Assembly: GCA_002781185.1 (NCBI GenBank)
Contig: PEUU01000020.1
Span: 1-58,711 of the forward strand
Source: Candidatus Jorgensenbacteria bacterium CG03_land_8_20_14_0_80_38_39
GTDB lineage: Bacteria; Patescibacteriota; Minisyncoccia; UBA6257; GWB1-50-10
Reading direction: 5' to 3'
Length of the DNA: 58,711 nucleotides
In this document: positions 1-58,711 of the stretch, piece by piece
How positions within the stretch are numbered: the first letter of the stretch is position 1
Layout of the letters: the number at the start of each line of letters is the position of its first letter
Program-made: the position numbers and the translations under genes
The notes under the pieces: model-generated
Seen by the model: the letters and a program-made list of their open reading frames with translations, nothing else
Told to the model about the DNA's origin: nothing
Databases searched by the model: none

Positions 1-27
1 GCCCTCGCTTTCCGCCGCCGAATTTCG
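1..27. repeat. Left arm of inverted repeat bracketing the HTH-serpin cassette
   Basis: The sequence is gccctcgctttccgccgccgaatttcg. Its reverse complement recurs at 1723-1755 with one 3-nt and one 1-nt indel. The window edge hides anything further left. Confidence 0.7.
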
Positions 28-149
28 TATTTCGCCTTGCGAAATACGCCGCCAAAAAAAGTTTTGTTTGCCTAAATTCATTTTATTTGGTAGTATAAGA
101 ATACAGATAATAACCTTATATACTATAATACTACCAAAACTTTATTTAT

Positions 150-356
150 ATGACAAGTGGAAAAACAATCAGCGAAAATATCAAGAAAATGCGCGCCAAG
201 CTTGGCTTAACGCAAGATGATTTAGCCAAGAAAGCGGATATTAAATATACAACGCTTATGAAAGTCGAAAGTGGCACCGTTAATAAACCAAGCGTTCAAA
301 CTATGGATAGAATCGCCAAAGCGTTGTGCGTTTCAATTGAGGATTTGATAAAATAG
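150..356 (+). CDS. XRE/Cro-C1 family helix-turn-helix transcriptional regulator
   Basis: 68 aa. LGLTQDDLAKKADIKYTTLMKVESG is a classic HTH_3-type motif. A 10-bp inverted repeat ttggtagtat/atactaccaa (87-96, 128-137) and a tataat box lie upstream. Confidence 0.8.
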   Translation: MTSGKTISENIKKMRAKLGLTQDDLAKKADIKYTTLMKVESGTVNKPSVQTMDRIAKALCVSIEDLIK

Positions 357-418
357 TTTTGTATTGTGTTAAAATTAAAAGGTCAATTATAAATAATTTA
401 AAAATTAAATTAACTAAT

Positions 419-1690
419 ATGAATATAAACTGGAAAATTTTAACAGGTATTGCAATACTTTTGGCGATTGTGATTGTTGGCGGTATTTTTCTATTTCGTG
501 AAGGAACAATTTCTTTGCCGGAGCCAAAACCAAACCTCGCAGATATTAATAATGTTGTGGAGGCCAACAATCAATTTGCCTTGGATTACTATTCTAAATT
601 AAAAGACAAAGATGGGGACAACATTTTCTTTTCGCCATTTAGCATCTCTAGCGCCTTTGTAATGACATATGAAGGAGCAAAAGGACAAACAGCCGAAGAA
701 ATACGGTCAGTGTTTTATTTCCCAGAAAGTAGTAATTTAAGACGAACAGAGTACACAACGATTTTTGATGAAATAAATAAGGGAGATAAAAAATACAAAC
801 TTAGCAGTGCTAATGCTCTTTGGGCTCAAGAGGATTACCAATTTTTAAAGGACTATTTTGACAGTGTAGAGAAATACTATGGAGGAAAAGCCACAAATCT
901 TGATTTCAAAAAAGACCCAGAAGGGTCGCGAGTAACGATAAATAACTGGGTGGAAAACCAAACAAATGACAAAATCAAAGACCTAATCCCTTCAGGAATA
1001 ATAAAAACAATGACCAAATTAGTGTTGACAAATGCCATTTACTTCAAAGGAGAGTGGGTCAAGCAATTTAGTAAAAATGACACGAAGGAAGAAAATTTCA
1101 GAACAAATAAGAACGGGACTGTTAAAACTCAAATGATGCAGCGTACAGACGATGAAGCTATTTTCAATTATGCTGAAAACAGTAATCTTCAAATTCTTGA
1201 AACGCCGTATTCTGGAGAAGAACTGTCTATATTACTTCTGCTTCCCAAGGGCGATAATTTAGAAAAATTAGAAAGTTTACTTAGCACCAAAAAATTGTCA
1301 GAGTGGAGAAAAGATTTAGAAGAACAGAGAGTTAAGGTATTTATTCCTAAATTCAAATTTGAAACTAAATATTTCATGGCTGACGACCTTAAAGCGATGG
1401 GTATGCCGATTGCTTTTTCTGACTCAGCAGATTTTTCTGGAATGACCGGAAAAAGAGATTTAAAGATTAATGAGGCAATCCATCAAGCTTTCGTTGAAGT
1501 AAATGAAGAAGGGACAGAAGCAGCCGCGGCCACTGCCGTTGTTATGAGGCCGGTAGGAGGCGCTGCCGGTCCCCAAAAAGAACCCAAAATACCAGTATTT
1601 CGAGCTGATCATCCCTTTATATTTTTGATTCAGCAAAAAAACACCGGAAATATTTTATTTATAGGCAGAGTTGTTAATCCGAATTTATAG
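419..1690 (+). CDS. Serpin (serine protease inhibitor) with N-terminal membrane anchor/signal
   Basis: The ORF track gives 359-1690. The ATG at 419 precedes the hydrophobic segment ILTGIAILLAIVIVGGIF. The serpin hinge EEGTEAAAATAVV and the C-terminal FRADHPFIFLI signature are present. The reactive-centre loop is about 7 aa longer than in alpha-1-antitrypsin. Confidence 0.9.
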   Translation: MNINWKILTGIAILLAIVIVGGIFLFREGTISLPEPKPNLADINNVVEANNQFALDYYSKLKDKDGDNIFFSPFSISSAFVMTYEGAKGQTAEEIRSVFYFPESSNLRRTEYTTIFDEINKGDKKYKLSSANALWAQEDYQFLKDYFDSVEKYYGGKATNLDFKKDPEGSRVTINNWVENQTNDKIKDLIPSGIIKTMTKLVLTNAIYFKGEWVKQFSKNDTKEENFRTNKNGTVKTQMMQRTDDEAIFNYAENSNLQILETPYSGEELSILLLLPKGDNLEKLESLLSTKKLSEWRKDLEEQRVKVFIPKFKFETKYFMADDLKAMGMPIAFSDSADFSGMTGKRDLKINEAIHQAFVEVNEEGTEAAAATAVVMRPVGGAAGPQKEPKIPVFRADHPFIFLIQQKNTGNILFIGRVVNPNL

Positions 1691-1722
1691 AACTTAAAGG
1701 CGGCGCGCCAGTTTCACTGGCA

Positions 1723-1755
1723 CGAAATTCGGCGGCGGCGGAAAGCGAGGACGGG
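1723..1755. repeat. Right arm of inverted repeat bracketing the HTH-serpin cassette
   Basis: cgaaattcggcggcggcggaaagcgaggacgggc is the reverse complement of bases 1-27 with small indels. GC-rich hairpins follow it (ggcgcgc-gaa-gcgcgcc at about 1867-1883; gggcccc...ggggccc at 1753-1849). Confidence 0.7.
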
Positions 1756-2115
1756 CCCCGAAGGAGAAACTTCGTTTCCCTACGGGGTAAACAAAAATTC
1801 TTGCTTTTTGCTTGCCCCGTAGTAAGCCGAAGGCTTTACTATGGGGCCCGCCCGAGCGTTCAGTTTGGCGCGCGAAGCGCGCCGTCAGTTCCGTTCAAAA
1901 AAGGTTCGGATTTCGTCAAACAAACGCACTAAAGAAAATTTGGTGTATTTATATTCCTCCACTCGAACTTACTTTATAGGTCCGGATTTGGTCAAATAAA
2001 TGCACAAGCTTGAATTAACACCTCGGCCTCGCCGGCATTTCCTCGCCTCTCACTTGCTCTTGGTAGAGACGCGAATTTTTTTGGTTTAAATGATTTTCTA
2101 TTAGTTTAAATATTT

Positions 2116-2176
2116 ATTGAAGTTCAACTTCCATAGTTGGTTTATGGAAAAATTATTATGGAAGTTGAACTTCAAT
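2116..2176. repeat. Hairpin with perfect 20-bp arms
   Basis: attgaagttcaacttccata (2116-2135) pairs with tatggaagttgaacttcaat (2157-2176) across a 21-nt loop. Confidence 0.85.
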
Positions 2177-2202
2177 AGAATTTCAGTGAAAATCAAATGT
2201 CT

Positions 2203-2230
2203 CAGATATCCCACATATGTGGGATATCTG
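2203..2230. repeat. Perfect 28-bp palindrome centred on ACATATGT
   Basis: The sequence cagatatcccacatatgtgggatatctg is self-complementary. Confidence 0.9.
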
Positions 2231-2270
2231 AAGACTCAAAAATTAGAAAGATATCCTTGAATTGAAATAA

Positions 2271-2312
2271 TGAACTAGCTTTTATCAGCGATAGCAAATA
2301 AAAGCTAGTTCA
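2271..2312. repeat. Hairpin with 15-bp perfect arms
   Basis: tgaactagcttttat pairs with ataaaagctagttca across a 12-nt loop. Confidence 0.8.
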
Positions 2313-2500
2313 AATTTAAAGATTGAAAAAAGAAAAACAAAAAACCGATATCAGGGGGTAAAAAAAACAGAAAATCCATATCAGAGGATAAAATAAAAAA
2401 GAAAATAAAAAACCGATTCTTGACTTTTTGATTTTGGTTGTTTAGATTAAAAACGTTCGTTGAAAAATTATCCGAAACCAAAAATTGAAAGGGACACAAG

Positions 2501-2803
2501 ATGAGAACGAAAACGGAGGGTTTTGAAGTTATCCCTGGTCTAACAACCTGGGCCAACAATTTTTTAAAAGAAGCCACACCAAAAGGGGTGTATAGCTTCT
2601 ATCTCGGGGACCATTTTTTTAATGTCCCCTTAAAAGAGTGGACCCTTCCTGAGTTTGGGGAAGTGGTCCGAGAACAAGTTCAGGCTGAGATAGATATTAA
2701 CCATCTCGGTCCAGCTCTTTTCATCGCCTTACGCGATAAGAATGGCTGGATTGAAGAGAGCAGATGGTCTCAATCTTTAATTGAGGTCTATCAATCAATT
2801 TAA
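2501..2803 (+). CDS. Hypothetical protein
   Basis: 100-aa ORF with normal amino-acid composition. A plausible sigma70 promoter (ttgact-17-tagatt) lies about 70 nt upstream. I recognise no family. Confidence 0.4.
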   Translation: MRTKTEGFEVIPGLTTWANNFLKEATPKGVYSFYLGDHFFNVPLKEWTLPEFGEVVREQVQAEIDINHLGPALFIALRDKNGWIEESRWSQSLIEVYQSI

Positions 2804-2822
2804 TATATTGAAGCCGTTAAAA

Positions 2823-3368
2823 CTAAAGAGCGGCTTCTTTTTTATTTATTTTAACCAAAATTGAAGAAAGCAGAAATTTTATTAAGAAAAAAGAAAGGAG
2901 AGCTATTAAAAAACCTCCTAAAATATCCGAAAGCCAGTGAACGCCGGTAAATATCCTGGCTAAGCCGTTTAGAAAAGCCAAAATAAAAAACCAAATTCCC
3001 CAACGCCGGTTAAAGTAAAACAAAACAAGGGCAAGGGCAAACAAGAAAGCCGCGTGACCGGACGGAAAAGAAGCGCCGGATTCAGGAATTAAAGAAGTAA
3101 TTCCCAAAAGCTCAAACGGCCGAGGCCGATAATAAAAAAACCTAATAACTTCCGTTAAAATTCCCCGGGAGAGAATAAGGCAAAGGCCGGAAAAAATAAA
3201 AACCAGCCATTTTTCCTTCCAGGGTTTCTGCTTAAAAATAAAAACGAGGACGGCAAGAACCAAAAAAATAGGAAGATATTTGGCTAAAAAAACAGCCAAA
3301 GCGTTAATCAAGGAAGAAAAACCGCTGAGACTAAAAATAAATCTGAAAATAGAAATATCCAAAGACAT
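2823..3368 (-). CDS. PAP2-family (phosphatidic acid / undecaprenyl-diphosphate) phosphatase
   Basis: Polytopic membrane protein with PAP2 motifs PSGHAAF and GVHWLSDILGG. The ORF track start at 3461 would overlap rpsR, so the internal ATG at 3368 (MSLDISIF) is preferred. Confidence 0.75.
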   Translation of the reverse strand: MSLDISIFRFIFSLSGFSSLINALAVFLAKYLPIFLVLAVLVFIFKQKPWKEKWLVFIFSGLCLILSRGILTEVIRFFYYRPRPFELLGITSLIPESGASFPSGHAAFLFALALVLFYFNRRWGIWFFILAFLNGLARIFTGVHWLSDILGGFLIALLSFFLIKFLLSSILVKINKKEAAL

Positions 3369-3379
3369 AAAAACCAAAA

Positions 3380-3580
3380 TTAGCGCCGGACAAAAGGCAA
3401 AAGACCTATTATTCTGGCTTTTTTTATGGCCCGGGCCAAAAGGCGTTGATGTTTGGCGCAAACGCCGCTATGCTGCGGGTCAATAATTTTTGCCTGGCTG
3501 GAAACAAAACGTTTTAAGACTTCAATGTCTTTATAATCAACTTCTTTTAAATTTTGTGAGCAAAAAAAACACTGTTTCAT
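3380..3580 (-). CDS. rpsR: 30S ribosomal protein bS18
   Basis: 66 aa. CFFC...DYKDIEVLKRFVS...CAKHQRLLARAIKKARIIGLLPF matches the bS18 pattern. It is the last gene of the conserved rpsF-ssb-rpsR order. Confidence 0.9.
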   Translation of the reverse strand: MKQCFFCSQNLKEVDYKDIEVLKRFVSSQAKIIDPQHSGVCAKHQRLLARAIKKARIIGLLPFVRR

Positions 3581-3637
3581 GCTAATGTTGTCCCGCCTAA
3601 ATTTTGTTCTCCAAAACTTTGGCGGGGACCAAACCTT

Positions 3638-4099
3638 TTAAAAGGGAATGTCTTCTTTGGCTTCTTTGGCTTCTTCTTCACCCAAATCAATTTCCGGCAA
3701 TTTTTCCTCTTTTTCTATTTCCTGATTAAAATCAGGGGCGGCATCAGCCGGCGCAAATCCGCCACCCCCGGCTGAACGAGGACCCAACTGCATTCGCTCG
3801 CAAATAACCTCCGTGGTTCTTCTGTTTTGGCCCTGCTGGTCTTGCCAAGTTCTAGTTTGCAAACGACCTTCAATTAAAACTAAACTTCCCTTTTTCAAAA
3901 ATTGATTGGCTACTTCCGCTTGCCTGCCCCAAACAACCACATTGTGAAACTGAGTGTCTTCCTGGCGCTGACCATTTTTATCCACCCAAAATCTATTTGT
4001 GGCCAAAGAAAAATTAGCCACTGATTTGCCGTTCGGCGTTGAACGCAATTGAGGGTCGGCTGTTAACCTCCCTAAAAGAAAAATTTTATTTAAATTCAT
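3638..4099 (-). CDS. ssb: Single-stranded DNA-binding protein
   Basis: 153 aa with the OB-fold N-terminus MNLNKIFLLGRLTADPQLR, a Gly-rich linker and an acidic tail ending DIPF. Confidence 0.9.
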   Translation of the reverse strand: MNLNKIFLLGRLTADPQLRSTPNGKSVANFSLATNRFWVDKNGQRQEDTQFHNVVVWGRQAEVANQFLKKGSLVLIEGRLQTRTWQDQQGQNRRTTEVICERMQLGPRSAGGGGFAPADAAPDFNQEIEKEEKLPEIDLGEEEAKEAKEDIPF

Positions 4100-4149
4100 A
4101 ATTTCTTTTCAAAGATAAAATTTTCTCCAAAACCGACCTTTTAAATTTA

Positions 4150-4287
4150 CCCCGTATAACAACTGCGATAGGTCTGACTCAATTTCTCCATATAAAGGAT
4201 ACCATATTAGTGAGAAAAGAACTATATCAAAATCTGAAACAGAACAATGAATCAGCCAGAAATTGCAATCGCAGTTGTATTACGGGG
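4150..4287. repeat. 138-bp element with 20-bp terminal inverted repeats (MITE-like or structured RNA)
   Basis: ccccgtataacaactgcgat (4150-4169) versus atcgcagttgtattacgggg (4268-4287) gives 18/20 complementary positions. The element fills the rpsF-ssb spacer and abuts the rpsF stop codon. Confidence 0.6.
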
Positions 4288-4288
4288 T

Positions 4289-4720
4289 TTACTGGAGAAT
4301 TTCTTCAATTTTCTTTTCTAAGGCCTCATTAGTCAAAACTGGCTCAAAAGGTTTTTTGACTTCTTTCTTGGGAAACGGCTGACGGCCCCGGCTTTTTAAT
4401 ACGGCTACACCTCCAGATTGTTGCCCTTCTTTAAAAGGAAGATTTAACAAAATAAAACGAAGAATTGTTTGTTCCCCTTTTAAATCTTTTTGAAACTCAA
4501 TAATTTCAGCCGGGTTGGCTAAAAATTGAATGAAATTAAAAAAAGCCGACTGAATTTTTTTAATAGGATAAGCTAAATTAACCTTGACTATTTCCCCTTC
4601 TTCAGTAATAGAAAAATTCCGCTTTTCCAAAAGATTTTTAACAATTGGACTGTCTTCCTCCAAAAGCAAAAATCCTAATTCGTATTTCCTAACTTCCTTT
4701 TCTGAATTTTCGTTATTCAT
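4289..4720 (-). CDS. rpsF: 30S ribosomal protein bS6
   Basis: 143 aa, positioned upstream of ssb-rpsR. The N-terminal YELGFLL region is bS6-like. Its start overlaps the rpoBC stop by 8 nt. Confidence 0.7.
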   Translation of the reverse strand: MNNENSEKEVRKYELGFLLLEEDSPIVKNLLEKRNFSITEEGEIVKVNLAYPIKKIQSAFFNFIQFLANPAEIIEFQKDLKGEQTILRFILLNLPFKEGQQSGGVAVLKSRGRQPFPKKEVKKPFEPVLTNEALEKKIEEILQ

Positions 4721-7700
4721 CTTCTTCTTTTTCTTCTACTTTATCAGCCTCTTTGCTCGGTGTCAATAAATCCTTGGGAATGCCTCGAAAAGCCGTACCG
4801 ACCGGTATTAATTTGCCGATAATGACGTTTTCCTTTAAGCCGCGTAAATAATCGGTTCGGCCTTCGGTGGCGGCAGTGACTAAAACCCGGGAAGTTTCCT
4901 GGAAAGAAGCGGCGGAAAGAAAACTTTCGGTTGTTAAAGCCACGCGGCTAATCCCCAAAATTTTTTGCTTGGCTTTGGCTAAATTTCCTTTCAGCTGTTT
5001 CATTTCTTTATTAATTTGCAAAAATCTGGATTTCTCCATTAAATCGTTAACCATTATCTCCGTATCGCCAGGGTCAGTAACCAAAACCCGGGAAAGCATT
5101 TGCCGAACAATAACTTCAATATGCTTGTCATTTATTGAAGCGCCAGCCGAAACATAAATTTTTTGAACTTCGTTAATAATATAACGCTCTAAGGCTTCTA
5201 TTCCCTGGTAAATTAAAACATCTCTTAAATTAAGAGGACCTTCATATAAAGGTTGACCTTTATACACCCTCTCTCCTTCTTTAATAAGAAGGTTGACATA
5301 AATTGGAACTGGATATTCCACGATTTCGGATTTTTTGCTTTTAGATTTAACTGCTTCCTGAATTTTAATAATTTTTTCATTGCCTTTTTCTTCTATGACT
5401 TTCACTTTACCATCGCCTTTGGCTAGTAAAGCCGCTCCTTTGGGCGGACGAGCTTCAAAAACTTCTTCCACTCTTGGTAAACCATAAGTAATATCCATAC
5501 CGGCTATTCCGCCAACGTGAAAAGTTCGTAAGGTTAATTGCATCCCCGGTTCGCCAATTGACTGAGCGGCAATAATGCCGATGGCTTCACCAATGTCAAT
5601 CGGCTTGTTGCGGCTCAAATCCAAGCCGTAGCAAGCCGAACAAACTCCAAAAAAGGATTTACAAGTTATTGGTGAACGAATTTTAACTGATTCCAGACCG
5701 GATTCTTGAATTTTTTTAGCTTGTTCCTGAGAAATTATTTCACCGGCTCGGACGATAAGTTTCCGGCCGATTCTAATATCCTCCAAAGCTGTCCGGGAAA
5801 AGAGACGTTCAGCAAAATTATAATTATACTCATCGCTTTCTTTTCGAACGATTTCTATTCCTTTGTTCGTGCCGCAATCTTTTTCTTTAATTATCAAATC
5901 TTGGGCAACATCCACCAAACGCCGGGTTAAATAACCAGCCTGGGCGGTCTTCAAAGCCGTATCCGTTGAACCCTTTCTGGCACCGTGAGTGGCAAAAAAG
6001 TATTCCAAAACACCCAAACCTTCTTTGTAAGACGATTTGATAGGCAATTCAATGATGCGCATATTAGGGTCTTGAACCAGCCCTTTCATTCCCATCATTT
6101 GATTAATCTGAGACCAACTGCCGCGGCTGCCGGAATCAATAATGCTGAAAATAGGATTGTCCGGAAGTAAAATTTTAGAAACCTCCTTGGAAACCTCTTC
6201 GTTAACTTTTGTCCAAAGTAAAACAGCTTTTTCTGTCCGCTCTTCTTGGGTTAAAAGCCCTTCCTCAAGCTGAGAATTAATTTCTTCCATTTCTTTTTCG
6301 GCCCGAGCTAAAATTTCTTTCTTGGCGGGCGGGGTAAGAACATCGCTCATATTCCAAGTAATGGCTGATAAGGTGGAATAAGAAAAACCCAGGTCTTTAA
6401 TTTTATCCAAAAAAACATAGGCAGATTCCGGGCCGCATAATTCAATAATTCTAGAAACCACTCGGGAAAGAGCTTTTTTGTTCATTGTTTCGTTGACGAA
6501 ACTTAACTCAGCCGGCAAAGCCCGGTTAAAAATCAACCGGCCATAAGTCGTTTCTATTAGTGATATTGAATCGCTATTTGAATTCTTTGGATTGGGAACT
6601 TTTATCTTGGTTTGAATGTCAATAAAACCGTTTTCATAAGCTAACATTGCTTCTCTTTCATCGGCAAAAATTTTACCTTCGCCTTTAGCCCTTTCTTTAA
6701 TTTTAGTTAAAAAGTAACAACCTAAGGTGATGTCTGTCGTGGGAGAAGTAATGGGTTCGCCGTTAGCCGGTTTTAAAACGCCTAAAGTGGCATCCATTAA
6801 ATGTTTGGCTTCATACTGGGCTTCTTTAGTCAAGGGCAAATGGACCGCCATTTGGTCGCCGTCAAAATCAGCATTAAAAGCCGCGCAGACCATTGGCGGA
6901 ATCCGAATAGCCAGGCCCTCAATTAAAATCGGTTTAAAGGCCTGAATACTTAAGCGGTGAAGAGTGGGAGCGCGATTTAATAAAACTCTTTTATCGGCGA
7001 TAACTTCTTCCAAGATTGCCCAAACTTCCGGCGATTCTTGTTCAATAAAACGATTAGCATTTTTAATGTTGTAAGCCAAACCTCTTTCAATAATCTTACT
7101 AATGACAAATGGCCGGAAAAGTTCCAAAGCTAAAATTTTTGGCAAACCGCACTCGTTAAGCTTTAATTCCGGTCCAATAACGATGACGGAACGGCCGGAA
7201 TAATCTACTCTTTTACCTAAAAGGTTTTGGCGGAAACGGCCTTGTTTGCCTTTTAAGGTATCTGCCAGCGAACGGAGGGGCCGGCGCCGGCTGGAAAGAA
7301 TTTGGCTGCCGGTTCGAGCCGTGTTATCAATTAAAGCGTCAACTGCCTCCTGAAGCATTCTCTTTTCATTGGCAATAATTACTTCTGGCGATTTAAGCTC
7401 AATTAACTTTTTCAAACGGTTATTGCGGTTAATGACCCGACGATATAAATCATTGAGGTCAGCGGTAGCGTAACGGCCGCCGTCCAAAGCCACCATTGGC
7501 CGAAGTTCTGGCGGCAAAACGGGCAAAATAGTTAAAATCGTCCACTCCGGTCTAATCCCGGCTTTAATAAAAGACTTAACCAGTTTAAGTCGGCGGCGTA
7601 AGTGAATTTGTCTATTAATATCTTTAACTTGCAGTATTTCTTTTTCTAAATTTTTAGCCAGAGAATTTAAATCAATTTTTTCTAAAATTTTTCTTAATGC

Positions 7701-10700
7701 TCCGGCTCCTCTGTCGGCTTCAAAAATATCCCCAAAGCGTTCGGCTAAATTAAGATATTCGTCTTCGTTTAGAATTAATCCCGGTTTTAAAATGGTTAAA
7801 ATTTCTTTAAGCTTGGTTTGCTGAGCGGTTAAATTTTCAATATCTGCTTCGGCTTTCTTTTTCAAAGATTTAAATTCTTTTTCCAATTCTTTTAAAATTT
7901 TTTTTCGGCTCCCTTCATCAACAGAAGTAACAATATAAGCGGCAAAATAAACCACCTTTTCAAGCTTGGGCAAAGAAACATCCAAAAGCAACCTTAATCT
8001 TGAAGGAACGGTCCGCAAAAACCAAATGTGAGCAATTGGAGCCGCCAAGGTAATATGGCCCATTCGTTCACGCCGGACTGCCGAACGCGTTACTTCCACG
8101 CCGCATTTTTCGCAAATGATTCCCTTATAGCGGACTTTCTTATATTTGCCACAGTAACATTCATAATCTTTAGTGGGACCGAAAATCCGCTCGGAAAAAA
8201 GGCCATTTTTTTCCGGCCGCTGAGTGCGATAATTAATGGTTTCGGCTTTCGTCACTTCACCGTAAGACCAAGATTTAATTTCTTCGGGCGAAGCAACCTT
8301 GATAGAAATTGATTTTAAATTTAATTCATCTCTACCTATATTTTTCCTCTCATATTTTTCCTCCTCTGTTTTTTCTTTATTTTCGTTGGTGAAAATTGAT
8401 AACCCCAAAGACTTTAATTCGCTGACCAAGACTTTAAAAGAAGCGGGAATGTTCGGTTTTTTGATGTCTTGATTCCTGATAATAGCCTCAAAAGCCGCTG
8501 ACCTTCCTATGACGTCATCGGATTTAATGGTTGACATTTCCTGCAATAAATGAGCTGCCCCGTAACCTTCCAAGGCCCAAACTTCCATTTCCCCAAAACG
8601 CTGACCGCCCATTTGGGCTTTTCCTCCCAAGGGCTGCTGAGTGATTAAAGAATAAGGGCCGGTTGAACGCATATGAATTTTATCCTCAACCAAATGATTT
8701 AGTTTCATCATATAAATGTAGCCGACCGCAATCGGCTGACGGAAAGATTCGCCGGTTAAGCCGTTATAAACAGTAATTTTGCCGCTAGCCGGTAAGCCAG
8801 CTTTAATAAGCTCCCCTTTAATCTCTTCTTCGGTGGCGCCAACAAAATTAGGAACAATGGCGCGATAACCAAGTTGATGAGCGGCCCAACCAAGATGAGT
8901 CTCAAAAATTTGACCCAAGTTCATTCGGGAAATAACTCCCAAGGGATTCAAAACAATATCAACAGGAGTACCGTCTTCTAAATAAGGCATATCTTCCACC
9001 GGTCGGATTTGAGAAATAACGCCTTTATTGCCGTGCCGACCGGAAAGTTTGTCACCGGCTCTAATTTTTCTAATTTGGGCAACTTCAACTTGGATTTTTT
9101 TAATAATTCCCGGTTCAAGCTTATCGCCCTTATCGCGGTCAAAAATTTTTATGCCAATGACCCGGCCCCGCTTACCGTTAGGCAGGGTTAAAGAAGTGTC
9201 TTTTACTTCCCGGGCTTTTTCTCCGAAAATTGCTTTCAGCAATCTTTCTTCAGAAGTTAATTCCAGCTCTCCTTTAGGAGAAATTTTTCCGACTAAAATA
9301 TCATTGGGCTGAACTTCGGCGCCGATTCTAATAATCCCTTCTTCGTCTAAATTTCTTAATTTTTCTTCGGAAACATTAGCAATATCCGGCGTGGTAATTT
9401 CCGAACCAAGTTTGGTTTCACGAACCAAACAAAGAAAGGTTTCTATATGAACCGAAGTAAAACAATCGCCGCGAGCCACTCTTTCAGAAAGGATAACCGC
9501 ATCTTCAAAATTAGCTCCCTCCCAAGGAATAAAAGCCGCCAAAAGATTTTGACCTAGGGATAAAACGCCTTGGTTGGTGGCTGAACCGTCAGCCAAAATT
9601 TCGCCCTTTTTAACTTTCTGGCCTTTTTTTACAATTGGCCGCTGAGAAAGACAAGTCGGCTGGTTGGGACGCTTAAATTTCACAAGGGGATAAGTTTCAG
9701 AACCGCTTTCGGTTTTAATAACTATTTTTTGGGCATCAACTTCGGAAACAACGCCACTGACATTGCTGATTAAAAGCTGACCCGAATAAAAAGCGGCTTT
9801 TTCTTCTTGACCAGTACTAACCAACGGCGCTTCTGGCCGAACCAGCGGAACGGCCTGGCGCTGCATATTTGAACCCATCAAAGCTCGGTTGGCGTCGTCA
9901 TGCTCCAAGAAAGGAATTAAAGAAGTGGAAACGCTGATTAATTGATTAGGAGAAACGTCAATAAAATCAATTTCCTCGCGGTTGCAAAGACCCGGTTTTC
10001 CTTTTATTCTTGCCTCAACTGTTTTTTCAATGATTTGATTTTTGGCGTTTAAAGCAATACCGCCTGAAGCAATGGTATACCTTTCTTCTTCCACGGCGTC
10101 CAACCAAACAGCTTCCAAGGTAACCGCCCCATTTTTAACCTTAAAATAAGGAGTTTCTAAAAAGCCGAATTCATTGAGACGAGCGTAAGTCGCCAAACTA
10201 TTAACCAAACCGATATTGGCTCCTTCCGGCGTTTGAATGGGACAAATTCGGCCGTAGTAAGAAGGAAGAACATCTCGAACTTCAAGGCCAGCTCTTTCCC
10301 GAGTTAAACCGCCTGGCCCCATAGTTGAAAGACGGCGTTTGTGCTCCAGTTCAGCCAAAGGATTGACTTGGTCCATAAATTGAGAAAGCTGAGAAGAAGC
10401 GAAGAAATCTCTTAAAACCGCAATTAAAACTTTGTAATTAAGAAGTTTAACTGGCTGCAAATCTTCTTCCGGCAAAGTTGACATTCGGTCTTGAACAACC
10501 CTTTTCAAACGGGCAAATCCAACTCTTAATCTCAACTGGGCCAATTCGCCAACTGCCCTGACCCGACGATTACCCAAATGGTCAATATTATCGGGCTCGG
10601 CTTGGGGATTATTGTTAAGCCGAATTATTTCTTTAATAATGGCAATTAGATCTTCTAAATCAATAAAACGGCTGTCTTTCTTTTTGTCCAAGCCTAAACG

Positions 10701-11534
10701 CTGATTTAATTTAAAGCGACCGACTCGGCCTAAATCATAACGGTCAAAGCGGCTAAACATCGGGTCAATTAAAGCTTGAGCGTTTTTAACCGTGGCTAAC
10801 TCGCCGGGCCTCAGTCTTTCATAAAGGTCAATATAAGATTCTTCAATAGTATGAACTTTATCCTTTTTTAAGGTGGCTTGAAGATACTGAATTTCTCCCT
10901 TGTCTTCTTTGGCAAAAGTTTCCAAAATTTTTTGGTCTTCGGTTAAACCGAAAATTCTCAAAAGTTCGGAAACCGGGGCTTTTCTTTTCCGGTCAATTTT
11001 AACCCCGATGAAACCGTCTTGACTGGTTTCAAATTCCAGCCACGAACCGCGGCTAGGAATGACTTTGGCGCCAAAATATCTTTTCCCGTGGATAACTTCG
11101 GCGGTAAAATAAATTCCGGCTGACCGAATTAATTGAGAAATAACTACTCTTTCAACGCCATTAATGATAAAAGTTCCCCGTTCAGTCATTACTGGAAAAT
11201 CTCCCAAATAAACATTATCTTGAACCTTGGTCCTTTTTCTGACCTTATCAATTAATTTAACTTTAATTCTTAAAGAGGCTTCGTAAGTTTGGTCTTTTTC
11301 CTTGGCTTGCCCCTCGGTATATTTCGGGGAATCAAAGCTGTAATCCAAAAAATGAAGTTCCAGTTCTTTGCTAGTATAGTCTTTAATTGGCGAAATCTCA
11401 TCAAAAAGTTCTTTCAAGCCTTCTTTTAAAAACCATTCATAAGAAAGGGTTTGAATTTCAATTAAATTTGGCTCGGGATATTCCGGACCTTGACGAGAAG
11501 AAAATATTTTGGTTTTTAACGCTGGTAGGGACAT
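4713..11534 (-). CDS. rpoBC: DNA-directed RNA polymerase beta-beta' fusion (rpoB and rpoC in one ORF)
   Basis: 2273-aa uninterrupted ORF. The N-terminal ~1045 aa are RpoB-like (…[13 protein letters not shown]…, ends …[11 protein letters not shown]). A ~26-aa Lys/Glu-rich linker is encoded at about 8315-8395. The C-terminal ~1200 aa are RpoC-like (YECYCGKYK zinc motif, [12 protein letters not shown] catalytic motif). Confidence 0.9.
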
Positions 11535-11544
11535 AACTAAAAAT

Positions 11545-12567
11545 TTAAAGATATTTTGCCCGATTTAAATTATGAGTATCCAGGTTTTTAGAAAAAATCG
11601 TTTCGCCATTTTTGGAAGAAAGGTAATACCAGTAAGGGCTGGCTTTGGACGTAAGTGCTGCTTGAATGGCATTGACGCTCGGATTAGAAATCGGCGTGGG
11701 CGTCCAGCCTAAATTTTTATAAGTATTGTAGGCCGAATTAAGGGTTAAGTCGTCTTTAGTTATTAAAGGATTGGGGCAATTTTTTAAACGGCCGCCGCAT
11801 TTAACATAAGTGACGGTAGCGTCAATTTGCAAAGGCATCCTTGCCAAAAGCCGCTTTAAAATGATGCCAGCAACCATCTGTCGGTCTTCAAATTTAGGCA
11901 CTTCTCTTTCCAGAAAAGAAGCTAAGGTAAGATAACGATACCAATCGGCATTATTAACCAGCAGCGGCCAAGCTTTATTTTGAAAATTGCCTAAAACTTT
12001 TTCCAGCACTTGGTCAACCGAAGAATACATCTTAAAATGATAAGTGTCGGGCATCAAAAATCCCTCCAGACTGTCAATATCAATATTAATCAAAAAGGGG
12101 TAACTATTATTAAGCCTCTTGGCCGGAAAACTGACCAGAGAATTCTTCTCAATGACTTTAGCGGCGCTTAAAATATCATCAATGTCTTTTAGGGTTGAAC
12201 CGTCCGGAACAGCAACAACCGCTTCATCTTTCCCGGCGGCCACTAAACTGTTAACAATTTGGGGTATGCTCATCGCCGCGTTTAAGTCATAAAGGCCGGG
12301 CTGAAATTTTTGAGCCTTACCGCTTAAAAGGGCATAAAGTTTAAAAATAAAAGCGGATTTTATTAAAGATTTTTGAACTAAACCATCGCCTATTTCTTTT
12401 AAACTATCCCCTTTAGTGATTTGAAACTTTACCTCCGGCGCCCCTTGAGTTAAAGGAACTAATCCGTAAAAAAAATAAGCGGTGCTAAATATAAAAACAA
12501 AGGCCATTCCGATGCCAACAAAAAAACGTAGGCTTAATAAACCTCTTTGGTTAAATTGAGGATTCAA
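11545..12567 (-). CDS. mltG: Endolytic murein transglycosylase MltG (YceG family)
   Basis: 340 aa with an N-terminal TM segment and YceG-like motifs LEGFLMPDTYHF, ASFLEREV and TPTPISNPS. Confidence 0.8.
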   Translation of the reverse strand: MNPQFNQRGLLSLRFFVGIGMAFVFIFSTAYFFYGLVPLTQGAPEVKFQITKGDSLKEIGDGLVQKSLIKSAFIFKLYALLSGKAQKFQPGLYDLNAAMSIPQIVNSLVAAGKDEAVVAVPDGSTLKDIDDILSAAKVIEKNSLVSFPAKRLNNSYPFLINIDIDSLEGFLMPDTYHFKMYSSVDQVLEKVLGNFQNKAWPLLVNNADWYRYLTLASFLEREVPKFEDRQMVAGIILKRLLARMPLQIDATVTYVKCGGRLKNCPNPLITKDDLTLNSAYNTYKNLGWTPTPISNPSVNAIQAALTSKASPYWYYLSSKNGETIFSKNLDTHNLNRAKYL

Positions 12568-13630
12568 GATTAATATATTGAATTATACTTATGAGGAAAG
12601 CATTCGTCAATAGGCTCGACCCTCCGTAACTTAAGAAGGGGAAAGTAATTCCGGTTACCGGCAAAAGAGCCAAATTGGAACCAAGGTTTAAAAAAAATTG
12701 GATGGCTAATGCCAAAACCGTTCCCAAACTAATAAACTTCCAAGAATTACTTTTCGCTTTTAAGCCGATTTGAATTAACCTAGCAATAATTACAATAAAA
12801 GTCAAGATTATAAGGCAGCCGCCAAAAACCCCCCACTCTTCAACAAGAGCGGCAAAAATAAAATCAGCTTGGGCTTCGGGTAAAAAATGAAACTGGCTTT
12901 GGGTACCGGCCATAAAACCCTTCCCTAAAAAACCGGCGGAACCAATGGCAATTTTTGCTTGAATGGCATTATAATTTATCCCCAAAGGGTCATGGGCCGG
13001 AAACAAAAAACCAATTATCCTATCTTGTTGATAAGGCTTAAGAAAAAAAATCCAGCTCAAGATTAAAAGAACCAAAATAAAAACCGTTCCCCAAAGCAAT
13101 CTTTTTTTACTGATTTTACTCATCAGCAAAAAACCGGCCCAAATACCTATTAAAACAACAGCCGAACCCAAATCCGGTTGAAAAGCGACTAAAATTGCCG
13201 GCAGCCAGGCGTAAAGAGATGAAATAAGAATATTTTTCCCTTGCCAAGCCTCAAGATGACGCCGAGAAAAAAAACTGGCCAAAATTAAAATTAGGGTCAT
13301 CTTGACTATTTCCGCGGGTTCAAATTGTAAATTCCCAATGCTTAACCAGCTGGTGGTGCCGCGAACTAATTTATTCTGAAGATTGGAAAATATCAAAAAA
13401 ATAATGCTCAACCAATATAAAACCAAAAGAAACCCTTTTTGATTGATAATTAACCGCCAATTAAAATTAATGCCGACAAAAATTATTATTAGCGCTAAAA
13501 CATACCATACCAACTGCCGCCAAAAAAAACGCTGACTGTAACCAAATAAGAAAGTTAAACTAAAAGCGGCCAATAAAAAAATAGCGGCCAATAGCCACCA
13601 GTCTATTTTTTTTAACCGGAGAATAATCAT
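12551..13630 (-). CDS. SEDS-family peptidoglycan glycosyltransferase (RodA/FtsW)
   Basis: 359-aa polytopic protein with motifs QPDLGSAVV, FIFAALVEEWG and PVTGITFPFLSYGGSS. Confidence 0.85.
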   Translation of the reverse strand: MIILRLKKIDWWLLAAIFLLAAFSLTFLFGYSQRFFWRQLVWYVLALIIIFVGINFNWRLIINQKGFLLVLYWLSIIFLIFSNLQNKLVRGTTSWLSIGNLQFEPAEIVKMTLILILASFFSRRHLEAWQGKNILISSLYAWLPAILVAFQPDLGSAVVLIGIWAGFLLMSKISKKRLLWGTVFILVLLILSWIFFLKPYQQDRIIGFLFPAHDPLGINYNAIQAKIAIGSAGFLGKGFMAGTQSQFHFLPEAQADFIFAALVEEWGVFGGCLIILTFIVIIARLIQIGLKAKSNSWKFISLGTVLALAIQFFLNLGSNLALLPVTGITFPFLSYGGSSLLTNAFLISIIQYINLESSI

Positions 13631-14388
13631 AACTTCCCATTAACAAAAACATCGGTCTTTGAAGAATCGGTATTTTGTTCCAAAAAATTATCCCGGGGAA
13701 AAACAACTGTAAAACTTCCCTCTTGCAGACTTTCTATTCTGGGAACATAAGTTTGGGCAACAAAAAGAAAACGGCCAAATTTATCTTTGAGAAAGGCTAA
13801 AATTTTCAAATCCGAGGCGGCTAAAATACTGCCGTTAAAAACGCGGCCGCTTACTTGAATGCCGGAAGGAGTAATTTCTGTTGTCCAAGAAGAGACTTTC
13901 AAGTTTGGTTTAGTTACTTCCTTAGTTGATTTCCAAGTCGGTTTCCCTAAAGAAACATCGGCCTCAATTACATCTTTGCCTAAATTAGAATCCGCTCCGA
14001 AAATATACTTTCTTGTCAAATCATAAATAAAACTAGAGCCGTTTATTGTTTTAAGCAAACGATGAGGTCGGCCGTAAAGATTGATTTGATAAGAAAAATC
14101 AGCCGCCGTATATCCAGGATTAGGATTAAAAATTTCCGCCAAAATTGCCAACTGGCCGCCGGCTAAGGCGAAAAATTGAGGTCGGCTGGCCTGGAGGGGT
14201 TTTAAATGAAAAATAGCGCAAGACAAACAAGGACCGCCGCAATCAACATCTTCCTCGCCTTGATTTTTAATCTGGTCAAAACAAGTGGGCGTTGGTTTTA
14301 AAACTATTTCATAAAAACCCCAAACAATGAGTCCAAAAACTGCCAGAAAAAATACGCCGTAAATAAATTTTTTCCATCCTCGGGACAT
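13627..14388 (-). CDS. Membrane-anchored hypothetical protein with Cys-rich motif
   Basis: 253 aa with an N-terminal TM segment and the motif CFDQIKNQGEEDVDCGGPCLSC. It is translationally coupled to the SEDS gene. Family unknown. Confidence 0.5.
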   Translation of the reverse strand: MSRGWKKFIYGVFFLAVFGLIVWGFYEIVLKPTPTCFDQIKNQGEEDVDCGGPCLSCAIFHLKPLQASRPQFFALAGGQLAILAEIFNPNPGYTAADFSYQINLYGRPHRLLKTINGSSFIYDLTRKYIFGADSNLGKDVIEADVSLGKPTWKSTKEVTKPNLKVSSWTTEITPSGIQVSGRVFNGSILAASDLKILAFLKDKFGRFLFVAQTYVPRIESLQEGSFTVVFPRDNFLEQNTDSSKTDVFVNGKL

Positions 14389-14403
14389 AACTTTTGGATA
14401 TTT

Positions 14404-15234
14404 TTATTTGTAAGATTTCATAGCGTTGATGATTTTTTTAAATTCCCCGGCTTTTAAACTGGCTCCGCCAACCAAAGCGCCGTCAATTTCCGGGTATTTA
14501 AGAAAGGCGGCTAAATTTTCTGAATTAACAGAACCGCCGTACAATAATTTTGAATTTTGAATTTTGAATTTTGAATTAAGAAACGATTTTATAAACTTTG
14601 CCATTTCAGCGGTTTCGGCTGGTGCAGCGGCCCGGCCAGTGCCAATTGCCCAGACTGGCTCGTAAGCCACAATAAGAGAATTTTGAATTTTGAAATCCGA
14701 AATCCGAAGTCTGAAATCTGAAGTCTGAAATCTGAAGAGGTCTTTTTCTAATTGATTTTTTACATAATTCTTTGCCCATTTTATATTCCGCCCTGTTTCA
14801 TTTTTCATCTGCGTCAGTCCGCGTTCAGTCCACGTCAGTCCGCGTTCAGTCCGCGTTTGTCCGCGTTGAGAAGGTTCGCCAATACATAAAATCACTTTTA
14901 AGCCAGCGCAGAGAGCGGCAATGATTTTTTTATTAATCATTTCATCGGTTTCTTTTAAATAAATTCTCCTTTCCGAATGGCCGACAATAACATATTTAAC
15001 TCCCAGATTTTTAAGCATCTGGGAAGAAATTTCTCCGGTGTAAGCGCCGCTTTCGGCCCAAAAAACATCTTGAGCCGCCAGCGAAGCTTTTTTTAAAATT
15101 TTTGAAATCGAAGATAAAAATACAAAAGGCGGGGCAATAATAATATTTTCTTTGTCTATCGCCCGAGCCAAATTAAGCGCTTTTTGCTCCTCAAAGGGAT
15201 TCATCTTCCAATTGGCAATTATGATTTTCTTCAT
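14404..15234 (-). CDS. tpiA: Triosephosphate isomerase carrying repeat-encoded insertions
   Basis: NWKMN, VGHSERR, AYEPVWAIGTG and YGGSV motifs are present. There are 69 residues between CIGE and AYEPVWAIGTG, versus 34 in E. coli TPI from memory. The extra residues (QRGQTRTERGLTWTERGLTQ and FRFQTSDFRLRISDFKIQNS) are encoded by tandem repeats. Confidence 0.9.
   Translation of the reverse strand: MKKIIIANWKMNPFEEQKALNLARAIDKENIIIAPPFVFLSSISKILKKASLAAQDVFWAESGAYTGEISSQMLKNLGVKYVIVGHSERRIYLKETDEMINKKIIAALCAGLKVILCIGEPSQRGQTRTERGLTWTERGLTQMKNETGRNIKWAKNYVKNQLEKDLFRFQTSDFRLRISDFKIQNSLIVAYEPVWAIGTGRAAAPAETAEMAKFIKSFLNSKFKIQNSKLLYGGSVNSENLAAFLKYPEIDGALVGGASLKAGEFKKIINAMKSYK
14548..14578. repeat. Heptamer tandem array (gaatttt x4) inside tpiA
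   Basis: gaattttgaattttgaattttgaatt encodes NSKFKIQNSK. Confidence 0.85.
14679..14740. repeat. Heptamer tandem array (gaaNtNt x about 9) inside tpiA
   Basis: gaattttgaattttgaaatccgaaatccgaagtctgaaatctgaagtctgaaatctgaag. It gives a 21-nt / 7-aa periodic peptide DFRFQTS-DFRLRIS-DFKIQNS. It resembles the arms of 16S insertion 6. Confidence 0.85.
14809..14867. repeat. GCGT-rich 10-11 bp tandem units (cagtccgcgtt) inside tpiA
   Basis: Bases 14828-14865 are 34/38 identical to 30281-30318 in 16S insertion 3, by hand alignment. Confidence 0.85.
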
Positions 15235-15287
15235 GGCTGTTTTTCTTATTGTATCATAACGTCATTCCAACTAAGAAAGAAATTACG

Positions 15288-15326
15288 TGTCTTCAATTCT
15301 TCCACATATGTGAAGAAACTGAAGAC
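15288..15326. repeat. Imperfect palindrome centred on ACATATGT
   Basis: gtcttcaattcttccacatatgtgaagaaactgaagac lies in the tpiA / galT-like spacer. It has the same core as 2203-2230. Confidence 0.7.
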
Positions 15327-15346
15327 ATTTGAATTGGTTAATTAGG

Positions 15347-16354
15347 CTATTTTCTTAGGATTTTTGCGGCTAAATCCGGGTCAATAACATTAATTTCAAT
15401 CCCCGTGCCCAATTCAAAACCTGCCTGGATGCTAAATTTTGGCAAAATTTCCATATGCCAGTGATAATGCTGATAAGCTCTTTTGTTTTTTAAAGGCGAA
15501 GTATGAATGAAAAAATTGTAATCTGGACCATTTAAATTCTTTTTCAGAAGATGAAGGACTTGACGCAAAATAATAGCCACCCCTCTCAATTCTCCATCAG
15601 GTGTATTTTCAAAATAAGGCTGGTGTTTTTTTAAAAAAACCCTTACCTCAAAGGGGTTGCGAGAAACAAAAGGAGCAAAGGCAATGGCATCTTTATTTTC
15701 GGCAATAATTCTTTTTTTCTCTTTTTTCTCCCAATCAATAATCGCGCAGTGAACGCAGCTATGATGTTCTTTAAAGTAGCGGTCGGAGCCGGCTAAAGAG
15801 TGGCTGACATCCGGCGGAACAACCGGCAAAGAAATAATTTGGTAATGAGGGTGATAAACCGAAGCTCCGGCTAAGGTTCCCCAATTATGAAAAATAGAAA
15901 CATAAGCCAAGTTTTTGTTGCCAGCTAGCATTAAATAGCGGTCGCGAAAAGCGACCAAAACCTGAATGGCTTCTTCTAAAGAAAGTTCAAAAAAATCTTT
16001 AAAATGACTGTTGGTCACCACCAAATCATGACGTCCTCTTCCTTCAACCACATTGTAGGGACCCTCTTTTTTTAGAACAATTTTTCCTTTTTGAGGAATA
16101 ACCAAATGATTCAGCACCGGGTAATCATTGGGAAAAATTAAAATTTTTGCCGGTCCTGTTTCTGGCCAGCGCAAAATGATTTTCCCCTCTATCCTTTTTA
16201 AAAATTTTTTGCCCTCAAAAGGACAGGTTTTTTTTGACGGAACTATTTGCTTGACTTTCTTTTTTAAAAACTGGTCGGGCCGCCTCAAACGACCCGGGGC
16301 AATAATAACCCAATCGCCGGAAACTAAATCTTGACGCAGTTCGGAGTTTTCCAT
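15347..16354 (-). CDS. GalT-family nucleotidyltransferase (galactose-1-phosphate uridylyltransferase / ADP-glucose phosphorylase-like)
   Basis: 335 aa with HIT-like histidine motifs HPHYQI and HWHMEILP and a Cys/His cluster (CVHC). Confidence 0.75.
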   Translation of the reverse strand: MENSELRQDLVSGDWVIIAPGRLRRPDQFLKKKVKQIVPSKKTCPFEGKKFLKRIEGKIILRWPETGPAKILIFPNDYPVLNHLVIPQKGKIVLKKEGPYNVVEGRGRHDLVVTNSHFKDFFELSLEEAIQVLVAFRDRYLMLAGNKNLAYVSIFHNWGTLAGASVYHPHYQIISLPVVPPDVSHSLAGSDRYFKEHHSCVHCAIIDWEKKEKKRIIAENKDAIAFAPFVSRNPFEVRVFLKKHQPYFENTPDGELRGVAIILRQVLHLLKKNLNGPDYNFFIHTSPLKNKRAYQHYHWHMEILPKFSIQAGFELGTGIEINVIDPDLAAKILRK

Positions 16355-16361
16355 ATTTCCA

Positions 16362-17087
16362 TTATAATTGGTACTTATTTCTCTTCAACCAGCAAGTGAT
16401 TTTCAAGAGGTCTTTAAAAGTAGAAAAATAATCGCCGAACTTTACGGCTGAACGCAAATCGTTTTTCCAAATAACCGGTATTTCTTTAATTTTATACCCC
16501 AGTTTTTTAGCCAAAGCCAAAATTTCCATATCAAACCCCCAACGGTCAATTTTTGCCAAAGAAAAGATTTTTTCCGCCGCTTCTTCGGAAAAACATTTAA
16601 AACCGCATTGGCTATCTTTTATCCCGGGCAAGAGAAGAATTTGAATCAACCAATTGGAAAAACGACCTAAAATTCTTTTATACCAAGGCTGAGGAGGGTC
16701 TAAAATCGCTCCTTTGACTGCTCGAGAACCGATAACAACTTCATATCCTTCTTTAAAAAAAGGCAGCATTTTTTCAAATTGGTCAATGGAGGTTGAATTA
16801 TCAGCGTCAGTAAATAAACGCCAATTGCCCTTGGCTTGAAGCATTCCTTGACGAACGACAAATCCCTTCCCATAATTTTCTTTATTTTCAATTAAACGGA
16901 GATTTTTAATTAAATGACTGAAGCGTTTTACAACATCAGCCGTAGCGTCAGTTGAACCATCATTATCCACAATTATTTCGTAAGAATATTCTGCTTTTGA
17001 TAAATGCCGGTCAATGTCTATTAAGGTAAGGGGCAAACGCTTGGCTTCATTATAAGCCGGGATAATAACTGACAAAAATGGTTTCAT
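16362..17087 (-). CDS. Family 2 glycosyltransferase (polyprenyl-phosphate sugar synthase-like)
   Basis: 241 aa with motifs VIIPAYNE, DNDGSTD and TDAD. Confidence 0.85.
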   Translation of the reverse strand: MKPFLSVIIPAYNEAKRLPLTLIDIDRHLSKAEYSYEIIVDNDGSTDATADVVKRFSHLIKNLRLIENKENYGKGFVVRQGMLQAKGNWRLFTDADNSTSIDQFEKMLPFFKEGYEVVIGSRAVKGAILDPPQPWYKRILGRFSNWLIQILLLPGIKDSQCGFKCFSEEAAEKIFSLAKIDRWGFDMEILALAKKLGYKIKEIPVIWKNDLRSAVKFGDYFSTFKDLLKITCWLKRNKYQL

Positions 17088-17096
17088 AAAATAATT

Positions 17097-17255
17097 CTAA
17101 TTTAATAAATCTTTTTTGTAAATTACGGGGTCAGACCCCGGAGAAATTAATCTCTTTTTTAATTTTATATGGCTTCCCTTTTGAGAAATGAAATAAAAAC
17201 CGAAGTCCCGGCATAAAATTTGAATAACCTTCTTACCGGAAAGAATTTTAGACAT
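17097..17255 (-). CDS. HicA-like toxin, short and possibly degenerate
   Basis: 52-aa ORF below the track cutoff, translated by hand: MSKILSGKKVIQILCRDFGFYFISQKGSHIKLKKRLISPGSDPVIYKKDLLN. The N-terminal 34 aa match the HicA pattern (…GSHxKL). The C-terminus is atypical and runs through a GC hairpin ccggggtctgaccccg. Its start overlaps the hicB stop. Confidence 0.5.
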   Translation of the reverse strand: MSKILSGKKVIQILCRDFGFYFISQKGSHIKLKKRLISPGSDPVIYKKDLLN

Positions 17256-17466
17256 GCACAATCTCCAAAGTAGTAATCAACGGATTCTTTTTAAGAAGAC
17301 GTCTTTTAGCGGGAGGCATATCTTCTAAATAAAGCTCTACTGCTTCTTTAAGATTTTTCTGCGCTTCTTTAACTGTTTTCCCTTGACTTACCACACCTAA
17401 TTCAACACAACGAGCCACATACCATTTATTTTCTTTAATAATGATTGTCGTAAATTTATAAATCAT
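17248..17466 (-). CDS. HicB-family antitoxin (UPF0150 fold)
   Basis: 72 aa. WYVARCVELGVVSQGKTVKEAQKNLKEAVELYLE is typical of HicB N-domain proteins. Confidence 0.7.
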   Translation of the reverse strand: MIYKFTTIIIKENKWYVARCVELGVVSQGKTVKEAQKNLKEAVELYLEDMPPAKRRLLKKNPLITTLEIVHV

Positions 17467-17555
17467 ATATTAGTGATAACTCTTCACTTAAGATAAGTCA
17501 AACATTTTATAAACTCAAAAATATCTTATCAACTCTTAGCCATTTTTAAATAAAA

Positions 17556-18011
17556 TTACAAAATCAAAGAAGATAAAAAAAGAACAACAAGGCCGGAAAT
17601 CAAAACGCCTAAGCTGAGCATTAAGCTGGCGCGCCTGAGGGGAATGTCAAACAAAAAAACCGCCACGCTTGCCGTCCAAACTCCGCCTAAAACGGGAATG
17701 GGAATCGCAGTTAAAACAAGAAGACCAAGATTTTCAAAAATAGCCTGATGTTTCAAAAAACGACGACGCACGTGTTCAAAGATGAAAGAAAAAAGCCGAT
17801 TGAGATAATAATTCCGCCGCATCAACCAGCCGGCCAAATGTCGCCAAAACAGGATTAAAGGGATAGCCGGCAAAAAATTACCAACAACGCTCAAAAGATA
17901 AGCTTTAAAAATCGGCATACCCCAAACCAAAATTGCCATTGGCAGAGCGCCGCGAAGTTCGGCTAAAGGCGAAGCGGCTATTAAAATAGTCAGTAATTCT
18001 TTAGACATCAA
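17556..18011 (-). CDS. Small membrane protein, COG2426 / small multidrug export-like
   Basis: 151 aa with 4 predicted TM segments and an N-terminal PLAELRGALP motif. Confidence 0.45.
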   Translation of the reverse strand: MMSKELLTILIAASPLAELRGALPMAILVWGMPIFKAYLLSVVGNFLPAIPLILFWRHLAGWLMRRNYYLNRLFSFIFEHVRRRFLKHQAIFENLGLLVLTAIPIPVLGGVWTASVAVFLFDIPLRRASLMLSLGVLISGLVVLFLSSLIL

Positions 18012-18088
18012 GTTATTTGAACATCCTATTGTTCTGTATATTATTCTAAACCTAGAAATCTAAAATTTTGTTTGAAATCTTGAAAAAA

Positions 18089-18709
18089 CTATTGGGGATA
18101 ATCGGAAGTGTCTGATTTTTTAAAAACAATATAGCGGTAAGTCAGAAAATTCCAAATTAAAGAAATAAGGACGGCAATTAAGGCGCTGATGTTTGCCCAT
18201 ATTTTAAAATTAAAATTGCCAATCGGACCGACGACATTCACCAAAAATGAAGCAACGCCGACATTAATTAAAGCGCCCAAAAGACTAAAAACAAAGAAAC
18301 GGGTATACTCTTTAAAATTGGCTGGCGTCCGGCTTTGAAATGTCCAAAATTTATTCCAAAAATAACTGTTAGCCGAAGCCACCAAAAAAGAAATTGCTTT
18401 AAATAAACTAAAAGACCAGCCAGAAGCAATATTAGTTGCTAAAATCAGAAGATTTAAAACTCCAAAATCCAAAACCGTGTTTAAAACTCCAACCGCGGCG
18501 AATTTACCGATTTGTTCCAAAACCGGAAAAAAGCGACTTAAAATTTTTAGCCACCAAAGAGCTAAGGGGGCAAATAAACTAAAGCCCATAACCGAAACCA
18601 AAACAATAAAAATGGTGATTTTAACCCCTGCACTAGCCAAAGGCAAAAGAACCAAAAAACCAACAAGGAAACCGATTAAGGTGACTAAATAATAATCCTT
18701 TTTATTCAT
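18089..18709 (-). CDS. GtrA-family membrane protein
   Basis: 206 aa. Motifs FAAVGVLNTVLDFGVLNLL and the C-terminal YRYIVFK are present, with 4 TM segments plus an extra N-terminal TM. Confidence 0.7.
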   Translation of the reverse strand: MNKKDYYLVTLIGFLVGFLVLLPLASAGVKITIFIVLVSVMGFSLFAPLALWWLKILSRFFPVLEQIGKFAAVGVLNTVLDFGVLNLLILATNIASGWSFSLFKAISFLVASANSYFWNKFWTFQSRTPANFKEYTRFFVFSLLGALINVGVASFLVNVVGPIGNFNFKIWANISALIAVLISLIWNFLTYRYIVFKKSDTSDYPQ

Positions 18710-18715
18710 TTTTAT

Positions 18716-21082
18716 TTAAGTTCGAAGGCGCAGGTAAATTTCTTTTTCCACTTCTTGACGATTCCGGCCGTATTTCAAACGAGAAAGTTTCTTGAGCCCG
18801 GAAACAATTTGAGGGTCGCCTTTTAACGGCGCCGGGGTTTTAATATTAAAAGGGCTGGCGGGCTGATTATTAATTAATAATTTTACATGGGCATTAAAAT
18901 TATCAATATTAATCAGGTCGGAAATGGTAAAAATCGGTTCAAATTGTTTAACCACAAATTCGGCGTCTTGAGCACTAATGCGAAAAGCCGCCATTGAACC
19001 GACATTGCCAAAAACCGCATCCCGAATCTTCTCGGTTAATTGAGCGATGAACTGGTGGGCAATAATTAAATCAAGCCGGTATTTTCTGGCTTCGGAAAGA
19101 ATGGTGGCAATGGAGTCCGTTGAAAAATTTTGAAATTCGTCAATGTAAAGATAAAAATCTTGACGCTCGCTTTCCGGCGTATCAACCCGGCTGAAAGCAG
19201 CTTTCAAAAGCTTACCAATAATAACCATCCCCAAAAGGTTGGCGTTAATATCGCCGATTCGCCCTTTTGAAAGATTAACTATAAGGATTTTTCCCTCATC
19301 CATTATTTTTCTGAAATCAATTGTTGAACGAAACTGGCCAATAATTGGCCGGACATAATCATTGGTCAGAAAAACGTTGAACTTGGAAGTAATGTAAGGA
19401 GTTACGTTTTGAAGAGCGGCCTCGCCGCCAGCCTTAATTGCTTCTTTTGTCCAAAAATCAACCACGATAGGATTGCTAATCCGACTTAGTTTTCTTTCCC
19501 GGTAATCGGCATCGGTAAAAATTCTCGGGACTTCAGTCAAAGTTGCCGGTTCATTAGGCATATCTTCCATTAAAAGCTGCAGGGCATTTCTCAAATACTG
19601 CTCAAACATCGGGCCGCCCGTAGTTTTTAAATCGTAAAGTTTATCAAAAATCTCCAACATTTCATTAACAATGAAAGTTTTTTCTTCCGGCCGGTTAAAA
19701 TCGTATTCCAACATATTCAATCCAACGGGTTTTTCTAAATCCGAGGGGTCAAAAATAACGACGTCTTCAAATCTTTCTTGAGGAACCAAAGACAAAATAG
19801 CTTCGGCCGTGTCGCCGTGTGGGTCAATAATTGCTGCTCCTTTCCCTTTTTTAATATCGTCACTGACCATATTGCTTAACAACACTGATTTGCCGGTGCC
19901 GGTTTGCCCAATAATATAAAGGTGGCGACGCCGGTCTTTGTCGGTTAAATAAACCGGTTTTACTTGACCGCGAAACAAGCTCGTGCCGAGTAATAATCCT
20001 TTTTCCGGCAAATTCGCCGGCGGTTCCGCTTCCTTGGATTTAAGCCATTTTATTTTTGCTACTTCGGTAAAGACTGTTGGCAAATGAAAAATACTAACTA
20101 ATTCTTCGCTGTTTAAGACCATTGAAGTTTTAGAATCAAACTCCCTAAAAGAAAATTGATGAATAATTTTTTGCAAATTTTTTGGCTTTGTTATTTTAAA
20201 AAAATTGCGCTCCGGCGAAGCAAATTGAGAAAAACCGCCGGCTAAACTTTCTAAAATTGACTGGGCTTCCACTGGGTTGGTTGCCGAAGCCATCAAGCGA
20301 ACATTAACTTGAAAAAGCGGCTTGGAAAGCTTCATCTCCACGGCTTTGATGGCTGATTCGTCAATAACTTTTTCGCTTTTATTTTCTTTTTTCTCTGAAG
20401 GGCTCAAAGCTTCGGAAATATCCGCCATTGTCAGTTTCTCGGCTGATTCCGTGATTTTTCCTCCTTTTTTCACATTTTTTAAGACAGCGGCAATTTCTTT
20501 TTTAGTGGAAGGGAGCGCCGGTTGAACAACTACTTGAATTGCCCCGCCTTCTCCCAAAACATTAACCTTGGAAAGACCTCCTAAAATCGGCGAAAAGGTA
20601 TCGCTGTTTAATTCCTGATAAGTTTTTATCGGCAGGGCGGCTTTTTCTTTTTGAAAAACCAAAGCTCCCGCCGCAACGCCGTAATAATTAAAAATATTGT
20701 AATCCTCAACCGGCTCAACTTGAGACGCCGGAAAAAACGCTTGGATTTGCCTTTCCACCGAAGACAAATAAGAAGCGGGAACGGCTAAATAAAAAATAAT
20801 TTCCTCCCCCACATAAGGGACGGCGGCTTCAAAAATAAACGGTTTTTTTATTGAAGCTAAAGTGTTAAAAAGCTGTTCGGAAATATTTATTTCCTGCTTC
20901 AAATCTTTGCCTTCTTTTGAACTCTTAACTAGTTTAATGGCTAAAAGTTTTAATTGCAGTTCGTCCAAAAGTTTTTGATAGCGTTGCTTTTTAAAAAAAT
21001 GATAAAATAAAAAACCGCCGCCAGCCGCTAAAATTATTAAAAGAAGGAAATAAAAAAACATAGGCAATTTATTTGATGGCAC
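18716..21082 (-). CDS. Membrane-anchored P-loop ATPase, TraD/VirD4/DUF87 (HerA-FtsK-like) type
   Basis: 788 aa with an N-terminal TM segment, Walker A GQTGTGKS and Walker B-like YLYIDEFQNF. It lies directly downstream of the pilus genes. Confidence 0.65.
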   Translation of the reverse strand: MPSNKLPMFFYFLLLIILAAGGGFLFYHFFKKQRYQKLLDELQLKLLAIKLVKSSKEGKDLKQEINISEQLFNTLASIKKPFIFEAAVPYVGEEIIFYLAVPASYLSSVERQIQAFFPASQVEPVEDYNIFNYYGVAAGALVFQKEKAALPIKTYQELNSDTFSPILGGLSKVNVLGEGGAIQVVVQPALPSTKKEIAAVLKNVKKGGKITESAEKLTMADISEALSPSEKKENKSEKVIDESAIKAVEMKLSKPLFQVNVRLMASATNPVEAQSILESLAGGFSQFASPERNFFKITKPKNLQKIIHQFSFREFDSKTSMVLNSEELVSIFHLPTVFTEVAKIKWLKSKEAEPPANLPEKGLLLGTSLFRGQVKPVYLTDKDRRRHLYIIGQTGTGKSVLLSNMVSDDIKKGKGAAIIDPHGDTAEAILSLVPQERFEDVVIFDPSDLEKPVGLNMLEYDFNRPEEKTFIVNEMLEIFDKLYDLKTTGGPMFEQYLRNALQLLMEDMPNEPATLTEVPRIFTDADYRERKLSRISNPIVVDFWTKEAIKAGGEAALQNVTPYITSKFNVFLTNDYVRPIIGQFRSTIDFRKIMDEGKILIVNLSKGRIGDINANLLGMVIIGKLLKAAFSRVDTPESERQDFYLYIDEFQNFSTDSIATILSEARKYRLDLIIAHQFIAQLTEKIRDAVFGNVGSMAAFRISAQDAEFVVKQFEPIFTISDLINIDNFNAHVKLLINNQPASPFNIKTPAPLKGDPQIVSGLKKLSRLKYGRNRQEVEKEIYLRLRT

Positions 21083-21488
21083 CCCGTTGTTTTAATTCGG
21101 GTATAAGTTTATCTACCAAAGCATCGTGATAAGCATCTTGAATAAAGGGCAGCTGCTTTTGGGCTTCTTTAATGCCCTTTTCTAATCCCTGATGCCAAGT
21201 TAAATCCAGCAGGCGTTCAATTTTAAACTTAATTTCCGGTTTAACGCCGGCTCCTTGAAGATAACCGGGCAGAGAAGAATCTGAAGCGCCGCCAGCCGAA
21301 GCCGGCGGAGAAACAGCTGGTGGCTGAACCGGGCTAAAAACATTTAAAGACTGCTTCACAAGCTCTCGCTCGGGAAGATTTTTAAATTCAGCTATTTCTC
21401 TTTTTCCCTGAATTTCTTTTGACAGGCGCTGAATGTCTTTTTCCAAAAACTCATGAAAAGAAATTGGGCTGGGTTGTTGATTAACCAT
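21069..21488 (-). CDS. Hypothetical protein
   Basis: 139-aa ORF translationally coupled to the ATPase. It has a Pro/Ala-rich centre. Family unknown. Confidence 0.4.
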   Translation of the reverse strand: MVNQQPSPISFHEFLEKDIQRLSKEIQGKREIAEFKNLPERELVKQSLNVFSPVQPPAVSPPASAGGASDSSLPGYLQGAGVKPEIKFKIERLLDLTWHQGLEKGIKEAQKQLPFIQDAYHDALVDKLIPELKQRGAIK

Positions 21489-21502
21489 ATTTTAACATTT
21501 TA

Positions 21503-22168
21503 TTAAAAGCCCTGAATTTTAATTGAACCGGATGTTGAAGCATTAACATTAGTGGAAGAAGCGTATTGATTATTCGGGTCTGTGAGCGGTCCTTCTTGGC
21601 CGCTGCCGCCGGACCAATCAGTTTGCTTAAAAACTTTGTTTTTCCAGCGGGTTAGATAATTAAAAATTGTTACTTGAGTAGTTTTTCCGCCGGCTTGCCA
21701 TTGAGCGTAAGAAGTTATTTTTTGAGTTGAAGGGTCATCAGAAGAGCCGCTGACGCAGGGAGCTGTTCCGGTAATAGTGCTTGAAGAATCATCGGAGCGG
21801 CAGACATTTTCAATGGAAAAGAAAAGAGCGTAATTAACCCCTCCGACACTTACCGACTGGGTACCGGTAGCAATTGTCAAGGCTGTTCCCGAGGCATTAA
21901 CATAATATTGAGTGCTTGAACCTTTAGTGGGAAGATTATAAATGTCATTCCAATTGGCGCCACCAATCACCTTTATTTTATCGGATAATTGCTGAACCAA
22001 GGAAGAAGCTGATTGCGTTTTTTGATTAGCCGTGTTGGATTGAAGCATAAAAGAAATGGCTATACTGGCTCCGGCAATGACAATAGCGGCAATACCCAAA
22101 CCAACCAGCACTTCTATTAAAGACTGACCCCTTGAATTTAAATAATTTTTAGTTTTGAATTTGACCAT
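21503..22168 (-). CDS. Type IV pilin-like protein (minor pilin)
   Basis: Prepilin-type N-terminus RGQSLIEVLVGLGIAAIVIAG. Confidence 0.7.
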   Translation of the reverse strand: MVKFKTKNYLNSRGQSLIEVLVGLGIAAIVIAGASIAISFMLQSNTANQKTQSASSLVQQLSDKIKVIGGANWNDIYNLPTKGSSTQYYVNASGTALTIATGTQSVSVGGVNYALFFSIENVCRSDDSSSTITGTAPCVSGSSDDPSTQKITSYAQWQAGGKTTQVTIFNYLTRWKNKVFKQTDWSGGSGQEGPLTDPNNQYASSTNVNASTSGSIKIQGF

Positions 22169-22670
22169 TGGAATTAATGTTAATAGTGCTGGAAACAGTT
22201 GAATTTGATACTAAATTAATTTTAACGGTTGTTGAGACTTGAGGCAAGCCGGAAATTGCCGAAAAAATAACGTCTTTTGAAAGACCGGCTGAGGGGTCTG
22301 AAAATTGAATATATGACTTGAGAAAATAAGTGGTTTCAACTGTTCCCGAGGCATAGCTGGAACCCTTAAAAACAATGTAGCTATGGTTGGTGCTGGTGGA
22401 ATTTTGAAAACGGATACCCCAGGTTTTTCCGTTTTCCTGAGTTATTGACCTATTTTGAGTATTTCGAATAACCGCCACCATTCCTTGAGCAGTCGAACTC
22501 AATTCCCGAGAGCGGCGTAAGTTTGGCGAGCTTACAAAAACTACGGCGAAAATAATGGCAGTTATTGCTATGACTATCAAAAATTCCATCAAAGTGTAAC
22601 CGCTTGATTTTTTTAGTGACTTCATAAATTGAGAAATTAAATAATTATTCAACACTTTCCTCCTAAGCAT
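22149..22670 (-). CDS. Type IV pilin-like protein (minor pilin)
   Basis: Prepilin-type N-terminus SGYTLMEFLIVIAITAIIFAV. The likely true start is the ATG at 22625 (MKSLKK). Confidence 0.7.
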   Translation of the reverse strand: MLRRKVLNNYLISQFMKSLKKSSGYTLMEFLIVIAITAIIFAVVFVSSPNLRRSRELSSTAQGMVAVIRNTQNRSITQENGKTWGIRFQNSTSTNHSYIVFKGSSYASGTVETTYFLKSYIQFSDPSAGLSKDVIFSAISGLPQVSTTVKINLVSNSTVSSTININSNGQIQN

Positions 22671-22730
22671 GTGAGCCGAAGGATCTTTTACGCATATTTA
22701 TGAAAACCTTCACTCCGTTCAGAGCCTGTT

Positions 22731-23939
22731 TTAAAACTGAGAGGTAAGTTGATAAATAGGAATTAAAATTGCCAAAGCAATCAAACCAATGATAAACCCG
22801 ATGCTTAAAAGCAAAAGCGGCTCCAAAAAAGCAACCAAGGCTTTTAAAGAACTGTCAATTTCTTTAGTGTAAAAATCCGCCAAGGTTGATAAAATTTCTT
22901 CCAAATGGCCGGCCTTTTCCGAAATGGTCACTAAATTAGCAACCGTTCGGGGGAAAAACGGCTCGCGCCGGAAAGCTTCACCGATTGTCAATCCCCGACT
23001 TAAACCTTCGCGGGAGATTCTGACCAAAGCTCTTTGAAGTTCCAAATTGCCGACAGCGCTGGCCGTTACTTCCAAAGCTTCGGTCAGAGACATGCCGGCT
23101 TTAATGAGAGAACTTAAAATTGAAGCAAATCTTTGAAGGGCGATTTTTCTGAATAAATCTTTAATAACCGGCAAGTCGGCAATAATTGCCATCAGCCAAT
23201 TTTTGAAAACCAGCGAGGACCTGAAAAGATAAAAGAAAACTCCAAAAACTAAAACAAAAAGAAGCAAAAACCAAATTCCGTAATGACCAAAAAACAAACC
23301 GACGCCAAAAACAACACGGGAAAAGAAGGGCGGCTGAAAACCGCTTTCGGAAAAAACATTGGCGATTTTCGGCAAGGCAAAGCTTACTAAAAATATCACG
23401 ATTAAAATTGAAGTGACTAGCAAAATGGTCGGATAAATCATGGCCCCGCGGATTTGGTCTTTTAATTCCTTTTGCTTGGTCAACATTTCGCTCAAATTAT
23501 CAAAGACTTTTTCCAAATTACCCGAGGTTTCGCCGGCTTTAATTAAATTTATGTAAACTTGGCTAAAGGTTTGAGGATGCCTGGCAAAAGTGGTATAAAA
23601 AGGCTGACCTTTTTCCAAGCCGGCTCGGATTTCCAAAAGCAAAAACCGGACTGATTTTTTTGTAAAATCTTCCACTAAAATGTTAATGGCTTGAAAAAGG
23701 CCGGTGCCCATTTTAAGCATCAAGGCTAAATATTTAGAAAGGAAAACCTGGTCAGTTAAATTAATCCGGGCCTTGCCGAATCTTCTTTCTCCACCCAATT
23801 CCTTTTCAATTTGTTTAACGCTGACGGGTTTTAAATTATGGTCTCTTAAATATTCCAAAACTTGATTTACATCCTTAGACTCTAAATCATTTTCCGTTAT
23901 TTTACCGTCCGCTTGAAAAGCAATGTAATGAAATTTCAT
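22731..23939 (-). CDS. pilC: Type IV pilus assembly platform protein PilC (GspF family)
   Basis: 402 aa with two GspF-type repeats and 3 TM segments. It lies immediately after pilB. Confidence 0.85.
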   Translation of the reverse strand: MKFHYIAFQADGKITENDLESKDVNQVLEYLRDHNLKPVSVKQIEKELGGERRFGKARINLTDQVFLSKYLALMLKMGTGLFQAINILVEDFTKKSVRFLLLEIRAGLEKGQPFYTTFARHPQTFSQVYINLIKAGETSGNLEKVFDNLSEMLTKQKELKDQIRGAMIYPTILLVTSILIVIFLVSFALPKIANVFSESGFQPPFFSRVVFGVGLFFGHYGIWFLLLFVLVFGVFFYLFRSSLVFKNWLMAIIADLPVIKDLFRKIALQRFASILSSLIKAGMSLTEALEVTASAVGNLELQRALVRISREGLSRGLTIGEAFRREPFFPRTVANLVTISEKAGHLEEILSTLADFYTKEIDSSLKALVAFLEPLLLLSIGFIIGLIALAILIPIYQLTSQF

Positions 23940-23944
23940 AATTT

Positions 23945-25660
23945 TTATTCCCTAATAACTCTTAAAACTTCTTCAATGGTAGTTAAGCCAAGCTCAATTT
24001 TCTTTAACCCGTCTTCAAACATTGTTATCATTCCTTCGCTTTGGGCTTCTTTTTTTAAAACATCCAAGGAAAAATGCGAGCCAATAATCAAGCGGCGAAT
24101 GTTTTCGTTAATATCTAAAACTTCAAAAAGACCGATTCGCCCCAAATAACCGGTATAATTGCAAGCCGGGCAACCCTTGCCCCGATAAAAAATGCTGGGA
24201 ATTTTAACTTGAGCCGGGTCTAAATTTAGTTCTTTAAGCTGGATTTTAACGAGATTTAAAACTTCCGAAGACGGAACGTAAGATTCTATACATTCAGAAT
24301 GAATCTTTCGGGCTAAACGCTGGGCCGTAACGACATTTAAAACCGCGGCCACCAAAAACGGCGGCACTCCCATATCAATTAATCTCGGCACCGCGGCCGG
24401 AGCATCAATGGTATGCAAACTGGACAAAACTAAATGGCCGGTTAAAGCGGATTGAACTGAAATATTGGCGGTTTCGCTATCTCGAATTTCGCCGACCATT
24501 ATCACGTCCGGGTCCTGCCGAAGAATTGAGCGCAACCCCGAGGCAAAAGTAATGCCCGCCGCCGGATTAATTTGAATTTGATTGATGTAACGCATGTCAT
24601 ATTCTATGGGGTCTTCAATGGAAATAATGTTTACCTCCGGCCGATTCAAAACGTTCATAATGGAATAAAGAGTGGTGGTTTTGCCAGCCCCAGTCGGTCC
24701 GCAAACCAAAATCATGCCGTAAGTTTTGCCGGTAGAGGCTTCAATTAATTTCCGGACATAATCCGTCATCCCCAATTCGGAAAAAGAAAGAGGTTTTTGA
24801 GCGGCCGAAAGAAGACGCATTTCCGCTTTCTCGCCATAAAAAGTCGGTATAATAGAAACCCTAACATCCACCAACATATCGCTGACTCTATAACGGAAGC
24901 GGCCGTCCTGAGGATGAGTATGTTCATCAAGACGCAAACTGGCTAAAAGTTTAATGCGGGCGATAATGGCCGGCTGAATTTCTTTGGGCATTCTAGTTAT
25001 CTCATGCAAAATTCCGTCTATTCGGAAACGAACCAAAATGGTGTCTTCCAAAATTTCAATATGAATGTCAGAGGCCCGAATAGCCAGACCGTAACTTAGT
25101 AAATTATCCACGATGGCGACAATCGGCAAATCCAAAGCCGCTTCTTCCAAACGCGCTTTGGCTTTGGAACGCAAAGATTCTTTAATGCTTTCCTCAATGA
25201 GTTTTTTGAAACTCTCCGTTGATTCTCGGCCGTAAAAAGCGAAGCCGCGGTTTAAGTCTTCGTCCGTAGCCAAAAAGGGCTTAATTTTATTTCCCAAACG
25301 AAGAGTCAAAAAATCAATAGCCTCTAAATCGGTCGGGTCAGCCATTGCCACATCAAAAGTTCCGTCGGCTTCTTGAGCAAAAACAACCACGTGCCTTACC
25401 TTTGCCACGTCTTCCGGCAAAGATTGAATAACCTTTTCATTAATCCTCATTAAGCTGAAATTAACCCGATTGACGCCAAAATATCTGGCTAAAAGCAAAT
25501 AAAGGTAATCGCGGTTAACGATACCCCGGGAAATCAAAATATCAATCAAATTTTGTTTTTTTAATTGAGCTTCTTTTTGAATTTCCTCAAATAAGCCGGC
25601 TTCAATAATCCCTTCTTTAATTAAAAGGTCTTTTAATTTAGCCGGCGAAATATTAACCAT
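23945..25660 (-). CDS. pilB: Type IV pilus assembly ATPase PilB (GspE family)
   Basis: 571 aa with Walker A GPTGAGKTTT, the GEIRD box and a C-terminal Cys cluster GCPACNYTGY. Confidence 0.9.
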   Translation of the reverse strand: MVNISPAKLKDLLIKEGIIEAGLFEEIQKEAQLKKQNLIDILISRGIVNRDYLYLLLARYFGVNRVNFSLMRINEKVIQSLPEDVAKVRHVVVFAQEADGTFDVAMADPTDLEAIDFLTLRLGNKIKPFLATDEDLNRGFAFYGRESTESFKKLIEESIKESLRSKAKARLEEAALDLPIVAIVDNLLSYGLAIRASDIHIEILEDTILVRFRIDGILHEITRMPKEIQPAIIARIKLLASLRLDEHTHPQDGRFRYRVSDMLVDVRVSIIPTFYGEKAEMRLLSAAQKPLSFSELGMTDYVRKLIEASTGKTYGMILVCGPTGAGKTTTLYSIMNVLNRPEVNIISIEDPIEYDMRYINQIQINPAAGITFASGLRSILRQDPDVIMVGEIRDSETANISVQSALTGHLVLSSLHTIDAPAAVPRLIDMGVPPFLVAAVLNVVTAQRLARKIHSECIESYVPSSEVLNLVKIQLKELNLDPAQVKIPSIFYRGKGCPACNYTGYLGRIGLFEVLDINENIRRLIIGSHFSLDVLKKEAQSEGMITMFEDGLKKIELGLTTIEEVLRVIRE

Positions 25661-25792
25661 ACCAGGTAGTAGAAACTTGATTATTACTTATGATAATATT
25701 TTGACCTTTTGATGAACATTGTTTTTTTGATTATTTTTTGCCAATAGCTGAACTCTTTTTGTCCCGCCAAGGCGGGACAAATCAAGTTTTCA

Positions 25793-26350
25793 CTACCTGG
25801 CATAAATTATCCTTATTATTATAACCAAAATAGCTAAGGGAAGCCAGAAGTGATAAAAGGATAGGCGAACTTTTTGCTTTTTGAACAAAGAAACAAAAAC
25901 CGAACTCAATAAACCCAAGCCCAAAACCGAAGTTAAATAATAAAGGAAAAAGGGATGACTTAAAATAAATATTGCCAAGGCTCCTAAATAAGGTTCTTCA
26001 TCTTCAAAAAATCTTTTTTGAAAAAAAAGATTGGCTTTAATGGCAAGGATTAAAAAAATAAAAGCGGCGCCTAAAGAAATCAAATAGTTAATCCCTAAAT
26101 GAGTTATATTGTAAACAATAACAAAAAGAGGAGGTTTAAAAGGCGGCACCAAAAAACGGAAAAGAGGAGATTGACGCCAAATTTCACCTTGAAGAAAAGT
26201 TAAATAAATAAAAATTAAAACAGCAACGGCAACAACAAACCAAAATAAATATTTAAAAATAACCGGCCTCTTTAAAAAGCCGTAAAAATAAAGAAGCTGC
26301 AAAATAAAAACAATCAGCAAAATCGCTAAAGAAATCAGAAGAACCAGCAT
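25793..26350 (-). CDS. Polytopic membrane protein, unknown function
   Basis: 185-aa hydrophobic ORF. I recognise no family. Confidence 0.4.
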   Translation of the reverse strand: MLVLLISLAILLIVFILQLLYFYGFLKRPVIFKYLFWFVVAVAVLIFIYLTFLQGEIWRQSPLFRFLVPPFKPPLFVIVYNITHLGINYLISLGAAFIFLILAIKANLFFQKRFFEDEEPYLGALAIFILSHPFFLYYLTSVLGLGLLSSVFVSLFKKQKVRLSFYHFWLPLAILVIIIRIIYAR

Positions 26351-26406
26351 TTTTTAATTATAACAAACCCCGGCCTTGATGTCCCTGGAAAATAAAATCA
26401 TTGTAC

Positions 26407-26529
26407 CGATCCAAAACTACGAATCTTACGAATCTATCAGCGATTCAAAACTACGAATCCATCCGAATCTACAAATATATGAATAAATAATTTCTTTAAG
26501 AATAAAAGCGATCCAAAACTACAAATCGG
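26407..26529. repeat. Copies of the tacgaat/tacaaat repeat family
   Basis: cgatccaaaactacgaatcttacgaatctatcag (26407-26440), cgattcaaaactacgaatccatccgaatctacaaat (26441-76) and cgatccaaaactacaaatcgg (26509-29). The same about 36-nt unit occurs in 16S insertion 4 and inside rpe. Confidence 0.85.
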
Positions 26530-26535
26530 TTCAGG

Positions 26536-26609
26536 GATCCTTCGTCGTGGAATTTAGATGATAGCTTCGCTAGATCCTTCGTCGTAAAATTTAGATGATA
26601 GCTTCGCTA
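26536..26609. repeat. 37-bp tandem direct repeat (2 copies)
   Basis: gatccttcgtcgtggaatttagatgatagcttcgcta occurs twice with 2 mismatches. The first 26 nt recur at 34598-34623. Confidence 0.9.
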
Positions 26610-26617
26610 TCACTTGT

Positions 26618-27175
26618 TTATAAAACTAAGGAATTGCCGACTTCGTAAACTGTAGCATTGTCACCGCCATCTGTGGAAACCACATCCGAGCCTCCGCTGC
26701 TTCCATACTTAGTACTTTCCATTCGGGCATCAATTTCGTATGTCGTACTGCTACAACCGTAAGAATAAAAATAACTGGTGCTATTAACCGGGTCCATTGG
26801 TTCTTTGGACAAAGGCGAACCAGCTGAAATAGAGGCAAAATTAACATCCACCCAGCCAGTGTTAGTGACAGAAGTGGAAGTGGAAACACTGCAAGCCGTC
26901 CGAGTTGTTAAACCCGAGGTGCTGCTGGCCGTACATCTGGCAGTACCGCCGGCACAAGTTCCTAAAGAAGGCGAACTAACATCAGCTAAGTACAGGGAAA
27001 TGGCGCTGTTTAAAGCAGCCAAATCAGAAATTCTGGTTGAATCCCGAGCTTGTTTTAAAAGCTGAGCCGGGTTTAAAACCGTTATTACGGCCGTGGCTAA
27101 AATCGCCAAGATAGCAATAACAATTAAAAGTTCAATCAAAGTAAAACCCTTTTTTGAATTAATTTTGTTTCGCAT
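26618..27175 (-). CDS. Type IV (major) pilin
   Basis: 185 aa with the prepilin leader followed by KGFTLIELLIVIAILAILATAVI, then a Ser/Thr/Cys-rich globular part. Confidence 0.85.
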   Translation of the reverse strand: MRNKINSKKGFTLIELLIVIAILAILATAVITVLNPAQLLKQARDSTRISDLAALNSAISLYLADVSSPSLGTCAGGTARCTASSTSGLTTRTACSVSTSTSVTNTGWVDVNFASISAGSPLSKEPMDPVNSTSYFYSYGCSSTTYEIDARMESTKYGSSGGSDVVSTDGGDNATVYEVGNSLVL

Positions 27176-27313
27176 TGTTTATTTATTAAGTTTATTTATT
27201 AAATCGACCTTTTTAAATATTATATCATCTAACCCCCCCCTGCAATAATAAAACTGTGGATAACTGCCATTGTTGTTTGCGAGGCTTAAGCCGAGCAATT
27301 ACAACAATGAGCA

Positions 27314-27565
27314 CCCCGCCCTCTAAGCATTGATTCTTTTCTTGAGCGCTCGCCAAGCGCTACCATAATATTTAAGTTTTTGTTCCCTAATTCTGGCATC
27401 TTGTTCATAAGGATAGGCTTCGTAATAAACTAATTTGTCTTTTGGAAATTTTCGTTGATGTTCTTTAACTCGACGCTCTAAATCATTTGTATAGCCCACA
27501 TATAATTCATTATTCTTCTGATTTTTCATTACATAGACGTAATACATAGCGCATAGAGGGCGGGG
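27314..27565. mobile_element. Compact GIY-YIG cassette bounded by perfect 11-bp inverted repeats
   Basis: ccccgccctct (27314-27324) and agagggcgggg (27555-27565) exactly bracket the 74-aa ORF. Further hairpins flank it at 27274-27310 and 27571-27618. Confidence 0.6.
27323..27547 (-). CDS. GIY-YIG nuclease-family small protein
   Basis: 74 aa with motif YYVYVM…LYVGYTNDLERRVKEH. Confidence 0.85.
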   Translation of the reverse strand: MYYVYVMKNQKNNELYVGYTNDLERRVKEHQRKFPKDKLVYYEAYPYEQDARIREQKLKYYGSAWRALKKRINA

Positions 27566-27624
27566 TTCTTGATTTTGTTACTAAAAATTTTTCGCCTAAT
27601 GGCTCAAATTTTTAGACAAAATCA

Positions 27625-27999
27625 TTAAACCAGCATTTCTCTGATTTTGCCTACTAGTTCATCAATGGTCACTTGGGCTTTAACGAAATAATTAATAGCT
27701 CCCAAAGAGCGGCCTTTTTGGATGTCGCTTTCTTGGCCAAGGTTAGAAATAATAGCCACCGGCGCGCTTTGAAGCTCGGGATTTTTTTGCAGTTCCTCTA
27801 AAATTTCAAAACCGGAAATTTTTGGCAAAATAATATCCAAAAGAATGATGTCCGGCTTTGTTTCTCTTAAAAATTTTAAAGCCATTTCTCCATCTCGGGC
27901 TTGAAAAACCTTAAAACCTTCTTTTTCCAGCCGGCTTTTCAAAATATTAGAAAGGAGAAGCTCATCTTCCACCAAAAGAATATTTTTTTGCTCTGACAT
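27625..27999 (-). CDS. Stand-alone response-regulator receiver domain (CheY-like)
   Basis: ILLVEDE, DIILLDIILP and the conserved K region are present, with no output domain. The ATG at 27999 is preferred over the track start at 28023. Confidence 0.85.
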   Translation of the reverse strand: MSEQKNILLVEDELLLSNILKSRLEKEGFKVFQARDGEMALKFLRETKPDIILLDIILPKISGFEILEELQKNPELQSAPVAIISNLGQESDIQKGRSLGAINYFVKAQVTIDELVGKIREMLV

Positions 28000-28019
28000 A
28001 AAATAATTATACCAAATTA

Positions 28020-28100
28020 TCAACGAATTACAAATCGGTTCCGAATATACGAATTATAAATTCTTATTCGTAAATTCGTAAAAAATTCATAATTCGTTGA
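28020..28100. repeat. Hairpin built from tacgaat-family units
   Basis: tcaacgaatta…taattcgttga arms enclose cgaat/caaat repeats. It lies between the response-regulator gene and the 16S 3' end. Confidence 0.7.
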
Positions 28101-28262
28101 TAGAGCAAAGCGAATTAAAAACTTTTTTGTTGTCCCAATAATCGTGCCTCGCTAATGTTCAGCACGATTTCGACAATAAATTTAATTAATCCACGCACAG
28201 CTTCCGCTACGCGTGCCTTGTTACGACTTCACCCATGTCACCGAGCTTACCCTAACCCAGCT

Positions 28263-28396
28263 TTTTGTTCTCAAGAACAAAAAGCGGCGCTGACTTACGT
28301 TGACTAAACGCTGACCCACGCAGAATTTCTTCCGCGTCGGTCTGCGTAATGTCTGCGTTCTTCCGCGAGCTTTTTGCGCTTCAGCGCAAAAAGCTG
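28263..28396 (-). other. 16S insertion 1, tip of helix 44 (about 134 nt, no ORF)
   Basis: It is flanked by cccagc/gctggg. Two terminal mini-hairpins (ctttttgttc-tcaa-gaacaaaaag and ctttttgcgc-ttca-gcgcaaaaag) enclose an imperfect hairpin of acgc/gcgt-rich units. Confidence 0.75.
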
Positions 28397-28764
28397 GGCT
28401 TTAGGTACTCCCGGCTCCCTTGGTGTGACGGGCAGTGAGTACAGGACTCGAGAACGTATTCACCGCGGCGTGCTGATCCGCGATTACTAGCGATTCCGGC
28501 TTCATGAGGGCGAGTTGCAGCCCTCAATTCGAACTGAGACCGAGTTTGATGGGATTAGCTCCGCCTTACGGCTTAGCAACCCATTGTCCCGGCCATTGTA
28601 ACATGAGTGTCGCCCAGGGCATCAAAGGGCCATGCTGATTTGACGTCGTCCTCACCTTCCTCCGTCTATACGACGGCAGTCTCTTCTGACACTTATAACA
28701 GAAGACAAGGGTTGCGCATGTTTCCCCATTGAAGGGAGCGCCTCACGGCACATGCTGACGGCCA

Positions 28765-29699
28765 TATTATTCCATTATTACTAATGGTATGGACTATACC
28801 ATCACCCTCTTCTTTTAAGAAAAAGAAGGGGGGACCGGCGTTTTATTCTTTATTTTACAAAAGAATAAAATCTCTAAGGTCTTTTTGAGATTAAGTCTCT
28901 ACGGGGTATGAATACTGATTTTTGTAATTTTAATGAATACGGAAAAATTAAGGAAAGAAATTTTTTAGTCTCTAATCTAGAAAAATACAAACAAAAAGTT
29001 TTAGCGCTATGATAATTATAGATTTTTATTCTCCGAAAACCTAACGATTGTATAAGTATTCTGTCTTGTTCTGCCTCCTCTTTATTGCTATAAACAATAC
29101 GACAATCGCTATAAAAATCTTTTGCCACAGAACCATCTCCATCAAATCTGCCTGCCATATAAGGCGAGATCAGTTTTCTGACAATAAAATTACTTAGATT
29201 ATTCTCTAATCCCTTAAATTCCCTCAACAAAGGACGACTATTTACATATAAATGATACGCTTTGGTGCGTCTTTTAAATTTATCTGGTCTGTAAATATAA
29301 AGTTTTAATCTTTTCTCGGGGAAAAATCTCAGAAAAAATTCACGAAATTTATCTATTAACAAAGTATTAGTATTACTTATACCAATACTACTTCCCCAAT
29401 AATAACCATCTGCGCACCACAAACCTAATATATAAGCATCGTCTTTTGTCTTAAAATTCCAAAAATCAGTATTCATACTTCCCACGGTATTACCCATCTG
29501 TTCGCTTCGCGAACACGCTGATTTACGCTGATTAATACGCTGATAAACGCTGATAAAAATTCCGCGTAAATCCGCGTCAGCGCCAAAGGCGCTAAAATCC
29601 GCGTTTATCCGTGTGTTTTACGAAGTAAAATGATTAGGGCTTCACCGTTATGAGCCAGTTTTTCATTCTAAATTTCTCTAGAATGGGTCGACATTTCAA
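28765..29699 (-). mobile_element. 16S insertion 2 (E. coli position about 1050), about 935 nt intron-like element with LAGLIDADG ORF
   Basis: The conserved ctgacggccat | … | catgcagcacctgt is split, and the boundary is ambiguous by the 4-nt ccat repeat. The insertion contains several hairpins and an acgctgat/atccgcgt repeat block at 29515-29613. Confidence 0.75.
28874..29497 (-). CDS. LAGLIDADG homing endonuclease (inside the 16S insertion)
   Basis: 207 aa with two LAGLIDADG-like motifs (ILGLWCADGYYWG and YMAGRFDGDGSV). It is on the same strand as the rRNA. Confidence 0.8.
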   Translation of the reverse strand: MGNTVGSMNTDFWNFKTKDDAYILGLWCADGYYWGSSIGISNTNTLLIDKFREFFLRFFPEKRLKLYIYRPDKFKRRTKAYHLYVNSRPLLREFKGLENNLSNFIVRKLISPYMAGRFDGDGSVAKDFYSDCRIVYSNKEEAEQDRILIQSLGFRRIKIYNYHSAKTFCLYFSRLETKKFLSLIFPYSLKLQKSVFIPRRDLISKRP

Positions 29700-29839
29700 C
29701 CATGCAGCACCTGTCCCGGCGTCCTTGAAAGAAAATTTTCCTTTCGGAAAATCGTCACCGGGATTTCAAGCCCTGGTAAGGTTCCTCGCTTACCATCGAA
29801 TTAAACCTCATGTTCCACCGCTTGTGCGAGTCCCCGTCT

Positions 29840-29871
<32 letters not shown>

Positions 29872-29967
29872 TCCCAGGCGGTCCACTTAATGCGTTAGCT
29901 ACGCCACTCCGAGGGTCGATACTCGAAACAGCTAGTGGACATCGTTTAGGGCGTGGACTACAAGGGT

Positions 29968-30337
29968 CAAGTTGTTACTTCGTAACAATCGCAGACTTAC
30001 GCTGACTTCACGCTGACTTACGCAGAAGTAAACGTAGACACGAGTTACGCGACACAGACATTTCTGCTGTGTTCTGTATATCGCTATACAGGTCGGACTA
30101 TATCTTCACCCGTTTAAATTTTACTTGTGTAAAATTTTGACGGGGTTTGGCGTGTAGTCTCTACGGAGTCCTGTTAGTCATAACAGGTTCCCTCGGTGTT
30201 TTCCATAAAATGGATTTTCACCGATATAGCCAAATTACACTTTAATATTGCTACTAAATGAGACACCATTGTTGCTTCGTGTCCGCGTCAGTCCGCGTTA
30301 AGTCCGCGTCTGTCTGCGGTTTCGCGAAGCGAAACGT
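29968..30337 (-). other. 16S insertion 3, within the 785-806 block (about 370 nt, no ORF)
   Basis: It splits ggactacaagggt | atctaatcc. The ends carry inverted GCGT-rich repeat arms (29989-30035 versus 30279-30320) and terminal mini-hairpins (gttgttac-ttc-gtaacaa and gtttcgc-gaa-gcgaaac). Confidence 0.75.
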
Positions 30338-30653
30338 ATCTAATCCTTTTTGCTCCCCACGCTTTCGCGCCTCAGGGTCAGGAACGTCCCAGCAGAATGC
30401 CTTCGCCTTTGGTGTTCCAGCCGATATCAACGGATTTCACCCCTACACCGGCTGTTCCATCTGCCTCTAACGCCCTCAATCCCGCTCATCTCTTCAGCGG
30501 CCTTAGGGTTAAGCCCTAAGATTTAACTGAAGATGCAGCGGGACCCCTACGCGCCCTTTACGCCCAATAAATCCGGATAACGCTTGGGGCCTTCGTATTA
30601 CCGCGGCTGCTGGCACGAAGTTTGCCACCCCTTATTCTATTCCTACTATCAAT

Positions 30654-30789
30654 CGTGTCTCGCTATCGCTCATCACCTTACGATTCCAAACTACGAATGC
30701 ATCCGAATCTACGAAAATAAATTTCAAATTTGTAGATTCGCATCAATTTGTAGTTTTGGATCGGTAGTGTCGAACAATAGTGAGACACG
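30654..30789 (-). other. 16S insertion 4, V3 region (about 136-nt hairpin)
   Basis: The outer stem is cgtgtctc…gagacacg. The inner arms are gattccaaactacgaatgcatccgaatctacgaa (30682-30715) and its imperfect complement (30729-30763). Confidence 0.7.
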
Positions 30790-31044
30790 ACTTTATCGGA
30801 ATAAAAAGCAGTTTACAACCCTAGGGCCTTCATCCTGCACGCGGCGTCGCTCGATCAGGCTTTCGCCCATTGTCGAATATTCTCGACTGCTGCCTCCCGT
30901 AGGAGTACGTTCCGTGTCTCAGTAACGTCGTTGGGGAATAGCCTCTCAGCTCCCCTACCCGTCGTCGCCTTGGTGGGCCATTACCTCACCAACAAGCTGA
31001 TAGGACCTAGGCCGCTCCCGAAGCGACTTGCGTCTTTACTGGTA

Positions 31045-31205
31045 ATTGGATTTTATTCGCAAGTCGCTTCAGAATTTCTAATTTCTAATTTTTAATTTCT
31101 AATAAATGATTTAATGACTTAATGTTTAAAAATTAAATCACTAAAAATTGATTGAAAATTTAAAATTGAAAATTGAAAATTGAAGAACTTGTAAACAAAA
31201 TCCAA
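31045..31205 (-). other. 16S insertion 5, helix 10 / V2 region (about 160 nt)
   Basis: The stem is ctggtaattggatttt / aaaatccaactaccag. The arms are heptamer arrays aatttct x4 and attgaaa x5. Confidence 0.65.
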
Positions 31206-31295
31206 CTACCAGACTATAGGATATTACCCAATCTTTCGACTGGCTATTTCCTACTTTGGGGTATGTACCAAGGTGTTACTAACTCGTTCGCCACT

Positions 31296-31730
31296 GTCAG
31301 ACATCAGACATTAGAAATCGGATTTCGGATTTTTTGAATTAATGAATTAATTTGTTTTGATTCCACTTTATATTCTTCGATTAATGCATCGCAATTTCCA
31401 CAATTTACATTGGAAAAGTTTAAAATTCTTATCTGCCACAAATGCGTAATTGTTTCATCTGAGGAACCAAGCGCCATATAAAGAAAACGTTTGAATTCGT
31501 TTTGCGAGTTCTTTTTTGCGAATCCCTCAGTAATCTGAGCGGAAATCGCTTTGGCTGAATTACAAACTTGAGATTTTAATTCAAATTCGTTTCGTGGCAA
31601 TTGATTTACCAGTTCATAAATTCTCGGCAATAAATCCATTGCCCTTTTATAAATTTGTAATTCCGTTACGTCTTTCATTAAATCCAATTATATCACCCGA
31701 AATCTGAACTCTGAAGTCTGATATCTGACC
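31296..31730 (-). mobile_element. 16S insertion 6, helix 6 / V1 (about 435 nt) carrying a four-helix-bundle ORF
   Basis: It splits cgttcgccact | cgttcgacttgcatg. Inverted arms gtcagacatcagacattagaaatcggatttcgg (31296-) and ccgaaatctgaactctgaagtctgatatctgac (-31730) can form a long stem around the ORF. Confidence 0.8.
31304..31687 (-). CDS. Four-helix-bundle protein of the 23S rRNA intervening-sequence protein family
   Basis: 127 aa. IYKRAMDLLPRIYELVNQLPRNEFELKSQVCNSAKAISAQITEGFAK…GSSDETITHL resembles the S23p / IVS four-helix-bundle family. It is paralogous to 43238-43621. Confidence 0.75.
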   Translation of the reverse strand: MDLMKDVTELQIYKRAMDLLPRIYELVNQLPRNEFELKSQVCNSAKAISAQITEGFAKKNSQNEFKRFLYMALGSSDETITHLWQIRILNFSNVNCGNCDALIEEYKVESKQINSLIQKIRNPISNV

Positions 31731-31956
31731 GTTCGACTTGCATGCCTTATCCACGCCGCCAGCGTTCATCCTGGACCAGGATCAAATCCTCTAAGAAATG
31801 CGGATGAACGCAGATATATACGCAGATAAACACAGATAAACAAGTTATCCGCGTAGACCCGCGTTTTAATCCACGTAAATCCGCGTCAAAATTGGGACAA
31901 CAAAAAAATCTTTAATTTTTAATTGTAAATGTTCATTCAGCATCATTCCGAATATC

Positions 31957-31984
31957 AGTATAAGAGGTAAAAAAGACTTGTCAA
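31957..31984 (-). promoter_or_regulatory. Candidate sigma70 promoter for the 16S gene
   Basis: On the minus strand it reads TTGACA-16 nt-TATACT, about 150 nt upstream of the mature 5' end. The leader contains a hairpin of acgcagat/atccgcgt units (31799-31888). Confidence 0.55.
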
Positions 31985-32006
31985 GTATTAAAAACTGCAT
32001 TAATAT
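31978..32006 (+). promoter_or_regulatory. Candidate sigma70 promoter for rpmE, back-to-back with the 16S promoter
   Basis: TTGTCA-17 nt-TAATAT. Its -35 overlaps the -35 of the divergent promoter within the palindromic cttgtcaag. Confidence 0.5.
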
Positions 32007-32038
32007 ATAAATAACCGAGTAGGGCCAAAAAAATTATT

Positions 32039-32356
32039 ATGAAAAAAGACATTCATCCACAATATTATCCCAAAGCTAAGGTTCGCTGCGTTTGCGGCAA
32101 CACTTTTACGGTTGGTTCAACCAAACCGGAAATTAATATTGAAATTTGCAGCAAGTGCCATCCTTTTTATACCGGCAGTCAGAAATTAATTGACATCGCC
32201 GGAAGAGTGGAACGGTTTAAGGCAAGAAGAGCGAAGGCAACAGTCAAAAATCCCGCCCGCGCGCAAGCTTCGGCCTTCGGCCGACGAAGTCGGCGCAAGC
32301 AAAAATCTCCATCAAAGGCGAATCCGCCTCTGATAAAAAGTCAAAAGGCAAAATGA
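32039..32356 (+). CDS. rpmE: 50S ribosomal protein bL31 with about 35-aa basic C-terminal extension
   Basis: [10 protein letters not shown]…CVCGNTF…[10 protein letters not shown]. The extension is encoded by the GC-rich hairpin-forming stretch 32255-32330. Confidence 0.9.
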
Positions 32357-32442
32357 CCCGCAGCGTCACATAGAATTTAAATGTTATCCTTCGGGCTCGC
32401 GCCCTCAGGATGACAACAAAGTTGTCATTTTAAATTAACTTT

Positions 32443-33099
32443 ATGGAACTCCCTGTTAAAAACAGAAACATTTTTGGTAAAAAGACAAAATCGTTGCGGA
32501 AAAACGGCTTTATTCCGGCTGAATTATACGGCCATAAAATTTCAAACCGGCACCTCAGCGTCTCTTTAAAAGAATTTGCTAAAATTTATAAAACCAGCGG
32601 CGAACAAGCCGGTCTTGTTAATTTAATAACCGAAGATAATGAAAAAATACCGGTTTTAATAACCAACATTCAAACTGACCCGCTTTCTAAAGAATTTTTA
32701 AATATTGATTTCTATCGGGTAAAAACCGGTGAAGCTATTAAGACCAAAATCCCGGTCCATTTTCTTAATGAGGCTCCGGCTGTTAAAGAAGGTTTTATTT
32801 TAATCAAAGTCTTGGATGAAATTGAAATAGAAACCCTGCCTCAAGATATTCCCCAAAATTTTGAAGTTGACTTAAGTCCTCTGAGAGAACTTAATCAAAG
32901 TATTCACGTTAAAGATTTAAAAACCAAAGGCGGGGTTAAAATTCTTAATGACAGCGAAGCAGTTATTGCTATCATTACCGAGCGTAAGGAAGAAGCGGCG
33001 CCGCCCTCGCCACCGGCTGAAACGGCTCCCACCACTCCCACTCCGGCAACTCCAATTGCCGGCGCTCCTCCATCAGCCGAATCCTCTAAAAAATCTTAG
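32443..33099 (+). CDS. rplY: 50S ribosomal protein bL25 / Ctc form
   Basis: 218 aa with two-domain Ctc-type architecture and a Pro/Ala/Thr-rich tail. Confidence 0.8.
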   Translation: MELPVKNRNIFGKKTKSLRKNGFIPAELYGHKISNRHLSVSLKEFAKIYKTSGEQAGLVNLITEDNEKIPVLITNIQTDPLSKEFLNIDFYRVKTGEAIKTKIPVHFLNEAPAVKEGFILIKVLDEIEIETLPQDIPQNFEVDLSPLRELNQSIHVKDLKTKGGVKILNDSEAVIAIITERKEEAAPPSPPAETAPTTPTPATPIAGAPPSAESSKKS

Positions 33100-33110
33100 T
33101 TAAATAATTT

Positions 33111-34529
33111 ATGGAAAAATTTCCCAAGCCGAAAAGGCTTATTGACATTAACGCCTCCTTGCCTAAGCGGCTTAATCTTTTTTCCCGGCGCAGTGTCAAA
33201 TTACCTCTAATTAAGGGGGTAAAAATATTTTTTATAATTTCCGCTGTTTCATTTCTCCTTGGTTTGGTTCAAGCCCCCAGCAATACTAACTATATTTCCT
33301 CGGCTCAAGGCATTCAATCTGCCGAACAGGAACGCATGGTTTTGGAGCAACAACTTAAAGAGTTGGAAAAACAAATGGAGGAATACCAAGGCCAAATTGA
33401 GACTTACCAAACCAAAGGCAAAACTTTAAAAAATGAAATCGCTATTTTAGAAGCGAAAATTAAAAAACTCAATCTTCAAATAAAATCCATAGAAATCAAC
33501 TTAGCCAACCTTAAACAAGATATTGCCAGCGCCCAAACCAAAATCAATTCAACGGAAATAAAAATAGAAAGTCAAAAAAAAGCTTTGACTTATTCTTTGC
33601 TGAATATTTATGAAACCGACGAACAAAGTCTAATAGAAATACTTTTAGTTAATAAAAAACTTTCTGATTTTTTTGGAAGTTTAAACAATATGATGCTCGT
33701 TCAGCAAACCCTGAGGGTCAACCTGGATGACATCATCAAACTTCGCCAAGATTTAGTTGACCAAAAACAAGAATTAGCTTTAGAAAAAACAGACATTGAA
33801 AATTTAAAGGCTTACCAGTTAGCCCAAAAACAAGGCATTCAAGGAATCAAAACCACCAAAAATAAGCTTTTAAAAACCACCAAGGGCAAGGAATCCGAAT
33901 ACCAAAAACTTCTCAAAAACACCAAAGAAACGGCCGCTCAAATTAGAAGCCGAATCTTTGAGCTCTTAGGCGGCGGCGAATTAAGTTTTGAAAAAGCTTA
34001 TGAATATGCTCGTTTGGCTGAACAAACCACCGGCGTGAAAGCGGCTTTAATTCTGGCGGTCTTGGACAGAGAAACTCTTCTCGGAAAAAATGTCGGCCGC
34101 TGCAATTATAAAAATTCTATGAAACCTTCGGAAAAGCCGATTTTCCTGGCCTTAATAAGCTCACTCAATATTAACCCCGACAACATCACTGTTTCTTGCG
34201 CTAATCAAGATGGCTATTATGGCGGGGCGATGGGACCGGCCCAGTTTTTGCCTTCAACTTGGAAAAAGTATCAAGAACGAATCGCTCAAATTACCCATAA
34301 TGCCATTCCTTCTCCCTGGAATAATGCCGACGCTTTCGTAGCCGCCGCTCTTTATCTAAAAGACGCCGGCGGAGACAGTTCATCTTTGGCCGGACAACGC
34401 GCTGCCGCGGCTAAATATTATGCCGGCAATCGCTGGCAAAGCTATCTTTGGAGTTACGGCGACCGAGTAGTGACAACAGCTCAAAAATTCCAAAAAGATA
34501 TAGATATTTTGGTTCAAAACGGTTCTTAA
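33111..34529 (+). CDS. Membrane-anchored coiled-coil protein with C-terminal lytic transglycosylase-like domain
   Basis: 472 aa with a TM segment near residue 40, a long heptad-rich region (about residues 70-260) and the motif GAMGPAQFLPSTW typical of MltB/SLT_2-type enzymes. Confidence 0.65.
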   Translation: MEKFPKPKRLIDINASLPKRLNLFSRRSVKLPLIKGVKIFFIISAVSFLLGLVQAPSNTNYISSAQGIQSAEQERMVLEQQLKELEKQMEEYQGQIETYQTKGKTLKNEIAILEAKIKKLNLQIKSIEINLANLKQDIASAQTKINSTEIKIESQKKALTYSLLNIYETDEQSLIEILLVNKKLSDFFGSLNNMMLVQQTLRVNLDDIIKLRQDLVDQKQELALEKTDIENLKAYQLAQKQGIQGIKTTKNKLLKTTKGKESEYQKLLKNTKETAAQIRSRIFELLGGGELSFEKAYEYARLAEQTTGVKAALILAVLDRETLLGKNVGRCNYKNSMKPSEKPIFLALISSLNINPDNITVSCANQDGYYGGAMGPAQFLPSTWKKYQERIAQITHNAIPSPWNNADAFVAAALYLKDAGGDSSSLAGQRAAAAKYYAGNRWQSYLWSYGDRVVTTAQKFQKDIDILVQNGS

Positions 34530-34530
34530 T

Positions 34531-34655
34531 TGACAGTTTCGCTGTCACCCATCGTCGTTTCGCTTCTCAGGATGACAGTTTCGCTGTCAGTTGAGAGATC
34601 CTTCGTCGTGGAATTTAGATGACAGTTTCGCTGTCAGTTGACAGCGAAGCTGTCA
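34531..34655. repeat. Cluster of four gacag…ctgtc mini-hairpins plus a copy of the 26536 repeat
   Basis: tgacagtttcgctgtca occurs at 34531, 34573 and 34620, and tgacagcgaagctgtca at 34639 followed by ttttt. gatccttcgtcgtggaatttagatga (34598-34623) is identical to 26536-26561. The cluster lies between convergent genes and likely acts as a terminator. Confidence 0.8.
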
Positions 34656-35402
34656 GTTTTTGAGGGCCTTAATAATCGGTTCCAATTCTCCATTTAGAAT
34701 ATTTTCTATATTGTGCCACTTCTTATTAATTCGGTGGTCAGTAATTCGGTCTTGAGGAAAATTATAAGTCCGAATTTTTTCCTCTCTTTCCGCCCAACCA
34801 ACTTGCTCTTTCCTTAAAGCGTCTATTTTTTGCTCTTCAGCGGTTTTTTGAATTTCATAAAATTTGGCTCTTAAAATATTCATTGCTAATTCTTTGTTTC
34901 TGGCTTGCGACCGTTCGCTTTGAGAAGCTACCACTAGACCGCTGGGGATGTGTCGGATTCTAACAGCGGTTTCCACTTTATTGACATTTTGGCCGCCCGG
35001 CCCGGAGGAATGAAAAAAGGTAATCTCCAGGTCTTGAGGATTTATTTGAATTTCTTTTGGCTCAACTTCCGGTAATATTGCCACCGAAACTGTAGAAGTA
35101 TGAATTCGGCCGGATTTTTCTGTCTCGGGAACCCGCTGAACCCGATGAACTCCGGATTCGTTTTTCAAAATCTCATAGAGATTTTGTCCTGAGCTCGTCG
35201 AAGGACTACTTATTTCGGCAATTAAAGTTTTATAACCTTTTAAAGAACTTTGGCTATAATCCAAAATAATAAACTGCCAACCTTTTTTGACGGCGTATTT
35301 TTGATACATCCGGCCTAAATCACCGGCAAAAAGCGCTGCTTCCTCGCCGCCGGTGCCAGCGCGAATTTCTAAAATAATTTTACTAATTGATTTTGATTCC
35401 AT
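34653..35402 (-). CDS. prfA: Class I peptide chain release factor, RF1-like, lacking N-terminal domain 1
   Basis: 249 aa. It starts at the RF domain-2 motif ILEIRAGTGGEEAALFAGDL. It has an RF1-type tripeptide position (RVPETE) and the GGQ motif (SGPGGQNVNK). The 243 bp upstream are non-coding repeats. Confidence 0.8.
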   Translation of the reverse strand: MESKSISKIILEIRAGTGGEEAALFAGDLGRMYQKYAVKKGWQFIILDYSQSSLKGYKTLIAEISSPSTSSGQNLYEILKNESGVHRVQRVPETEKSGRIHTSTVSVAILPEVEPKEIQINPQDLEITFFHSSGPGGQNVNKVETAVRIRHIPSGLVVASQSERSQARNKELAMNILRAKFYEIQKTAEEQKIDALRKEQVGWAEREEKIRTYNFPQDRITDHRINKKWHNIENILNGELEPIIKALKN

Positions 35403-35480
35403 TTAATCTCTATTTAAACAAAAAACTCAAAAAATAGAAAGGGCTTGTAAAAAATACAAGAGCTTTCAAGAAAAACGACA

Positions 35481-35520
35481 AAATCCCTATATTTAACACC
35501 AAATCCCTATATTTAACGCC
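35481..35520. repeat. 20-bp direct repeat x2
   Basis: aaatccctatatttaacRcc occurs twice. taaactcgac also occurs twice, at 35601 and 35625. Confidence 0.85.
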
Positions 35521-35542
35521 AAGAAAACGCCAGAACCGCCAT

Positions 35543-35576
35543 CCTCAAAACTGTAACATATGTTACAGTTTTGAGG
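35543..35576. repeat. Perfect 34-bp palindrome downstream of PaaX-like paralog A
   Basis: cctcaaaactgtaacatatgttacagttttgagg. Confidence 0.95.
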
Positions 35577-35645
35577 CACTATCTCTACCTCGATACCATC
35601 TAAACTCGACGATGTTATTTCTCTTAAACTCGACAGCGCTATTTT

Positions 35646-36152
35646 TTATTTAACATTAAAACGCCTTTTTAGCTCGTCAGCGCCCTCAATGATATCCACA
35701 ATCATCGGCAGGCAATATTTCTCTATTTTCTGTTCCACAATCCATTCCCAGACATCTGCGGCTAACTTCTGAGATCCTAACCATACGCTTTTCTGCAAGG
35801 GAATAAAATTGTATGCCCTCAATAACCTTGTAAGGGCGATTCTTTTGGAGTTAAAATTCACCGGAATATCAAAACTCAATATGTACCATTGCCCTTTTTC
35901 ATTAAATACTGGGACGGCCGGGTGATAACGACGAAACAGTTTTTTGCCGCTGGGGGTAAGGATAATCTTTTTTTGATGCGCCTGAAGAAAACCTCGTTCA
36001 ATGAGTCGTTTTAAACTTTGACGCAAATATTTTTTTCGTCTGTGACGCTCAATAAATTCCTCAACAAGAAACGTTCCCGCTTCACCAAGGTCAGAGAAAA
36101 ATTCGCTCCACTCGCGTATATGTCTTCGAGCATCTCGTGATGTTTTAGCCAT
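35646..36152 (-). CDS. PaaX-like protein: winged HTH + Cas2-like ferredoxin-fold domain (paralog A)
   Basis: The ATG at 36152 is preferred (the track start at 36170 is a TTG inside the palindrome). The wHTH segment is LKRLIERGFLQAHQKKIILTPSGKKLF. The Cas2/PaaX-central-like motif is WYILSFDIPVNFNSKRIALTRLLRAYNFIPLQKSVWLG. Confidence 0.6.
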   Translation of the reverse strand: MAKTSRDARRHIREWSEFFSDLGEAGTFLVEEFIERHRRKKYLRQSLKRLIERGFLQAHQKKIILTPSGKKLFRRYHPAVPVFNEKGQWYILSFDIPVNFNSKRIALTRLLRAYNFIPLQKSVWLGSQKLAADVWEWIVEQKIEKYCLPMIVDIIEGADELKRRFNVK

Positions 36153-36164
36153 AATAATTGCTAT

Positions 36165-36198
36165 CCTCAATATTGTATCATATGATACAAGATTGAGG
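36165..36198. promoter_or_regulatory. 34-bp palindrome (one mismatched pair) 13 nt upstream of paralog A; candidate operator
   Basis: cctcaatattgtatcatatgatacaagattgagg shares the frame CCTCAA-N3-TGTA-N-CATATG-N-TACA-N3-TTGAGG with 35543-35576. Confidence 0.6.
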
Positions 36199-36246
36199 AA
36201 ACAAAAAAATTATAAAAACCATGGAAGATTTGTTTAATTTGTTTAA

Positions 36247-36846
36247 TCAAATTTTTTGATAAAGATAAATCGTGTGCCAGCCGACTTTTTCAGATTTCAG
36301 CAAACGGTAATAATGATTTTCTAATTTAGGAGAAAAAGAAACGCAAAGTATTTTTGTTCCGGGTTTTAACTGAAACAACTGGGATTTAAACAGTTTTTCT
36401 ACCGGCTTCGGAAATAAATAAAGAAAAACGAAGGTGGCTTCTTCAAATTCTTCTTTTTCAATTTTAAGAAAATTTTGGGGGAAAATTTTTATTTTTGAAT
36501 TTAATCCCCTTATTTTAATAAAAAATTTAGACAGCCAATAAACACAAGGCGAGGCTTCAAAGCCAACGGCTTTTTTAATTCCAAAATTTTCTACGGCCGT
36601 TATCAAAACCCGACCGTCGCCGGAACCAAAATCAAAAAGAACGTCTTCTTCTTTTAAACCGCCAAATTTTAAAATTTCTTTTAAATATTTTTTTCTTAAG
36701 GAAACGAAAGGCGCGCCTAAGATTTCCGAATAAAACAAAGAGACATAAAAGAAAAGAGCCATTAATACTAAAAAGAACAAAACAATAATTAATAAAAATT
36801 CCAAAAGAGGAATTGCTTTAGAAACTAAAGAAAAAATGCCGGTCAT
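36247..36846 (-). CDS. Membrane-anchored class I SAM-dependent methyltransferase
   Basis: 199 aa with an N-terminal TM segment and SAM motif I DFGSGDGRV. Confidence 0.65.
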   Translation of the reverse strand: MTGIFSLVSKAIPLLEFLLIIVLFFLVLMALFFYVSLFYSEILGAPFVSLRKKYLKEILKFGGLKEEDVLFDFGSGDGRVLITAVENFGIKKAVGFEASPCVYWLSKFFIKIRGLNSKIKIFPQNFLKIEKEEFEEATFVFLYLFPKPVEKLFKSQLFQLKPGTKILCVSFSPKLENHYYRLLKSEKVGWHTIYLYQKI

Positions 36847-36883
36847 AGATTATATTATTTGTAATATTTTAACACAAAATTTT

Positions 36884-37786
36884 TTAAGGAATTTTATTAA
36901 ATAATCTCAATCTTTGTTCAACTACCTTTTCTATTTCCCCAATTACTTCCGGCATTACTTTGTAAGGGGCCACTTCTCCGGGATGTTCTTTTAAAGATTC
37001 TTCCAATCCCTTTCGCCAAACCAGCCGGATTTCGGTACTGATATGAATAATTGAAATGCCGGCATCAATGGCAGCCAAAAAATCTTCATCGCTAATACCC
37101 GAGCCGCCATGAAGAACTAAAGGAATTTTAACGGCTTTTTTTATCTCCCGAATTCTTTCAATGTCCAAACGGGGATTGCGGGCATTTTTAAACATTCCGT
37201 GAACATTGCCAACAGCCGGCCCTAATAAATCTATCCCCGTTTCCCTGACAAAGGTATTGGCATCTTCGGGTTTGGTAAAATCTTCGGGGCAAATAGCCAC
37301 TCCCGGCGGCACCTTTTTTAAAAGTTGCGAAGAACTGCCGATATAACCCAATTCTCCCTCAATTAAAATTTCTTTTCTCTGCCTGACGGCTATTTTCTTA
37401 ATTATCTTGACGGCTTTTTTTGTTTCTTTGATATTTTCTTTAAACGGCAACTTGCTAGCGTCAAAAAGAATTTCATTAAAGCCGACTTCTGCCGCTTCTT
37501 TTACTTTTTCCAACGAATGAGTATGGTCAGCGTTTAAAAATAACCAAAATCCGGCATTGGTTGAGACATCGCCGTATTCTTTGTTATAGCTGGCGACAAA
37601 ATCATAAATATGAGAAATTCCCAAATATTCGCGTTCTCCTTCAGAAACGCCGATAATAACCGGCACATCCAGTTTTATTGCTGCCCGAGCAATAGCTTCT
37701 AACTGTTCAAGGGTGGCAATATTAAAATGGCCGATGGCAATTTTTTTCTTTTCTGCTTCTTGAATTGCCTGTTTTAGGGTTTTCAT
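36884..37786 (-). CDS. fba: Class II fructose-bisphosphate aldolase family
   Basis: 300 aa with motifs GHFNIATLEQ, NADHTHS and LVLHGGSG. Confidence 0.85.
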   Translation of the reverse strand: MKTLKQAIQEAEKKKIAIGHFNIATLEQLEAIARAAIKLDVPVIIGVSEGEREYLGISHIYDFVASYNKEYGDVSTNAGFWLFLNADHTHSLEKVKEAAEVGFNEILFDASKLPFKENIKETKKAVKIIKKIAVRQRKEILIEGELGYIGSSSQLLKKVPPGVAICPEDFTKPEDANTFVRETGIDLLGPAVGNVHGMFKNARNPRLDIERIREIKKAVKIPLVLHGGSGISDEDFLAAIDAGISIIHISTEIRLVWRKGLEESLKEHPGEVAPYKVMPEVIGEIEKVVEQRLRLFNKIP

Positions 37787-37845
37787 AAATTTAAAATTTA
37801 ATGCCGTGATGTTGTCGGTTTTAAAAATTCCCGCATATTTTAATT

Positions 37846-38103
37846 TTATAATACTTTAAGCATGTCCGCTATTGACTGCTTTTTTACGTACACTTTAGAG
37901 ATTTCTTCACGCAAAACCAGTAAAAAATAATAATTATCCTGCCATTTTGGGTCAGTGAGCAATAAATCAACGAGGCCGAGCGCTCTTTCCAGAGAAGCTT
38001 GAAACATTTCCTGATTATTACTCCATTCTTTCGCTCTTAAAAGTTCGGACGCAACATTTAAAATCTGCTTATATTTGGAAAGTTTGAAAATTGTATTTTG
38101 CAC
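37846..38103 (-). CDS. Hypothetical protein
   Basis: 85-aa ORF in an operon-like position. Family unknown. Confidence 0.35.
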   Translation of the reverse strand: MQNTIFKLSKYKQILNVASELLRAKEWSNNQEMFQASLERALGLVDLLLTDPKWQDNYYFLLVLREEISKVYVKKQSIADMLKVL

Positions 38104-38105
38104 AA

Positions 38106-38297
38106 TCAGATAAGCAGTTTGTTAATTATTGCTTCAATACGTTTTCTTATTTGTTCATCAGAAATATCCAGGAAACGGTTGTGGGGCGGCTGAACATTTA
38201 TAAGCGAAATAAAATCAAGCGAACGGTCTTGAGGATAAAAATTTGCCCCCCCAGACATCTTAGTAATTAAAGGTTCCATACCAAAGTTAAATTTCAA
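38106..38297 (-). CDS. Hypothetical protein
   Basis: 63-aa ORF overlapping the upstream gene's stop by 11 nt. Confidence 0.3.
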   Translation of the reverse strand: MKFNFGMEPLITKMSGGANFYPQDRSLDFISLINVQPPHNRFLDISDEQIRKRIEAIINKLLI

Positions 38298-39540
38298 AAT
38301 ATCCTTTTAAAAGATTTTCTTGAGCAAATTTTTCCAGTTTCTTTTGATTAAAATATTCGCTAAAAATTTTGTTCCAAAGGGCTTCTTGATGATGATAAAG
38401 GTATTTAATCATTTCTTTTTCCTTAACCAAACTCATTACCGTGTCAACTAAATTAAAACTCACCAAAACTTCTTCTCCTATTTCATCTTTAAAATAATCC
38501 CCCACCCAATCCAAATTAAACCAAAAGCCCATTTCTTTGCCAAAATGATTAAAATGAGCGCCGCTTTTAATCAAATCTTCGCCGACCTTTGACCAATGAA
38601 TCGCCTCGGGACTGATATGAGGGAAGAATAAGCGCTGATCATTTTCGTCATCTTTGGCTAAATAACGTTGAATAACCAGCCAAGGAATTTTTTTGTCAGC
38701 CGTTGGCAGTTTTTCAATAACATCTCCACGCAAAAGCGAAATAAGGTCTTGAGAAAAATTGGAAGATTTTTTGGAAAGATTAAAAATTATCTGCGAATAA
38801 AAAGAAATTTCGTGAAAGTAATGAAAAATCAAACTGAGCATTCTTAAAAGTTCGCCGGAAAATCCCAAAGAAACGGGAATAACGAAAACCACTCCCATTT
38901 CCTTTAAATGGCTGATGTTGTGCCATTTTTTGGAAATAAAACTTTCGGCGGAAGAAACCCATTTAGAACTCAGGGCCAAAACTCTAATTTCCCTTTTTTC
39001 AAAATCTTCCGGCTTTAAATTTTCATACTCCTTGAAAAAAACTTGATTTAACCAATTTTTGTCTTCCCTAAAACGCAAGGCGCTGTAAATTTCCCATAAA
39101 TCTTCTTTGACAAGCATTTCCTCAACTGATTTGTATTTTAAATAAGACAAAATTTTCTGGGGCGGATTTTTAACTAAAAGTTCTTCGGCTTTTTCTTTTT
39201 TCAAAAAGAATCCCTCGGTTAGTCCGATAATTTTTTGGGCAAATTCTAAAACGCGCTGACAATCCTCGGAATCAGAAAGCCGCGGTTGCTTTAAGACTTC
39301 AAAAATAAGGTTGCCATCGGCTTCAATTTTTGAAATTAAGGCGTTGTAAATTTCCTTGGCATTGGCCTGAGCGGGAATATCCAATGTTAATAAACTTTCT
39401 TTTATTTTTTTCTCATTTTCTTGAACAATTTGCTCAAAAATCCTTTGACGGCCGGTCAAACGGGAAAACCGATCTTCCAAATGATGAATAACTCTTTTGT
39501 CCGCTCTTAAAATTTTGGCAATTTTTTCAATGGCTTCCAT
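38287..39540 (-). CDS. Hypothetical protein
   Basis: 417-aa ORF with normal composition. I recognise no family. Confidence 0.5.
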   Translation of the reverse strand: MEAIEKIAKILRADKRVIHHLEDRFSRLTGRQRIFEQIVQENEKKIKESLLTLDIPAQANAKEIYNALISKIEADGNLIFEVLKQPRLSDSEDCQRVLEFAQKIIGLTEGFFLKKEKAEELLVKNPPQKILSYLKYKSVEEMLVKEDLWEIYSALRFREDKNWLNQVFFKEYENLKPEDFEKREIRVLALSSKWVSSAESFISKKWHNISHLKEMGVVFVIPVSLGFSGELLRMLSLIFHYFHEISFYSQIIFNLSKKSSNFSQDLISLLRGDVIEKLPTADKKIPWLVIQRYLAKDDENDQRLFFPHISPEAIHWSKVGEDLIKSGAHFNHFGKEMGFWFNLDWVGDYFKDEIGEEVLVSFNLVDTVMSLVKEKEMIKYLYHHQEALWNKIFSEYFNQKKLEKFAQENLLKGYFEI

Positions 39541-39549
39541 AAATTTATC

Positions 39550-40569
39550 TCAAATTCGTTTTATTCTTATTTTTAAATTTTTCCAGCGGGGGTTTTGAAA
39601 TTCTTCTTTAGTTAAAATCCCTTCGGTGGCGCCCATTTTTTCAACCACGGCGGTGGCATTGGCGCTGGCTAATTGAGCCGCTCCTATAACATCTTCGGGT
39701 TTCAGTTGAGAAATATTGAAACGATTAAATCCTTTTTGGACCAAAAAAGCAGTAAAGCCAGAACCAAAAGCATCACCGGCGCCGGTTCGATCAACTAATT
39801 TTTTCTCTTGAAATGTATCTACCTTATAAACAAAACGACCATCAGAAATTGTCGCTCCCTTTTTCCCATTGGTAACAGCTAAAATGCCGGGCATTAATTT
39901 ATCAAGTTTTTTAAAAACCTCTTTTTCTTTTTTAAAAGAAATGCCGGTTAATCTTGCTGCCTCCTCTTCATTTAAAACCAAAAAAGTGATGTCTTTTAAG
40001 GAAGCTAAAATCTCTTGAGGCCGATGGCTTAAATGGTAACCCGAAGGATTAACAGCCACGCTGATATTATTTTTTGAAGCGAATTTTATTAATCTTTGAA
40101 AAATCTTAATAGACCTACCTGTTAAAGAAACATACCACCACCGGCTTTTTAATTTTTTAAAATCCAAATCGGAAAAATCAAGGGTATCAGAAGCGCCGCG
40201 ATAATTAAGAATTGTCCTTTCTCCAGAGGAAAGCAAAAGAACGGAATAAGCAGTCGGTTTTTTTGAGGTTTGAATCAAAAGATTTAAAGAAACGCCTTCT
40301 TTTTTCAAACGACGCCTGATTTCTTCACCAGAAACATCTTCTCCAATTTTAGCCAGGCAAGCAGTTCTTAAACCCTGACGGCTAAAAGTGACGCTGGCAT
40401 TAATCGCATTGCCACCAATGGTAAAAAAAACATCCTCCACTTCCAATTTTTCTCCCAAAGGCAAAAGATAAGCCCAGCCTGAAGCCGCTTTCAAAAAATG
40501 AGTGAGCTTAAAATTGACTTTAAAAAAAGCATCTCTGGTGGCTGAACCAATAGCAATAATATCGTTCAT
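39550..40569 (-). CDS. PfkB-family carbohydrate kinase (ribokinase-like)
   Basis: The ATG at 40569 gives MNDIIAIGSATRDAF. The PfkB signature DRTGAGDAFGSGF is present. The track start at 40806 adds an implausible 79-aa leader. Confidence 0.85.
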   Translation of the reverse strand: MNDIIAIGSATRDAFFKVNFKLTHFLKAASGWAYLLPLGEKLEVEDVFFTIGGNAINASVTFSRQGLRTACLAKIGEDVSGEEIRRRLKKEGVSLNLLIQTSKKPTAYSVLLLSSGERTILNYRGASDTLDFSDLDFKKLKSRWWYVSLTGRSIKIFQRLIKFASKNNISVAVNPSGYHLSHRPQEILASLKDITFLVLNEEEAARLTGISFKKEKEVFKKLDKLMPGILAVTNGKKGATISDGRFVYKVDTFQEKKLVDRTGAGDAFGSGFTAFLVQKGFNRFNISQLKPEDVIGAAQLASANATAVVEKMGATEGILTKEEFQNPRWKNLKIRIKRI

Positions 40570-40630
40570 TTTAATTATTATACCAAAAAACAACTCTTTT
40601 AAATACTTTAATAAATTATTGAAAAATGAA

Positions 40631-40687
40631 TAAAAAACTCGATTCATGCCAAACAAATAATTTTTGTTCTTTAGGCCTGAATCGAGT
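40631..40687 (-). terminator. Intrinsic terminator (minus strand)
   Basis: The stem is actcgattca/tgaatcgagt with an inner aacaaa/tttgtt stem. A T-run follows on the minus strand (taaaaaa on the plus strand). Confidence 0.7.
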
Positions 40688-40714
40688 AAGCTGTGGCATC
40701 CATATTGACCTCCT

Positions 40715-40960
40715 TTAGATTCTCTTATTGCGGCTATCTTTAGCCAGTCGCAATTTGATTGGATTTTGGAAATTGATGAACTCGGTAAAAAGTTCATTAC
40801 CACCAACCCGGCGAAATACTATTTTTACAAAATTCTTTGCCGAGTCGTCGGTGAGTATTTCCTCAATCTCCTCTATGACTGCCGGCGTTACCCTGTCGGC
40901 AGTTTCTAATAATGCCACCATTGGAAGGCTATAAACACCTTCCTTAACATTTTCAGCCAA
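40715..40960 (-). CDS. Hypothetical small protein (island module 1)
   Basis: 81-aa ORF with a TTG start. The C-terminus LRLAKDSRNKRI is related to that of 41593-41901. Coding status is uncertain. Confidence 0.3.
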   Translation of the reverse strand: MAENVKEGVYSLPMVALLETADRVTPAVIEEIEEILTDDSAKNFVKIVFRRVGGNELFTEFINFQNPIKLRLAKDSRNKRI

Positions 40961-41222
40961 GGTTTTCCATTTTTGAAAAACGGACTGGTTAAAAACATAT
41001 CCCGGGTAGCTGTGCCTATGATTATAACATCAATCATTATTAAAATTATACCTTAAAAATGTAAAATTTTCTAGCATTGTTTATAAAAACAGCTATCATT
41101 AGGAGAACCCAGCGCCTGTTTTCGTTACGGAATGTCTCTTGACATCCGAAGCTTACAACAGGCTGATAGTGAAAAGATTTTTTCTAGTTAATCTAGATTG
41201 TAAATAACGCTATGATTTTTTA

Positions 41223-41266
41223 TTAATTTCTCATTAATTTCTCGTAGATTTCTCATAGATTTCTCA
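41223..41266. repeat. Four tandem 11-bp iteron-like repeats
   Basis: ttaatttctca ttaatttctcg tagatttctca tagatttctca. A further aatttctca lies at about 41436. Confidence 0.85.
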
Positions 41267-41486
41267 AATCTCTAGTTAACATTATATAGGATTAATCTTT
41301 TATAACGTCTTATAAAGAGTAACGTTTTATAAATAATTGTGAAATATTATTAAAGAGCTAGTCATTTTCAAATTAATTTCTAATTCTAGAAATAAGCCGG
41401 TAAAACTATACAAGTCAATTATTATTTATCCTAATAATTTCTCATACTTATACTCAAAAAATTATCTGCTAATGAATGGGCTTTGC

Positions 41487-41550
41487 AAAAAAAAATAAAA
41501 ACTCGACTCACGCTCAGACATTTTGAATGTCGTCAGTGCATGAATCGAGT
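41487..41550 (-). terminator. Intrinsic terminator (minus strand), paralog of 40631-40687
   Basis: The stem is actcgactca/tgaatcgagt with an inner gacatt/aatgtc stem. A T-run follows on the minus strand. Confidence 0.7.
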
Positions 41551-41592
41551 TAGTTCCTGAGTGGGTAACATGGCTAAGCTCCTCTAGTGGGT

Positions 41593-41901
41593 TTATAGAG
41601 TTAGAAACACCATCTTCCCTCTACTGTCCTTGGCGATCTTTAGCGTCTGGGGGTTCTCTTTGGTGATAACGACAGTTTCCTTCTGCCCAAGCTTCCATAA
41701 ATTTAGCTTTCGAACCTCCAGTTCAATAACTATTTTGGCAGGGTCCCGGTCGTGCCGCACCACCACTTTCTCAATTTCATACCCCATCTTGCTACTGGTG
41801 TTCTCAACAATCCCACAAAGAGGAGGAATATACTCTTCCATCCCAATCAGCGTCGCCAGCATCTCCCACTCAGCTACGACGCTCACCCACTGCTTTTTCA
41901 T
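41593..41901 (-). CDS. Hypothetical protein (island module 2)
   Basis: 102 aa with an ATG preceded by the SD-like aaggaaggtg 6 nt upstream and a duplicated ataagaaagg. The C-terminal LKIAKDSRGK is related to module 1. Confidence 0.45.
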   Translation of the reverse strand: MKKQWVSVVAEWEMLATLIGMEEYIPPLCGIVENTSSKMGYEIEKVVVRHDRDPAKIVIELEVRKLNLWKLGQKETVVITKENPQTLKIAKDSRGKMVFLTL

Positions 41902-42056
41902 AGCACACCTTCCTTTCTTATCCTTTCTTATGAAATTGTAAATTTGCTCCCTTTTTCTATTATAGAAAAGTAAAAAGAAATATCAACCTTTTAAAAATTT
42001 TTTTAACTGGGGTTTCAATTAGTTTGAGTGGCTTGGCCGCTTAACTTAGGCGCTGA

Positions 42057-43049
42057 TTATCTTTTTCTTTTAAGAGCCTTCTTAACAGCCATCTTTATAT
42101 GCGATATCCCTATTCCATATTTCTCCAAAAGTTGGGCGGGTGAACCTGATTCACCAAAGACATTTTTGATGCCGACGAATTCAATGGGCACTGGCTGTTT
42201 TTGGGCTAAAACCTCACTGACCGCGCTTCCCAATCCTCCGTAAACTTGATGTTCTTCCACTGTTACTATGGCTCTATATTTTTTAGCCAATTCAACAATC
42301 GTTTTTTCATCAAGAGGTTTAATAGTATGACAATTGACAACGACGACGCCGATTTTTTCTTTTTCCAATTCTTGAGCAGCCAAAAGAGCGTTGAATAAAA
42401 TCGGACCGCAGCCAATAATAGCCACCTGCGGCTTTCGCGATTGATAAAAAATTTCTGCTTTCCCGGGAATGAATGACGTTTCTTCAGTTGTTAAAACCGG
42501 AGTTTTTTCCCGGTTGAATCTTAAATAAACCGGCCCCCAGATTTTTGCCGCGGCAACCGTGGCTTTTTTAGCTTCAATCGCGTCGCAAGGAACAATAACT
42601 TTCATATTGGGCATTGAACGCATCAAAACAATATCTTCGGTTGCCTGATGAGTAGCGCCGTCAGGACCAACAGAAATACCCGAATGATGGCCGGCAATTT
42701 TCACATTAGAATCATTGTAAGCAATCGTTGTCCGGATTTGCTCCCAATTTCTTCCCGGCGAAAAAACCGCGTAAGAAGAGATAAAAGGAATTTTGCCGGA
42801 GATGCCTAAACCGGCGGCAATGGTTGCCATATTTTGTTCGGCGATTCCGCATTCAAAAAATCTTTCGGGAAATTTTTTGGCAAAGGCTTCGCAACGAGTG
42901 GATTCAATTAAGTCCGCGCACAAAACAACCACATTAGGATTTTCTTCACCGGCAATCAAAAGACCTTCACCATAGCCATCGCGCGTCGGTTTTTGCTCGA
43001 TATCGGCATCAAATAGTTTGGGGTTCAATTTGAGATTTGGGTTGATCAT
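42057..43049 (-). CDS. Transketolase, C-terminal half (pyrimidine-binding + C-terminal domains)
   Basis: 330 aa with motifs ECGIAEQNM and GPDGATHQ. Confidence 0.9.
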   Translation of the reverse strand: MINPNLKLNPKLFDADIEQKPTRDGYGEGLLIAGEENPNVVVLCADLIESTRCEAFAKKFPERFFECGIAEQNMATIAAGLGISGKIPFISSYAVFSPGRNWEQIRTTIAYNDSNVKIAGHHSGISVGPDGATHQATEDIVLMRSMPNMKVIVPCDAIEAKKATVAAAKIWGPVYLRFNREKTPVLTTEETSFIPGKAEIFYQSRKPQVAIIGCGPILFNALLAAQELEKEKIGVVVVNCHTIKPLDEKTIVELAKKYRAIVTVEEHQVYGGLGSAVSEVLAQKQPVPIEFVGIKNVFGESGSPAQLLEKYGIGISHIKMAVKKALKRKR

Positions 43050-43190
43050 AAAATTTTTGTCCCGATTTTGTATCCCGCATAGCGGGATTTACAAAATCGA
43101 GGATCCACGATTTCTTTAATCCCGATCGTGAAGCGATCGTGGATAGAAATCGGGAGATTAAGTTTTAAATCAGGATTCAACATAGGAATT

Positions 43191-43250
43191 AGTAGTTAGG
43201 AGTTAGTAGTTAGTAGTTAGTAGTTAGTAGTTAGAAATTAGGAGTTAGTT
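43191..43250. repeat. Heptamer array agtagtt/aggagtt x8; left arm of the four-helix-bundle cassette
   Basis: agtagttaggagttagtagttagtagttagtagttagtagttagaaattaggagtt is the inverse of the taggagttagt units at 43630-43673. Confidence 0.85.
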
Positions 43251-43621
43251 TGTGAAGCGGATCTCAGTACTTGCGACAATTTATTTAACATTCGCATAAT
43301 CTCATTAAGTAATGAAATGATAGAATCGTACTCACTTATTGATATATAGCTCAATTCCTTTGATAACTCTAATTGAGTTTCTAATTCTGCACCAGAGGCA
43401 AAAGCGATATTAATAAATTGAGAATATTCTTTTGCGTGTCTCCGTAAATATCCTTCGGCAACATTGGAAGGAATCCCCACCGCCGCTCGTCTCATCTGAC
43501 TTACCAAACCATATGTCTCTGATTTGGGAAAATTTTTCGTTAACTTATAAACTTCTAAAACTAATTTCATAGATTTTTTCCAAACAATTAATTCTCTAAA
43601 TGATTTTGTTTTTGAATTCAT
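43238..43621 (-). CDS. Four-helix-bundle protein of the 23S rRNA intervening-sequence protein family
   Basis: 127 aa. FRELIVWKKSMKLVLEVYKLTKNFPKSETYGLVSQMRRAAVGIPSNVAEGY…GAELETQLELS is a classic pattern of this family. Confidence 0.85.
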   Translation of the reverse strand: MNSKTKSFRELIVWKKSMKLVLEVYKLTKNFPKSETYGLVSQMRRAAVGIPSNVAEGYLRRHAKEYSQFINIAFASGAELETQLELSKELSYISISEYDSIISLLNEIMRMLNKLSQVLRSASQTNS

Positions 43622-43629
43622 ATTTCTCG

Positions 43630-43673
43630 CTCCTAAATACTAACTCCTAGATACTAACTCCTAAACACTAAAT
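43630..43673. repeat. 14-bp units aactcctaNatact x3; right arm of the four-helix-bundle cassette
   Basis: ctcctaaatactaactcctagatactaactcctaaacacta. Confidence 0.85.
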
Positions 43674-43675
43674 CA

Positions 43676-44536
43676 TTATTGATGCTCTGATTTAATTCTC
43701 CTGCCAAGTGTCCTTAGTTCTTCTAATGCTTTTTTTGCTTCTTCTTTATTCGGCGGTTTGCCATGCCATTCAAATTTATTTTCCATAAAATCAACGCCTT
43801 TGCCGGGAATGGTATGGGCGATAATAACCGTTGGTTTTTCAAAAATAGCGACGGCTTCATTAACCGCATCAACCAATTCCCTCATATTATGGCCGTCAAT
43901 TTCAATCACCTGCCAATTAAAGGCTTCATATTTTTCTCTTAAAGGTTCCAGGGGCATAACATTTTCGGTAAAACCGTCAATTTGAATATTATTACGGTCA
44001 ATGACCGCGGTTAAATTACTTAAACGATATTTGGCGGCAAACATTACCGCTTCCCAAATATTACCTTCTTGTTGTTCGCCATCAGACATCAAACAATAAA
44101 TGCGATATTTTTTTCTATCAAGTCTCGCGGCTAAAGCCATTCCTATTGCCTGCGATAAACCGCAACCCAAAGGTCCGGAAGTAGTTTCAATGCCCGGCAA
44201 AGAACCCCGATGAGGATGACCTTGGAGCCGGGAATTTATTTTTCTCAAGGTTCCCAATTCTTCTAAAGGAAAATAACCGGCAAAAGCCAAAACCGCGTAA
44301 AGAGCCGGACAAATATGACCGTTGGACAAAACCAATCTGTCCCGCTCCGGCCAATGCGGTTCGCTCGGCCGATGATTTAAAATGTGAAAATAAAAAGCCG
44401 CCAAAATATCAGCCATCCCCAAAGAACCGGCTGAATGCCCCGAACCAGCTTCAACAAGCATTCTGATAATTGCCTGTCTAATTTCATTGGCTTTTTCTTC
44501 TAATTTTTTCAGTTTTTCTTCGTGAAGTGGTTCCAT
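43676..44536 (-). CDS. Transketolase, N-terminal half (thiamine-diphosphate binding)
   Basis: 286 aa with motifs GHSAGSLGMADI, SNGH and SDGEQQEGN. Confidence 0.9.
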   Translation of the reverse strand: MEPLHEEKLKKLEEKANEIRQAIIRMLVEAGSGHSAGSLGMADILAAFYFHILNHRPSEPHWPERDRLVLSNGHICPALYAVLAFAGYFPLEELGTLRKINSRLQGHPHRGSLPGIETTSGPLGCGLSQAIGMALAARLDRKKYRIYCLMSDGEQQEGNIWEAVMFAAKYRLSNLTAVIDRNNIQIDGFTENVMPLEPLREKYEAFNWQVIEIDGHNMRELVDAVNEAVAIFEKPTVIIAHTIPGKGVDFMENKFEWHGKPPNKEEAKKALEELRTLGRRIKSEHQ

Positions 44537-44655
44537 CTTTAAAGCAATTATAGCACTTTTTTAATTTATCTTAAAATGATTTTTCTTTTCAAAGGGGCTT
44601 TTAACATATCTTTCGGTTCTTTCCCGTTTTTTAATAAATTAAATAATTCTTTTTA

Positions 44656-44694
44656 GTTCTAAAACTTGGTTCTAAAACTTGGTTTTAAAACATT
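44656..44694. repeat. 13-bp direct repeat x2.5
   Basis: gttctaaaacttg gttctaaaacttg gttttaaaacatt. Confidence 0.8.
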
Positions 44695-44700
44695 CTTTAT

Positions 44701-44738
44701 TGTCACATTTAATACGCCATGGCATAATAGAGGTGACA
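44701..44738. promoter_or_regulatory. Imperfect 38-bp palindrome ending 1 nt before the paralog B start codon; candidate operator
   Basis: tgtcac-atttaatac-gccatggc-ataatagag-gtgaca. Confidence 0.55.
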
Positions 44739-44739
44739 A

Positions 44740-45354
44740 ATGCGAAATAATGACAATAAGAAAATGATACAAAGAGTTGATATCCGTAATATCCGGAAGA
44801 ACTCAAGAGCTTACAAGATTCTAAAATACCTTGCTCTCGGTTCTGGATTCATTATCCTCTCTACCATCTCGCCCTATGGTGGCGCTAGAGTGGTGAAAAG
44901 CCTTATTCAGAATTATCTTAGACGGAAGCGTTTTGAAAAATACCGATTCTTAACTGATTTAAAAAATTTACAAAAAAGAGATTTAATTGATTATCAAGAT
45001 CTCGGAAATGGCAATGTTAAGATAATTATCACCGCTCGGGGAAAACAAAAAGTTCTTCTCAACAATATTGATGAGATAAAACTAAAGAAACAAAAACGAT
45101 GGGATGGTAAATGGAGATTGATAATATTTGATATTCCTCATAGCCGCAAAGGAGCGCGCGACGCCTTCCGAAAAATATTGAAAAATTTGGGCTTCTATCC
45201 CCTTCAGAAAAGTGTTTTCATCACGCCTTATCCCTGTGAAAATGAAATAGATTTTATTGCCTCAATCTTTGACATCCGCCAAAATGTGCTCCTGCTCTAC
45301 GTAAACAATTTTGAAGGCGAAGAAAAACTAAAATATCACTTCAAAATTAAATAA
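44740..45354 (+). CDS. PaaX-like protein: winged HTH + Cas2-like domain (paralog B)
   Basis: 204 aa with an N-terminal hydrophobic segment. The wHTH segment is LKNLQKRDLIDYQDLGNGNVKIIITARGKQKV. The Cas2/PaaX-like motif is WDGKWRLIIFDIPHSRKGARDAFRKILKNLGFYPLQKSVFITPYP. Confidence 0.65.
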   Translation: MRNNDNKKMIQRVDIRNIRKNSRAYKILKYLALGSGFIILSTISPYGGARVVKSLIQNYLRRKRFEKYRFLTDLKNLQKRDLIDYQDLGNGNVKIIITARGKQKVLLNNIDEIKLKKQKRWDGKWRLIIFDIPHSRKGARDAFRKILKNLGFYPLQKSVFITPYPCENEIDFIASIFDIRQNVLLLYVNNFEGEEKLKYHFKIK

Positions 45355-45358
45355 ACTC

Positions 45359-45400
45359 TAGAATGTCACCGTTAGAATGTCACCGTTAGAATGTCACCGT
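45359..45400. repeat. 14-bp direct repeat x3, each carrying a TGTCAC half-site
   Basis: tagaatgtcaccgt occurs three times, starting 5 nt after the paralog B stop. Confidence 0.9.
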
Positions 45401-45426
45401 TATTAAGCCATGGCTTAATAACGGTG
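45395..45426. repeat. Perfect 32-bp palindrome downstream of paralog B
   Basis: caccgttattaagccatggcttaataacggtg has the same TGTCAC-N9-GCCATGGC frame as 44701-44738. Confidence 0.95.
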
Positions 45427-45558
45427 TAGTCAAAATATTTTACTTAAATATTTATTTAAATATTTTATCTACAAATATTTTATCTACAAATATTTTATCT
45501 GATATTTATATATTTATATTTAATATTTATCTGATATTTATCTAAATCCAATAAACTC

Positions 45559-45588
45559 TTGACAAATTAGAAAGAAATATGCTATACT
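45559..45588 (+). promoter_or_regulatory. Near-consensus sigma70 promoter
   Basis: TTGACA-18 nt-TATACT. AT-rich tandem repeats (aatattttatctaca x3) precede it at 45440-45545. Confidence 0.65.
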
Positions 45589-45686
45589 CCAAGCAGAAAG
45601 TGAAAGTTTCGCCTTGCCTAGCCAAGGTGTTTGAAAATCCGACTTCTGATGCTAGGTAGAGGAAGTCAAAATAAGGAGACACAACA

Positions 45687-45860
45687 ATGAAAGCACTGAA
45701 ACTCTTCTTCCTGCTGGTGGCCATGGCATCGATGGTAGGAATGGCGTTCAATGTTGTTGGCGGGACAGAAGGAGAAAATCCTAATCTTCTGTTTTGGCTA
45801 GTTGTCTTTGTCGTAGCATTGCTCTGCACAATGCTAACGACAAAAAAGCCGGTGAAGTAA
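45687..45860 (+). CDS. Small hydrophobic protein (57 aa, two TM segments)
   Basis: Hand-translated as MKALKLFFLLVAMASMVGMAFNVVGGTEGENPNLLFWLVVFVVALLCTMLTTKKPVK. AAGGAG lies 8 nt upstream. It has a structured leader of about 95 nt and its own terminator. Confidence 0.55.
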   Translation: MKALKLFFLLVAMASMVGMAFNVVGGTEGENPNLLFWLVVFVVALLCTMLTTKKPVK

Positions 45861-45890
45861 AGTAGTAATAGACCGGCAAAAATGTAAAAA

Positions 45891-45922
45891 GGGTCTTCCC
45901 AAGGAAGACCCTGTATTTTTTT
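45891..45922 (+). terminator. Intrinsic terminator
   Basis: gggtcttcc-caa-ggaagaccc is followed by tgtattttttt. Confidence 0.8.
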
Positions 45923-45956
45923 CTCAAAATAGTTATTATCTTTTTATTCTAAAATC

Positions 45957-46682
45957 TCACACCTTGCCCAATTTCTCTAAAGTGGTTTTGGGATTACTGC
46001 TCCCCCAAATGTAGGAAGCAGAAACCAAGATGTCTGCCCCGGCTCTTTTTGCTAATCTGGCGGTTTCCAAATTAATTCCGCCGTCAACTTCTATGACAAG
46101 GCTGGGAAATTTTTTTCTTAAGAATTGAATTTTGCTTAAAACTTTTGGTTGAAATTTTTGGCTGGCCCAGCCCGGTTCAACTGCCAAAATTTGAATAAAT
46201 TTAAAATCCTTTAAATAAGGGATTATTTTTTCAACCGGCGTCTCCGGATTAATCGCCAAACCCAATTCAACATCATTTGCTTTACATTTTTTAAAAATTA
46301 AACTGAAAACTTTCCGACTCATTCGTAGATTCGGATAAATTTGTAGTTTGGAATCAGTTATGGCTTCCAAATGAACAATAATTCTCTTCGCTCCGGCTTT
46401 CACCCAATCCTCAATTACCGCCTCAGGATTTTCAACCATCAAATGGCTTTCCAAATTAAACTTCCAACCGGCATTTTTAAGAAATTTTTTTAAATTTTGA
46501 AGGTCTTTTAAATCATTGCCCCAAGTTTTTGCCGCGGTAAATTTGCCGTCGCTAATATCAAACTGAACCCAAGGACTCCCCAGTTTTTTAACCTGTCTTA
46601 ATTTTTTAGTGACGCAAGGCCAATTTAAACAATTAATGGCCGGAATTACTGCCGGTCCTCTTTTTTCAGAAACCGCTTTCAT
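45957..46682 (-). CDS. rpe: Ribulose-phosphate 3-epimerase with repeat-encoded insertion
   Basis: 241 aa with Rpe-like motifs (HLMVENP, GLAINPETP, EVDGGIN). DSKLQIYPNLRM is encoded by a copy of the tacgaat repeat at 46320-46355. Confidence 0.85.
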   Translation of the reverse strand: MKAVSEKRGPAVIPAINCLNWPCVTKKLRQVKKLGSPWVQFDISDGKFTAAKTWGNDLKDLQNLKKFLKNAGWKFNLESHLMVENPEAVIEDWVKAGAKRIIVHLEAITDSKLQIYPNLRMSRKVFSLIFKKCKANDVELGLAINPETPVEKIIPYLKDFKFIQILAVEPGWASQKFQPKVLSKIQFLRKKFPSLVIEVDGGINLETARLAKRAGADILVSASYIWGSSNPKTTLEKLGKV

Positions 46683-47154
46683 TTTTAAGAGAACCGCTTT
46701 CTAAAATTTCACTTTCCACTTGAACAATTTTACTTAAACGTCTTTGGTGGCGGGGTTCGTCGGAAAAAGGCGTGCTTAACCAAACTCTGACAATCTTTTT
46801 AGCCGCTTCCCCATCTAAAAAATCAGCAGCTAAAGTTAAAACATTGGTATTAATATCATTACGGCTGTCAAAAGCTTGGTTGGGACTCATTGCCAAAGCC
46901 GAACGGACATTAGGAAATTTATTGGCAACGACATCCACCCCCACTCCTGAACCGCAAATGACAATGCCCCGGGAACTTTCAAAACCCCGGCTGACTTTTC
47001 TGGCAACCGCCGCGGCAAAATCAGGGTAATCATCGTCCTCATCATAATGGTCATTGCCCAAATCAGCTATTTCAAATCCCTCGTTTTTTACAAAATCTTT
47101 CAAATATTCCTTTAGTTTAAAACCCAAGTGGTCGGCACCGAAATAAATAATCAT
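46666..47154 (-). CDS. rpiB: Ribose-5-phosphate isomerase B
   Basis: 162 aa with motifs GADHLGF and ICGSGVGVDVVANK. Confidence 0.9.
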   Translation of the reverse strand: MIIYFGADHLGFKLKEYLKDFVKNEGFEIADLGNDHYDEDDDYPDFAAAVARKVSRGFESSRGIVICGSGVGVDVVANKFPNVRSALAMSPNQAFDSRNDINTNVLTLAADFLDGEAAKKIVRVWLSTPFSDEPRHQRRLSKIVQVESEILESGSLKNESGF

Positions 47155-47306
47155 TTTAAATATTATAAATCAGTTCCATTATAAAAAGAAGGTCTAATTT
47201 GCTACATCCTGAAATTTTTCCATTGCAACCTTAGCCGCAACAGAGATGAAAACTTCATTTAAATTATACAAAAAACAAGCCCCCCAATCCAAATCGGAAC
47301 GAGGGA

Positions 47307-47825
47307 CTAAAAATTAAAACGTAAAAGAAGGGTCGGCTGTGAGTAAAATACCGCTCGGCCGACGCGCCACCGGCAGCCCGTGGCAAAATCCCACGCAAAC
47401 AGGTCCCACTCTCGAGGGTTGAAATTCCAGTCCACGTTCACCGTAACCACACGACCATCTTTTAATACAAGATAAAAAATGTTTGCGTAGCCGCTGTTTA
47501 ACAGTAAACCGTCCTCGCCCTTGGGTTGCTGCCAGACGAATAATCTACTGATCATCCCGACAAATTCTGGAGGGGTAAATGTTCCCTCACCGATTTTCGG
47601 GCAGAGCTCAGAATCATAGGCACATTCTATAAGCATTGATTTACAGAAAAAACCACGGAACTCGGGTACGATTTCAGGAACCTCCGGGAGAACCCATTCC
47701 CGGAAATTGTCGTTCATCCGGATATTCACAGGACCGTTCTTGCCGAAAAATTCGCTCTTCAAGAACAACGAGCCAGTACTGATAATGGAAATTCCCTGGA
47801 TAATTTCCTTAAATCGTTTTGCCAT
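47307..47825 (-). CDS. Hypothetical protein
   Basis: The ATG at 47825 (MAKRFKE) is preferred. The Trp-rich C-terminal part has higher GC than its neighbours. Family unknown. Confidence 0.45.
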   Translation of the reverse strand: MAKRFKEIIQGISIISTGSLFLKSEFFGKNGPVNIRMNDNFREWVLPEVPEIVPEFRGFFCKSMLIECAYDSELCPKIGEGTFTPPEFVGMISRLFVWQQPKGEDGLLLNSGYANIFYLVLKDGRVVTVNVDWNFNPREWDLFAWDFATGCRWRVGRAVFYSQPTLLLRFNF

Positions 47826-47936
47826 AGCGTTTTCCTTATATTTTTGGCTTACCTTTATCAAGCGACGATTATTTGCTCAACTTAGGGCCTGCCAATTAGT
47901 TTCAAAGTGCACCTCCATTATAACAAACTTTGCTCT

Positions 47937-48983
47937 TCATTTGTCAAGGACTAAATTTGCCACATCTTGCACGTGTTTCACCAGTGTCGCTGCGTAACCC
48001 CATTCGTTATCATACCAAGAAAGAATTTTTACCAAATCCTTGTCAATGACTTTAATGAAATTCAAATCAATGATTGCTCCGTAGGGCTCGCCAATAATAT
48101 CCGAGGAAACCAATTGTTCTTCAGTAACTTTTAAAATCCCCTGCCAGCGCGGTTCTTGACTGGCTTTTTTAAAAATTTCCTTAATTTCTTCTACCGAGGT
48201 TTCTCGCTTGGCCACAAAAGTAATGTCGGCAATGGAGCTAGTGAGCAAAGGCACTCTTAAAGCGAACCCGTCAAATTTTCCTTCCAGTTCTTTAATCACT
48301 CGGGTGACGGCAATCGCCGCGCCAGTGGTGGAAGGCACAATATTTTGAGCGCCGGCCCGGCCGCGCCGCCAATCGCTTCCCTTTGTCGGCCCATCAACTA
48401 AATTTTGAGTGGCAGTATAAGCGTGAACAGTATTTAAAATGGCTTTTTTAATTCCCGGATTTTCTGCCATAATAGCCATTACCGGCGAGACAGCATTAGT
48501 GGTGCAAGAAGCGTTAGAGGTTAAAACCACGGAATTTAACTCGCCTTCATTTATTCCTATTAAAATAGTCTTGCCTTCAGGACCATCGGCATCTTTGGCC
48601 GGGGCAGTGATAATTACTCTTTTGGCGCCGGCTTGAAGATGAACTTTGGCTTTTTCATAAGATTCAAAAATTCCCGTGGCTTCAATCACAACATCAATTT
48701 TTAAATCTTTCCAGGGCAATTTAGCCGGTTCTTTTTCCTGAAGAACTAAAATTTTTTTATCATCAACCATCAAATAATTCTGCGTAAATCCGCCTTCAGT
48801 CTGCGTCAATCCGCGAATTTCCGCAGGAAATTGTCGGTACACGGAATCGTATTTCAAAAGATAAGCGAGATTATCAACACTGCCCAAATCATTGATGGCG
48901 ACAATTTCAAAATCCGGCTGATTAAAAGCTTGCCTAAAAAACAACCTTCCTATTTTTCCAAACCCATTTATAGCAATACGCAT
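47937..48983 (-). CDS. gap: Glyceraldehyde-3-phosphate dehydrogenase
   Basis: 348 aa with INGFGKIGR, the active site SNASCTTN and WYDNEWGY. An extra RGLTQTEGGFTQ segment is encoded by GCGT-type repeats at 48780-48827. Confidence 0.9.
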   Translation of the reverse strand: MRIAINGFGKIGRLFFRQAFNQPDFEIVAINDLGSVDNLAYLLKYDSVYRQFPAEIRGLTQTEGGFTQNYLMVDDKKILVLQEKEPAKLPWKDLKIDVVIEATGIFESYEKAKVHLQAGAKRVIITAPAKDADGPEGKTILIGINEGELNSVVLTSNASCTTNAVSPVMAIMAENPGIKKAILNTVHAYTATQNLVDGPTKGSDWRRGRAGAQNIVPSTTGAAIAVTRVIKELEGKFDGFALRVPLLTSSIADITFVAKRETSVEEIKEIFKKASQEPRWQGILKVTEEQLVSSDIIGEPYGAIIDLNFIKVIDKDLVKILSWYDNEWGYAATLVKHVQDVANLVLDK

Positions 48984-49213
48984 AATTTATATTAAAAAAT
49001 AATTATTTTAGCGAGGCCGACTTCGTCTGCTGGAAAGCGACTACGTCGTCCGAAGGCTGACTTGCCCCGTCTTAAGTTCCGCAGAAATTTTAGCGCAAGG
49101 TTTTTCAAAAATAGCCTTCTCAAGATATTTTTATTATAACAAAATTATTACAACAAATCCAGCAATTTCTCCGTCTTTAAATCCAGCAATCTTATTACAA
49201 CAAATCCGGCAAT

Positions 49214-49353
49214 TCTTTCATCTTCTTTTATCTGCGGATATACAGTTTTGTCTGCGGATAGACAAATAACTTTAGTCAACAAATCTTTCATCTTCTTTTA
49301 TCTGCGGATATACAGTTTTGTCTGCGGATAGACAAATAACTTTAGTCAACAAA
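49214..49353. repeat. Perfect 70-bp tandem duplication
   Basis: The unit is tctttcatcttcttttatctgcggatatacagttttgtctgcggatagacaaataactttagtcaacaaa. Each copy ends with the left part of the C-type palindrome. Confidence 0.9.
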
Positions 49354-49380
49354 CTCACGATCGTGAGTTTGTTGACTAAA
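49341..49380. repeat. Perfect 40-bp palindrome (C-type), downstream of the giant gene
   Basis: tttagtcaacaaactcacgatcgtgagtttgttgactaaa is identical to 55468-55507. Confidence 0.95.
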
Positions 49381-49460
49381 TAAAATTCTAAGTTTATAAA
49401 CAAAATATAAACAAAAAATCAAAAATACAACCGCGGATTTTTATTTTTCTTAAAAATAAA

Positions 49461-52400
49461 TTAAGGGATAATTGTTCCTTTCAAAATTAAAGAAATATCA
49501 CGCCAGTCCCAAAAACGTGTCCAACTGCCTTTGGTCTCAAAAATGTCAGAAATGTAAAGATTGCCGGAATTAGGAGAATTGTGGAAGGTTTTTACACTTA
49601 AATGGTATTCATAAGAACTAACATCAGAATTACCCGGTTGGCAATTATCCCCTTCCACAACCAAATAATAAGTTTGGTTAGCAGAAAGAATAATATTGTT
49701 ATTGGACTTATTAAAATTGAAAAGGTCAAAAGTCCATGATGGCATTATTCTCTCATGCGGAACAAGGTCAGTTGAAATAATGTCAGCCGGGTCAGCGCTG
49801 GGTTGATTTTCGTCCGTGCTACTGGCTTTTACCAAAGAAACTCTGGCATTATAGCCGTTCTGGCCGCTCTGCTCTAACCAAATTTTATAACTATCCAATT
49901 TGACTGTCTGGTTAAATTTTATTTTTTCAGCCGCCCGACTGCATTCTCTATAACCGAGAGGCCAATCATTACTACCGTCGGGCCTATCACCTCCTTGAGA
50001 ATAATCAATCAATGTTAAAGGCAAAATTGGCATTTGAAAAGTAGTGGTCGCTATTTCTGAATAAAGGTTAAAATCATCTTTGGCCCGAACAGCTATTTCA
50101 TAAGTTTGGCCTTCGGTTAAGGTTAAGCCGGAAATTTGTTGGGAAGCGATGCCGCGAGTTAAAGACTGCCAAGAACTGGAAGCCAGTGGTTCATTTAAAA
50201 GAGCGTAATTAGTCTCATAACTTATTAATCTATCTAAAGTATCCGGGTCATTAGAACCGCTCCAATTAACAATCACTTGGGGGTCATCATTATTATTGTT
50301 AAAAACAGCTGTTACCGGACCAGGAGACGACGGCGGCTGGTGAATCGGCGGTTCGTTCTGAAAATAATATTTTGTTTTATCAACCGCGGCCAAATTAAAA
50401 TACTGATTGCCACCTCCTCCCCCGCCAAAATCATAAAAAGCCAAGGTTAAATAATCGGCCGGCGAAAAAGCGACATCAGAAACAGAACTCGCGGTTTTAA
50501 TATTAAATCTTTTATCTTCTAAATCTCCAAAGCTATAAGCGCTACTAAGCGGTCCCCCTGGCTGACAAGAATAGTTATTCCAAGGTATTAAAAGAGAAGG
50601 AGAAGAAGAAGGACCATAACCGTGACAAGCATTATATTTCAAACTGAGAAAATTCGGGTCCTCTGGCGTAAGCCAGTGGGCGGTATCAAATGTTTGCTGT
50701 TTTGGTGCATCATGATTCAAATAAAACATAACTAATTTCCAATTCTGATTATTTGTTGTATCATTTTTATCCCACAGTGGACGACTAGAGCTTGTTACTA
50801 AATCAACAAAGTAATTGTCACTGCCTGGCCTTGGATCACGATAAAAATAAACGCCATCAAAAAAGCTTTGAGCAAAAATAGTGGTAGTGGAATAATTGGC
50901 AAATCCATCGCGATCTTGAACTTCAAATTGAAATTCGTAATTCTTTCCAATTTCATTAATTCCATAGGAATAAGCTAAACTGGAACTGCTTTTATAAAGC
51001 AAGGTGGAATTACCATCAGTAATATCATAAAAGGAATAAATGTTCGTTGAAGTTGCACCTTCAGCGTCAATTGAAACATTCCAGGAAAAATCTATTTTGG
51101 GATTCGGACTATAAGCTGCCTGGAGATTATTTATTGAGGGTTTTTCTCGCGGCTCGGCTAAATTCGCCGAATTTTGCGGATGAGGGGTATTGCGAATTTC
51201 AAAATCAGCGGCACTGTCTGTATCACAGCCATTGCCCAAAAATTCGTTGTCCAGTTGACTGGACACACACTGATTACTTTGCCAAGCTTTTCTTTCTAAA
51301 CTTTTATTAGCTTCGGGAACAGTTGAGGTGGCAGTTGACACCGACAACAGAGGCGCACCATAAGAAAAACTATCAATAATTTCTGACTCAGAAATATCAA
51401 AAATAGGAGTTGTTGTGCCAACCAAAAAAATCGTGGCACCGCTGGAATTACCGGAAAGAGAAAAACCGCTATAAGTCATATCGGATTTATCCTTTAAAGA
51501 ACTAGTAGCATTTGAATTTATTAAAAGAAAAAAACTTTTTGCCGCTATTTGATGACCATTGCTAAAATTTTTCTTTATAATTTTATCGGTTGAAGTAGCG
51601 GTACCGCTTAAATACTGGATTGAAAAATTATCCAAAGGAATGTTGCGATTTGTCGGATTATAAAGTTCAATAAATTCATCATTGGCCGTATCGCCCCTAA
51701 TCTGAATTTCGCTAATCACAATATGATTAACGCCGGCTGGCTGAGCAGAATTAACAGAAATTGTGGTAGAAGTGGCGGTTGAAGAAGCATTTTGCTCATC
51801 AAAAATAATTAAACTTACTGGGTAAGAGCCGGCTTGAGAATAAAAATGAGTCGTGGTGGCAGTAGAAATCGTGGAAGTGGCGCCATCGCCAAAATCCCAT
51901 TGATAAAAAACAATTTGACCATCATCGGTTGAAGAAGCGGCATCAAAAATTATTTCTTCGTCAACTTGAGGATTCTGCGGCGCATAAACAAAAAAAGCGC
52001 TCGGCGCTTGATTGGTTGAAGAAATTTGATTTTGCTGGCCGGGGGTTGGCTGAATTTCTTTCCATTCATTATTAATCAACTGAAGCGATTTGCCATTATC
52101 ATTCGCTCCCCAGCTTGATTGATAATTTACTTGATCCACAATTAAATCGCCATTTTTAATAGCAATCGTCTCACCGGTATTATTCAAGGAAAAAGAGCTG
52201 TCAATAATCGTCCCTGAATAATTTGACCAGTCAGTTAAAAATTTTTCAGGATTATCAACGATAATAGCATATTCGCTCGGAGAAATTGTTAAAGAGCCTC
52301 TATATACTAAAAGAAGGTGATTAGAACCTCCTTCAGAAAATTTCCAGCCGTCTAAATTTACAGTAGAAGTTCCGGCATTAAAAATTTCTATCCATTCCCT

Positions 52401-54785
52401 GCCGGTATCATTGCCTTTGGGATCATACATAATTTCCGTAATTTTTATTTCTGCCACAGCTTGCTGTTGATTGTTGGTTGTTTGTTGTTGGTTATTAGTT
52501 GACGTCCCGCCGCCTCCACCACCGCTTGTAGAAATTGGCGCTAATTGTGTATTTTCCTGCCGAGGCGTCCCGCCGCTCGTAGCCGAAGTGTGCCAACCAC
52601 AAGGCGCGGACAAATGCGGACTAGACGCGGACTCATACGGACAAATATCCCGTTCCATTGTTTTTCTTTCGGTCGCCGAAGTATTATCGCCGGCCGGCCA
52701 GTTAGGATTAGCCAAAACTTCGTCAATCAAATTACATTGCTCATCAAAAAGCCTTAATCCTTCATCAGAATTGGACAAAACGCCTGTATAAACAAAGTCG
52801 GCCGTGATTGTCGGCAGAGTATTGTCCTTAGTCCTTTCCAAAAGATAAAAACCGCCAGCAAGAATTTTTTTGTTAATGATTTTGCGATTGTCTGGCTGAC
52901 CAAAAACTACTTTAATCTGCTCTCCTTTGTCAATTAATTGCCAGCCGTTTAAATCAACTTCGCTGTTAGAAATATTTTTCAATTCAATCCATTCATCGCT
53001 GGCGTTGTTTGAAGTCCCCATCCAAGCAACTTCATTAATAATAACTTTTTGATGAGAGGGCGATTGACCAGTGGCAAAACTGCAAGGTTTAAAAGTTGGA
53101 GATGAAATTTTAGATTGATCTTGCAGTGAAGTATCAGAAACTTTTGACAGGGATGAGGTCGATGAAGTCGCTGATATCGATGATGTCGCTGCCAGCAATG
53201 GCGAAGTTTCTTCAACAACTTTTTTCTCCAATTCCTTTGAACCCAAAACTTGATATTTGAGTTTGGCGGAAATTTTGCCGCTGGCTAAATCAGCCGCCGA
53301 GTAAAAATATGTTCCCAAAGCTGCATCTAACGGCACTAAGTAAACATAGTCATAATTGCCTTTGGTATCGCTTAAAATTGAAATCTCAATTTTTTTATTC
53401 GGCGCCGGCGGCTCAAGAGATATCAAAACCCGACTATTGGGCGTAAATCCCTGACCGCGCTGATGAATTACTTCTCCTTTTTTTACTTCAGTTTTGTCAA
53501 GAGAAATTTTGGGGTCAATGATAGGGAGGACAATGGTTGTTTGTTTTTCTTCTCTGGTTGAAGTTCCAAAATTTTTATTTTCTGGCTGTTGGGAATTGAC
53601 CAAATCCGGCGTGTTGAGGGGGATTTCTTTAACCAAATTCCGCGGTCCTTGATTACTAAAAACACTGGAGAAGGTTTCACTAATGGTAGAAGCAACATTA
53701 CCGACAACATTACTGACAGCGCTCATCACCTGTCCAAAAAAGGACTTCTTTTCTTGAATATTTTCTTGAATAATTTCCGGGCTATTTTTTGCTTTTTCAA
53801 CTTCTTGGAAGAAAAGATTAATCACACCAGCGCCATATTGAACGGATTTAGTGGAAAGACGAGACCAGTAATTTTCTAAAACTATATCTGATTCTAATGT
53901 CGCATCGAATTTTATTGAGAATAAGATATTTGGAATTGATTTTCTAAATAAATAATAGTCCCCAAATTCACTATCAATTTTTGTAGGATACAAATATTTA
54001 TCTATTCTTACCTCATAATCTGGTTGTGGTAATTCGTATCCGCTTTGTGTTCCAATTGTATCCTTGCTGTAAAAATTATTATTTGAATATTTCGCTAATT
54101 CATCAAAATAAGAATTTAGATTAGAAAAAATTATTGGGGATTTATTTTGCAATCTTTGGTCTAAATTATTATCAGAATTAGAAAGAGTATATTTTTGAGT
54201 ATAGTTTTCATAAGGACTATTTCCAGGATGAGGGTCATTTCTTGTATGGTCTGGCACCGAAGTATCTTCAATTAAATGCAAAATATGGCCGAGGGTAAAC
54301 ATTGCTTTTTCTTTTTCACCTTGAACATAAAATCTAATCGCTCTTTGCCAGGTAAAATCGGTTTCAGTTGAAAGCACAGTGATTTTTAACTGTTGGACAG
54401 CTGTTAAAATTGAAGCAATGGTTGCCGGCACTTTATAAGTCAAATTGTTTTGATTACTGCTATCCTGCGCCCAATTTTTTGATTTTTGCCAGGTACCTAC
54501 ATTAACCAAGGGGTCAATGGCTGGATCATAAGTAAGCCCGCGATTATACACCGGGTCATAAAAATGGTTCATCCAGCGCGGAATATCATCCTCGTGCCGC
54601 GAACCATCTAATAAATAAGAAACCAAGTCATCAGAAATTTTATTATTCGGAAAATTTTGATTATAAAGCTTAACAACTTCTTCTGTTAAAAAGGCGTGTG
54701 TTTCCACGTCATAAGCAAAAGCGTTATGAGCATAAAAAATTAAAAGACCGGAAATGATAATTAATAATTTAAATTTAAACTTCAT
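49461..54785 (-). CDS. Giant secreted multidomain protein (Zn-dependent phospholipase C / nuclease P1-like N-domain, 3 lamin-tail domains, PKD, FN3-like)
   Basis: 1774 aa with a signal peptide. His/Asp-rich N-domain motifs are HEDDIPRWMNHFYDP and HLIEDTSVPDHTRNDPH. LTD-like segments are INEVAWMG…DEWIELKN (aa 578-), ITEIMYDP…REWIEIFN (aa 778-) and ISEIQIRG…DEFIELYN (aa 1020-). A PKD-like segment is WDFGDGATS (aa 925-1012). Poly-Gly and Asn/Gln linkers are present. Confidence 0.75.
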   Translation of the reverse strand: MKFKFKLLIIISGLLIFYAHNAFAYDVETHAFLTEEVVKLYNQNFPNNKISDDLVSYLLDGSRHEDDIPRWMNHFYDPVYNRGLTYDPAIDPLVNVGTWQKSKNWAQDSSNQNNLTYKVPATIASILTAVQQLKITVLSTETDFTWQRAIRFYVQGEKEKAMFTLGHILHLIEDTSVPDHTRNDPHPGNSPYENYTQKYTLSNSDNNLDQRLQNKSPIIFSNLNSYFDELAKYSNNNFYSKDTIGTQSGYELPQPDYEVRIDKYLYPTKIDSEFGDYYLFRKSIPNILFSIKFDATLESDIVLENYWSRLSTKSVQYGAGVINLFFQEVEKAKNSPEIIQENIQEKKSFFGQVMSAVSNVVGNVASTISETFSSVFSNQGPRNLVKEIPLNTPDLVNSQQPENKNFGTSTREEKQTTIVLPIIDPKISLDKTEVKKGEVIHQRGQGFTPNSRVLISLEPPAPNKKIEISILSDTKGNYDYVYLVPLDAALGTYFYSAADLASGKISAKLKYQVLGSKELEKKVVEETSPLLAATSSISATSSTSSLSKVSDTSLQDQSKISSPTFKPCSFATGQSPSHQKVIINEVAWMGTSNNASDEWIELKNISNSEVDLNGWQLIDKGEQIKVVFGQPDNRKIINKKILAGGFYLLERTKDNTLPTITADFVYTGVLSNSDEGLRLFDEQCNLIDEVLANPNWPAGDNTSATERKTMERDICPYESASSPHLSAPCGWHTSATSGGTPRQENTQLAPISTSGGGGGGTSTNNQQQTTNNQQQAVAEIKITEIMYDPKGNDTGREWIEIFNAGTSTVNLDGWKFSEGGSNHLLLVYRGSLTISPSEYAIIVDNPEKFLTDWSNYSGTIIDSSFSLNNTGETIAIKNGDLIVDQVNYQSSWGANDNGKSLQLINNEWKEIQPTPGQQNQISSTNQAPSAFFVYAPQNPQVDEEIIFDAASSTDDGQIVFYQWDFGDGATSTISTATTTHFYSQAGSYPVSLIIFDEQNASSTATSTTISVNSAQPAGVNHIVISEIQIRGDTANDEFIELYNPTNRNIPLDNFSIQYLSGTATSTDKIIKKNFSNGHQIAAKSFFLLINSNATSSLKDKSDMTYSGFSLSGNSSGATIFLVGTTTPIFDISESEIIDSFSYGAPLLSVSTATSTVPEANKSLERKAWQSNQCVSSQLDNEFLGNGCDTDSAADFEIRNTPHPQNSANLAEPREKPSINNLQAAYSPNPKIDFSWNVSIDAEGATSTNIYSFYDITDGNSTLLYKSSSSLAYSYGINEIGKNYEFQFEVQDRDGFANYSTTTIFAQSFFDGVYFYRDPRPGSDNYFVDLVTSSSRPLWDKNDTTNNQNWKLVMFYLNHDAPKQQTFDTAHWLTPEDPNFLSLKYNACHGYGPSSSPSLLIPWNNYSCQPGGPLSSAYSFGDLEDKRFNIKTASSVSDVAFSPADYLTLAFYDFGGGGGGNQYFNLAAVDKTKYYFQNEPPIHQPPSSPGPVTAVFNNNNDDPQVIVNWSGSNDPDTLDRLISYETNYALLNEPLASSSWQSLTRGIASQQISGLTLTEGQTYEIAVRAKDDFNLYSEIATTTFQMPILPLTLIDYSQGGDRPDGSNDWPLGYRECSRAAEKIKFNQTVKLDSYKIWLEQSGQNGYNARVSLVKASSTDENQPSADPADIISTDLVPHERIMPSWTFDLFNFNKSNNNIILSANQTYYLVVEGDNCQPGNSDVSSYEYHLSVKTFHNSPNSGNLYISDIFETKGSWTRFWDWRDISLILKGTIIP

Positions 54786-54796
54786 TATCTAAAACA

Positions 54797-55384
54797 TTAC
54801 AAACTTTCGATTCCCCAAACCTGGGAGTAGGTGTTGAAATGTAAATTAATATCAGCTTCTAATTCTTTTGGTTTATCTTTTTTATATACAATAAACCAAG
54901 CAGTGTTTTCTATTGTTGTAATTTCTTTATCTGGTACAGCTCGTGAAACAATATCAATAATATTAGATAATTGTCCTGTTTCCTTTTTTTGTTTTAGGAC
55001 TTCTATCCATTTCGGATCAGCACTCCCATCCTCTCTCAGCACAAAATACTTACTCGCCAGCCCAATGTCTTCTTTTTTCAATGCCTCAATAAACATTTTC
55101 AAAGTTTCTTCCGGAGTTTTGCCGCCGTAGGTGTCTTCCTTCATTGCTTTTTCATAGTTTGTTTGCCAATTAAGATATTTTTGGTAATTTTCCTGCGTCT
55201 GCCGTTCCAATTTCGCCTGGGGGCTAAAATATTTATTCCAAACAAAAAAACCGGCGCCAGCAATCACCATAATTCCCAAAAATCCCGCAATAAATTTCCA
55301 GTATCTTCTTTTCGTTGGTTTAATTTCTGAGTCTTTATTATTTTGATTTTGCTCTATTCCTGATTCAAAATTTGAAATTTCCAT
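54797..55384 (-). CDS. Membrane-anchored hypothetical protein
   Basis: The ATG at 55384 (MEISNFESG) is preferred over the GTG at 55405. It has a single TM segment and lies directly upstream of the giant gene. Confidence 0.5.
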   Translation of the reverse strand: MEISNFESGIEQNQNNKDSEIKPTKRRYWKFIAGFLGIMVIAGAGFFVWNKYFSPQAKLERQTQENYQKYLNWQTNYEKAMKEDTYGGKTPEETLKMFIEALKKEDIGLASKYFVLREDGSADPKWIEVLKQKKETGQLSNIIDIVSRAVPDKEITTIENTAWFIVYKKDKPKELEADINLHFNTYSQVWGIESL

Positions 55385-55467
55385 AGTAAAAAATCGCCCC
55401 CTCACTAGGCCTTTAATAAATTATAGCAAATTGCTTTCAAGCCTTCTTAGCCAAGCCTGTGGATAAC

Positions 55468-55507
55468 TTTAGTCAACAAACTCACGATCGTGAGTTTGTT
55501 GACTAAA
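55468..55507. repeat. Perfect 40-bp palindrome (C-type), downstream of paralog C
   Basis: tttagtcaacaaactcacgatcgtgagtttgttgactaaa. Confidence 0.95.
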
Positions 55508-55526
55508 CTGTTACCGTCCGTCAATT

Positions 55527-55562
55527 ACAGCCAATGATTTAACTAACAGCCAATGATTTAAC
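55527..55562. repeat. 17-bp direct repeat x2 (19-bp period)
   Basis: acagccaatgatttaac occurs at 55527 and 55546. Confidence 0.85.
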
Positions 55563-55602
55563 ACTTAATTATTTAACATTTAATTTATTTACGTTAAGAA
55601 GT

Positions 55603-56190
55603 TTAAAGATTTAATTTCTTTAATGTTCCCGTTTGAGTAATTTTAAAGATATGTACAGAATCAATTAAATCTAATTCTGCTAAAGCGTTTAAAAACTCTT
55701 CTGGCAATTTATTTCTGCCAATCCAGACGCTTTTCTGAAGCATTGTAAACCCCAAAGCCAATAAAGTAGATCTCAGCCAATCTCGTTTTGCTCTGTGTTT
55801 TTCAGGAATGTCAAAAACAATGAGATTTATATCATTGTCTTTTTCGTGTCTAACATTAAATAGAGGAAAGTGAAAGGTAATTTTAATTTTTTCTAATTTT
55901 TCCCTACCTAAAGATGTAATCGTCCACCATGTTTTGTTTCCCTTTTGCTTCTTTTCTACAAAGCCCTGCCTTTTTAACCTTGAAAGCAAACTATAAAATT
56001 TATGTTTTTCTTTTTGTAATAATTTAGGATTGATTCTTGTTGTGTCCGTTTTAGAGAAATCGGGGAGCGTCGGATAAAATACCCTCCTTTTCATTTTTTT
56101 GTAATCATAACCGCTAAGAAATATATTAAGGAGAGATTCAGTTATCCGTCCAGTCTTTTTTAAAATTTCCAAAATTAATTGAGTTTTCAT
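55603..56190 (-). CDS. PaaX-like protein: winged HTH + Cas2-like domain (paralog C)
   Basis: 195 aa. The wHTH segment is LSRLKRQGFVEKKQKGNKTWWTITSLGREKL. The Cas2/PaaX-like motif is INLIVFDIPEKHRAKRDWLRSTLLALGFTMLQKSVWIG. Confidence 0.65.
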   Translation of the reverse strand: MKTQLILEILKKTGRITESLLNIFLSGYDYKKMKRRVFYPTLPDFSKTDTTRINPKLLQKEKHKFYSLLSRLKRQGFVEKKQKGNKTWWTITSLGREKLEKIKITFHFPLFNVRHEKDNDINLIVFDIPEKHRAKRDWLRSTLLALGFTMLQKSVWIGRNKLPEEFLNALAELDLIDSVHIFKITQTGTLKKLNL

Positions 56191-56236
56191 AATTAGTATT
56201 TATTTAATCTTATTTTAATCCTATTTTATTCTTAAA

Positions 56237-56278
56237 TTTTAGTCAACAAACTCACGATCGTGAGTTTGTTGAGTAAAA
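56237..56278. promoter_or_regulatory. 42-bp palindrome (one mismatched pair), C-type, upstream of paralog C; candidate operator
   Basis: ttttagtcaacaaactcacgatcgtgagtttgttgagtaaaa. Confidence 0.6.
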
Positions 56279-56435
56279 TGGAAAGCAACGGAAGCCGAAG
56301 AATTAGTAAATAATAAAATATAAAACTGAGGCAGAGTTAGTAAATAATAAAATAGTGGAAAGTGACGAAATTCGGATTAATAAAATAGTAAAAAGCGACA
56401 AAATTCGAATCAATAAAATCCTAAGTAATAAAATA
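56279..56435. repeat. Degenerate tandem array of about 33 bp period (4-5 units), each ending aataaaat(a)
   Basis: aataaaata occurs at 56312, 56347, 56379, 56412 and 56427. Units 3 and 4 (gtggaaagtgacgaaattcggattaataaaata / gtaaaaagcgacaaaattcgaatcaataaaat) are about 70% identical. Confidence 0.7.
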
Positions 56436-56723
56436 ACGAACAGAAGTCATTTTTAAAATAGTCGTGAATATTTAAGACAGTTTGATGGCCTCAGCAATGG
56501 TGAAGTGGCTTCAGTGTAGTTATTAATATAGAAACCTGATTTAAAAAAAACCTACAAGATTCCAGCCATACTCAACATACCCAAAAAATTCCTATTAAAT
56601 AATCCTGCCCCTCTATAAATTTTCGCATATTTTTTACTAATGTTGCTTTTTAACAAAAGCAGCAGTTTTTTATCATAAATTCTTGATTTTCCATACGCCG
56701 CTAATAAGGATGGTATAAAAATT

Positions 56724-56749
56724 AAAATCTCCGCTAAAGCGGAGATTTT
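56724..56749 (-). terminator. Intrinsic terminator after rplU
   Basis: aaaatctccgc-taaa-gcggagatttt is followed by a T-rich run on the minus strand. Confidence 0.75.
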
Positions 56750-56752
56750 AAT

Positions 56753-57061
56753 TCAGCTTATTTTAGAAATTTCTACTTCAGTATACGGCTGACGATGGCC
56801 TTTTCTGCGGCGATAACGAGTTTTGGAATGATAGCGAAAAACAATTTTCTTTCTCTCTCGGCCAAGCTTCAAAACATCAGCCTCTACCTTTGCGCCCTCA
56901 ATATAAGGCTGACCGATTTTTAACTCTTTGCCGTCAGATTTTAAAAGCACCTTGTCAAAAATTAATCGGCCGCCGGGTTCGGTATTGGCCTTTTCAACTC
57001 TGATTTTTTGCTCAGCTGAAACTCGGTATTGCTTCCCGCCCCACTCAATTACTGCCCACAT
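56753..57061 (-). CDS. rplU: 50S ribosomal protein bL21
   Basis: 102 aa starting MWAVIEWGGKQYRV, with a basic C-terminus. No rpmA follows it. Confidence 0.9.
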   Translation of the reverse strand: MWAVIEWGGKQYRVSAEQKIRVEKANTEPGGRLIFDKVLLKSDGKELKIGQPYIEGAKVEADVLKLGRERKKIVFRYHSKTRYRRRKGHRQPYTEVEISKIS

Positions 57062-57741
57062 TATCTTTCAAAATGGTCCTTAACCCTTGAGACTAAATTA
57101 GCGGCGTAATCTTTGCCTCCTAAACCGAAAGCAATGCCGCCAGCCAAAGCAACCAACGCCACAAAACCCGTTACCAAAGCATTGATGATAGCCACCGCTA
57201 CTCCTAATTGAGACAAGGCGGCCAAAGAACCAAAAACCACAACTGCCCACCAGGTTAAAGAACCTAAAAAGTAGGCGGAGTGAAGTTTAGCGCTTTTGAC
57301 CGACATCCGCACCAAATGTTTCAAAAAGTTGGCGATGACTACCGAAACCAGCATAATTAAAACAGCTACAACAATGCTGGGGATGTAAAGCAAAATATCC
57401 CTTAAGAACCCGGAAAGAGCGTAAAATCCCAAAATATCCGAAGCCGCCAGCAAAAAGACAACAACAATAAACCAATAAACAATTTTGCCGAAAAATTTAC
57501 CGGTGTTGATATTTAAACCAGCGCGGTCAAAATATTCTTTGAGTCCTACGCTAACCAGGACTTTATCCAATTTCAGCAAACTAATAAGCTTTTCTACCAA
57601 AGAGGCTAACCCGGCCGCAATCACCAAACCAACCAAAAAAACAATGAGCGCGCCTAAAATGCTGCCTAAGGCTTTAATGACGCCCCACCAGATTTCCTGC
57701 AACGAATTCACCACTAACGCTGTCCAATCTTGAATAAACAT
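57061..57741 (-). CDS. Membrane protein with conserved TM-helix repeats (mechanosensitive-channel-related family)
   Basis: 226 aa with repeated long hydrophobic helices. The N-terminal QEIWWGVIKALGSILGALIVFLVGLVIA pattern is present. Confidence 0.5.
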   Translation of the reverse strand: MFIQDWTALVVNSLQEIWWGVIKALGSILGALIVFLVGLVIAAGLASLVEKLISLLKLDKVLVSVGLKEYFDRAGLNINTGKFFGKIVYWFIVVVFLLAASDILGFYALSGFLRDILLYIPSIVVAVLIMLVSVVIANFLKHLVRMSVKSAKLHSAYFLGSLTWWAVVVFGSLAALSQLGVAVAIINALVTGFVALVALAGGIAFGLGGKDYAANLVSRVKDHFER

Positions 57742-57843
57742 ATTTTATTTTAACAAACTTCTGTTCAATTTCGACCTTTTGAAATAATTTCTATAATGCT
57801 AGCATAAAGACCGGACAAAAACAACAATTTTTGCCATTTTCAA

Positions 57844-58671
57844 TTATTTTAGCACAAAAATTATCCAAAGAATAAGACTTAAAATCAAGGCAAAAATTTT
57901 TTCTTTTAAATTTTCTTTCCGAAAACTCTGCCAAAAAGTAAGCCGGGCCTTGCTTCTTTGACTATAAAAATGGGCGATAATTTGAGTTAGCTCATTAATA
58001 TCCGAAACTATTTTTAAAATTCTATTTTGGGCAACCGAAATTGTCCCCTTTTCTTCGGAAACAACAATTATGAAGGCATCGGTGTGCTCGGCCAAACCCA
58101 GAGCCGCCGCATGACGGGTCCCGAATTTTTTCGTCATCTCAAAATTTTCCGAAAGCGGCAGCTGAACGGCAAACTTATAAATTTTATTGCCCTCAATAAT
58201 AACCGCGCCGTCATGACCGGGCGTATGAGGATCAAAAATACTTTCTAAAACCTGTCCGCTGATTTCGCCGTTGAGCAAAAAACCGCCATGGCAAAAATCG
58301 CTAATTGGCTCGTAGCCGCGAAAAACAATCAGGGCTCCAAACTTTTTCTTCTTTAGATAATCAATGGCTTCAACAATTTCGCTGGAGATTTTTTCAGAAG
58401 CTGGCAGTTTCCGACCGTAATTAATCCAGCCAACAAAAATAAATTTAAAGAATCTTCTTATTTCATCCCGAAAGATGACAATTAAGGCAATTAAAAAAAT
58501 TGAAAAGAAATTGCTAAAAATTAAAGAAGTCAAATGTAAATTGAAAACTAGCGCCAAAATATAAATTAGAACCGAAATTAAAATGCCGCCGAAAATAAAT
58601 CGGGAACTGCTTTCTTTAAAAAGAATCAAAATGAAATAAAAGAGGATGCTGACAATTAAAATATCTAACAA
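57844..58671 (-). CDS. cdaA: Diadenylate cyclase CdaA (DAC domain)
   Basis: 275 aa with three N-terminal TM segments and DAC motifs HDGAVII, GTRHAAALG and VVSEEKGTIS. Confidence 0.85.
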   Translation of the reverse strand: MLDILIVSILFYFILILFKESSSRFIFGGILISVLIYILALVFNLHLTSLIFSNFFSIFLIALIVIFRDEIRRFFKFIFVGWINYGRKLPASEKISSEIVEAIDYLKKKKFGALIVFRGYEPISDFCHGGFLLNGEISGQVLESIFDPHTPGHDGAVIIEGNKIYKFAVQLPLSENFEMTKKFGTRHAAALGLAEHTDAFIIVVSEEKGTISVAQNRILKIVSDINELTQIIAHFYSQRSKARLTFWQSFRKENLKEKIFALILSLILWIIFVLK

Positions 58672-58711
58672 ACTGCTTAATGCCCCTATATTTATTAAAA
58701 GAGAAGGAAAA

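Follow-up and report, generated by a model that had tools for sequence, protein, structure and literature searches.

The C-terminus of the β subunit and the N-terminus of the β′ subunit adjoin in the structure of bacterial RNA polymerase. The original engineered β::β′ fusion of E. coli was reportedly that of Severinov et al., published in 1997 in the Journal of Biological Chemistry. Natural β-β′ fusions have been found in Helicobacter/Wolinella and in Wolbachia (PMC9696931, PMC6403173, PMC7483510), and for the fused RpoBC of Helicobacter/Wolinella the studies of Zakharova et al. 1998 and 1999 are cited (in PMC9696931, PMC7483510). A synthetic β::β′ fusion in E. coli is mentioned as functional in a preprint (bioRxiv 10.1101/2021.11.05.467461). 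In the literature we found, natural tethering of the two subunits is a peculiarity of Helicobacter/Wolinella and Wolbachia, and no paper on β-β′ fusions in bacteria of the Candidate Phyla Radiation (CPR) was found.

Here, we describe what is very probably a genuine in-frame β-β′ gene fusion encoding one polypeptide of 2273 residues. It lies on a stretch of 58,711 nucleotides (the window) from Candidatus Jorgensenbacteria bacterium CG03_land_8_20_14_0_80_38_39, a tiny, uncultured bacterium of groundwater whose metagenome-assembled genome consists of 37 contigs. The window's own family, f1, comprises Jorgensenbacteria-like Parcubacteria (Patescibacteria/CPR).

Results

The open reading frame occupies positions 4713..11534 of the minus strand, with an ATG start and a TAA stop at 4713-4715, and its translation contains no internal stop. 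That rpoB and rpoC share this one frame had been proposed in a first-pass annotation made from the letters alone, and the list of open reading frames, the translation, and the Pfam and NCBIfam profiles all agreed. The β module (residues 1-1048; 8391..11534, minus strand) is joined to the β′ module (residues 1075-2273; 4716..8312, minus strand) by a Lys/Glu-rich linker of 26 residues (1049-1074; 8313..8390, minus strand), 15 of which are charged. The earlier annotation had described this linker and put it at about 8315-8395, close to these exact positions. All of its sequence landmarks were located as well, namely the end of RpoB at residues 1038-1048, the RpoC N-terminus at 1075-1089, and YECYCGKYK at 1124-1132.

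The Pfam Rpb2 domains 1, 2, 3, 45, 6, and 7 follow one another in order over residues 23-1047, and the Rpb1 domains 1-5 over residues 1072-2164. With E-values of 1e-11 to 1e-122 for all six RpoB and five RpoC domains, this evidence is far beyond chance. RpoB membership was judged by the curated NF001616/TIGR02013 cut-off together with the full Rpb2 series. The protein scored 1480.2 bits against the NCBIfam RpoB profile NF001616 (cut-off 896; profile positions 11-1092 of 1096) and 1578.6 bits against the RpoC profile TIGR02386 (cut-off 963.5; positions 2-1143 of 1147). The motif of the RpoB active-site region, GDK(M/L)(A/S)GRHGNKG, is matched at residues 827-838, the catalytic Mg-binding NADFDGD of RpoC is found at residues 1554-1560, and the Zn-site cysteines are located at 1124-1148 (the N-terminal RpoC motif) and 1958-1970.

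Downstream, the ATG of rpsF (ribosomal protein S6; 4289..4720, minus strand; on other contigs, the identical gene matches PF01250) overlaps the 3′ end of the fused gene by 8 nt. On the upstream side, a yceG/mltG-like gene (11545..12567, minus strand) ends 10 nt before the start codon, and ftsW/rodA (12551-13630) lies further upstream (PF02618/PF01098 for these two genes). The 0.55-Mb genome holds a single copy each of rpoB and rpoC, both of them in the fused frame. Near the junction, scans for promoters and terminators did not exceed what is expected from shuffled sequence, and Rfam yielded no match.

The same frame with identical junction DNA was found on more than 30 contigs in NCBI, JGI, and ENA. 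Translations from 22 contigs matched the 2273-aa protein exactly, and three further variants of the same length each carry a single substitution. The contigs with the frame have names of the MEGAHIT and SPAdes styles, come from different samples, and differ by 0-2 SNPs over 6822 nt. Among their sources are the samples of GCA_002787415.1, of JGI 3300025142 and 3300025005, and of ENA ERZ27293387, ERZ27293399, ERZ27293343, and ERZ17910757. Being nearly clonal, they lack the evolutionary depth that could show purifying selection on the frame of the linker.

Like the Helicobacter/Wolinella type (NF007172 / PRK09603), the window's gene is one reading frame with β followed by β′, a short linker, and no other core gene beside it. 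However, the protein reached 2222.4 bits against an NF007172 equivalog cut-off of 5372, and with 2273 aa versus about 2890 aa it is some 600 aa shorter because it is without the proteobacterial lineage-specific insertions. With Wolbachia (NF011417 / PRK14844; PMC6403173), it has in common a natural β-β′ fusion in a reduced-genome bacterium, but the score was 2104.3 bits against an equivalog cut-off of 4632, and the Wolbachia protein comes from another phylum, has a different linker, and is longer (about 2840 aa). Since both scores are below the cut-offs and the gene is nested among split Patescibacteria genes, its origin is independent of both, and with the Helicobacter type it shares architecture and not descent. 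As in the engineered E. coli β::β′ protein, which is active, the β C-terminus is tethered to the β′ N-terminus; that construct, however, is artificial and from another organism.

The first-pass annotation had likened the fusion to Helicobacter/Wolinella and Wolbachia and called it outside the bacterial norm. The architecture fits, but the case is less exceptional than implied, as two clades of the same order, f17 and f8+f30, are wholly fused. Their genes come from the same phylum as the window's, encode the same domains at a comparable overall length, and likewise have a short charged linker. The linkers themselves are unrelated to the window's, being a conserved 15-aa motif, QPLYExExDRKDNFS, in f17 and EIIKSxEQKDRLEKDLKDIQ in f30. 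The window's gene is not of the f17 type; it carries no linker of the QPLYE..RKDNFS type and falls in the f1 clade, away from f17.

A survey of the junction in related CPR genomes, as had been proposed earlier, found f17 and f8+f30 fused and the f1 relatives split; among about 40 other sampled species representatives of f1 all are split, and the window's lineage is the sole fused one among those sampled. In a database survey, the 120 best of 8000 scored matches all spanned the junction, most of them 2190-2320 aa long and a few incomplete. Well over a hundred fused RpoBC proteins are present in public databases, where those of about 2190-2320 aa are labelled merely "RNA polymerase subunit beta'" or "beta". 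Each claimed fusion was verified from DNA, since two pieces in the same frame can mimic one open frame. Five candidates (G018, G037, G014, G004, and G028) were rejected in this way, as stops were present in their DNA. A homology search of the genome contigs with the junction was uninformative; back-translation had yielded patterns of motifs common to all RNA polymerases, tblastn did not halt at stop codons, and the matches consequently ranged over all bacteria.

The gene tree requires at least 5 changes between the fused and the split state. Fused lineages backed by many or several contigs are f17, f8+f30, the window's lineage, and P0011 (within f6), while fused P0004 and P0095 are known from one contig each. 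The window's gene was placed inside the otherwise split f1 with a support of 100/100, and the fused clade f8+f30 is sister to f1 in two gene trees (92/85 and 96/90). The window sits on a branch of 0.31 substitutions per site at the unresolved base of f1. In a search for a closer split relative, the best RpoC was 71% identical, and its contig belongs to the f1 core, away from the window.

In the split genes of f1, the rpoB stop and the rpoC start are 2-24 nt apart or overlap by 8-17 nt. The rpoB stop of these relatives lies 48-60 nt past a shared anchor, where the window reads AAT ATA. From this anchor, the window's linker spans 27 codons and corresponds to the 16-20-aa RpoB tail plus the 8-11-aa RpoC head (MNKNVDLK or MEKKLRDIK) of the relatives. 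The relative G357 has AAA TAA TAT ATG where the window has AAA AAT ATA GGT, a comparison that is suggestive of the fusion mutation. Identity to the closest relatives is about 75-79% across the junction region and 71-72% over the full-length protein, a divergence too large for the mutational path to be reconstructed base by base. The matching linker length and the ATA at the place of the relatives' ATG indicate that the two genes fused when the stop and start codons were lost, a path that we infer from these junctions.

This ATA codon (Ile1066; 8337..8339, minus strand) is at or adjoins the position of the RpoC start methionine of the relatives. In the NCBI annotation of an identical contig, a 1208-aa RpoC is called from it. 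Solved β′ chains begin to align 4-5 residues before residue 1072 of the full protein (residue 123 of a 251-aa junction fragment), and β′ residue 1 therefore falls at about 1067. A purine-rich stretch, GAGGAGGAAAAATATGAGAGG (8346..8366, minus strand), encodes EEEKYER and reads as Shine-Dalgarno-like. In the comparison of junction DNA it resembles the rpoC ribosome-binding region that is embedded in the RpoB tail of the split relatives, and it may be a vestigial ribosome-binding site. An AlphaFold2 model of residues 900-1300, made with 28 fused homologues, had a mean pLDDT of 56 and a pTM of 0.38, values too low for a description of the tether.

Discussion

Two readings would deprive the locus of a fused protein. 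The true genome could have a stop or a frameshift between rpoB and rpoC that was lost in sequencing or assembly; the source is a metagenome-assembled genome in 37 pieces, and the closest relatives often have rpoB and rpoC in the same frame with a single TAA between them, so that one wrong base could fake a fusion. Yet an assembly error is very unlikely because more than 30 contigs, produced by different assemblers, share the identical junction. The frame is intact in independent NCBI, JGI, and ENA assemblies of different samples, the 22 exact copies and the three single-substitution variants all keep its length, and no homopolymer in the linker is so long that indel errors would be expected in each of these assemblies. 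We therefore give an artefact next to no chance. The frame could also be real and nevertheless yield separate β and β′ (about 118 and 135 kDa), either by initiation at ATA1066 or by proteolysis of the linker. The Shine-Dalgarno-like GAGGAGG...GAGAGGA lies 6-20 nt upstream of that codon, the NCBI pipeline chose the same ATA, and the linker combines a high charge with probable exposure. However, translation starts very poorly at ATA, and separate translation of β′ is unlikely because the sequence from the Shine-Dalgarno-like stretch up to the conserved N-terminus of RpoC contains no in-frame ATG, GTG, or TTG. The purine-rich stretch is explained equally well by codons for Glu, Lys, and Arg, no evidence of a cleavage site in the linker was found, and for Helicobacter pylori one fused polypeptide has been described (PMC9696931). 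Separate subunits thus seem quite improbable, and we infer that a single polypeptide (predicted about 255 kDa) is made and active.

As to the age of the fusion, it may have been gained once in the common ancestor of f1 and f8+f30 and undone by fission in the rest of f1, so that the window would retain the old fused state. The wholly fused f8+f30 is the sister of f1, and the window is at the unresolved base of that family; should the remaining f1 members be monophyletic, a gain followed by a loss would be as parsimonious as two gains, and a clade of the window and f8/f30 is not rejected in an AU test (p = 0.11). The best trees, however, put the window inside f1 (100/100), and in one of them the split G006 branches below it (weakly, 70/25), which would need two fissions. 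The window's linker cannot be aligned with that of f30 (EIIKSNEQKDRLEKDLKDIQ) or f8 (DIEKKGDEIK) and agrees with the split f1 genes in how long its tail and head portions are. Moreover, losing a stop is easier than fission, for which a stop, a ribosome-binding site, and a start must all be acquired together. We consider an old fusion rather unlikely, though a tenable alternative.

The fusion most likely arose in the window's own lineage, as follows. The ancestor, like the present f1 relatives, would have had abutting or overlapping, translationally coupled rpoB and rpoC. The rpoB stop codon would have been lost, and the rpoC ATG would have degenerated into ATA or into a codon next to it, so that the former acidic C-terminal tail of RpoB (about 17 aa) and the N-terminal leader of RpoC (about 8 aa) became the linker. 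The tether would leave the enzyme functional and enforce 1:1 stoichiometry and co-assembly of β and β′. Function is to be expected because the two termini adjoin and E. coli tolerates the engineered fusion.

The fusion is genuine but a modest find, and it reveals no new kind of system, because its type is known from Helicobacter and Wolbachia and has arisen several times among the relatives. With it, a well-supported case that evolved independently is on record for the Candidate Phyla Radiation, and the survey around the window indicates that such fusions have arisen repeatedly within one order. For annotation, it means that the NCBI pipeline artificially split an identical frame by starting RpoC at an ATA codon; marker-gene phylogenomics is affected as well where it takes RpoB and RpoC for two distinct proteins.

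The finding also bears on the assembly of RNA polymerase in organisms that seem to be without ω. The ω subunit (RpoZ/Rpb6 family) was undetectable in 41 of 41 genomes of the order; a link between its loss and fusion within the order was considered and dropped, as ω could be detected neither in the fused nor in the split genomes and its loss does not correlate with fusion. That selection, and not neutral accident, lies behind the recurrent β-β′ fusion in one Patescibacteria order is a doubtful proposition. Tethering may compensate for the missing ω as a chaperone of β′ assembly, or it may guarantee a 1:1 supply of the subunits in very small, slow-growing cells.

Architecture and reproducibility of the fused gene

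The first-pass annotation had proposed that rpoB and rpoC form a single ORF of 2273 aa, and the ORF list, a stop-free translation, Pfam and NCBIfam all agree with this. The ORF (4713..11534, minus strand) starts with ATG and contains zero internal stops. In Pfam, RNA_pol_Rpb2 domains 1, 2, 3, 45, 6 and 7 (residues 23-1047) are followed by RNA_pol_Rpb1 domains 1-5 (residues 1072-2164). In NCBIfam, the RpoB equivalog NF001616 (1480 bits, cut-off 896) and the RpoC equivalog TIGR02386 (1579 bits, cut-off 963.5) were matched over nearly their full length. The junction was also found where it had been placed, with the RpoB end at residue 1048, a 26-aa linker at residues 1049-1074 (window 8313-8390) and the RpoC beginning at residue 1075. 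The motifs for catalysis and structure, both cysteine clusters among them, are intact, and in searches of the whole genome (550 kb, 37 contigs) neither gene turned up a second time.

The exact protein is recorded in NCBI, JGI/IMG and ENA and was read on 22 contigs; three single-substitution variants, also of 2273 aa, occur on additional contigs. Seven loci from different samples were 0-2 bases off the window over 6822 nt, the junction DNA was identical in all seven, and their contig names are MEGAHIT-style and SPAdes-style. Since the same junction appears in independent assemblies, it is very unlikely that the fused ORF is an assembly error. The population carrying it is nearly clonal, so the agreement between contigs indicates reproducibility and not long-term selection. 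The fusion is real and reproducible.

The same intact ORF is present at locus L039 (PCWR01000057.1, GCA_002787415.1), where positions 1806-8627 correspond to window 4713-11534. Over these positions NCBI records just one gene, a 1208-aa RpoC beginning at an ATA codon (Ile1066), and the RpoB part is left without any gene. Here an artefact of annotation, and not a biological split, conceals the fusion.

Fused rpoB-rpoC has been treated as peculiar to Helicobacter/Wolinella and Wolbachia (PMC9696931, PMC6403173, PMC7483510), and one preprint refers to a synthetic fusion that is functional (10.1101/2021.11.05.467461). The likeness to the natural fusions noted earlier holds for the beta-then-beta' order. 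However, the window's protein is about 600 aa shorter than those proteins and falls far below the curated cut-offs of both fused families (2222 vs 5372 bits; 2104 vs 4632 bits). Among the 60 best-matching solved structures in the PDB, no single chain contains both halves. In a limited full-text collection, no paper on rpoB/rpoC fusion in Patescibacteria, Parcubacteria or the candidate phyla radiation was found, so we make no claim that it is unpublished.

Fused and split genes among relatives

Related CPR genomes were surveyed, as the first-pass annotation had suggested, with a 251-aa junction probe (residues 950-1200) against 401 genomes that each represent one species of the window's order. 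The open-frame length given by the genome search reads through stops separating two in-frame pieces; it was therefore not trusted alone, and candidates were verified from DNA. At least 47 of the 369 genomes with a junction match are fused. These include 40/40 matched genomes of family f17, 5/5 of f30 and the one genome of f8, whereas in the window's own family, f1, the window's genome is the only fused one among about 40 matched. An even class-wide sample of 401 genomes, about 380 of them from other orders, gave no more stop-free single-piece junctions, at an E-value cut that could miss very divergent linkers. In a phylum sample of 401 genomes, the window's match was the sole one with an open frame >2000 aa among the best 150 RpoB matches listed.

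In a collection of 5.8 billion proteins, the 120 best junction matches all cross the junction. Most are 2190-2320 aa long, a few are truncated, and they are named only "subunit beta'" or "beta" of Paceibacterota, Minisyncoccia or Patescibacteria. The closest separate RpoC proteins share at most 71% identity and, where named, belong to Candidatus Jorgensenbacteria or Brennerbacteria.

Several further observations were made in these families. Across many f17 genera the 15-aa linker is itself a conserved motif, QPLYExExDRKDNFS (e.g., L130, L131 and protein P0014), which suggests that it has turned into a constrained structural element and is not a free tether. Genome G195 (family f24) has two rpoBC loci, the split L138 (G195:C11) and the fused L139 (G195:C3:31241-34957); the latter nests in f17 in the gene tree and is probably a mis-binned contig. 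In family f7, which belongs to the window's order, in-frame TGA codons occur within rpoB/rpoC (L009, G030:C7:5294-9091; also G060, G106 and G215), and the window's protein has Trp at 7/9 aligned positions, suggesting that f7 reads TGA as Trp.

Junction and origin of the linker

Counted from a shared anchor, the rpoB stop comes after 42-120 nt (mostly 48-60 nt) in 27 relatives of family f1. The rpoC ATG is either 2-24 nt further on or overlaps with this stop, by 8-17 nt; spacers are wider (35-136 nt) in a few relatives, the longest with palindromic inserts. Spacers of 123-225 nt with long perfect inverted repeats were seen at L013 (G018), L018 (G005) and L196 (CAYIEJ010000004.1, 3776-4000); examples from split relatives are CCCGTTAGAGACA...TGTCTCTAACGGG and CCCCGCCCCAGTTTTAC...GTAAAACTGGGGCGGGG, and they resemble small palindromic insertion elements.

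Split f1 relatives have an acidic RpoB tail, in most cases of 16-20 aa, and RpoC heads resembling MNKNVDLK or MEKKLRDIK. The window junction comprises 27 codons from the shared anchor: 17 tail-like codons, AAT ATA, and GRDELNLK. Because this matches the f1 layout of tail and head, we infer that the linker is a former RpoB tail plus a former RpoC leader and not an insertion. In alignments with the probe, solved beta' chains start 4-5 residues ahead of its residue 123 (full-protein 1072), which would place the ancestral Met at about 1066-1067. The rpoB stop would have been lost and the rpoC ATG replaced, joining the former tail to the former leader; the exact mutations are beyond recovery at the present divergence of the relatives. 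A purine-rich GAGGAGG...GAGAGG upstream of the ATA resembles the ribosome-binding region inside the RpoB tail of split relatives. Between it and the conserved RpoC residues there is no in-frame ATG, GTG or TTG, which makes separate translation of beta' unlikely.

Number of origins

The linker was left out of all three gene trees: a quick one (91 rows, 963 columns), a careful one of full-length RpoB and RpoC (40 rows, 2217 columns) and another careful one with the closest split relative added (41 rows, 2216 columns). All three agree. Family f17 forms one fused clade (support 99-100), and f8+f30 form a second (100/100), sister to f1. The window's gene falls within f1 (100/100) as a separate branch, 0.31 substitutions per site long, that emerges where the basal order of the family is unresolved. 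Three other fused proteins are P0004, from the databases, deep inside f1 and with the Met retained (…ARRTMEQAGDIT), P0011 inside the otherwise split f6, and P0095 elsewhere in the tree. The trees require 6 changes of state, at least 5 of them forced by well-supported branches, and no bootstrap tree from the two careful analyses permits a single origin.

The window's gene could instead retain an older fusion of f1+f8+f30, since its grouping with f8+f30 was not rejected by the AU test on the quick 91-row tree (p = 0.11). Its tail and head lengths, however, are of the f1 type, and neither the f8 linker nor the f30 linker can be aligned to its own; on these sequence features we base the preference for a private origin. 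In the same test, grouping with P0004 was not rejected either (p = 0.35), and P0004 and P0095 come from one contig apiece. For these reasons we go no further than calling a private origin likely and retention of the older fusion rather unlikely. The window's fusion has probably evolved independently.

Functional context

In assembled RNA polymerase, the beta C-terminus adjoins the beta' N-terminus, and both contribute to the clamp region. Given this proximity, the enzyme should tolerate a flexible, charged tether of 26 residues. The AlphaFold prediction for the excised junction had too low a quality to describe the tether. Omega (PF01192, RpoZ/Rpb6) was undetectable in the window's genome and 40 relatives, fused or split (0/41), with 14/14 control genomes matched. 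This lack of a detectable omega could permit or favour tethering, but within the order it showed no correlation with fusion. The gene order around rpoBC is non-canonical (window 3638-13630: ftsW/rodA, yceG(mltG), rpoBC, rpsF, ssb), rplKAJL is absent upstream, and on an identical contig rpsR comes next after ssb. Upstream, 10 nt separate the end of yceG from the rpoBC start, and downstream there is an 8-nt overlap between the rpoBC stop and the ATG of rpsF.

The tether would impose equimolar synthesis and co-assembly of beta and beta'. The window's fusion is part of a broader pattern, apparently not yet described, in which rpoB and rpoC have fused repeatedly within one CPR order.

Follow-up and report, generated by a model that had tools for sequence, protein, structure and literature searches.

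Repeat modules of 16S rRNA insertion stems also occur in frame in triosephosphate isomerase and other protein genes

In the 58,711-nucleotide stretch of contig PEUU01000020.1 analysed here (hereafter the window), which comes from an ultra-small bacterium of the Candidatus Jorgensenbacteria (CPR/Patescibacteria), the triosephosphate isomerase (TPI) gene tpiA contains three blocks of short tandem repeats, and array families of the same kind make up the stems of 16S rRNA gene insertions. These families are shared between loci, stand in frame in coding sequences, show a 21-nt polymorphism and are conserved at the nucleotide level beyond protein constraint. The reading we consider reasonably probable is that they are dispersed, slippage-prone repeat modules that are translated as loops.

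Results

Repeat blocks in tpiA

We located arrays with Tandem Repeats Finder, which recovered all three blocks in tpiA (Table 1). The encoded enzyme is identical to protein P0001, which matches Pfam family PF00121, and has 69 residues between CIGE and AYEP, as a sequence-only reading of this DNA had counted. This is the greatest length among 118 CPR orthologs, whose mode is 39-40; the spacing in E. coli TPI is 35 residues by recount (34 in the earlier figure). The two blocks held responsible for the excess proved to be a CGCGGAC array with 10/11-nt units (14808-14867) and a heptamer array, which flank helix alpha5 and add ~30 residues. The extra residues are a true insertion: site 1 is empty both in L128, a fully syntenic relative with a TPI of 245 aa, and in P0005. 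The catalytic motifs NWK, GHSE, AYEPVWAIGTG, YGGS and GGASL and the barrel are untouched by the arrays. The repeat peptides named earlier, SQRGQTRTERGLTWTERGLTQ, DLFRFQTSDFRLRISDFKIQNS and NSKFKIQNSK, agree with ours apart from an extra L in the first heptad of the second.

Table 1. Positions of the genes, repeat arrays and rRNA insertions described in the text.
Feature	Position	Strand	Description
tpiA, triosephosphate isomerase	14404..15234	-	intact 276-aa ORF; host to three repeat blocks
tpiA site 1, beta5-alpha5 loop	14785..14867	-	CGCGGAC module array and degenerate tail; encodes QRGQTRTERGLTWTERGLTQMKNETGRN
tpiA site 2, alpha5-beta6 loop	14678..14740	-	heptamer array CAGAYTT/CGGATTT/CAAAATT (coding strand); encodes FRFQTSDFRLRISDFKIQNS
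tpiA site 3, alpha6-beta7 loop	14546..14577	-	heptamer array AATTTTG x4.6 (+ strand), 100% perfect; encodes NSKFKIQNSK
16S rRNA gene	28181..31792	-	~3.6 kb, at least 5 insertions; Rfam SSU match 28181-31331
16S 3'-domain insertion	28288..28367	-	module 28331-28367 (10-11-10) and inverted partner form one long hairpin
5' arm of 16S insertion bearing the group I intron	30281..30318	-	CGCGGAC module, spacing 10-11-10
16S intervening sequence	31293..31732	-	inverted heptamer arms 31293-31328 / 31697-31732 around IVP gene
16S leader	31803..31886	-	CGCGGAT module 31848-31885 (10-12-10), then TTTATCTG(C/T)G decamers
Second IVP gene cassette	43186..43674	-	IVP gene 43238-43621 between inverted heptamer arrays; PF05635, E 1.2e-39
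Module in GAPDH	48779..48825	-	in frame in gene 47937-48983; encodes IRGLTQTEGGFTQ
Heptamer array near lamin-tail-domain module	52465-52501		encodes STNNQQQTTNNQQ
Module in 1774-aa lamin-tail-domain protein (49461-54785)	52605..52646	-	in frame, opposite orientation; encodes ICPYESASSPHLSA

Site 1 holds six CGCGGAC cores spaced 10-11-10-11-10 (14808-14865), and its degenerate tail closes with the terminal unit CGG AAT. Tandem Repeats Finder describes 14812-14867 as 2.7 copies of a 21-nt period (11+10), and the array exceeds its counterpart in L002 by 42 nt. Site 2 has a period of 7/14 (14678-14737), and TPI orthologs carry other repeat units there, or none. For the third block, the earlier wording that it "replaces" part of the loop is apt because the 38 residues from AYEP to YGGS equal the clade mode: no length was added and the loop was re-encoded. 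The block is not an insertion: repeat-derived sequence is present there in every ortholog examined at the DNA level; six of seven orthologs so read have a heptamer array, each with a different unit. Across genomes, the same TPI loop is filled by quite different repeat units and peptides (RATSDKRQATSDK, RELGIKNYELGIK), and seven-residue periodic peptides are common at the insertion loops of CPR TPIs.

An AlphaFold model of the window TPI (mean pLDDT 85.5) resembles solved TPIs at TM 0.83-0.88 in Foldseek comparisons. Confidence falls below 50 solely at residues 124-133 and 140-147, within site 1, and is ~60-78 at site 2. As modelled, the insertions are loops on an otherwise canonical TIM barrel, and the repeat-encoded residues apparently form extra surface loops. 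The earlier suggestion that they are tolerated as surface loops, to be checked by mapping them onto such a model, fits this outcome, in which the barrel is kept and the insertions alone are of low confidence.

Array families shared with the 16S rRNA gene

The 16S rRNA gene carries a group I intron (RF00028), a LAGLIDADG ORF and an IVP ORF, and its true 5' end lies at ~31792 (AGAGGATTTGATCCTGG) rather than at 31331 as given by Rfam. The arm at 30281-30318 pairs with 29990-30023 (-47.8 kcal/mol, z -7.0), and the 3'-domain hairpin at 28288-28367 folds at -78.4 kcal/mol (z -9.6). The intervening sequence breaks the 16S 5' domain, and its arms fold at -42 kcal/mol (z -7.9). With its insertion in a helix, its long flanking stem and its 23S_rRNA_IVP gene (31304-31687; PF05635, E 3.4e-20), it has the features of rRNA intervening sequences with an IVP gene. 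Stems in which both arms are complementary 7-nt arrays occur at 31293-31328/31697-31732, 31073-31184 and 43186-43238/43622-43674. The last of these belongs to the second IVP cassette, which separates two transketolase half-genes that are adjacent in the relative L133.

We confirmed that 14828-14865 in tpiA site 1 is identical to 30281-30318 at exactly 34 of 38 positions, as first noticed from the sequence alone. In low-complexity controls of the kind proposed at that time, the highest scores were 24 in 100 randomised windows and 29 in 300 synthetic random-unit arrays, far below the observed match. The second proposed match, between site 2 and a 16S heptamer arm, gave only 9/33 as originally placed; a 2-nt shift restored 26/33 (14698-14730 vs 31698-31730), the partner being the 5' arm of the IVP intervening sequence. 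This score beats randomised windows (maximum 24) and is only marginally above chance because 4% of synthetic heptamer arrays reach it (p ~0.04). We therefore downgraded the heptamer match as strong evidence on the strength of this control, and arrays of unrelated phyla match equally well. Both 16S partners are real insertion-stem arms (z -7.0 and -7.9), and the central proposal that repeat families are shared between the rRNA gene and coding sequences stands.

A decamer module in unrelated genes

The decamer module consists of four CGCGGA(C/T)-type sites with 10-11-10 spacing, spanning ~37-39 nt or 13 codons. Among CPR chains of at least four cores, 16 in number, every one has a central spacing of 10-11-10 or 10-12-10; they lie in TPI, GAPDH, SecA, two other proteins and three 16S positions. 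Compared with the T. maritima enzyme, GAPDH gains 8 aa through the module, and in several CPR genomes TPI and GAPDH both carry this four-unit module, read in one and the same frame (RGLT-TE). The terminal unit ACG CGG AAT is common to unrelated genes and rRNA arms. In SecA and the lamin-tail-domain protein the module has the opposite orientation and yields unrelated peptides. In-frame arrays also occur at related loci encoding SecA, MurD-like, GalT and RecG-like proteins. All copies seen in coding sequences are in frame and stop-free, although the forward orientation contains TGA in two of its three frames.

Where aligned residues were identical, their codons were identical inside the array in 12/12, 10/10 and 9/9 cases, as against ~45% outside (Fisher p 4e-4 to 1e-3), even between genomes whose flanks are synonymously saturated. 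Because of this codon identity, the differing units that fill a given loop and the recurrence of heptamers within a genome, we attribute the arrays to a process at the DNA level and not to peptide selection. A coding adaptation as the source of the 21-nt (10+11) period was dropped, as the rRNA arms and the leader share the 10-11-10 spacing. We likewise dropped CGCGGATAA as a DnaA box (7/9 positions), as conservation is limited to ACGCGGAT and the last 2-3 positions vary.

Period-7 arrays and strain variation

Arrays in the window have periods of 7, 10/11, 14 and 21. We surveyed ~150 kb of CPR DNA; in 132 kb of CPR DNA, 17 period-7 arrays were observed vs 0 expected and 12 period-10 arrays vs 3.6 expected, and arrays of period 3 or 6 were absent. 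Unit length is not divisible by three: units are 7 or 10/11 nt long and stay in frame only as 21 nt. Heptamer unit sequences are genome-specific, and within L002 four of eight arrays have CTAAAAC in common.

In strain L130, tpiA is otherwise ~99% identical and exceeds the window gene by exactly one 21-nt unit, in line with the earlier description of the repeats as expansion-prone. On another strain contig (L131), GGA has become TGA within the array, splitting tpiA into two ORFs with the rest of the gene intact; candidate readings are an error, a null allele or unconventional decoding of the segment. Genetic code 25 (TGA = Gly), considered for this variant, was rejected, since table 11 already gives intact long ORFs. 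A metagenome scan for further strain variants with the tpiA left junction returned 0 matches.

Discussion

Origin of the arrays

This lineage carries unusually many short tandem arrays, comprising genome-specific heptamers and the four-site 10-11-10 module. We propose that copies of the module become established at many unrelated loci, with template switching, gene conversion at microhomology or an active element as candidate routes of spread. Once placed, arrays would lengthen and shorten by slipped-strand mispairing in 21-nt steps, that is, by two decamer units or three heptamers. Because the genome is ~83-98% coding, copies would persist only where harmless, and the arrays are presumably neutral. 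In the rRNA gene, inverted array pairs would form long stems around introns and intervening sequences, presumably removed during rRNA maturation. In proteins, single arms with an open frame at surface loops would be transcribed and translated as probably flexible loop residues. Translation is likely judging from frame and stop-codon status, an argument that is partly circular given that called genes are intact ORFs only.

One alternative, which we consider unlikely while granting it several observations, is that the arrays are purely local microsatellites that arose by slippage in place from chance native seeds and evolve in concert within each array, the likeness between loci reflecting mutational or compositional bias. 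Native site 1 of L128 TPI reads R-x-R-G-L (codons CGT CAG CGC GGC TTA), and because it resembles one unit, an in-situ origin is possible for site 1. In GAPDH, the native CCT GCG GAA ATT, which precedes the array by 10 nt on its upstream side, amounts to a pseudo-unit. The differing units of the site 3 heptamers are what in-array turnover predicts, the tpiA 21-nt indel polymorphism is of the expected kind, and heptamer long simple-sequence repeats have been ascribed to polymerase slippage (Mrazek 2007 via PMC4679880). However, the same 10-11-10 module with its terminal unit recurs across unrelated genes and rRNA arms, genomes whose flanks are saturated nevertheless have identical codons in the array, and ACGCGGAT arrays recur across many phyla. 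Furthermore, GAPDH orthologs with an empty site (EIKVEGSNLVV), of which there are many, contain no RGL-like sequence that could have served as a seed. For the decamer module, dispersal looks more fitting than a local origin. Of the two properties originally offered for these repeats, "invasive or expansion-prone", expansion is borne out by the extra 21-nt unit, and dispersal of the decamer module is supported by the frame shared between TPI and GAPDH and by the seedless sites. As for an agent of dispersal, we saw neither terminal inverted repeats nor target-site duplications at the array borders, nor a transposase associated with the arrays.

A bolder possibility, to which we assign a rather low probability, starts from the four sites at 10-11-10 spacing, which fall on one face of the DNA helix. 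A dedicated protein or enzyme may use the module as its recognition array, in which case the module would be the working end of a previously unrecognised class of mobile or foldback-like elements. The full form would be array, cargo and inverted array, with solo arrays as single copies. In gene-dense CPR genomes such elements would survive as in-frame residents of essential enzymes and as parts of rRNA insertions, and active turnover or gene conversion would keep their sequence uniform.

It is quite improbable, in our judgement, that the arrays encode adaptive peptides selected at the protein level, such as interaction or localisation loops (e.g., RGLTRTERGLT), with the likeness to rRNA incidental. 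The RGLT-TE frame in TPI and GAPDH of several genomes and the seven-residue periodicity so common in CPR TPI loops would suit this idea; against it stand the zero synonymous variation within the array vs ~50% outside, the unrelated peptides with which other genomes fill the same loop (RATSDKRQATSDK, RELGIKNYELGIK), the unrelated products of the opposite orientation, the use of the same DNA in non-coding rRNA arms, and the low confidence and lack of packing of the loop residues in the AlphaFold model.

We find it very improbable that the segments are absent from the mature product, through mRNA removal or ribosome bypass, as rRNA insertions leave rRNA. The same families do lie within rRNA insertions that need excision, and the in-frame TGA inside the tpiA array of L131, with the remaining gene intact, is the one counter-hint. 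Yet all CDS copies are in frame and stop-free despite TGA in two forward frames, and indels run in 21-nt steps. The single-armed tpiA arrays fold no more stably than shuffled sequences do (z +1.3 and -3.1), an Rfam scan found no intron or other RNA family matching tpiA, and intein motifs were absent, the TPI protein aligning straight through the repeat segments. The earlier suggestion that the repeats might be removed at the RNA level is therefore unsupported.

Mis-assembly of repeats into genes of a metagenome bin, or faulty annotation, is scarcely credible. Short repeats are known to cause assembly errors, and Logan contig L132 carries the GAPDH array segment twice, the second copy being oddly inverted. 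Yet L001, a JGI contig obtained independently, equals the window over 3873 nt except for 1 base, allaying the concern raised at the outset, tpiA is identical on independent JGI, NCBI, ENA and Logan contigs with the same protein on many contigs, orthologs in other genomes and assemblies carry the same modules, and arrays of 32-62 nt fit within reads.

Comparison with known repeat systems

The sequence-only reading knew of no described system that does this, which was too strong, as Rickettsia palindromic elements (RPEs), heptamer repeats, Nostoc intron stems and Borg repeats are precedents. RPE copies are also found within RNA genes. In the reduced genome of Rickettsia, RPEs are in-frame repeats in metabolic genes, translated as additional peptide stretches that are judged compatible with the fold (Ogata et al. 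2000/2002, reviewed in PMC10969869). Like RPEs, the repeats described here are small elements with many in-frame insertions in unrelated housekeeping genes (TPI, GAPDH, SecA etc.). Whereas RPEs are palindromic, ~100-150 bp long and have a family consensus, the arrays here are 30-60 nt long and built of 7-nt or 10/11-nt subunits; their CDS copies are single-armed without stable folds or hairpin potential, vary in copy number and belong to an unrelated lineage.

Among long simple-sequence repeats, heptanucleotides predominate, with TAACTGA in Beggiatoaceae and cyanobacteria as an example (Mrazek et al. 2007; PMC4679880). Our arrays share with them tandem units of 5-11 nt beyond chance, heptamers foremost, as well as particular units scattered patchily over the phylogeny, slippage with copy-number polymorphism between strains (L130), and occasional ORF copies with a 7-aa period. 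Long simple-sequence repeats have been described as mostly intergenic or at the ends of hypothetical ORFs, whereas here they occupy internal loops of essential enzymes and form inverted pairs in rRNA, and the fixed four-site 10-11-10 architecture sets the decamer family apart.

Cyanobacteria reportedly also harbour small dispersed repeats, said to have been treated by Elhai et al. in 2008. In the Nostoc tRNA-Leu(UAA) group I intron, the P6b stem is made of complementary 7-nt motif arrays (PMC4476775). As in P6b and the small dispersed repeats, stems of structured or excised RNA are built here from complementary 7-nt arrays with 7- or 14-nt steps, motif turnover and nested elements; unlike our arrays, P6b, which belongs to a cyanobacterial tRNA-gene intron, has no reported counterpart in essential protein genes and lacks a decamer module. 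In Borgs, tandem repeats create amino-acid repeats within ORFs (PMC9879509) and, like ours, evolve fast, always preserve the reading frame and contribute disordered segments. [quoted passage not shown]

CPR rRNA insertions and intervening sequences with LAGLIDADG or 23S_rRNA_IVP genes have been surveyed (PMC11270868), and the window 16S gene is a textbook case; that survey makes no mention of repeats, hairpins or palindromes in the insertions, nor of a link to protein-coding genes. The repeats found here are a real variant, seemingly undescribed, of selfish repeats inside genes.

Our findings indicate that, in the smallest bacterial genomes, slippage-prone or selfish repeats can establish themselves in core enzymes of glycolysis and secretion. 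The same building blocks occur in enzymes and in rRNA insertion stems, and therefore one repeat system shapes proteins and rRNA. Many CPR proteins show unexplained differences in length and odd loops, for which such arrays provide a concrete, testable source. For annotation, alignment and phylogeny, repeat-encoded loops are non-homologous residues, and frameshift and nonsense variants concentrate in the arrays.

Relatives of the module in other phyla

In Acidobacteriota, Chloroflexota, Planctomycetota, Gemmatimonadota and others, ACGCGGAT arrays at 10-nt spacing, often nested with heptamer arrays, are found as hairpins between genes. Together with the fixed 10-11-10 module and its nucleotide conservation, these relatives in distant phyla point to a putative recognition or spreading mechanism worth finding. 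The arrays of other phyla are excluded as IVP cassettes at BLAST sensitivity, as tblastn searches with both window IVP proteins gave no match at 120 loci. A known RNA family for the arrays was also rejected, as Rfam scans of the window and 18 array-bearing loci returned only rRNA, a group I intron, tRNAs and, away from the arrays, Acido-Lenti-1.

Three repeat arrays within tpiA

tpiA, which encodes triosephosphate isomerase (TPI), is an unbroken ORF of 276 aa on the minus strand (14404-15234 in the ORF list), and translation of its three repeat arrays yielded the peptides that the sequence-only reading had given for them. Assembly error is very unlikely, since a sequencing read is longer than any of the arrays; the same gene is present on independent JGI, ENA and Logan contigs, and window positions 12448-16320 are identical to the JGI contig but for one base.

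Coordinates of the tpiA arrays, the 16S rRNA gene and the second IVP cassette
Feature	Position	Strand	Description
tpiA array, site 1	14812-14867	minus-strand gene	period 21 nt (11+10-nt units); core GTCCGCG on plus strand; encodes QRGQTRTERGLTWTERGLTQ
tpiA array, site 2	14678-14737	minus-strand gene	heptamers; encodes FRFQTSDFRLRISDFKIQNS
tpiA array, site 3	14546-14577	minus-strand gene	AATTTTG x4.6, perfect; encodes NSKFKIQNSK
16S rRNA gene	~28181-31792	minus	~3.6 kb; at least 5 insertions
Second IVP gene (PF05635, bAvd-like)	43238-43621; cassette 43186-43674	minus	inverted TTAGTAG heptamer arrays on both sides

The excess length had been proposed to come from in-frame insertions, and comparison with orthologs upheld this. 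The segment from CxGE to AYEP comprises 39-40 residues in most of 118 TPIs from the Candidate Phyla Radiation (CPR) and 69, the longest of all, in the window. Site 1 is empty in L128, a relative with full synteny and a 245-aa TPI, and in the ortholog P0005; the empty site reads ...GE(N/P) L/W-A/S-I-R-x-R/K-G-L.... The third array re-encodes a loop without lengthening it, because the 38 residues from AYEP to YGGS equal the mode of CPR TPIs. The structural mapping and ortholog alignment suggested earlier placed all arrays in loops: in an AlphaFold model built from a 26-sequence alignment, in which the catalytic motifs are invariant, sites 1, 2 and 3 form the beta5-alpha5, alpha5-beta6 and alpha6-beta7 loops. 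Mean pLDDT was 85.5, with values below 50 confined to residues 124-133 and 140-147 of site 1 and values of ~60-78 at site 2. Superposition on solved TPIs gave TM values of 0.83-0.88. In the GAPDH gene (47937-48983), a decamer repeat encodes IRGLTQTEGGFTQ, which amounts to 8 inserted residues when compared with T. maritima GAPDH, and the corresponding site is empty (EIKVEGSNLVV) in many CPR orthologs.

The orthologs P0025 (L002:10001-10867) and P0018 (contig L004) carry extra repeat insertions at other loops. This set includes an ACGCGGA module after helix 1 (RTRTCADKTRN), two small GGCGGA hairpins after GHSERRKYL (SAEGGFASGG) and a hairpin between direct TCAAAAG heptamers (SKVKSS-LFGRSPVGR-QKSKV).

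Similarity to the arms of 16S rRNA insertions

Rfam scores the window 16S gene highest with the archaeal SSU model, which wrongly sets the 5′ end at 31331 and matches heptamer repeats with helix 1; the conserved 5′ sequence begins at 31792, the true 5′ end. Among the insertions are a group I intron, another region that weakly resembles an intron and contains a LAGLIDADG ORF, an intervening sequence carrying a 23S_rRNA_IVP gene, and further insertions without an ORF. They are flanked by inverted array pairs, which form long stems when folded (z -7.0, -7.9 and -9.6). The same folding test found no fold for the tpiA arrays, which are single-armed, and neither Rfam nor folding detected an intron-like structure in tpiA. 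The second IVP gene separates the two transketolase half-genes of the window, and IVP cassettes are thus not restricted to rRNA genes. In a relative (L133), the transketolase halves are adjacent, their sole spacer being 36 nt with TGAATTA heptamers (L133:12590-12640).

The 34/38 identity reported between the site-1 array and 30281-30318 was exact, and the 26/33 identity reported for the heptamers was recovered after a 2-nt shift (14698-14730 vs 31698-31730), the alignment as first read giving 9/33. The best matches in 100 randomised windows were 24/38 and 24/33; in 300 synthetic arrays built from random units, 38-mer matches did not exceed 29, but 4% of the heptamer arrays reached 26/33. Chance and low complexity thus fall far short of the decamer similarity, whereas the heptamer similarity, equalled by that fraction of synthetic arrays, is only marginal. 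Heptamer arrays from unrelated phyla match the tpiA heptamers nearly as well (24/28 vs 25/28).

A discrete decamer module

The decamers form a discrete module: in ~150 kb of CPR DNA, all 16 chains of at least four CGCGGA-like cores are spaced 10-11-10 or, rarely, 10-12-10, and the window tpiA chain is spaced 10-11-10-11-10. Coding chains lie in TPI (six genomes or strains), GAPDH (four loci, including an odd second copy that is inverted), SecA and a further two proteins; non-coding chains of the window 16S lie at 30282-30318, at 28331-28367 and in the leader at 31848-31885. A single module spans ~39 nt, or 13 codons, and its inner 21-nt period is inherent, not a coding adaptation. The GAPDH array of a 93%-identical relative reads CGC GGA CTC ACG CGG ACT GAA CGC GGA CTA ACG CGG AAT and shares module, frame and terminal unit with the TPI arrays of contigs L002 and L005. 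The module occurs in reverse orientation in the window lamin-tail-domain protein (ICPYESASSPHLSA) and in SecA of contig L127 (SPRVSASSPRESA). In forward orientation, TGA occurs in two of its three frames, and all CDS copies are in the open one. Together with the 21-nt steps of the indels and the lack of an intron-like structure, this speaks for translated loops, an argument that is partly circular because genes are called from intact ORFs only.

On a Logan contig (L132:3335-3381, minus strand), an inverted second copy of the GAPDH array with native flanks (CCTGCGGAAATT...AATTA) lies ~900 nt downstream of GAPDH and probably represents a foldback created in assembly or a fragment of the gene. 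A 70-nt unit (x2.1, 98% identity) at window 49210-49353 lies upstream of the gene for the 1774-aa lamin-tail-domain protein; each copy carries two TTTTATCTGCGGATAGACAG motifs, with a GCGGAT core as in the decamer family, which may be operator sites.

Variation between strains and genomes

Array indels come in steps of 21 nt, and L130, a strain contig, has exactly one more 21-nt unit (TERGLTR) at site 1 than the window. In strain contig L131 (88 kb, ERZ27293411; L131:1409-1600 corresponds to window ~14800-14830), a G-to-T change within the tpiA array converts GGA to an in-frame TGA and the unit to CGCTGAC, a variant typical of 16S arms. Gene calling there splits tpiA into ORFs of 138 and 134 aa; the second begins at the ATG of 'QMKNETG' within the insertion. 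The change may stem from error or be a footprint of gene conversion, or it may mark a null allele or a TIM barrel in two pieces.

In pairs of genomes with TPIs of just ~61-65% identity, codons for identical residues in the site-1 array are the same in 12/12, 10/10 and 9/9 cases, vs ~45% elsewhere (Fisher p 4e-4 to 1e-3). In other TPIs, the repeats at site 1 encode peptides of a very different kind, for example RATSDKRQATSDK or RELGIKNYELGIK. Heptamer arrays are strongly enriched, numbering 17 vs 0 expected in 132 kb of CPR DNA, in which arrays of period 3 or 6 were absent. They also occur in frame in the MurD-like and GalT proteins of L002, where one unit is common to four of eight arrays at several loci. 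Sites 2 and 3 have genome-specific units: CAAAATT/CAGAYTT in the window and CCTAAAA, GCTAAAA/AACCCTA, CTACCAC, CATTCTA and others elsewhere. The two strain variants, the codon identity, the genome-specific units, the differing site-1 peptides and the recurring heptamers point to spread or homogenisation at the DNA level, together with slippage, rather than to selection on the peptides.

Decamer arrays outside CPR

When one genome per species was scanned for triplets of CGCGGA cores spaced 10-11 nt apart, at least 120 loci matched, and some of the matches from very GC-rich genomes may be chance. The matches listed include Acidobacteriota, Chloroflexota, Planctomycetota, Gemmatimonadota, Verrucomicrobia, Proteobacteria, cyanobacteria and two Patescibacteria. 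Among them, the consensus unit is ACGCGGAT-N-W-A, its spacing is nearly always 10 (142 vs 6, loci of at most 62% G+C), and the arrays are mostly intergenic, often with an inverted partner copy; in both CPR matches listed the array lies deep within a long ORF. Between two genes of an acidobacterial (Pyrinomonadaceae) MAG (L009:5745-6035), the two unit families of the CPR window are nested around a 125-nt core, in the order heptamer (ATTTCGG) array, ACGCGGAT decamer array, core, inverted decamer array and inverted heptamer array. Contigs L042 and L047 carry similar nested composites. No Rfam family covers the arrays in 18 array-bearing loci.

Origin and precedents

The sharing of repeats between 16S insertions and tpiA is real, its first interpretation was largely right, and the phenomenon is wider than had been seen. 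We consider it reasonably probable that these are dispersed, slippage-prone modules, which would be translated into surface loops in proteins and would serve as stem-forming arms in rRNA insertions. For TPI site 1, whose native codons CGC GGC TTA look like a unit, an origin in situ from native seeds is plausible; such an origin fits neither GAPDH nor the fixed module architecture. With low probability, the TGA allele may reflect unconventional decoding or a two-piece enzyme.

No described system had been known to the sequence-only reading, but precedents exist. The nearest parallel in behaviour is the Rickettsia palindromic elements, as reviewed in PMC10969869. Nearest in sequence type are long simple-sequence repeats, in which, as summarised in PMC4679880, heptamers predominate and slippage is the accepted dynamic (Mrazek 2007). 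For RNA stems the nearest is P6b of the Nostoc tRNA-Leu intron, a stem made of heptamers (PMC4476775), and Borgs (PMC9879509), whose repeats never break frame, are nearest for in-ORF tandem repeats. None of these unites all the features of the window: units whose length is no multiple of three, a four-site module of fixed architecture, repeats that essential enzymes carry in internal loops and that recur in rRNA insertions, and uniformity at the nucleotide level between genomes. Neither repeats nor hairpins are mentioned in a 2024 survey of insertions in CPR rRNA (PMC11270868), and our literature search, of incomplete coverage, found no paper tying Patescibacteria to such repeats.

Other repeats in the window

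Intergenic tandem duplications at 26536-26609 (37 nt x2.0) and 56345-56419 (33 nt x2.3) have no sequence relationship with the 7- and 10-nt families. Downstream of ORF 359-1690, a G+C-rich imperfect inverted repeat (1741-1861; 57-nt arms, 72% complementary, 7-nt loop) matched no Rfam family at gathering score and may be a structured RNA or terminator. Two paralogous proteins with a PaaX central/Cas2-like domain (PF20803) are encoded at 44740-45354 (+) and 55603-56190 (-), the latter with additional weak Cas2 and PadR matches. The first gene is bracketed by 35-nt inverted arms (44704-44738/45392-45426), with a perfect 14-nt x3.1 array beside it at 45359-45402, and the second by near-identical 40-nt perfect palindromes (55468-55507 and 56238-56277).

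Follow-up and report, generated by a model that had tools for sequence, protein, structure and literature searches.

The 16S rRNA gene and the spacer between the two transketolase half-genes of the window, by which we mean the whole stretch of 58,711 nucleotides analysed here, each carry a small gene enclosed by arrays of heptamers, and we put at about 0.7 the probability that both loci are instances of one ancient hairpin cassette of the intervening sequence (IVS) type, which is not specific to rRNA and is probably cut by RNase III. In such a cassette a gene of the S23p / four-helix-bundle family (PF05635) would form the loop of a stem of about 35-50 bp, whose arms would each consist of about five heptamers in tandem. 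The copy in the 16S rRNA gene is called cassette A and the copy in the transketolase operon cassette B.

Results and discussion

Cassette A in the 16S rRNA gene

The 16S rRNA gene, whose 5' end lies near TTAGAGGATTTGATCCTGG, is about 3.6 kb long because it contains several insertions. Cassette A occupies the junction between GTCGAACG and AGTGGCGAACG, which we take to be helix 6 in E. coli numbering. The features of this locus are the following:

28181..31795 (-), 16S rRNA gene (Rfam SSU match 28181-31331; 5' part read directly)
30074-30283, group I intron in the 16S rRNA gene (Rfam)
31040..31200 (-), second 16S insertion, without ORF, a single long hairpin (Rfam 157-nt insert; fold z = -11.4)
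31296..31729 (-), cassette A, a 434-nt intervening sequence replacing the tip of 16S helix 6, bounded by GTCGAACG and AGTGGCGAACG
31695..31729 (-), 5' arm, five heptamers: G UCAGAUA UCAGACU UCAGAGU UCAGAUU UCGGGUG
31296..31330 (-), 3' arm, heptamers with a UCYGA core, pairing in register with the 5' arm
31304..31678 (-), ORF A, a 124-aa S23p / four-helix-bundle protein (PF05635 and TIGR02436)

The open frame of ORF A spans 31304-31687 (-), with a likelier start at ATG 31678 (124 aa) and an alternative at TTG 31687 (127 aa). Read from the ATG, the product is identical to a database protein (P0001), which begins at that codon, and an exact-sequence look-up of the longer form from the TTG found no match. 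The stop codon of ORF A falls within the 3' arm. The arms belong to an inverted repeat of 36 nt (31293-31328 against 31697-31732, 81% complementary) and are detected by TRF as period-7 arrays at 31297-31319 and 31699-31728; the pattern TCRGAN2TCRGAN2TCRGA occurs six times in the window, against 0 expected, and in the predicted RNA fold the terminal stem closes ORF A (z = -5.5). Like an rRNA IVS, cassette A stands at the tip of an rRNA helix that its complementary ends extend; it lies in the 16S gene, not in helix 25 or helix 45 of 23S.

The ORF-less insertion at 31040..31200 also has arms made of period-7 arrays (UUCAAUU / AAUUAGA; TRF 31073-31103 and 31151-31184) and may be a miniature relative of cassette A. 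Other 16S insertions are ringed by arrays of 10-11 nt. The 16S gene as a whole is flanked by a 15-nt inverted pair, which may be a processing stem.

Cassette B between tktN and tktC

Cassette B starts 2 nt past the stop codon of tktN and takes up the first 489 nt of the 626-nt spacer that precedes tktC:

43676..44536 (-), tktN, transketolase N-terminal half, upstream host gene (Pfam Transketolase_N, 1.8e-60)
43186..43674 (-), cassette B, arms and ORF
43622..43674 (-), 5' arm, TAG every 7 nt: UUUAGUG UUUAGGAG UUAGUAU CUAGGAG UUAGUAU UUAGGAG
43238..43621 (-), ORF B, a 127-aa S23p / four-helix-bundle protein (PF05635, 1.2e-39)
43186..43249 (-), 3' arm, CTAACTM heptamers
42057..43049 (-), tktC, transketolase C-terminal half, downstream host gene (Pfam Transket_pyr and Transketolase_C)

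The arms and the gene are interlocked, since the Shine-Dalgarno-like GGAG ahead of the ATG of ORF B is part of the 5' arm and the final codons of ORF B fall within the 3' arm. The inverted repeat is 53 nt long and 81% complementary (43186-43238 against 43622-43674); TRF finds period 7 at 43189-43249 (8.7 copies) and period 14 at 43630-43671. All 14 occurrences of TAGN4TAGN4TAG in the window lie within cassette B, against 0.18 expected. The 3' arm varies, with one to five CTAACTA units among otherwise identical strains and four in the window. As in cassette A, the terminal stem of the predicted RNA fold closes the ORF (z = -6.0).

The sole non-coding promoter-like site of the tkt region on the same strand lies upstream of tktN, and neither a promoter-like nor a terminator-like site was found on the coding strand within the cassette, which supports co-transcription with the host. 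Since cassette B is flanked by two protein-coding genes, it is not an rRNA IVS, yet by analogy it may function like one. The cassette was also considered as the cause of the transketolase split and rejected, because tktN is separate from tktC at two related loci (L021 and L022) with no cassette between them.

The encoded proteins

Both ORFs had been assigned to the rRNA-IVS protein / four-helix-bundle family from the DNA letters and their translations, and this assignment is confirmed by curated models and by the predicted folds. ORF A matches PF05635 with 72.7 bits (cut-off 33.8; 3.4e-20) and TIGR02436 with 76.5 bits (cut-off 24; 1.7e-21), and ORF B matches them with 135.2 bits (1.2e-39) and 125.9 bits (7.4e-37), all above the curated cut-offs. 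PF05635 and TIGR02436 describe the S23p, "23S rRNA IVS protein" or four helix bundle protein family. The description of the two ORFs as paralogous was an overstatement: they are only about 20% identical (phmmer 3e-11) and fall into two subfamilies, A for the 16S copy and B for the tkt copy. The family is very large: a single search with ORF B returned more than 2,000 relatives. The PADLOC defence models gave no match.

The structure models, made as monomers, have four helices each and high confidence (pLDDT 92 for ORF A and 94 for ORF B). The closest PDB entry to both is Xcc0516 (2GSC), with a TM of 0.83-0.97 overall (0.87-0.92 for ORF A and 0.86-0.97 for ORF B), followed by BT_0352 (2RLD); ORF B is 41% identical to 2GSC and finds it by sequence at 7e-24. 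The same four-helix-bundle fold is found in Avd (4DWL, 8UB7), to which the two models align with a TM of 0.72-0.89. Solved relatives were deposited with five chains, and 2GSC and Avd are described as homopentamers.

Relatives of cassette A and evolution of the 16S stem

ORF A is conserved at 65-76% identity across many CPR lineages. Of 85 loci examined, 23 have subfamily A at exactly the same helix-6 site; relatives occupy 23S helix 45, loops resembling P6 and P8 of group I introns (identified by eye), tRNA/tmRNA spacers and one operon. Rfam, run on 13 loci, placed L180 in LSU rRNA, and the junctions of L180-L182 and of an Azospirillum locus (L193) were read by eye as helix 45. The relatives in LSU rRNA show 43-50% identity, and the helix-45 IVS of Azospirillum has GACGGAT/GACAGAG heptamers. 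A subfamily-A arm counts about five units, and their core is TCRGA.

The 23 relative loci with an extractable junction share the boundaries of cassette A, and 19 distinct sequences among them gave an alignment of the stem. In these 19 sequences the TC.GA core positions of the 5' arm are invariant, 89.6% of the cells of the 35-bp stem are paired (at most 47% in a slid register), and 11 pairs show compensatory changes, with a covariation score above that of all 500 shuffles. Moreover, G·U pairs outnumber A·C pairs on the sense strand by 46 to 16 (p = 2e-4). The earlier note had proposed that the arms pair into a stem like those of 23S IVSs; the covariation and the G·U excess of the 16S stem, together with the subfamily-A relatives in 23S helix 45, bear this out.

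Relatives of cassette B

Throughout the CPR, subfamily B is found in the spacers between genes of many different operons and is co-oriented with its neighbours, in fact co-directional with 74 of 83 upstream and 71 of 82 downstream genes, at gaps of about 40 and 32 nt; roughly one eighth of the neighbour genes are on the opposite strand. One B-type cassette (L083) adjoins tRNA-Pro, and none of the 80 subfamily-B loci of the genome scan contains rRNA. In the upstream arm TAG recurs at 7-nt intervals, and in the downstream arm CTA does so: over 84 loci, successive TAG stand 7 nt apart in 181 of about 290 cases, and successive CTA in 195 cases. The other positions of the unit vary between loci and match within a locus. 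Arm pairing was scored as ungapped complementarity, which in the same 84 loci reaches 14 within a locus against 7 between loci; RNAduplex energies of the flanks were dropped because their shifted controls were noisy and reached -40 to -90 kcal/mol. The sense-strand G·U excess expected for an RNA stem was absent from subfamily B (60 G·U against 76 A·C, p = 0.2); pairing of these arms may be maintained in the DNA itself or be under weak selection on the RNA.

A design common to both subfamilies

Arrays were expected beside the other copies of the gene and are present there: about 140 independent loci catalogued over the two subfamilies keep period-7 complementary arms, whose lag-7 identity is 0.41-0.47 against about 0.25 in controls. 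The number of units per arm has its mode at five in subfamily A and at four to five in subfamily B. The core of the repeat tracks the protein subfamily and not the context. In fact, 49 subfamily-A loci are of CRG type and none of TAG type, 56 subfamily-B loci are of TAG type and none of CRG type, and the same rule is followed by an A-type cassette inside an operon (L139) and by the B-type cassette beside tRNA-Pro. The proposal that the gene-plus-stem design is not rRNA-specific also stands, given about 80 mRNA spacers of CPR genomes, neighbours of tRNA and tmRNA genes, the intron-loop-like sites seen by eye, and cyanobacterial plasmids.

Proposed processing of the host transcript

Cassettes are co-oriented with the host transcript in nearly all CPR loci, which indicates that they are transcribed as part of it. 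The places that they occupy would be those that tolerate an extra hairpin, namely the tip of an rRNA helix, tRNA/tmRNA spacers, the loops of probable group I introns and the spacer between two cistrons. By analogy with the IVSs of Salmonella, Leptospira and Coxiella, RNase III would cut the stem, and the ends left by excision would not be rejoined. Helix 6 of the 16S rRNA would thereby lose the insert, and a cut in the tkt operon would set the tktN, four-helix-bundle and tktC messages apart and leave a monocistronic mRNA for the small protein, which the cassettes presumably express. No RNase III (rnc) signature was found in the 58.7-kb window. Arms built of repeats could change length by slippage and still pair in any 7-nt register.

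Each subfamily keeps its own core, TCRGA in A and TAG/CTA in B, which implies that the core is read by something specific to the cassette. The simplest candidate for this reader is the encoded protein, which would bind the arms. The S23p protein can be dispensable, as its ORF in Coxiella is decaying and the protein is seemingly not made.

Mobility and DNA-level alternatives

The view of the cassette as mobile is supported only indirectly, by its distribution, and several observations speak against recent movement. Related genomes carry the cassette with its arms either between tktN and tktC or between tktC and pfkB, and many unrelated junctions are occupied overall. The cassette ends in inverted repeats as IS and MITE-like elements do; however, it has a single ORF that matches only PF05635, inspection by eye of the few filled and empty junctions that were compared showed no target-site duplication, the two copies of the window are about 20% identical and no near-identical ones occur there, and no relatives were found in viral contigs. 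In addition, the cassette protein and the tkt genes on either side of it show a similar degree of divergence (70-75% against 65-79%), which argues for long vertical residence.

These observations bear on the alternative that the cassette is a mobile or recombining element acting at the DNA level, MITE-like with a passenger gene, in which the arms are terminal inverted repeats kept complementary by correction of DNA hairpins or quasipalindromes and the four-helix-bundle protein is cargo or a DNA-binding accessory. The alternative junctions within one operon and the many unrelated ones agree with it, as do the slippage of arm copy number, the lack of a G·U over A·C bias in subfamily-B arms, and the existence of solo arrays without a gene, both inside tpiA and in the otherwise 'empty' tktN-tktC spacer of L021 and L022. 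Nevertheless we consider it unlikely, because there is no room for a second gene, because no target-site duplication was seen at the junctions compared, no relative was found in viral contigs and similar copies are missing from the window, because the protein diverges in step with the housekeeping genes beside it and because the 16S stem is under selection at the RNA level.

Arrays as possible binding sites

In a further alternative the arrays are mainly the binding sites of a ring-shaped protein, each of whose five subunits would read one single-stranded RNA heptamer. Binding and stem formation would be in competition, and through this the protein would regulate either its own translation or how the host RNA is processed. 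In favour are the subfamily-specific core, kept across deep divergence and contexts, unit numbers that peak at five (A) and four to five (B) in spite of easy slippage, the five chains of the solved relatives described as homopentamers, and the Avd pentamer, which contacts a defined RNA element in the ribonucleoprotein of the diversity-generating retroelement (DGR); Avd binds structured RNA. On the other hand, the number five may just follow from the best length of the stem, about 35 bp, the conserved core may be due to descent of the whole cassette, and in mRNA spacers a TAG every 7 nt also yields stop codons in three frames. As the main role of the arrays, ring binding is in our opinion distinctly improbable.

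TRAP, which forms a ring of 11 identical subunits and recognizes an RNA site of (G/U)AG triplets spaced by 5-6 nt, offers a comparison that counts as analogy only: it shares with the cassettes a short conserved core at fixed spacing, and the UAG core of subfamily B equals one TRAP triplet, whereas its fold is unrelated, its subunits are 11 and not five, and its spacing is 5-6 nt and not 7.

To our knowledge, S23p / four-helix-bundle proteins have no known function outside DGRs. Four regularities, that is period-7 arms, about five units, a subfamily-specific core and varied contexts, lead to a testable hypothesis, which we put forward as doubtful: each PF05635 protein would recognize, in a sequence-specific manner, the arrays that flank its own gene, with a pentameric ring engaging about five heptamers and the core serving as a subfamily-specific code. 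If this were true, gene and arms would make a self-contained module controlling the processing or translation of an rRNA, an intron, a tRNA precursor or an operon mRNA, and the array-reading interaction might also account for the way in which copies of the module reach new sites. The S23p family would then have a function, over 30 years after IVS ORFs were first described, and a mechanistic link to Avd.

Two further readings hardly compete with the IVS-type cassette. Chance flanking of two unrelated small genes by arrays of a slippage-prone genome rich in short repeats is suggested by similar arrays elsewhere in the window (inside tpiA, and of 10-11 nt by other 16S insertions), and is very improbable in view of about 140 independent loci with period-7 complementary arms, of TAG arrays found nowhere else in the window, and of the same design in cyanobacteria and alphaproteobacteria. 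That the ORFs encode Avd, the accessory protein of a DGR, is scarcely credible in spite of the Avd-like fold and of the low-scoring hits of ORF B to the bAvd and DivGenRetAVD models, because the scores are below the curated cut-offs (37.7 for PF22296, cut-off 40; 40.7 for NF033474, cut-off 80), the neighbours are rRNA sequence and two tkt halves, and no long ORF in the window has the YxDD motif of the reverse transcriptase that is the partner of Avd.

Relation to known intervening sequences

The 23S helix-45 IVSs with an S23p ORF, known from Leptospira, Coxiella burnetii, Brucella and Haemophilus, encode the same protein family as cassette A; here too a long terminal stem at the end of an rRNA helix carries the ORF in its loop, and the arms contain tandem heptamers. 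Cassette A differs in its position in 16S helix 6 and in its five regular units per arm. Insertion sequences in the rRNA genes of CPR bacteria were reportedly described by Brown and colleagues in 2015. The Coxiella IVS has two to three tandem GACAGAT heptamers, the first of which is the site of the RNase III cut and whose number is strain-variable, and the S23p protein is apparently not made (PMC4990558); the heptamers of that IVS are thus already published, and its ORF is decaying, in contrast to the well conserved ORF A. Tsurumaki et al. 2024 (PMC11270868) place 23S_rRNA_IVP ORFs within both 16S and 23S insertions of CPR genomes, and the 16S copy described here is one of these; a term search of the main text found neither inverted or tandem repeats nor 'helix bundle'. 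Beyond the Coxiella paper, the literature search returned nothing on heptamer repeats in CPR genomes or on four-helix-bundle genes with inverted repeats outside rRNA.

The cassettes bear on the frequent interruption of rRNA genes in the CPR and on the way in which the cistrons of an operon might be uncoupled post-transcriptionally in these bacteria. In practice, heptamer arrays beside a small gene flag the PF05635 family in annotation, and inserts of about 430 nt in 16S helix 6 affect primer and probe design and the assembly of rRNA sequences.

Arrays outside the CPR

Similar arms flank four-helix-bundle genes on plasmids of cyanobacteria (Nostoc). The orientation exceptions include two cyanobacterial loci; the gene runs antisense to the neighbours on both sides in Nostoc edaphicum and in Calothrix. 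The arrays beside the gene are in direct and not inverted orientation in Pseudanabaena and Gemmatirosa. The rule of a hairpin within a host transcript is therefore not universal. Heterocystous cyanobacteria also contain STRR sequences, tandem 7-nt arrays located in intergenic regions. A literature link between STRR arrays and PF05635 / S23 proteins was not found; the likeness lies in the tandem 7-nt arrays that flank the four-helix-bundle genes of the Nostoc plasmids.

Two S23p genes enclosed by inverted heptamer arrays

ORF A and ORF B lie on the minus strand of the window within the following features:

~28181 to 31795, minus strand: 16S rRNA gene, ~3.6 kb, lengthened by several insertions
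31296-31729, minus strand: cassette A, one of these 16S insertions, with ORF A
43186-43674, minus strand: cassette B, between the genes of the two transketolase halves, N-terminal (tktN) and C-terminal (tktC) by Pfam, with ORF B

Both proteins scored above the curated thresholds of the PF05635 and TIGR02436 profile HMMs, which establishes the membership in the family of 23S rRNA intervening sequence (IVS) proteins, S23p, that an earlier note had proposed. AlphaFold models, built from the alignments of subfamilies A and B (the relatives of ORF A and ORF B, respectively), have four helices and pLDDT values of 92 and 94. The top PDB match of both is Xcc0516 (2GSC; TM 0.83-0.97; 41% identity for ORF B), followed by BT_0352 (2RLD) and then by Avd, the accessory protein of diversity-generating retroelements (DGR). 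The two ORFs had been called paralogous; with an identity of only ~20% they belong to the same family and are not recent duplicates, and no third cassette copy was found in the window.

The inverted heptamer arms are present around both ORFs as described. The inverted repeats measure 36 nt in cassette A and 53 nt in cassette B, with 81% complementarity each, all four arms are period-7 arrays, and a terminal stem encloses each ORF in RNA folds (z = -5.5 and -6.0). In the window, the TAG-array motif has 14 matches against 0.18 expected and the TCRGA-array motif 6 against 0 expected.

The 16S copy and subfamily A

On the RNA strand, the 5' boundary of cassette A reads ...GCAUGCAAGUCGAACG / GUCAGAUAUCAGACUUCAGAGUUCAGAUUUCGGGUG..., followed by the ORF, after which the 3' boundary reads ...UCCGAAAUCCGAUUUCUAAUGUCUGAUGUCUGAC / AGUGGCGAACGAG...; the cassette replaces the tip of 16S helix 6 (E. 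coli numbering). The G+C content of the window is 38%; a group I intron and a LAGLIDADG ORF are among the elements inserted into its 16S gene.

A protein search returned 63 relatives of ORF A, with a tight group at 65-76% identity, and in the first five loci inspected (5/5) the gene lies within the 16S 5' domain on the rRNA strand; a metagenome scan gave 80 further subfamily-A loci at 43-74% identity. At the 23 relative loci where the junction could be extracted the boundaries are exactly those of the window (23/23). Together with the window these make 19 distinct sequences, whose arms, aligned on the junctions without gaps, form a 35-bp helix of five heptamers with the UC.GA positions invariant within each heptamer. 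In this helix 89.6% of cells pair, against at most 47% in any slid register, two-sided changes occur at 11 of the 35 pairs, and none of 500 shuffles reaches the covariation score. At non-Watson-Crick positions G·U exceeds A·C (46 vs 16, p = 2e-4), which speaks for selection acting on the transcribed strand of the 16S stem.

Distant members of subfamily A occur in 23S rRNA (L180 and L172), and the L180 junction, ...CCGAAGCUACGGAU/, reads by eye as 23S helix 45, the classical IVS site. At loci L148, L170 and L157 the cassette sits in P6 and P8 loops of apparent group I introns, as judged by visual comparison with the group I intron of the window; at L128, L130, L134 and L136 it separates tmRNA from tRNA-Leu or immediately precedes tRNA genes, and in at least one case (L139) it is in an ordinary operon. 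The cassette at L153 is directly followed by another, longer gene (2031-2555, 174 aa) that carries the NIAEGY motif of the family; the two genes would form a tandem four-helix-bundle pair.

The transketolase copy and subfamily B

The exact ORF B protein is found on at least 24 contigs, each time between tktN and tktC. Ten aligned loci with identical protein have the same DNA except for 1 to 5 CTAACTA units in the 3' arm, a variation which implies slippage. A consensus scan of the coding strand inside cassette B found no promoter-like or terminator-like site. Two more strong hairpins, AUCCACGAUCG...CGAUCGGGAU and CGAUUUUGUAAAUCCCGC-UAU-GCGGGAUACAAAAUCG, lie between the cassette and the tktC start (43050-43185, minus strand) and are kept in all strains; they are resembled by a motif upstream of the 16S gene at the relative locus L015, CGAUUUUGU...ACAAAAUCG.

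Relatives at 71-74% identity are in the same sugar operon at two different junctions, tktN/tktC (L017 and L018) and tktC/pfkB (L019, L021 and L023). In all of them the spacers are taken up by TTAGKAG-type and CTAACTM-type arrays, and in several the arrays span the whole interval up to the downstream ATG, with their first TAG serving as the stop codon of the upstream gene. The "empty" tktN/tktC spacer of L021 (1387-1471) and L022, where the cassette is one junction further downstream, contains a solo array (AAGATTT AAGATAT AAGATTT AAGAGTT) that could be what is left of an arm.

Scanning the GTDB species genomes gave 506 relatives, from which 80 loci spread across CPR, with identities of 51-68%, were kept; with four found earlier, 84 loci entered the subfamily-B statistics. 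The upstream 60 nt contain on average 4.4 TAGs, compared with ~0.9 expected, spaced by exactly 7 in 181 of ~290 cases; downstream, the CTA-CTA spacing is 7 in 195 cases, and no other trinucleotide came close at this spacing in the 84 loci. The remaining four positions of the unit vary among loci (TAGCCAC, TAGCTTG, TAGGCAG, TAGTGGG and others), their complement being present in the opposite arm of the same locus, and the median arm complementarity score is 14 within loci and 7 between loci. The neighbouring genes are mostly co-directional (upstream 74/83, downstream 71/82), at gaps of ~40 and ~32 nt, in many contexts such as tktC/pfkB, LemA/HtpX-type peptidase, histidine kinase/Fpg, CorA/CysS and PrgI/unknown.

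Regularities common to both subfamilies

Identity within the arms is 0.41-0.47 at lag 7 and 0.36-0.39 at lag 14, against ~0.25 in ORFs and control DNA. The repeat core splits the subfamilies perfectly (49 CRG-type and no TAG-type in A, 56 TAG-type and no CRG-type in B) and tracks the protein and not the context: the A-type cassette in the operon of L139 retains CGGA, the B-type cassette adjoining tRNA-Pro at L083 retains TAG, and the window itself carries both cores in a single host. Despite array slippage, unit counts per arm show a peak, with a mode of 5 in subfamily A (26 and 27 of 61; 15/20 at the 16S site) and of 4-5 in subfamily B (47 and 51 of 79). That each subfamily has its own core and that arms favour five units suggests, without amounting to proof, that a putative pentameric protein reads its own arms; the structural homologue Avd is a pentamer contacting a defined RNA element of the DGR ribonucleoprotein.

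Plasmid loci outside CPR

A tblastn search of plasmids gave 27 records, mainly cyanobacterial. The nine loci inspected comprise four with complementary repeat-built arms, one plain inverted repeat (Stanieria, L191), two with direct arrays (Pseudanabaena, L187, between cas6 and cas4, and Gemmatirosa), one with a 3' array only (Calothrix, L186) and one classical rRNA IVS, that of Azospirillum lipoferum in 23S helix 45, with GACGGAT/GACAGAG heptamers in both arms. In the nrdB-nrdA interval of Nostoc edaphicum, GTAGGGA arrays upstream face TCCCTAC downstream, and the gene is antisense to both nrdB and nrdA; in N. punctiforme the arms are TCAGGAG/CTCCTGA at one locus and GGGTGTR/CYACACC at another. 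The L187 arrays, ~15 CTAAAAG copies upstream and ~9 CCAAAAG downstream, are not inverted. With L187 and the Picosynechococcus cassette between cas10 and cmr3 (L192), CRISPR-Cas operons on cyanobacterial plasmids contain array-flanked four-helix-bundle genes.

Probably one cassette in rRNA and in operons

We read both loci as copies of one ancient hairpin cassette without rRNA specificity: the tkt copy stands in an mRNA spacer, subfamily B occupies many operon contexts, and none of its 80 scan loci has rRNA, as the earlier note had anticipated for the design. Its observation is confirmed and its interpretation partly supported. Mobility of the cassette is supported on an evolutionary scale only, by alternative junctions (tktN/tktC or tktC/pfkB in relatives) and many contexts; against recent movement, the cassette protein has diverged between genomes as much as tktN and tktC (70-75% vs 65-79%), the cassette has no gene for mobility, and inspection by eye of the few junctions compared showed no duplicated target site. 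RNase III would most likely cleave both stems, as we infer. A DNA-level explanation may apply to the subfamily-B arms, because their stems carry no RNA-strand signature (G·U is not in excess, at 60 vs 76 A·C).

Classical IVSs combine an ORF of the PF05635 family, terminal inverted repeats and excision by RNase III (PMC4990558 and its citations). The Coxiella IVS has two to three tandem GACAGAT heptamers upstream of the ORF, their number depending on the strain, and RNase III cuts at the first of them (PMC4990558); Tsurumaki et al. 2024 described 23S_rRNA_IVP ORFs within CPR 16S and 23S insertions (PMC11270868). Cassette A corresponds, at helix 6, to the helix-45 IVS, and the tkt copy has the IVS hairpin design in an mRNA spacer. 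The 16S copy adds a member to a known kind, of which the operon cassette and the heptad rule across the family are a new form; in the incomplete literature covered we found no prior description of family-wide heptad arms, subfamily-specific cores, modal five units or operon-spacer cassettes, which is absence of evidence only. Through the heptad rule, what S23p proteins do becomes open to direct testing.

Other repeats in the window

An exact 15-nt inverted pair, TTGGGACAACAAAAA, surrounds the entire 16S gene (28124-28138, minus strand; 31892-31906, plus strand) and is a possible stem for processing of pre-16S rRNA; when one mismatch was tolerated, at least two matches occurred in 5 of 100 shuffles. 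An ORF-less 157-nt 16S insert (31040-31200, minus strand) folds into a single hairpin (z = -11.4) with period-7 arms, UUCAAUU / AAUUAGA, and is possibly related to the four-helix-bundle cassette, in miniature or decayed form. The group I intron, the LAGLIDADG-containing insert and an insert near the 16S 3' end are bracketed by complementary arrays of period 10-11 nt, not 7, for example GACGCGGACU... and ...GCGUAAGUCA. The triose-phosphate isomerase gene (14404-15234, minus strand) is an intact 276-aa ORF with three in-frame tandem arrays, and a paralogous ORF pair (44740-45354, plus strand; 35646-36170, minus strand) has one member adjoining the tkt operon:

28265-28400, 29500-29600, 29965-30060 and 30290-30345, minus strand: period 10-11 arrays around other 16S insertions
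14546-14577, 14678-14736 and 14812-14867, minus strand: tandem arrays inside the triose-phosphate isomerase gene
44656-44691, 45359-45402 and 45433-45500: 13- to 15-nt-period arrays around the ORF at 44740-45354 (plus strand)

The heptamers of the isomerase gene, TCAAAAT and TCAGAYT/TCGGATT, are units also found in the 5' arm of cassette A, and its 11-mer, AACGCGGACTG, resembles the arrays around the 16S group I intron; the arrays encode stretches such as LFRFQTSDFRLRISDFKIQNS, and the Pfam TIM match is split in two. For loci identical to the ORF at 44740-45354, PaaX_M and weak CRISPR_Cas2 hits are recorded.

Follow-up and report, generated by a model that had tools for sequence, protein, structure and literature searches.

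In the REPtrons of proteobacteria, a single-copy and vertically inherited RAYT gene has palindromic repeats of a type of its own on either side. Such REP/REPIN repeats are also scattered through extragenic DNA, mostly at the 3′ ends of genes, and one genome may harbor different types of RAYT gene, each with its own repeat type. CRISPR repeats are similar in length to the palindromes of ~35 bp described below. Roadblock terminators are also known, namely mTERF and Reb1/TTF-I, as are roadblocks of the LacI type in bacteria. The operator of the E. coli repressor PaaX is TGATTC(N27)GAATCA, that is, two 6-bp inverted repeats 27 bp apart, and PaaX represses its own promoter, Px (PMC9493321).

The window considered here, meaning the whole stretch of DNA analysed (58,711 nucleotides), comes from an uncultured, ultra-small member of the Patescibacteria (CPR) and contains three genes, A, B and C, which encode PaaX-like proteins and are bracketed by long palindromes; three members of the family thus occur in less than 60 kb. 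Genomes of Patescibacteria are very small, and almost nothing is known about gene control or insulation in these organisms. The first-pass annotation of the window knew of no account of such an arrangement, and our search of the literature on PaaX, Cas2, palindromes and Patescibacteria/CPR likewise found no published description of palindrome-bracketed PaaX/Cas2-like genes, so that the gene–palindrome arrangement appears to be undescribed.

A family of short PaaX-like proteins

The proteins had been proposed to combine a winged helix-turn-helix (wHTH) with a Cas2-like domain, as in PaaX, and this was borne out. The Pfam model PaaX_M (PF20803) matched all three above its cut-off of 24 bits, with scores of 33.9 for A (E-value 3.5e-8), 76.4 for B (1.8e-21) and 64.1 for C (1.2e-17). 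Matches to Cas2 models ranged from weak to significant (E-value 3e-5 for C); for TIGR01573 (cas2), where the cut-off is 24.5 bits, B and C reached 28.0 and 26.3, with the match confined to the first 40 positions. Pfam wHTH models gave weak matches only, and the PaaX equivalog TIGR02277 scored 29.4 bits with B and 35.2 with C, far under its cut-off of 264.55, and did not match A. The PaaX_C effector domain found no match in A, B or C, which at 168–204 aa end with the Cas2-like domain. In the AlphaFold (AF2) model of A (mean pLDDT 83.8), the N-terminus is made up of helices 3–20, 27–35 and 40–52 followed by a beta wing (56–65), and the model superposes on PaaX (8a39) over 175 columns. When it was used as a Foldseek query, E. 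coli PaaX 8a39 was the best match (E-value 3e-5), then Rv0674; for the C-terminal beta-alpha-beta-beta-alpha-beta half, Cas2, GhoS and VapD came after these two. A profile search of PDB sequences returned 3kfw, 8a39 and Cas2. The sequence motif given earlier for the three paralogs was slightly off, since A and B have two residues and not one between (L/I) and F, and C is without the W. Two QKSVF-like matches elsewhere in the window (28924 and 29460) fall within rRNA gene insertions and are due to chance.

Protein A is a member of a large family of ‘short PaaX’ proteins of Patescibacteria without the ligand-binding C-terminal domain. A profile search gave 6231 clusters at 50% identity, nearly all of 160–220 aa. 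Orthologs of A are 38–99% identical to it, and because they start with MAKTSRDA, the ATG at 36152 is the true start of A. In an alignment of 139 members, D95, R104 and S122 are invariant, and 17 well-conserved columns lie in the linker and Cas2-like half versus four in the wHTH half. The genes near A, B and C encode an aldolase, a release factor, a transketolase, RPE/RpiB, a giant surface protein and GAPDH, and none beside them is a paa (phenylacetate catabolism) gene. Linkage is conserved: A-like genes lie beside an aldolase gene in loci L001, L010, L040 and L071, and in L031, L051 and L068 the C-like genes adjoin homologs of the giant gene and of the 202-aa gene. No recombinase domain and no HUH (Y1) transposase domain of the IS200/IS605 type was detected in A, B or C, where matches were limited to wHTH, PaaX_M and Cas2. 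PADLOC reported Cas2-type matches only, without a defence-system context; no CRISPR or other spaced repeat array was found in the window, nor any Cas1-like neighbor among the ORFs examined beside the three genes. A scan of viral contigs gave no family members, and hence nothing points to a phage origin.

Palindromes beside the family genes and elsewhere

Table 1. Family genes, palindromes and associated features in the window
Feature	Position	Strand	Description
Paralog A gene	35646-36152	minus	ORF; 168-aa short PaaX-like protein
Protein A domains			wHTH ~residues 1-75, WDGKW-type linker, Cas2-like domain ~residues 89-165; no PaaX C-terminal domain
Upstream A palindrome	36162-36201		core 36165-36198, CCTCAATATTGTATCATATGATACAAGATTGAGG; 34-bp core, 16/17 pairs, zero loop
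Downstream A palindrome	35543-35576		CCTCAAAACTGTAACATATGTTACAGTTTTGAGG; perfect, 34 bp, 17/17 pairs, zero loop
Promoter-like TAAACA-16-TATAAT	36209-36236	minus	consensus match only
Tandem repeat at A	35481-35522		AAATCCCTATATTTAACACC x2.1; 20-bp unit
Paralog B gene	44740-45354	plus	204 aa
Upstream B palindrome	44700-44739		imperfect (83%); center GCCATGGC
Downstream B palindrome	45395-45426		CACCGTTATTAAGCCATGGCTTAATAACGGTG; perfect
Paralog C gene	55603-56190	minus	195 aa
Upstream C palindrome	56236-56279		center CACGATCGTG
Downstream C palindrome	55466-55509		between C and the 202-aa gene
Third C-type palindrome	49341-49380		away from gene C
Orphan perfect palindrome	2202-2231		TCAGATATCCCACATATGTGGGATATCTGA; CATATG center, arms not A-type; no family gene nearby
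Orphan family-type palindrome	2271-2312		center GCGATAGC; no family gene nearby

The two palindromes previously reported around A were recovered with the pairing given in Table 1. The upstream core lies 12 nt from the ATG, and its site is also present in the orthologous loci L001, L002, L087, L088, L112 and L116; from the predicted promoter, a consensus match only, this palindrome would occupy about +4 to +37 of the transcript. The downstream one is 70 bp past the stop of A and 141 bp short of the release-factor gene. The layout of A was also claimed for B and C, and both flanking palindromes were indeed found at each of these genes. The upstream B palindrome includes a promoter-like TTGTCA-17-CATAAT and a Shine-Dalgarno-like run (AGAGGTGA), and the outer TTGACT of the upstream C palindrome can serve as the -35 element of TTGACT-17-TAGGAT. 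A tandem repeat at 45359-45402 (14 bp x3.1) repeats the outer arm of the downstream B palindrome. Both of the direct repeats noted earlier at A exist, the 20-bp unit of Table 1 and taaactcgac x2, but they are not specific to the module: intergenic DNA window-wide is full of short tandem repeats (95 TRF rows), which are therefore not a module property. In total, the window has seven zero-loop palindromes with arms of 13 or more matched pairs, versus none in 28 and one in two of 30 dinucleotide shuffles.

The proposal that each paralog is bracketed by palindromes built on one plan holds for the window and for 80 loci of other Patescibacteria. That the palindromes are private to each locus does not hold, in view of the third C copy, the A-type copies elsewhere in metagenome contigs and the two orphans at 2202-2312. 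Positions 49336-49380 are identical to the 55463-55507 copy of the C palindrome at 45/45 bases; this third C-type copy lies 81 bp past the stop of a 1774-aa gene, with the GAPDH-like gene following 358 bp downstream, and a 70-bp duplication adjoining it (49210-49353) bears an extra half-copy. Across Patescibacteria, a palindrome is present at the 3′ end of 45% and at the 5′ end of 36% of 76 family genes, versus 5% and 2% of unrelated genes in the same loci (Fisher p ~1e-12), and the density of zero-loop palindromes is 1.19 per kb beside family genes versus 0.069 per kb elsewhere.

The arms are specific to each locus and common to orthologs, which also have the center and the outer block in common. 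The center is almost always C-N4-G, and 58 of the 68 centers beside family genes are CGATCG, CTATAG, CGGCCG, CATATG or CCATGG. Upstream and downstream copies of one locus resemble each other, and at some loci, such as L043 and L068, identical copies lie on both sides of the gene; at others, such as L052, the two copies are strongly diverged. In L118, where the protein is 48% identical, CCTCAA is retained and the center changed to CACGTG. Palindromes co-vary with orthology, and a Mantel test gave r = 0.12, a value reached in 16 of 2000 permutations. A loop length of 0 is the most common (68 cases), followed by 2 (20) and 4 (six). Variable positions change symmetrically, with 52 symmetric double changes observed versus ~3 expected. 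Mismatches are equally of the G:T (16) and A:C (14) types, so the excess of G:T over A:C expected as a signature of sense-strand RNA was not found.

Of the long zero-loop palindromes, 47 lie in tandem, 20 in convergent and only 4 in divergent gaps, a placement that differs (p = 0.002) from the background of 286, 71 and 78, respectively. A downstream copy is present at 18 of 27 loci with a convergent next gene, and an upstream copy is rarer where the upstream gene is divergent (6/23 versus 29/52, p = 0.02). Many downstream copies start 0–8 nt past the stop codon. The stems have 34% GC and only 9 of 75 palindromes are followed by a T-run; of 11 palindromes with other centers, 8 are followed by a T-run or preceded by an A-run (5/11 followed by a T-run). 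No intrinsic terminator was called at the three loci, a search of Rfam at the palindromes and repeat-rich gaps gave no RNA family, only hairpin-like microRNA models below threshold, and a tRNA search found none.

Metagenome contigs of two or more lineages also carry palindromes of the A type, in about ten further intergenic contexts. These dispersed copies are nearly identical over 34–38 bp, and almost identical within one composition class; two to five of them have ~11 further bases in common (ACAAGGGAAAT), and their flanks are otherwise unrelated. They favor the 3′ ends of genes, without U-tracts, and their contexts are not shared between lineages. Copy number also differs by lineage: in the search, the 295-kb contig Ga0075895_13 gave no more than the two flanking copies, and at least five A-type orphan contexts were found on window-like contigs. 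Several of the orphan contexts probably come from the window's own population, their contigs being tied to the window's genome by composition and sample series only, with the unrelated CPR locus L113 also at r = 0.976. Relatives lack the orphan sites found upstream of the GlyA gene and between the genes for M23 peptidase and ComM; in a coarse comparison, the site is missing from them together with ~120 bp of extra spacer. Homologs of the flanking M23 peptidase and GlyA were used to look for a precise insertion/empty-site pair at an orphan palindrome, but none was obtained: the closest GlyA shares 75% and the closest M23 peptidase 58% identity, too little for the intergenic DNA to be aligned.

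Possible functions of the palindromes and their genes

Two readings had been put forward in the first-pass annotation, an autoregulatory or insulator module and a unit in the style of REP/RAYT, and both still stand. The precedent of PaaX, with its operator and autorepression, supports the former, and the analogy with REP/RAYT is strengthened by the near identity of the dispersed copies, by their lineage specificity and by their bias to 3′ ends. By analogy with PaaX, protein A most likely binds its flanking palindromes. We tentatively favor, with a confidence a little short of even, a reading in which a PaaX-style dimer would span the palindrome and autorepress at the upstream copy, the 3′ and dispersed copies being roadblocks or insulators. 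We infer a division of labor between the domains: a single dimer would cover the entire 34–40-bp palindrome, with the two variable winged helices reading the locus-specific outer blocks (CCTCAA ... TTGAGG for A) and the conserved Cas2-like core lying over the center, which is C-N4-G in nearly all paralog families. The upstream copy, overlapping the promoter or 5′ leader, would then lead to autorepression, and the copy past the stop codon and the dispersed 3′-end copies would be protein-bound roadblocks or insulators against read-through. The palindromes are AT-rich and without U-tracts, and are therefore unlikely to be intrinsic terminators.

Consistent with the dimer are the PaaX-like fold, the association of the palindromes with family genes, their likeness within a locus and among orthologs, the match between the conserved domain (D95, R104, S122) and the conserved center, the overlap of the upstream palindromes of A, B and C with the predicted promoter or 5′ leader, and the fact that the family genes are stable residents with linked neighbors. 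The zero loops and equal numbers of G:T and A:C mismatches would likewise point to double-stranded DNA rather than sense-strand RNA. Other observations count against it. The distribution over tandem, convergent and divergent gaps is unlike that of an ordinary operator, the contexts of the dispersed copies differ between lineages, and the A-type copies are nearly identical, as independent operators of one regulon rarely are over such lengths. A pure dimerisation module would not need the D, R and S that are invariant in this nuclease fold, and in the alignment E. coli PaaX is without the Asp. Given the 52 symmetric double changes, the dimer reading needs the addition of template switching or of selection for a hairpin; perfect symmetry at the varying positions could be kept by template switching within the palindrome (quasi-palindrome correction) and not by protein contacts. 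It is conceivable, although unlikely, that a catalytic Cas2-like domain, in view of its three residues invariant in 139 members, would act at the C-N4-G center on hairpin or cruciform DNA.

A serious rival to the dimer, possible if on the doubtful side, is a pair of the REP/REPIN–RAYT kind, in which the palindromes would be low-copy dispersed repeats folding as DNA hairpins and the bracketed gene would encode a vertically inherited cognate protein. This protein would recognise, and perhaps cleave or mobilise, the palindromes via its Cas2-like domain, and the bracketing would be a remnant or anchor of the element. Such a pair is in keeping with the cognate palindrome on both sides of the gene and the further copies elsewhere, with their near identity within a composition class amid flanks unrelated save for ~11 bp in a few copies, and with the avoidance of divergent (promoter) gaps in favor of 3′ ends, as in REPs. 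Lineage differences in copy number, orphan contexts that are not conserved, self-complementarity that survives the symmetric changes, and a nuclease fold whose D, R and S are invariant argue in the same direction, and the genes are syntenic and single-copy per type, as are RAYTs. However, HUH or other known transposase chemistry is missing, we know of no Cas2-fold protein that moves DNA, copy numbers are in units to tens and not hundreds, and the center is palindromic and conserved, which a hairpin loop does not require. Also counted against this pair are the failure to find a precise insertion/empty-site pair with flanking homologs at the identities given above, and the assignment of orphan contigs by composition and sample series only. 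Another reading, quite improbable, is a device at the RNA level: the transcribed palindromes would form long mRNA hairpins in the 5′ leader and 3′ end, and the protein would bind or cut them through an RNA-binding wHTH or an RNase fold like that of Cas2, GhoS and VapD, thereby regulating its own translation or stability as well as the processing of 3′ ends of other genes. The upstream A palindrome, predicted near the start of the transcript, has in its 3′ arm the sole GAGG before the ATG; the many downstream copies just past a stop codon, the preference for 3′ ends, the maintained complementarity and the ribonuclease activity of the relatives Cas2, VapD and GhoS fit as well. Against this, the central four bases are mostly self-complementary (loop 0 in 68 cases, loop 4 in six), which is needless for a hairpin loop, mismatches compatible with G:U on the sense strand are not in excess, some upstream palindromes (B and C) themselves contain promoter elements, and U-tracts are few.

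It could also be that the palindromes, which at 34–40 bp resemble the core sites of recombinases or telomere resolvases, are sites of recombination or cleavage, the gene being an excisable or invertible cassette and the Cas2-like domain acting at the C-N4-G center. Two arms around a conserved symmetric 6-bp center, the identical copies flanking the gene at L043 and L068, single orphan copies that could be scars or target sites, and the invariant D, R and S would agree with this; but no recombinase domain was detected, gene orientation and position are conserved across distant lineages, the two copies are strongly diverged at loci such as L052, and no inverted or excised variants were seen, which makes it very improbable. 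That the palindromes are generic bidirectional terminators, beside the family genes by coincidence, is hardly credible. Gene ends and convergent gaps are occupied, as would suit terminators, but stems are AT-rich, U-tracts are scarce, copies are alike within a locus, the type is common to orthologs and palindromes are 9- to 18-fold enriched beside family genes relative to the other genes of these loci. Both the enrichment and the co-variation statistics already contradict this reading.

If every member of the family has a long palindrome to itself, the specificity with which thousands of uncharacterised proteins bind would be directly readable from the adjoining DNA, which is rare, and the family would be a ready-made test set for protein–DNA recognition. 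Placement at 3′ ends and the upkeep of strict symmetry point past ordinary promoter repression, and either option, insulation or a roadblock on the one hand or a relationship between a repeat and its cognate protein on the other, would be new for the Cas2-like/PaaX fold. Should the Cas2-like domain be catalytic, this would be a new class of domesticated repeat systems on the Cas2 fold, parallel to REPIN–RAYT or to recombination cassettes.

Comparison with known systems

With the roadblocks formed by mTERF, Reb1/TTF-I and LacI, the loci described here may have in common a sequence-specific, duplex-binding protein at gene 3′ ends that could halt or insulate transcription with no need for an RNA terminator; the proteins are unrelated, and the analogy is one of mechanism only. 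With REP/RAYT they share the gene with its cognate repeat on both sides, the dispersed 3′-end copies and the one repeat type per gene type. However, RAYTs are HUH/Y1 transposases, which the protein here is not; its palindromes are present in far fewer copies and are perfect, without a loop and around a conserved symmetric center, and their mobility is only putative.

The ferredoxin-like beta-alpha-beta-beta-alpha-beta fold is that of Cas2, VapD and GhoS, as are the Asp ending beta-1 and the Q-x-S-V-aromatic motif. In contrast to Cas2, the domain is here fused to a winged helix, the window has no CRISPR array, no cas genes were noticed among the ORFs examined, and the repeats flank the gene singly instead of being arrayed with spacers. 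If the pairing is as we suggest, a free-standing relative of Cas2 would be associated with palindromic repeats of CRISPR-repeat size outside CRISPR, and the combination of a Cas2-type domain with such ~35-bp repeats may bear on how Cas2 was recruited.

The best structural match is PaaX (8a39; Pfam PaaX, PaaX_M and PaaX_C), a repressor in E. coli and Pseudomonas that responds to phenylacetyl-CoA, in which a winged helix is likewise followed by a Cas2-like central domain and the WDGKW linker motif is also present. The scale of the sites is similar, the 6-bp blocks of the PaaX operator being ~33 bp apart from center to center, compared to palindromes of 34–40 bp. Nevertheless, the family proteins are half the size of PaaX and without its C-terminal effector (phenylacetyl-CoA) domain, their genes have no paa genes nearby, and they keep the FD(I/V)P and QKSV(W/F) signature of Cas2 that is missing in E. 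coli PaaX. The spacer between the outer blocks is here a perfect palindrome with a conserved center, sites lie also at the 3′ end of the protein's own gene and at other gene ends, and a single genome encodes several deeply diverged paralogs, each with its own site.

Palindromes and protein fold at the three loci

Paralogs A, B and C, the three short PaaX-like genes of the window, are each bracketed by palindromes (see the table), as the first-pass annotation had described. The same annotation had regarded the palindromes as private to their locus, which did not hold, since a third C-type copy at 49341-49380 shares 45 identical nt with the 55463-55507 copy and A-type copies are dispersed elsewhere. 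Nor are the short tandem repeats noted at each locus special to it, such repeats being general in the intergenic DNA of this genome (95 TRF rows). In the window (38.5% GC), seven palindromes have no loop and 13 or more matched pairs per arm, compared with none or one in each of 30 dinucleotide shuffles. The window proteins have relatives in Jorgensenbacteria and other Parcubacteria MAGs, which together with the intron-bearing 16S rRNA gene described below marks the window as part of a Patescibacteria (CPR) genome, and the three paralogs are mutually just 23-31% identical. Near the third C-type copy, a 70-bp unit in tandem duplication (49210-49353, 98-99% identical) ends in the left half of the palindrome, so that a half-site copy lies 70 bp from the full one.

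Positions of the paralogs, their palindromes and other features of the window
Feature	Position	Strand	Remark
Paralog A gene	35646-36152	-	real ORF; ATG at 36152 is the start in orthologs
Upstream A palindrome	36165-36198		16/17 pairs
Downstream A palindrome	35543-35576		17/17 pairs
Paralog B gene	44740-45354	+	
B palindrome	44700-44739		imperfect
B palindrome	45395-45426		perfect
Paralog C gene	55603-56190	-	
C palindromes	56236-56279, 55466-55509		44 bp, near-perfect
Third C-type palindrome	49341-49380		81 bp past the stop of a 1774-aa gene
Orphan palindromes	2202-2231, 2271-2312		same design
Group I intron in 16S rRNA gene	30074-30283		
Metabolic-gene regions	34653-35402, 36884-37786, 43676-44536, 45957-47154, 47937-48983	-	

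The proposed combination of a winged helix with a Cas2-like fold was confirmed by profile and structure comparisons. Pfam PaaX_M matches above the cut-off were obtained for all three proteins, and B and C also exceed that of NCBIfam cas2, over the N-terminal 40 positions of the model. In the AlphaFold model of paralog A, built from 31 sequences (mean pLDDT 83.8), a beta-alpha-beta-beta-alpha-beta domain comes after a winged helix. Among PDB structures the model matches E. coli PaaX (8a39, E 3e-5) and Rv0674 best, and the next matches of the second domain are Cas2, GhoS and VapD. The family is large: searched with a profile, 1.84 billion representative proteins yielded 6231 clusters (E up to 1e-3), nearly all of 160-220 aa, and no relatives were found in viral contigs. 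Among 139 members, conservation of 80% or more is reached in 4 columns of the variable winged-helix half and in 17 of the linker and Cas2-like half; D95, R104 and S122 are invariant.

Several other features of the window may be recorded here. The 16S rRNA gene, 28181-31331 (-), is stretched to ~3.15 kb by the group I intron and further insertions, one of which (~29000-29480) looks to encode a homing-endonuclease-type ORF. These insertions are rich in short tandem repeats, ACGCTGATAA and GTCCGCGTCA among them, and repeats of the latter type occur at unlinked places (14807-14865, 28330-28367, 30281-30318 and 48778-48815) that include the rRNA insertions and the region of a GAPDH-like gene. Beside the two orphan palindromes, in the 800-bp gap past a serpin-like gene, two further structures lie at 1741-1861 and 2113-2176: an inverted repeat, imperfect and GC-rich, with 57-nt arms of 72% complementarity, and a distinct hairpin with 20-bp arms and a 22-nt loop. 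They gave no Rfam match and may belong to an RNA gene missed by annotation or to a group of regulatory sites. The 600-bp gap past paralog B (45430-45956) is packed with AT-rich tandem repeats and carries a near-consensus promoter-like TTGACA-18-(TG)TATACT at 45559-45588(+), and the stretch downstream of it, in which no convincing ORF or Rfam match was found, may be a small RNA so far unannotated. A further family of dispersed repeats, GATGACAGTTTCGCTGTCAGTTGA..., is present at 34571-34655 and again at 26526-26620; at 34620-34655, between the convergent genes for an SLT-domain protein and a release factor, it forms a palindrome. It is conserved in a same-species contig (L116) and is of a different design from the C-N4-G palindromes described below.

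Gene–palindrome pairing and dispersed copies

A pattern scan with one genome per species gave 80 loci encoding relatives, nearly all from Patescibacteria MAGs, in which family genes were located by HMM and palindromes then scanned. A zero-loop palindrome with at least 11 matched pairs per arm lies just upstream of 30 of the 82 family genes, just downstream of 39 and on both sides of 25. Control genes, more than 500 bp from any family gene, have a 3′ palindrome in 5% of cases versus 45% for family genes, and a 5′ palindrome in 2% versus 36% (Fisher p ~1e-12); palindrome density is 1.19/kb within a few hundred bases of family gene ends and 0.069/kb elsewhere in the same loci. Loops near family genes are of 0 (68 cases) or 2 nt (20 cases), whereas away from them lengths of 0 to 4 are roughly equally frequent (24-30 each). 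The arms vary from locus to locus, and CGATCG (20), CTATAG (14), CGGCCG (9), CATATG (8) and CCATGG (7) make up 58 of the 68 centres, i.e. C-N4-G. The pairing, member by member, of a large CPR family of short PaaX/Cas2-like proteins with long perfect palindromes, which bracket the family gene and also sit at other gene ends, is real and statistically solid. Some A orthologs have two tandem copies upstream instead of one (L004, 2875-2965; L118, 2892-3019), and L004 has none downstream.

Co-variation of protein and palindrome arms, which had been suggested as a check, was seen at the level of whole-protein similarity: over 43 genes the Mantel r between protein and half-site similarity is 0.12, a value reached by 16 of 2000 permutations, and pairs with a normalised score above 0.5 have 9.3 of 16 half-site bases in common versus ~6 for the remaining pairs. 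The outer CCTCAA block and CATATG centre are kept by A orthologs L001, L002, L003, L087, L088, L112 and L116, and the more distant L118 (48% identity) has three copies of GCCTCAATTTTAACCACGTGGTTAAAATTGAGGC, in which the outer block is retained and the centre switched to another C-N4-G. A C ortholog from a Wolfebacteria MAG (L056) retains TAGTCAA and CACGATCGTG with symmetric differences in between, and B orthologs retain GCCATGGC. We infer that the variable winged helix pairs with the variable arms, and the conserved Cas2-like domain with the conserved centre.

A-like genes adjoin a fructose-bisphosphate aldolase gene, near L25, in loci L001/L081, L010, L040 and L071, and C-like genes adjoin homologs of the 202-aa and giant surface-protein genes, on the same strand in L031 and L068 and divergently in L051. 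The family genes are thus stable residents, unlike what one would see for an element that carries its own gene and has moved recently. All three paralogs lie beside genes of central carbon metabolism, A near the aldolase gene (an adjacency conserved in L001, L010, L040 and L071) and B between genes for the transketolase N-terminal subunit and RPE/RpiB, and the third C-type palindrome lies 358 bp upstream of the GAPDH-like gene; these neighbours may hint at a controlled target.

One scan of JGI metagenome contigs with the pattern CCTCAANNNTGNANCATATGNTNCANNNTTGARG gave 31 loci. The match flanks an A ortholog in five of them (L087, L088, L104, L108 and L112), and in L102 a related gene, flanked by its own variant palindrome, lies 4.6 kb from the matched site. 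The remainder are orphan copies in ~10 distinct intergenic contexts, whose genes were identified from translated sequences, and in addition by Pfam for M23, ComM and SHMT. These contexts include the upstream regions of GlyA and of YidC, the gap separating MraY from an amidohydrolase-like gene, and that of the convergent ComM/M23-peptidase pair; other copies lie beside the superoxide dismutase stop in a convergent gap, beside RNase H, 2 bp past the Fmt stop, and between HAD hydrolase and tRNA-binding protein genes. Their flanks are unrelated apart from a ACAAGGGAAAT extension, which two contexts have in identical form and three more share in part. The GlyA, MraY, ComM/M23 and YidC contigs have the GC content of the window, derive from the sample series that also yielded a contig 99% identical to the A locus, and show tetranucleotide correlations to the window of 0.96-0.995 (its own 8-kb blocks, 0.967-0.986); they are probably from the window's own population or one very close to it, composition being no proof of this because an unrelated CPR locus (L113) also reaches 0.976. 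A second orphan set, on contigs of 47-50% GC as with one A ortholog (L112), has no context in common with the window-like set. The convergent M23/ComM gap measures 15-22 bp in relatives versus 142 bp with the palindrome, and the site upstream of GlyA is absent in the relatives compared, which are too distant for a base-by-base empty-site comparison. The window's lineage is not alone in having orphan copies, since a CPR genome reached through an unrelated gene (L114) has a family-type palindrome, TTTTCTACCAAAAACGCGATCGCGTCTTTGGTAGAAAA, at 19105-19142, 13 bp past the recA stop in the convergent gap with folD, with no family gene within 20 kb.

Placement, symmetry and possible mechanisms

Long zero-loop palindromes in the loci compared lie in tandem (47), convergent (20) and divergent gaps (4) and inside genes (4), versus 286 tandem, 71 convergent and 78 divergent gaps in the background (chi-square p 0.002). 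The downstream copy is present in 18 of the 27 family genes with a convergent next gene and so cannot simply be that gene's operator; many downstream copies begin 0-8 bp past the stop codon. Upstream copies, which overlap promoter-like elements or the leader, are commoner when the upstream gene runs in the same direction (29/52 vs 6/23, p 0.02), and they tend to be less perfect than downstream copies, with 7 of 30 upstream and 18 of 39 downstream palindromes perfect (p 0.08). Classical terminators can be ruled out by the 34% GC, the zero loop and a T-run after just 9 of 75 palindromes, and a terminator scan called none at the A, B and C loci; a coincidence with generic terminators, less likely than the dimer and REP/RAYT readings considered below, is hardly credible.

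Comparing upstream and downstream copies in 24 loci, we found 359 positions to be the same, 52 to differ on both arms with complementarity kept (~3 expected if arms changed independently) and 29 to differ on one arm or to be broken. Mismatches lack strand bias (16 G:T vs 14 A:C), and the four bases at the centre are self-complementary in nearly all cases. Together these features speak against selection acting on a sense-strand RNA hairpin, and an RNA-level device, again less likely than those two readings, appears improbable. The same features argue for a two-fold symmetric DNA object. Template switching is known to correct quasi-palindromes, and symmetry at unconstrained positions could be kept either by this mutational bias or by selection for a DNA hairpin or cruciform.

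The operator TGATTC(N27)GAATCA is bound by E. coli PaaX, a repressor of its own promoter (PMC9493321), and from it a dimer of this architecture can be taken to span ~39 bp. The CPR palindromes measure 34-50 bp, and their conserved outer blocks are separated by 22-30 bp. These dimensions agree with such a span, which is why we adopt a PaaX-style dimer mechanism. One dimer would occupy the whole palindrome, the winged helices contacting the outer blocks while the Cas2-like core sits over the C-N4-G centre; autorepression would come from the upstream copy, and the 3′-end and dispersed copies could be protein-bound roadblocks or insulators. For binding and these consequences jointly, predicted by likeness to PaaX, we would tentatively allow somewhat less than an even chance. 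The main rival, a relationship of the REP/REPIN–RAYT kind, would account for the near-identity and lineage-specific positions of the dispersed copies, for their tendency to avoid divergent promoters, for self-complementarity being kept and for a nuclease fold having invariant residues, but it lacks a known chemistry for a short PaaX/Cas2-like protein and a demonstrated insertion, and we consider it rather unlikely. The autoregulatory or insulator module and the REP/RAYT-style unit put forward by the first-pass annotation thus remain the two leading readings; that gene and palindromes form a recombination or cleavage cassette is less likely than either, and very doubtful.

Relation to known systems

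In a full-text literature search, with subscription journals thinly covered, we came across no account of PaaX-like proteins from Patescibacteria and none of this arrangement, which is apparently undescribed. The layout resembles that of a REPtron, but the window protein is not an HUH transposase. The window proteins have a genuine Cas2-type domain without being CRISPR Cas2: the window contains no CRISPR array and no Cas1-like gene was seen among the neighbours examined. The system most alike in its working is PaaX, yet the window proteins are not PaaX themselves and differ from it in scoring far below the equivalog cut-off, in lacking the effector domain and in having no linkage to paa genes. 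PaaX-type repressor–operator pairs are the closest known kind, with an appreciable chance that the CPR gene–palindrome pairs are something more unusual.
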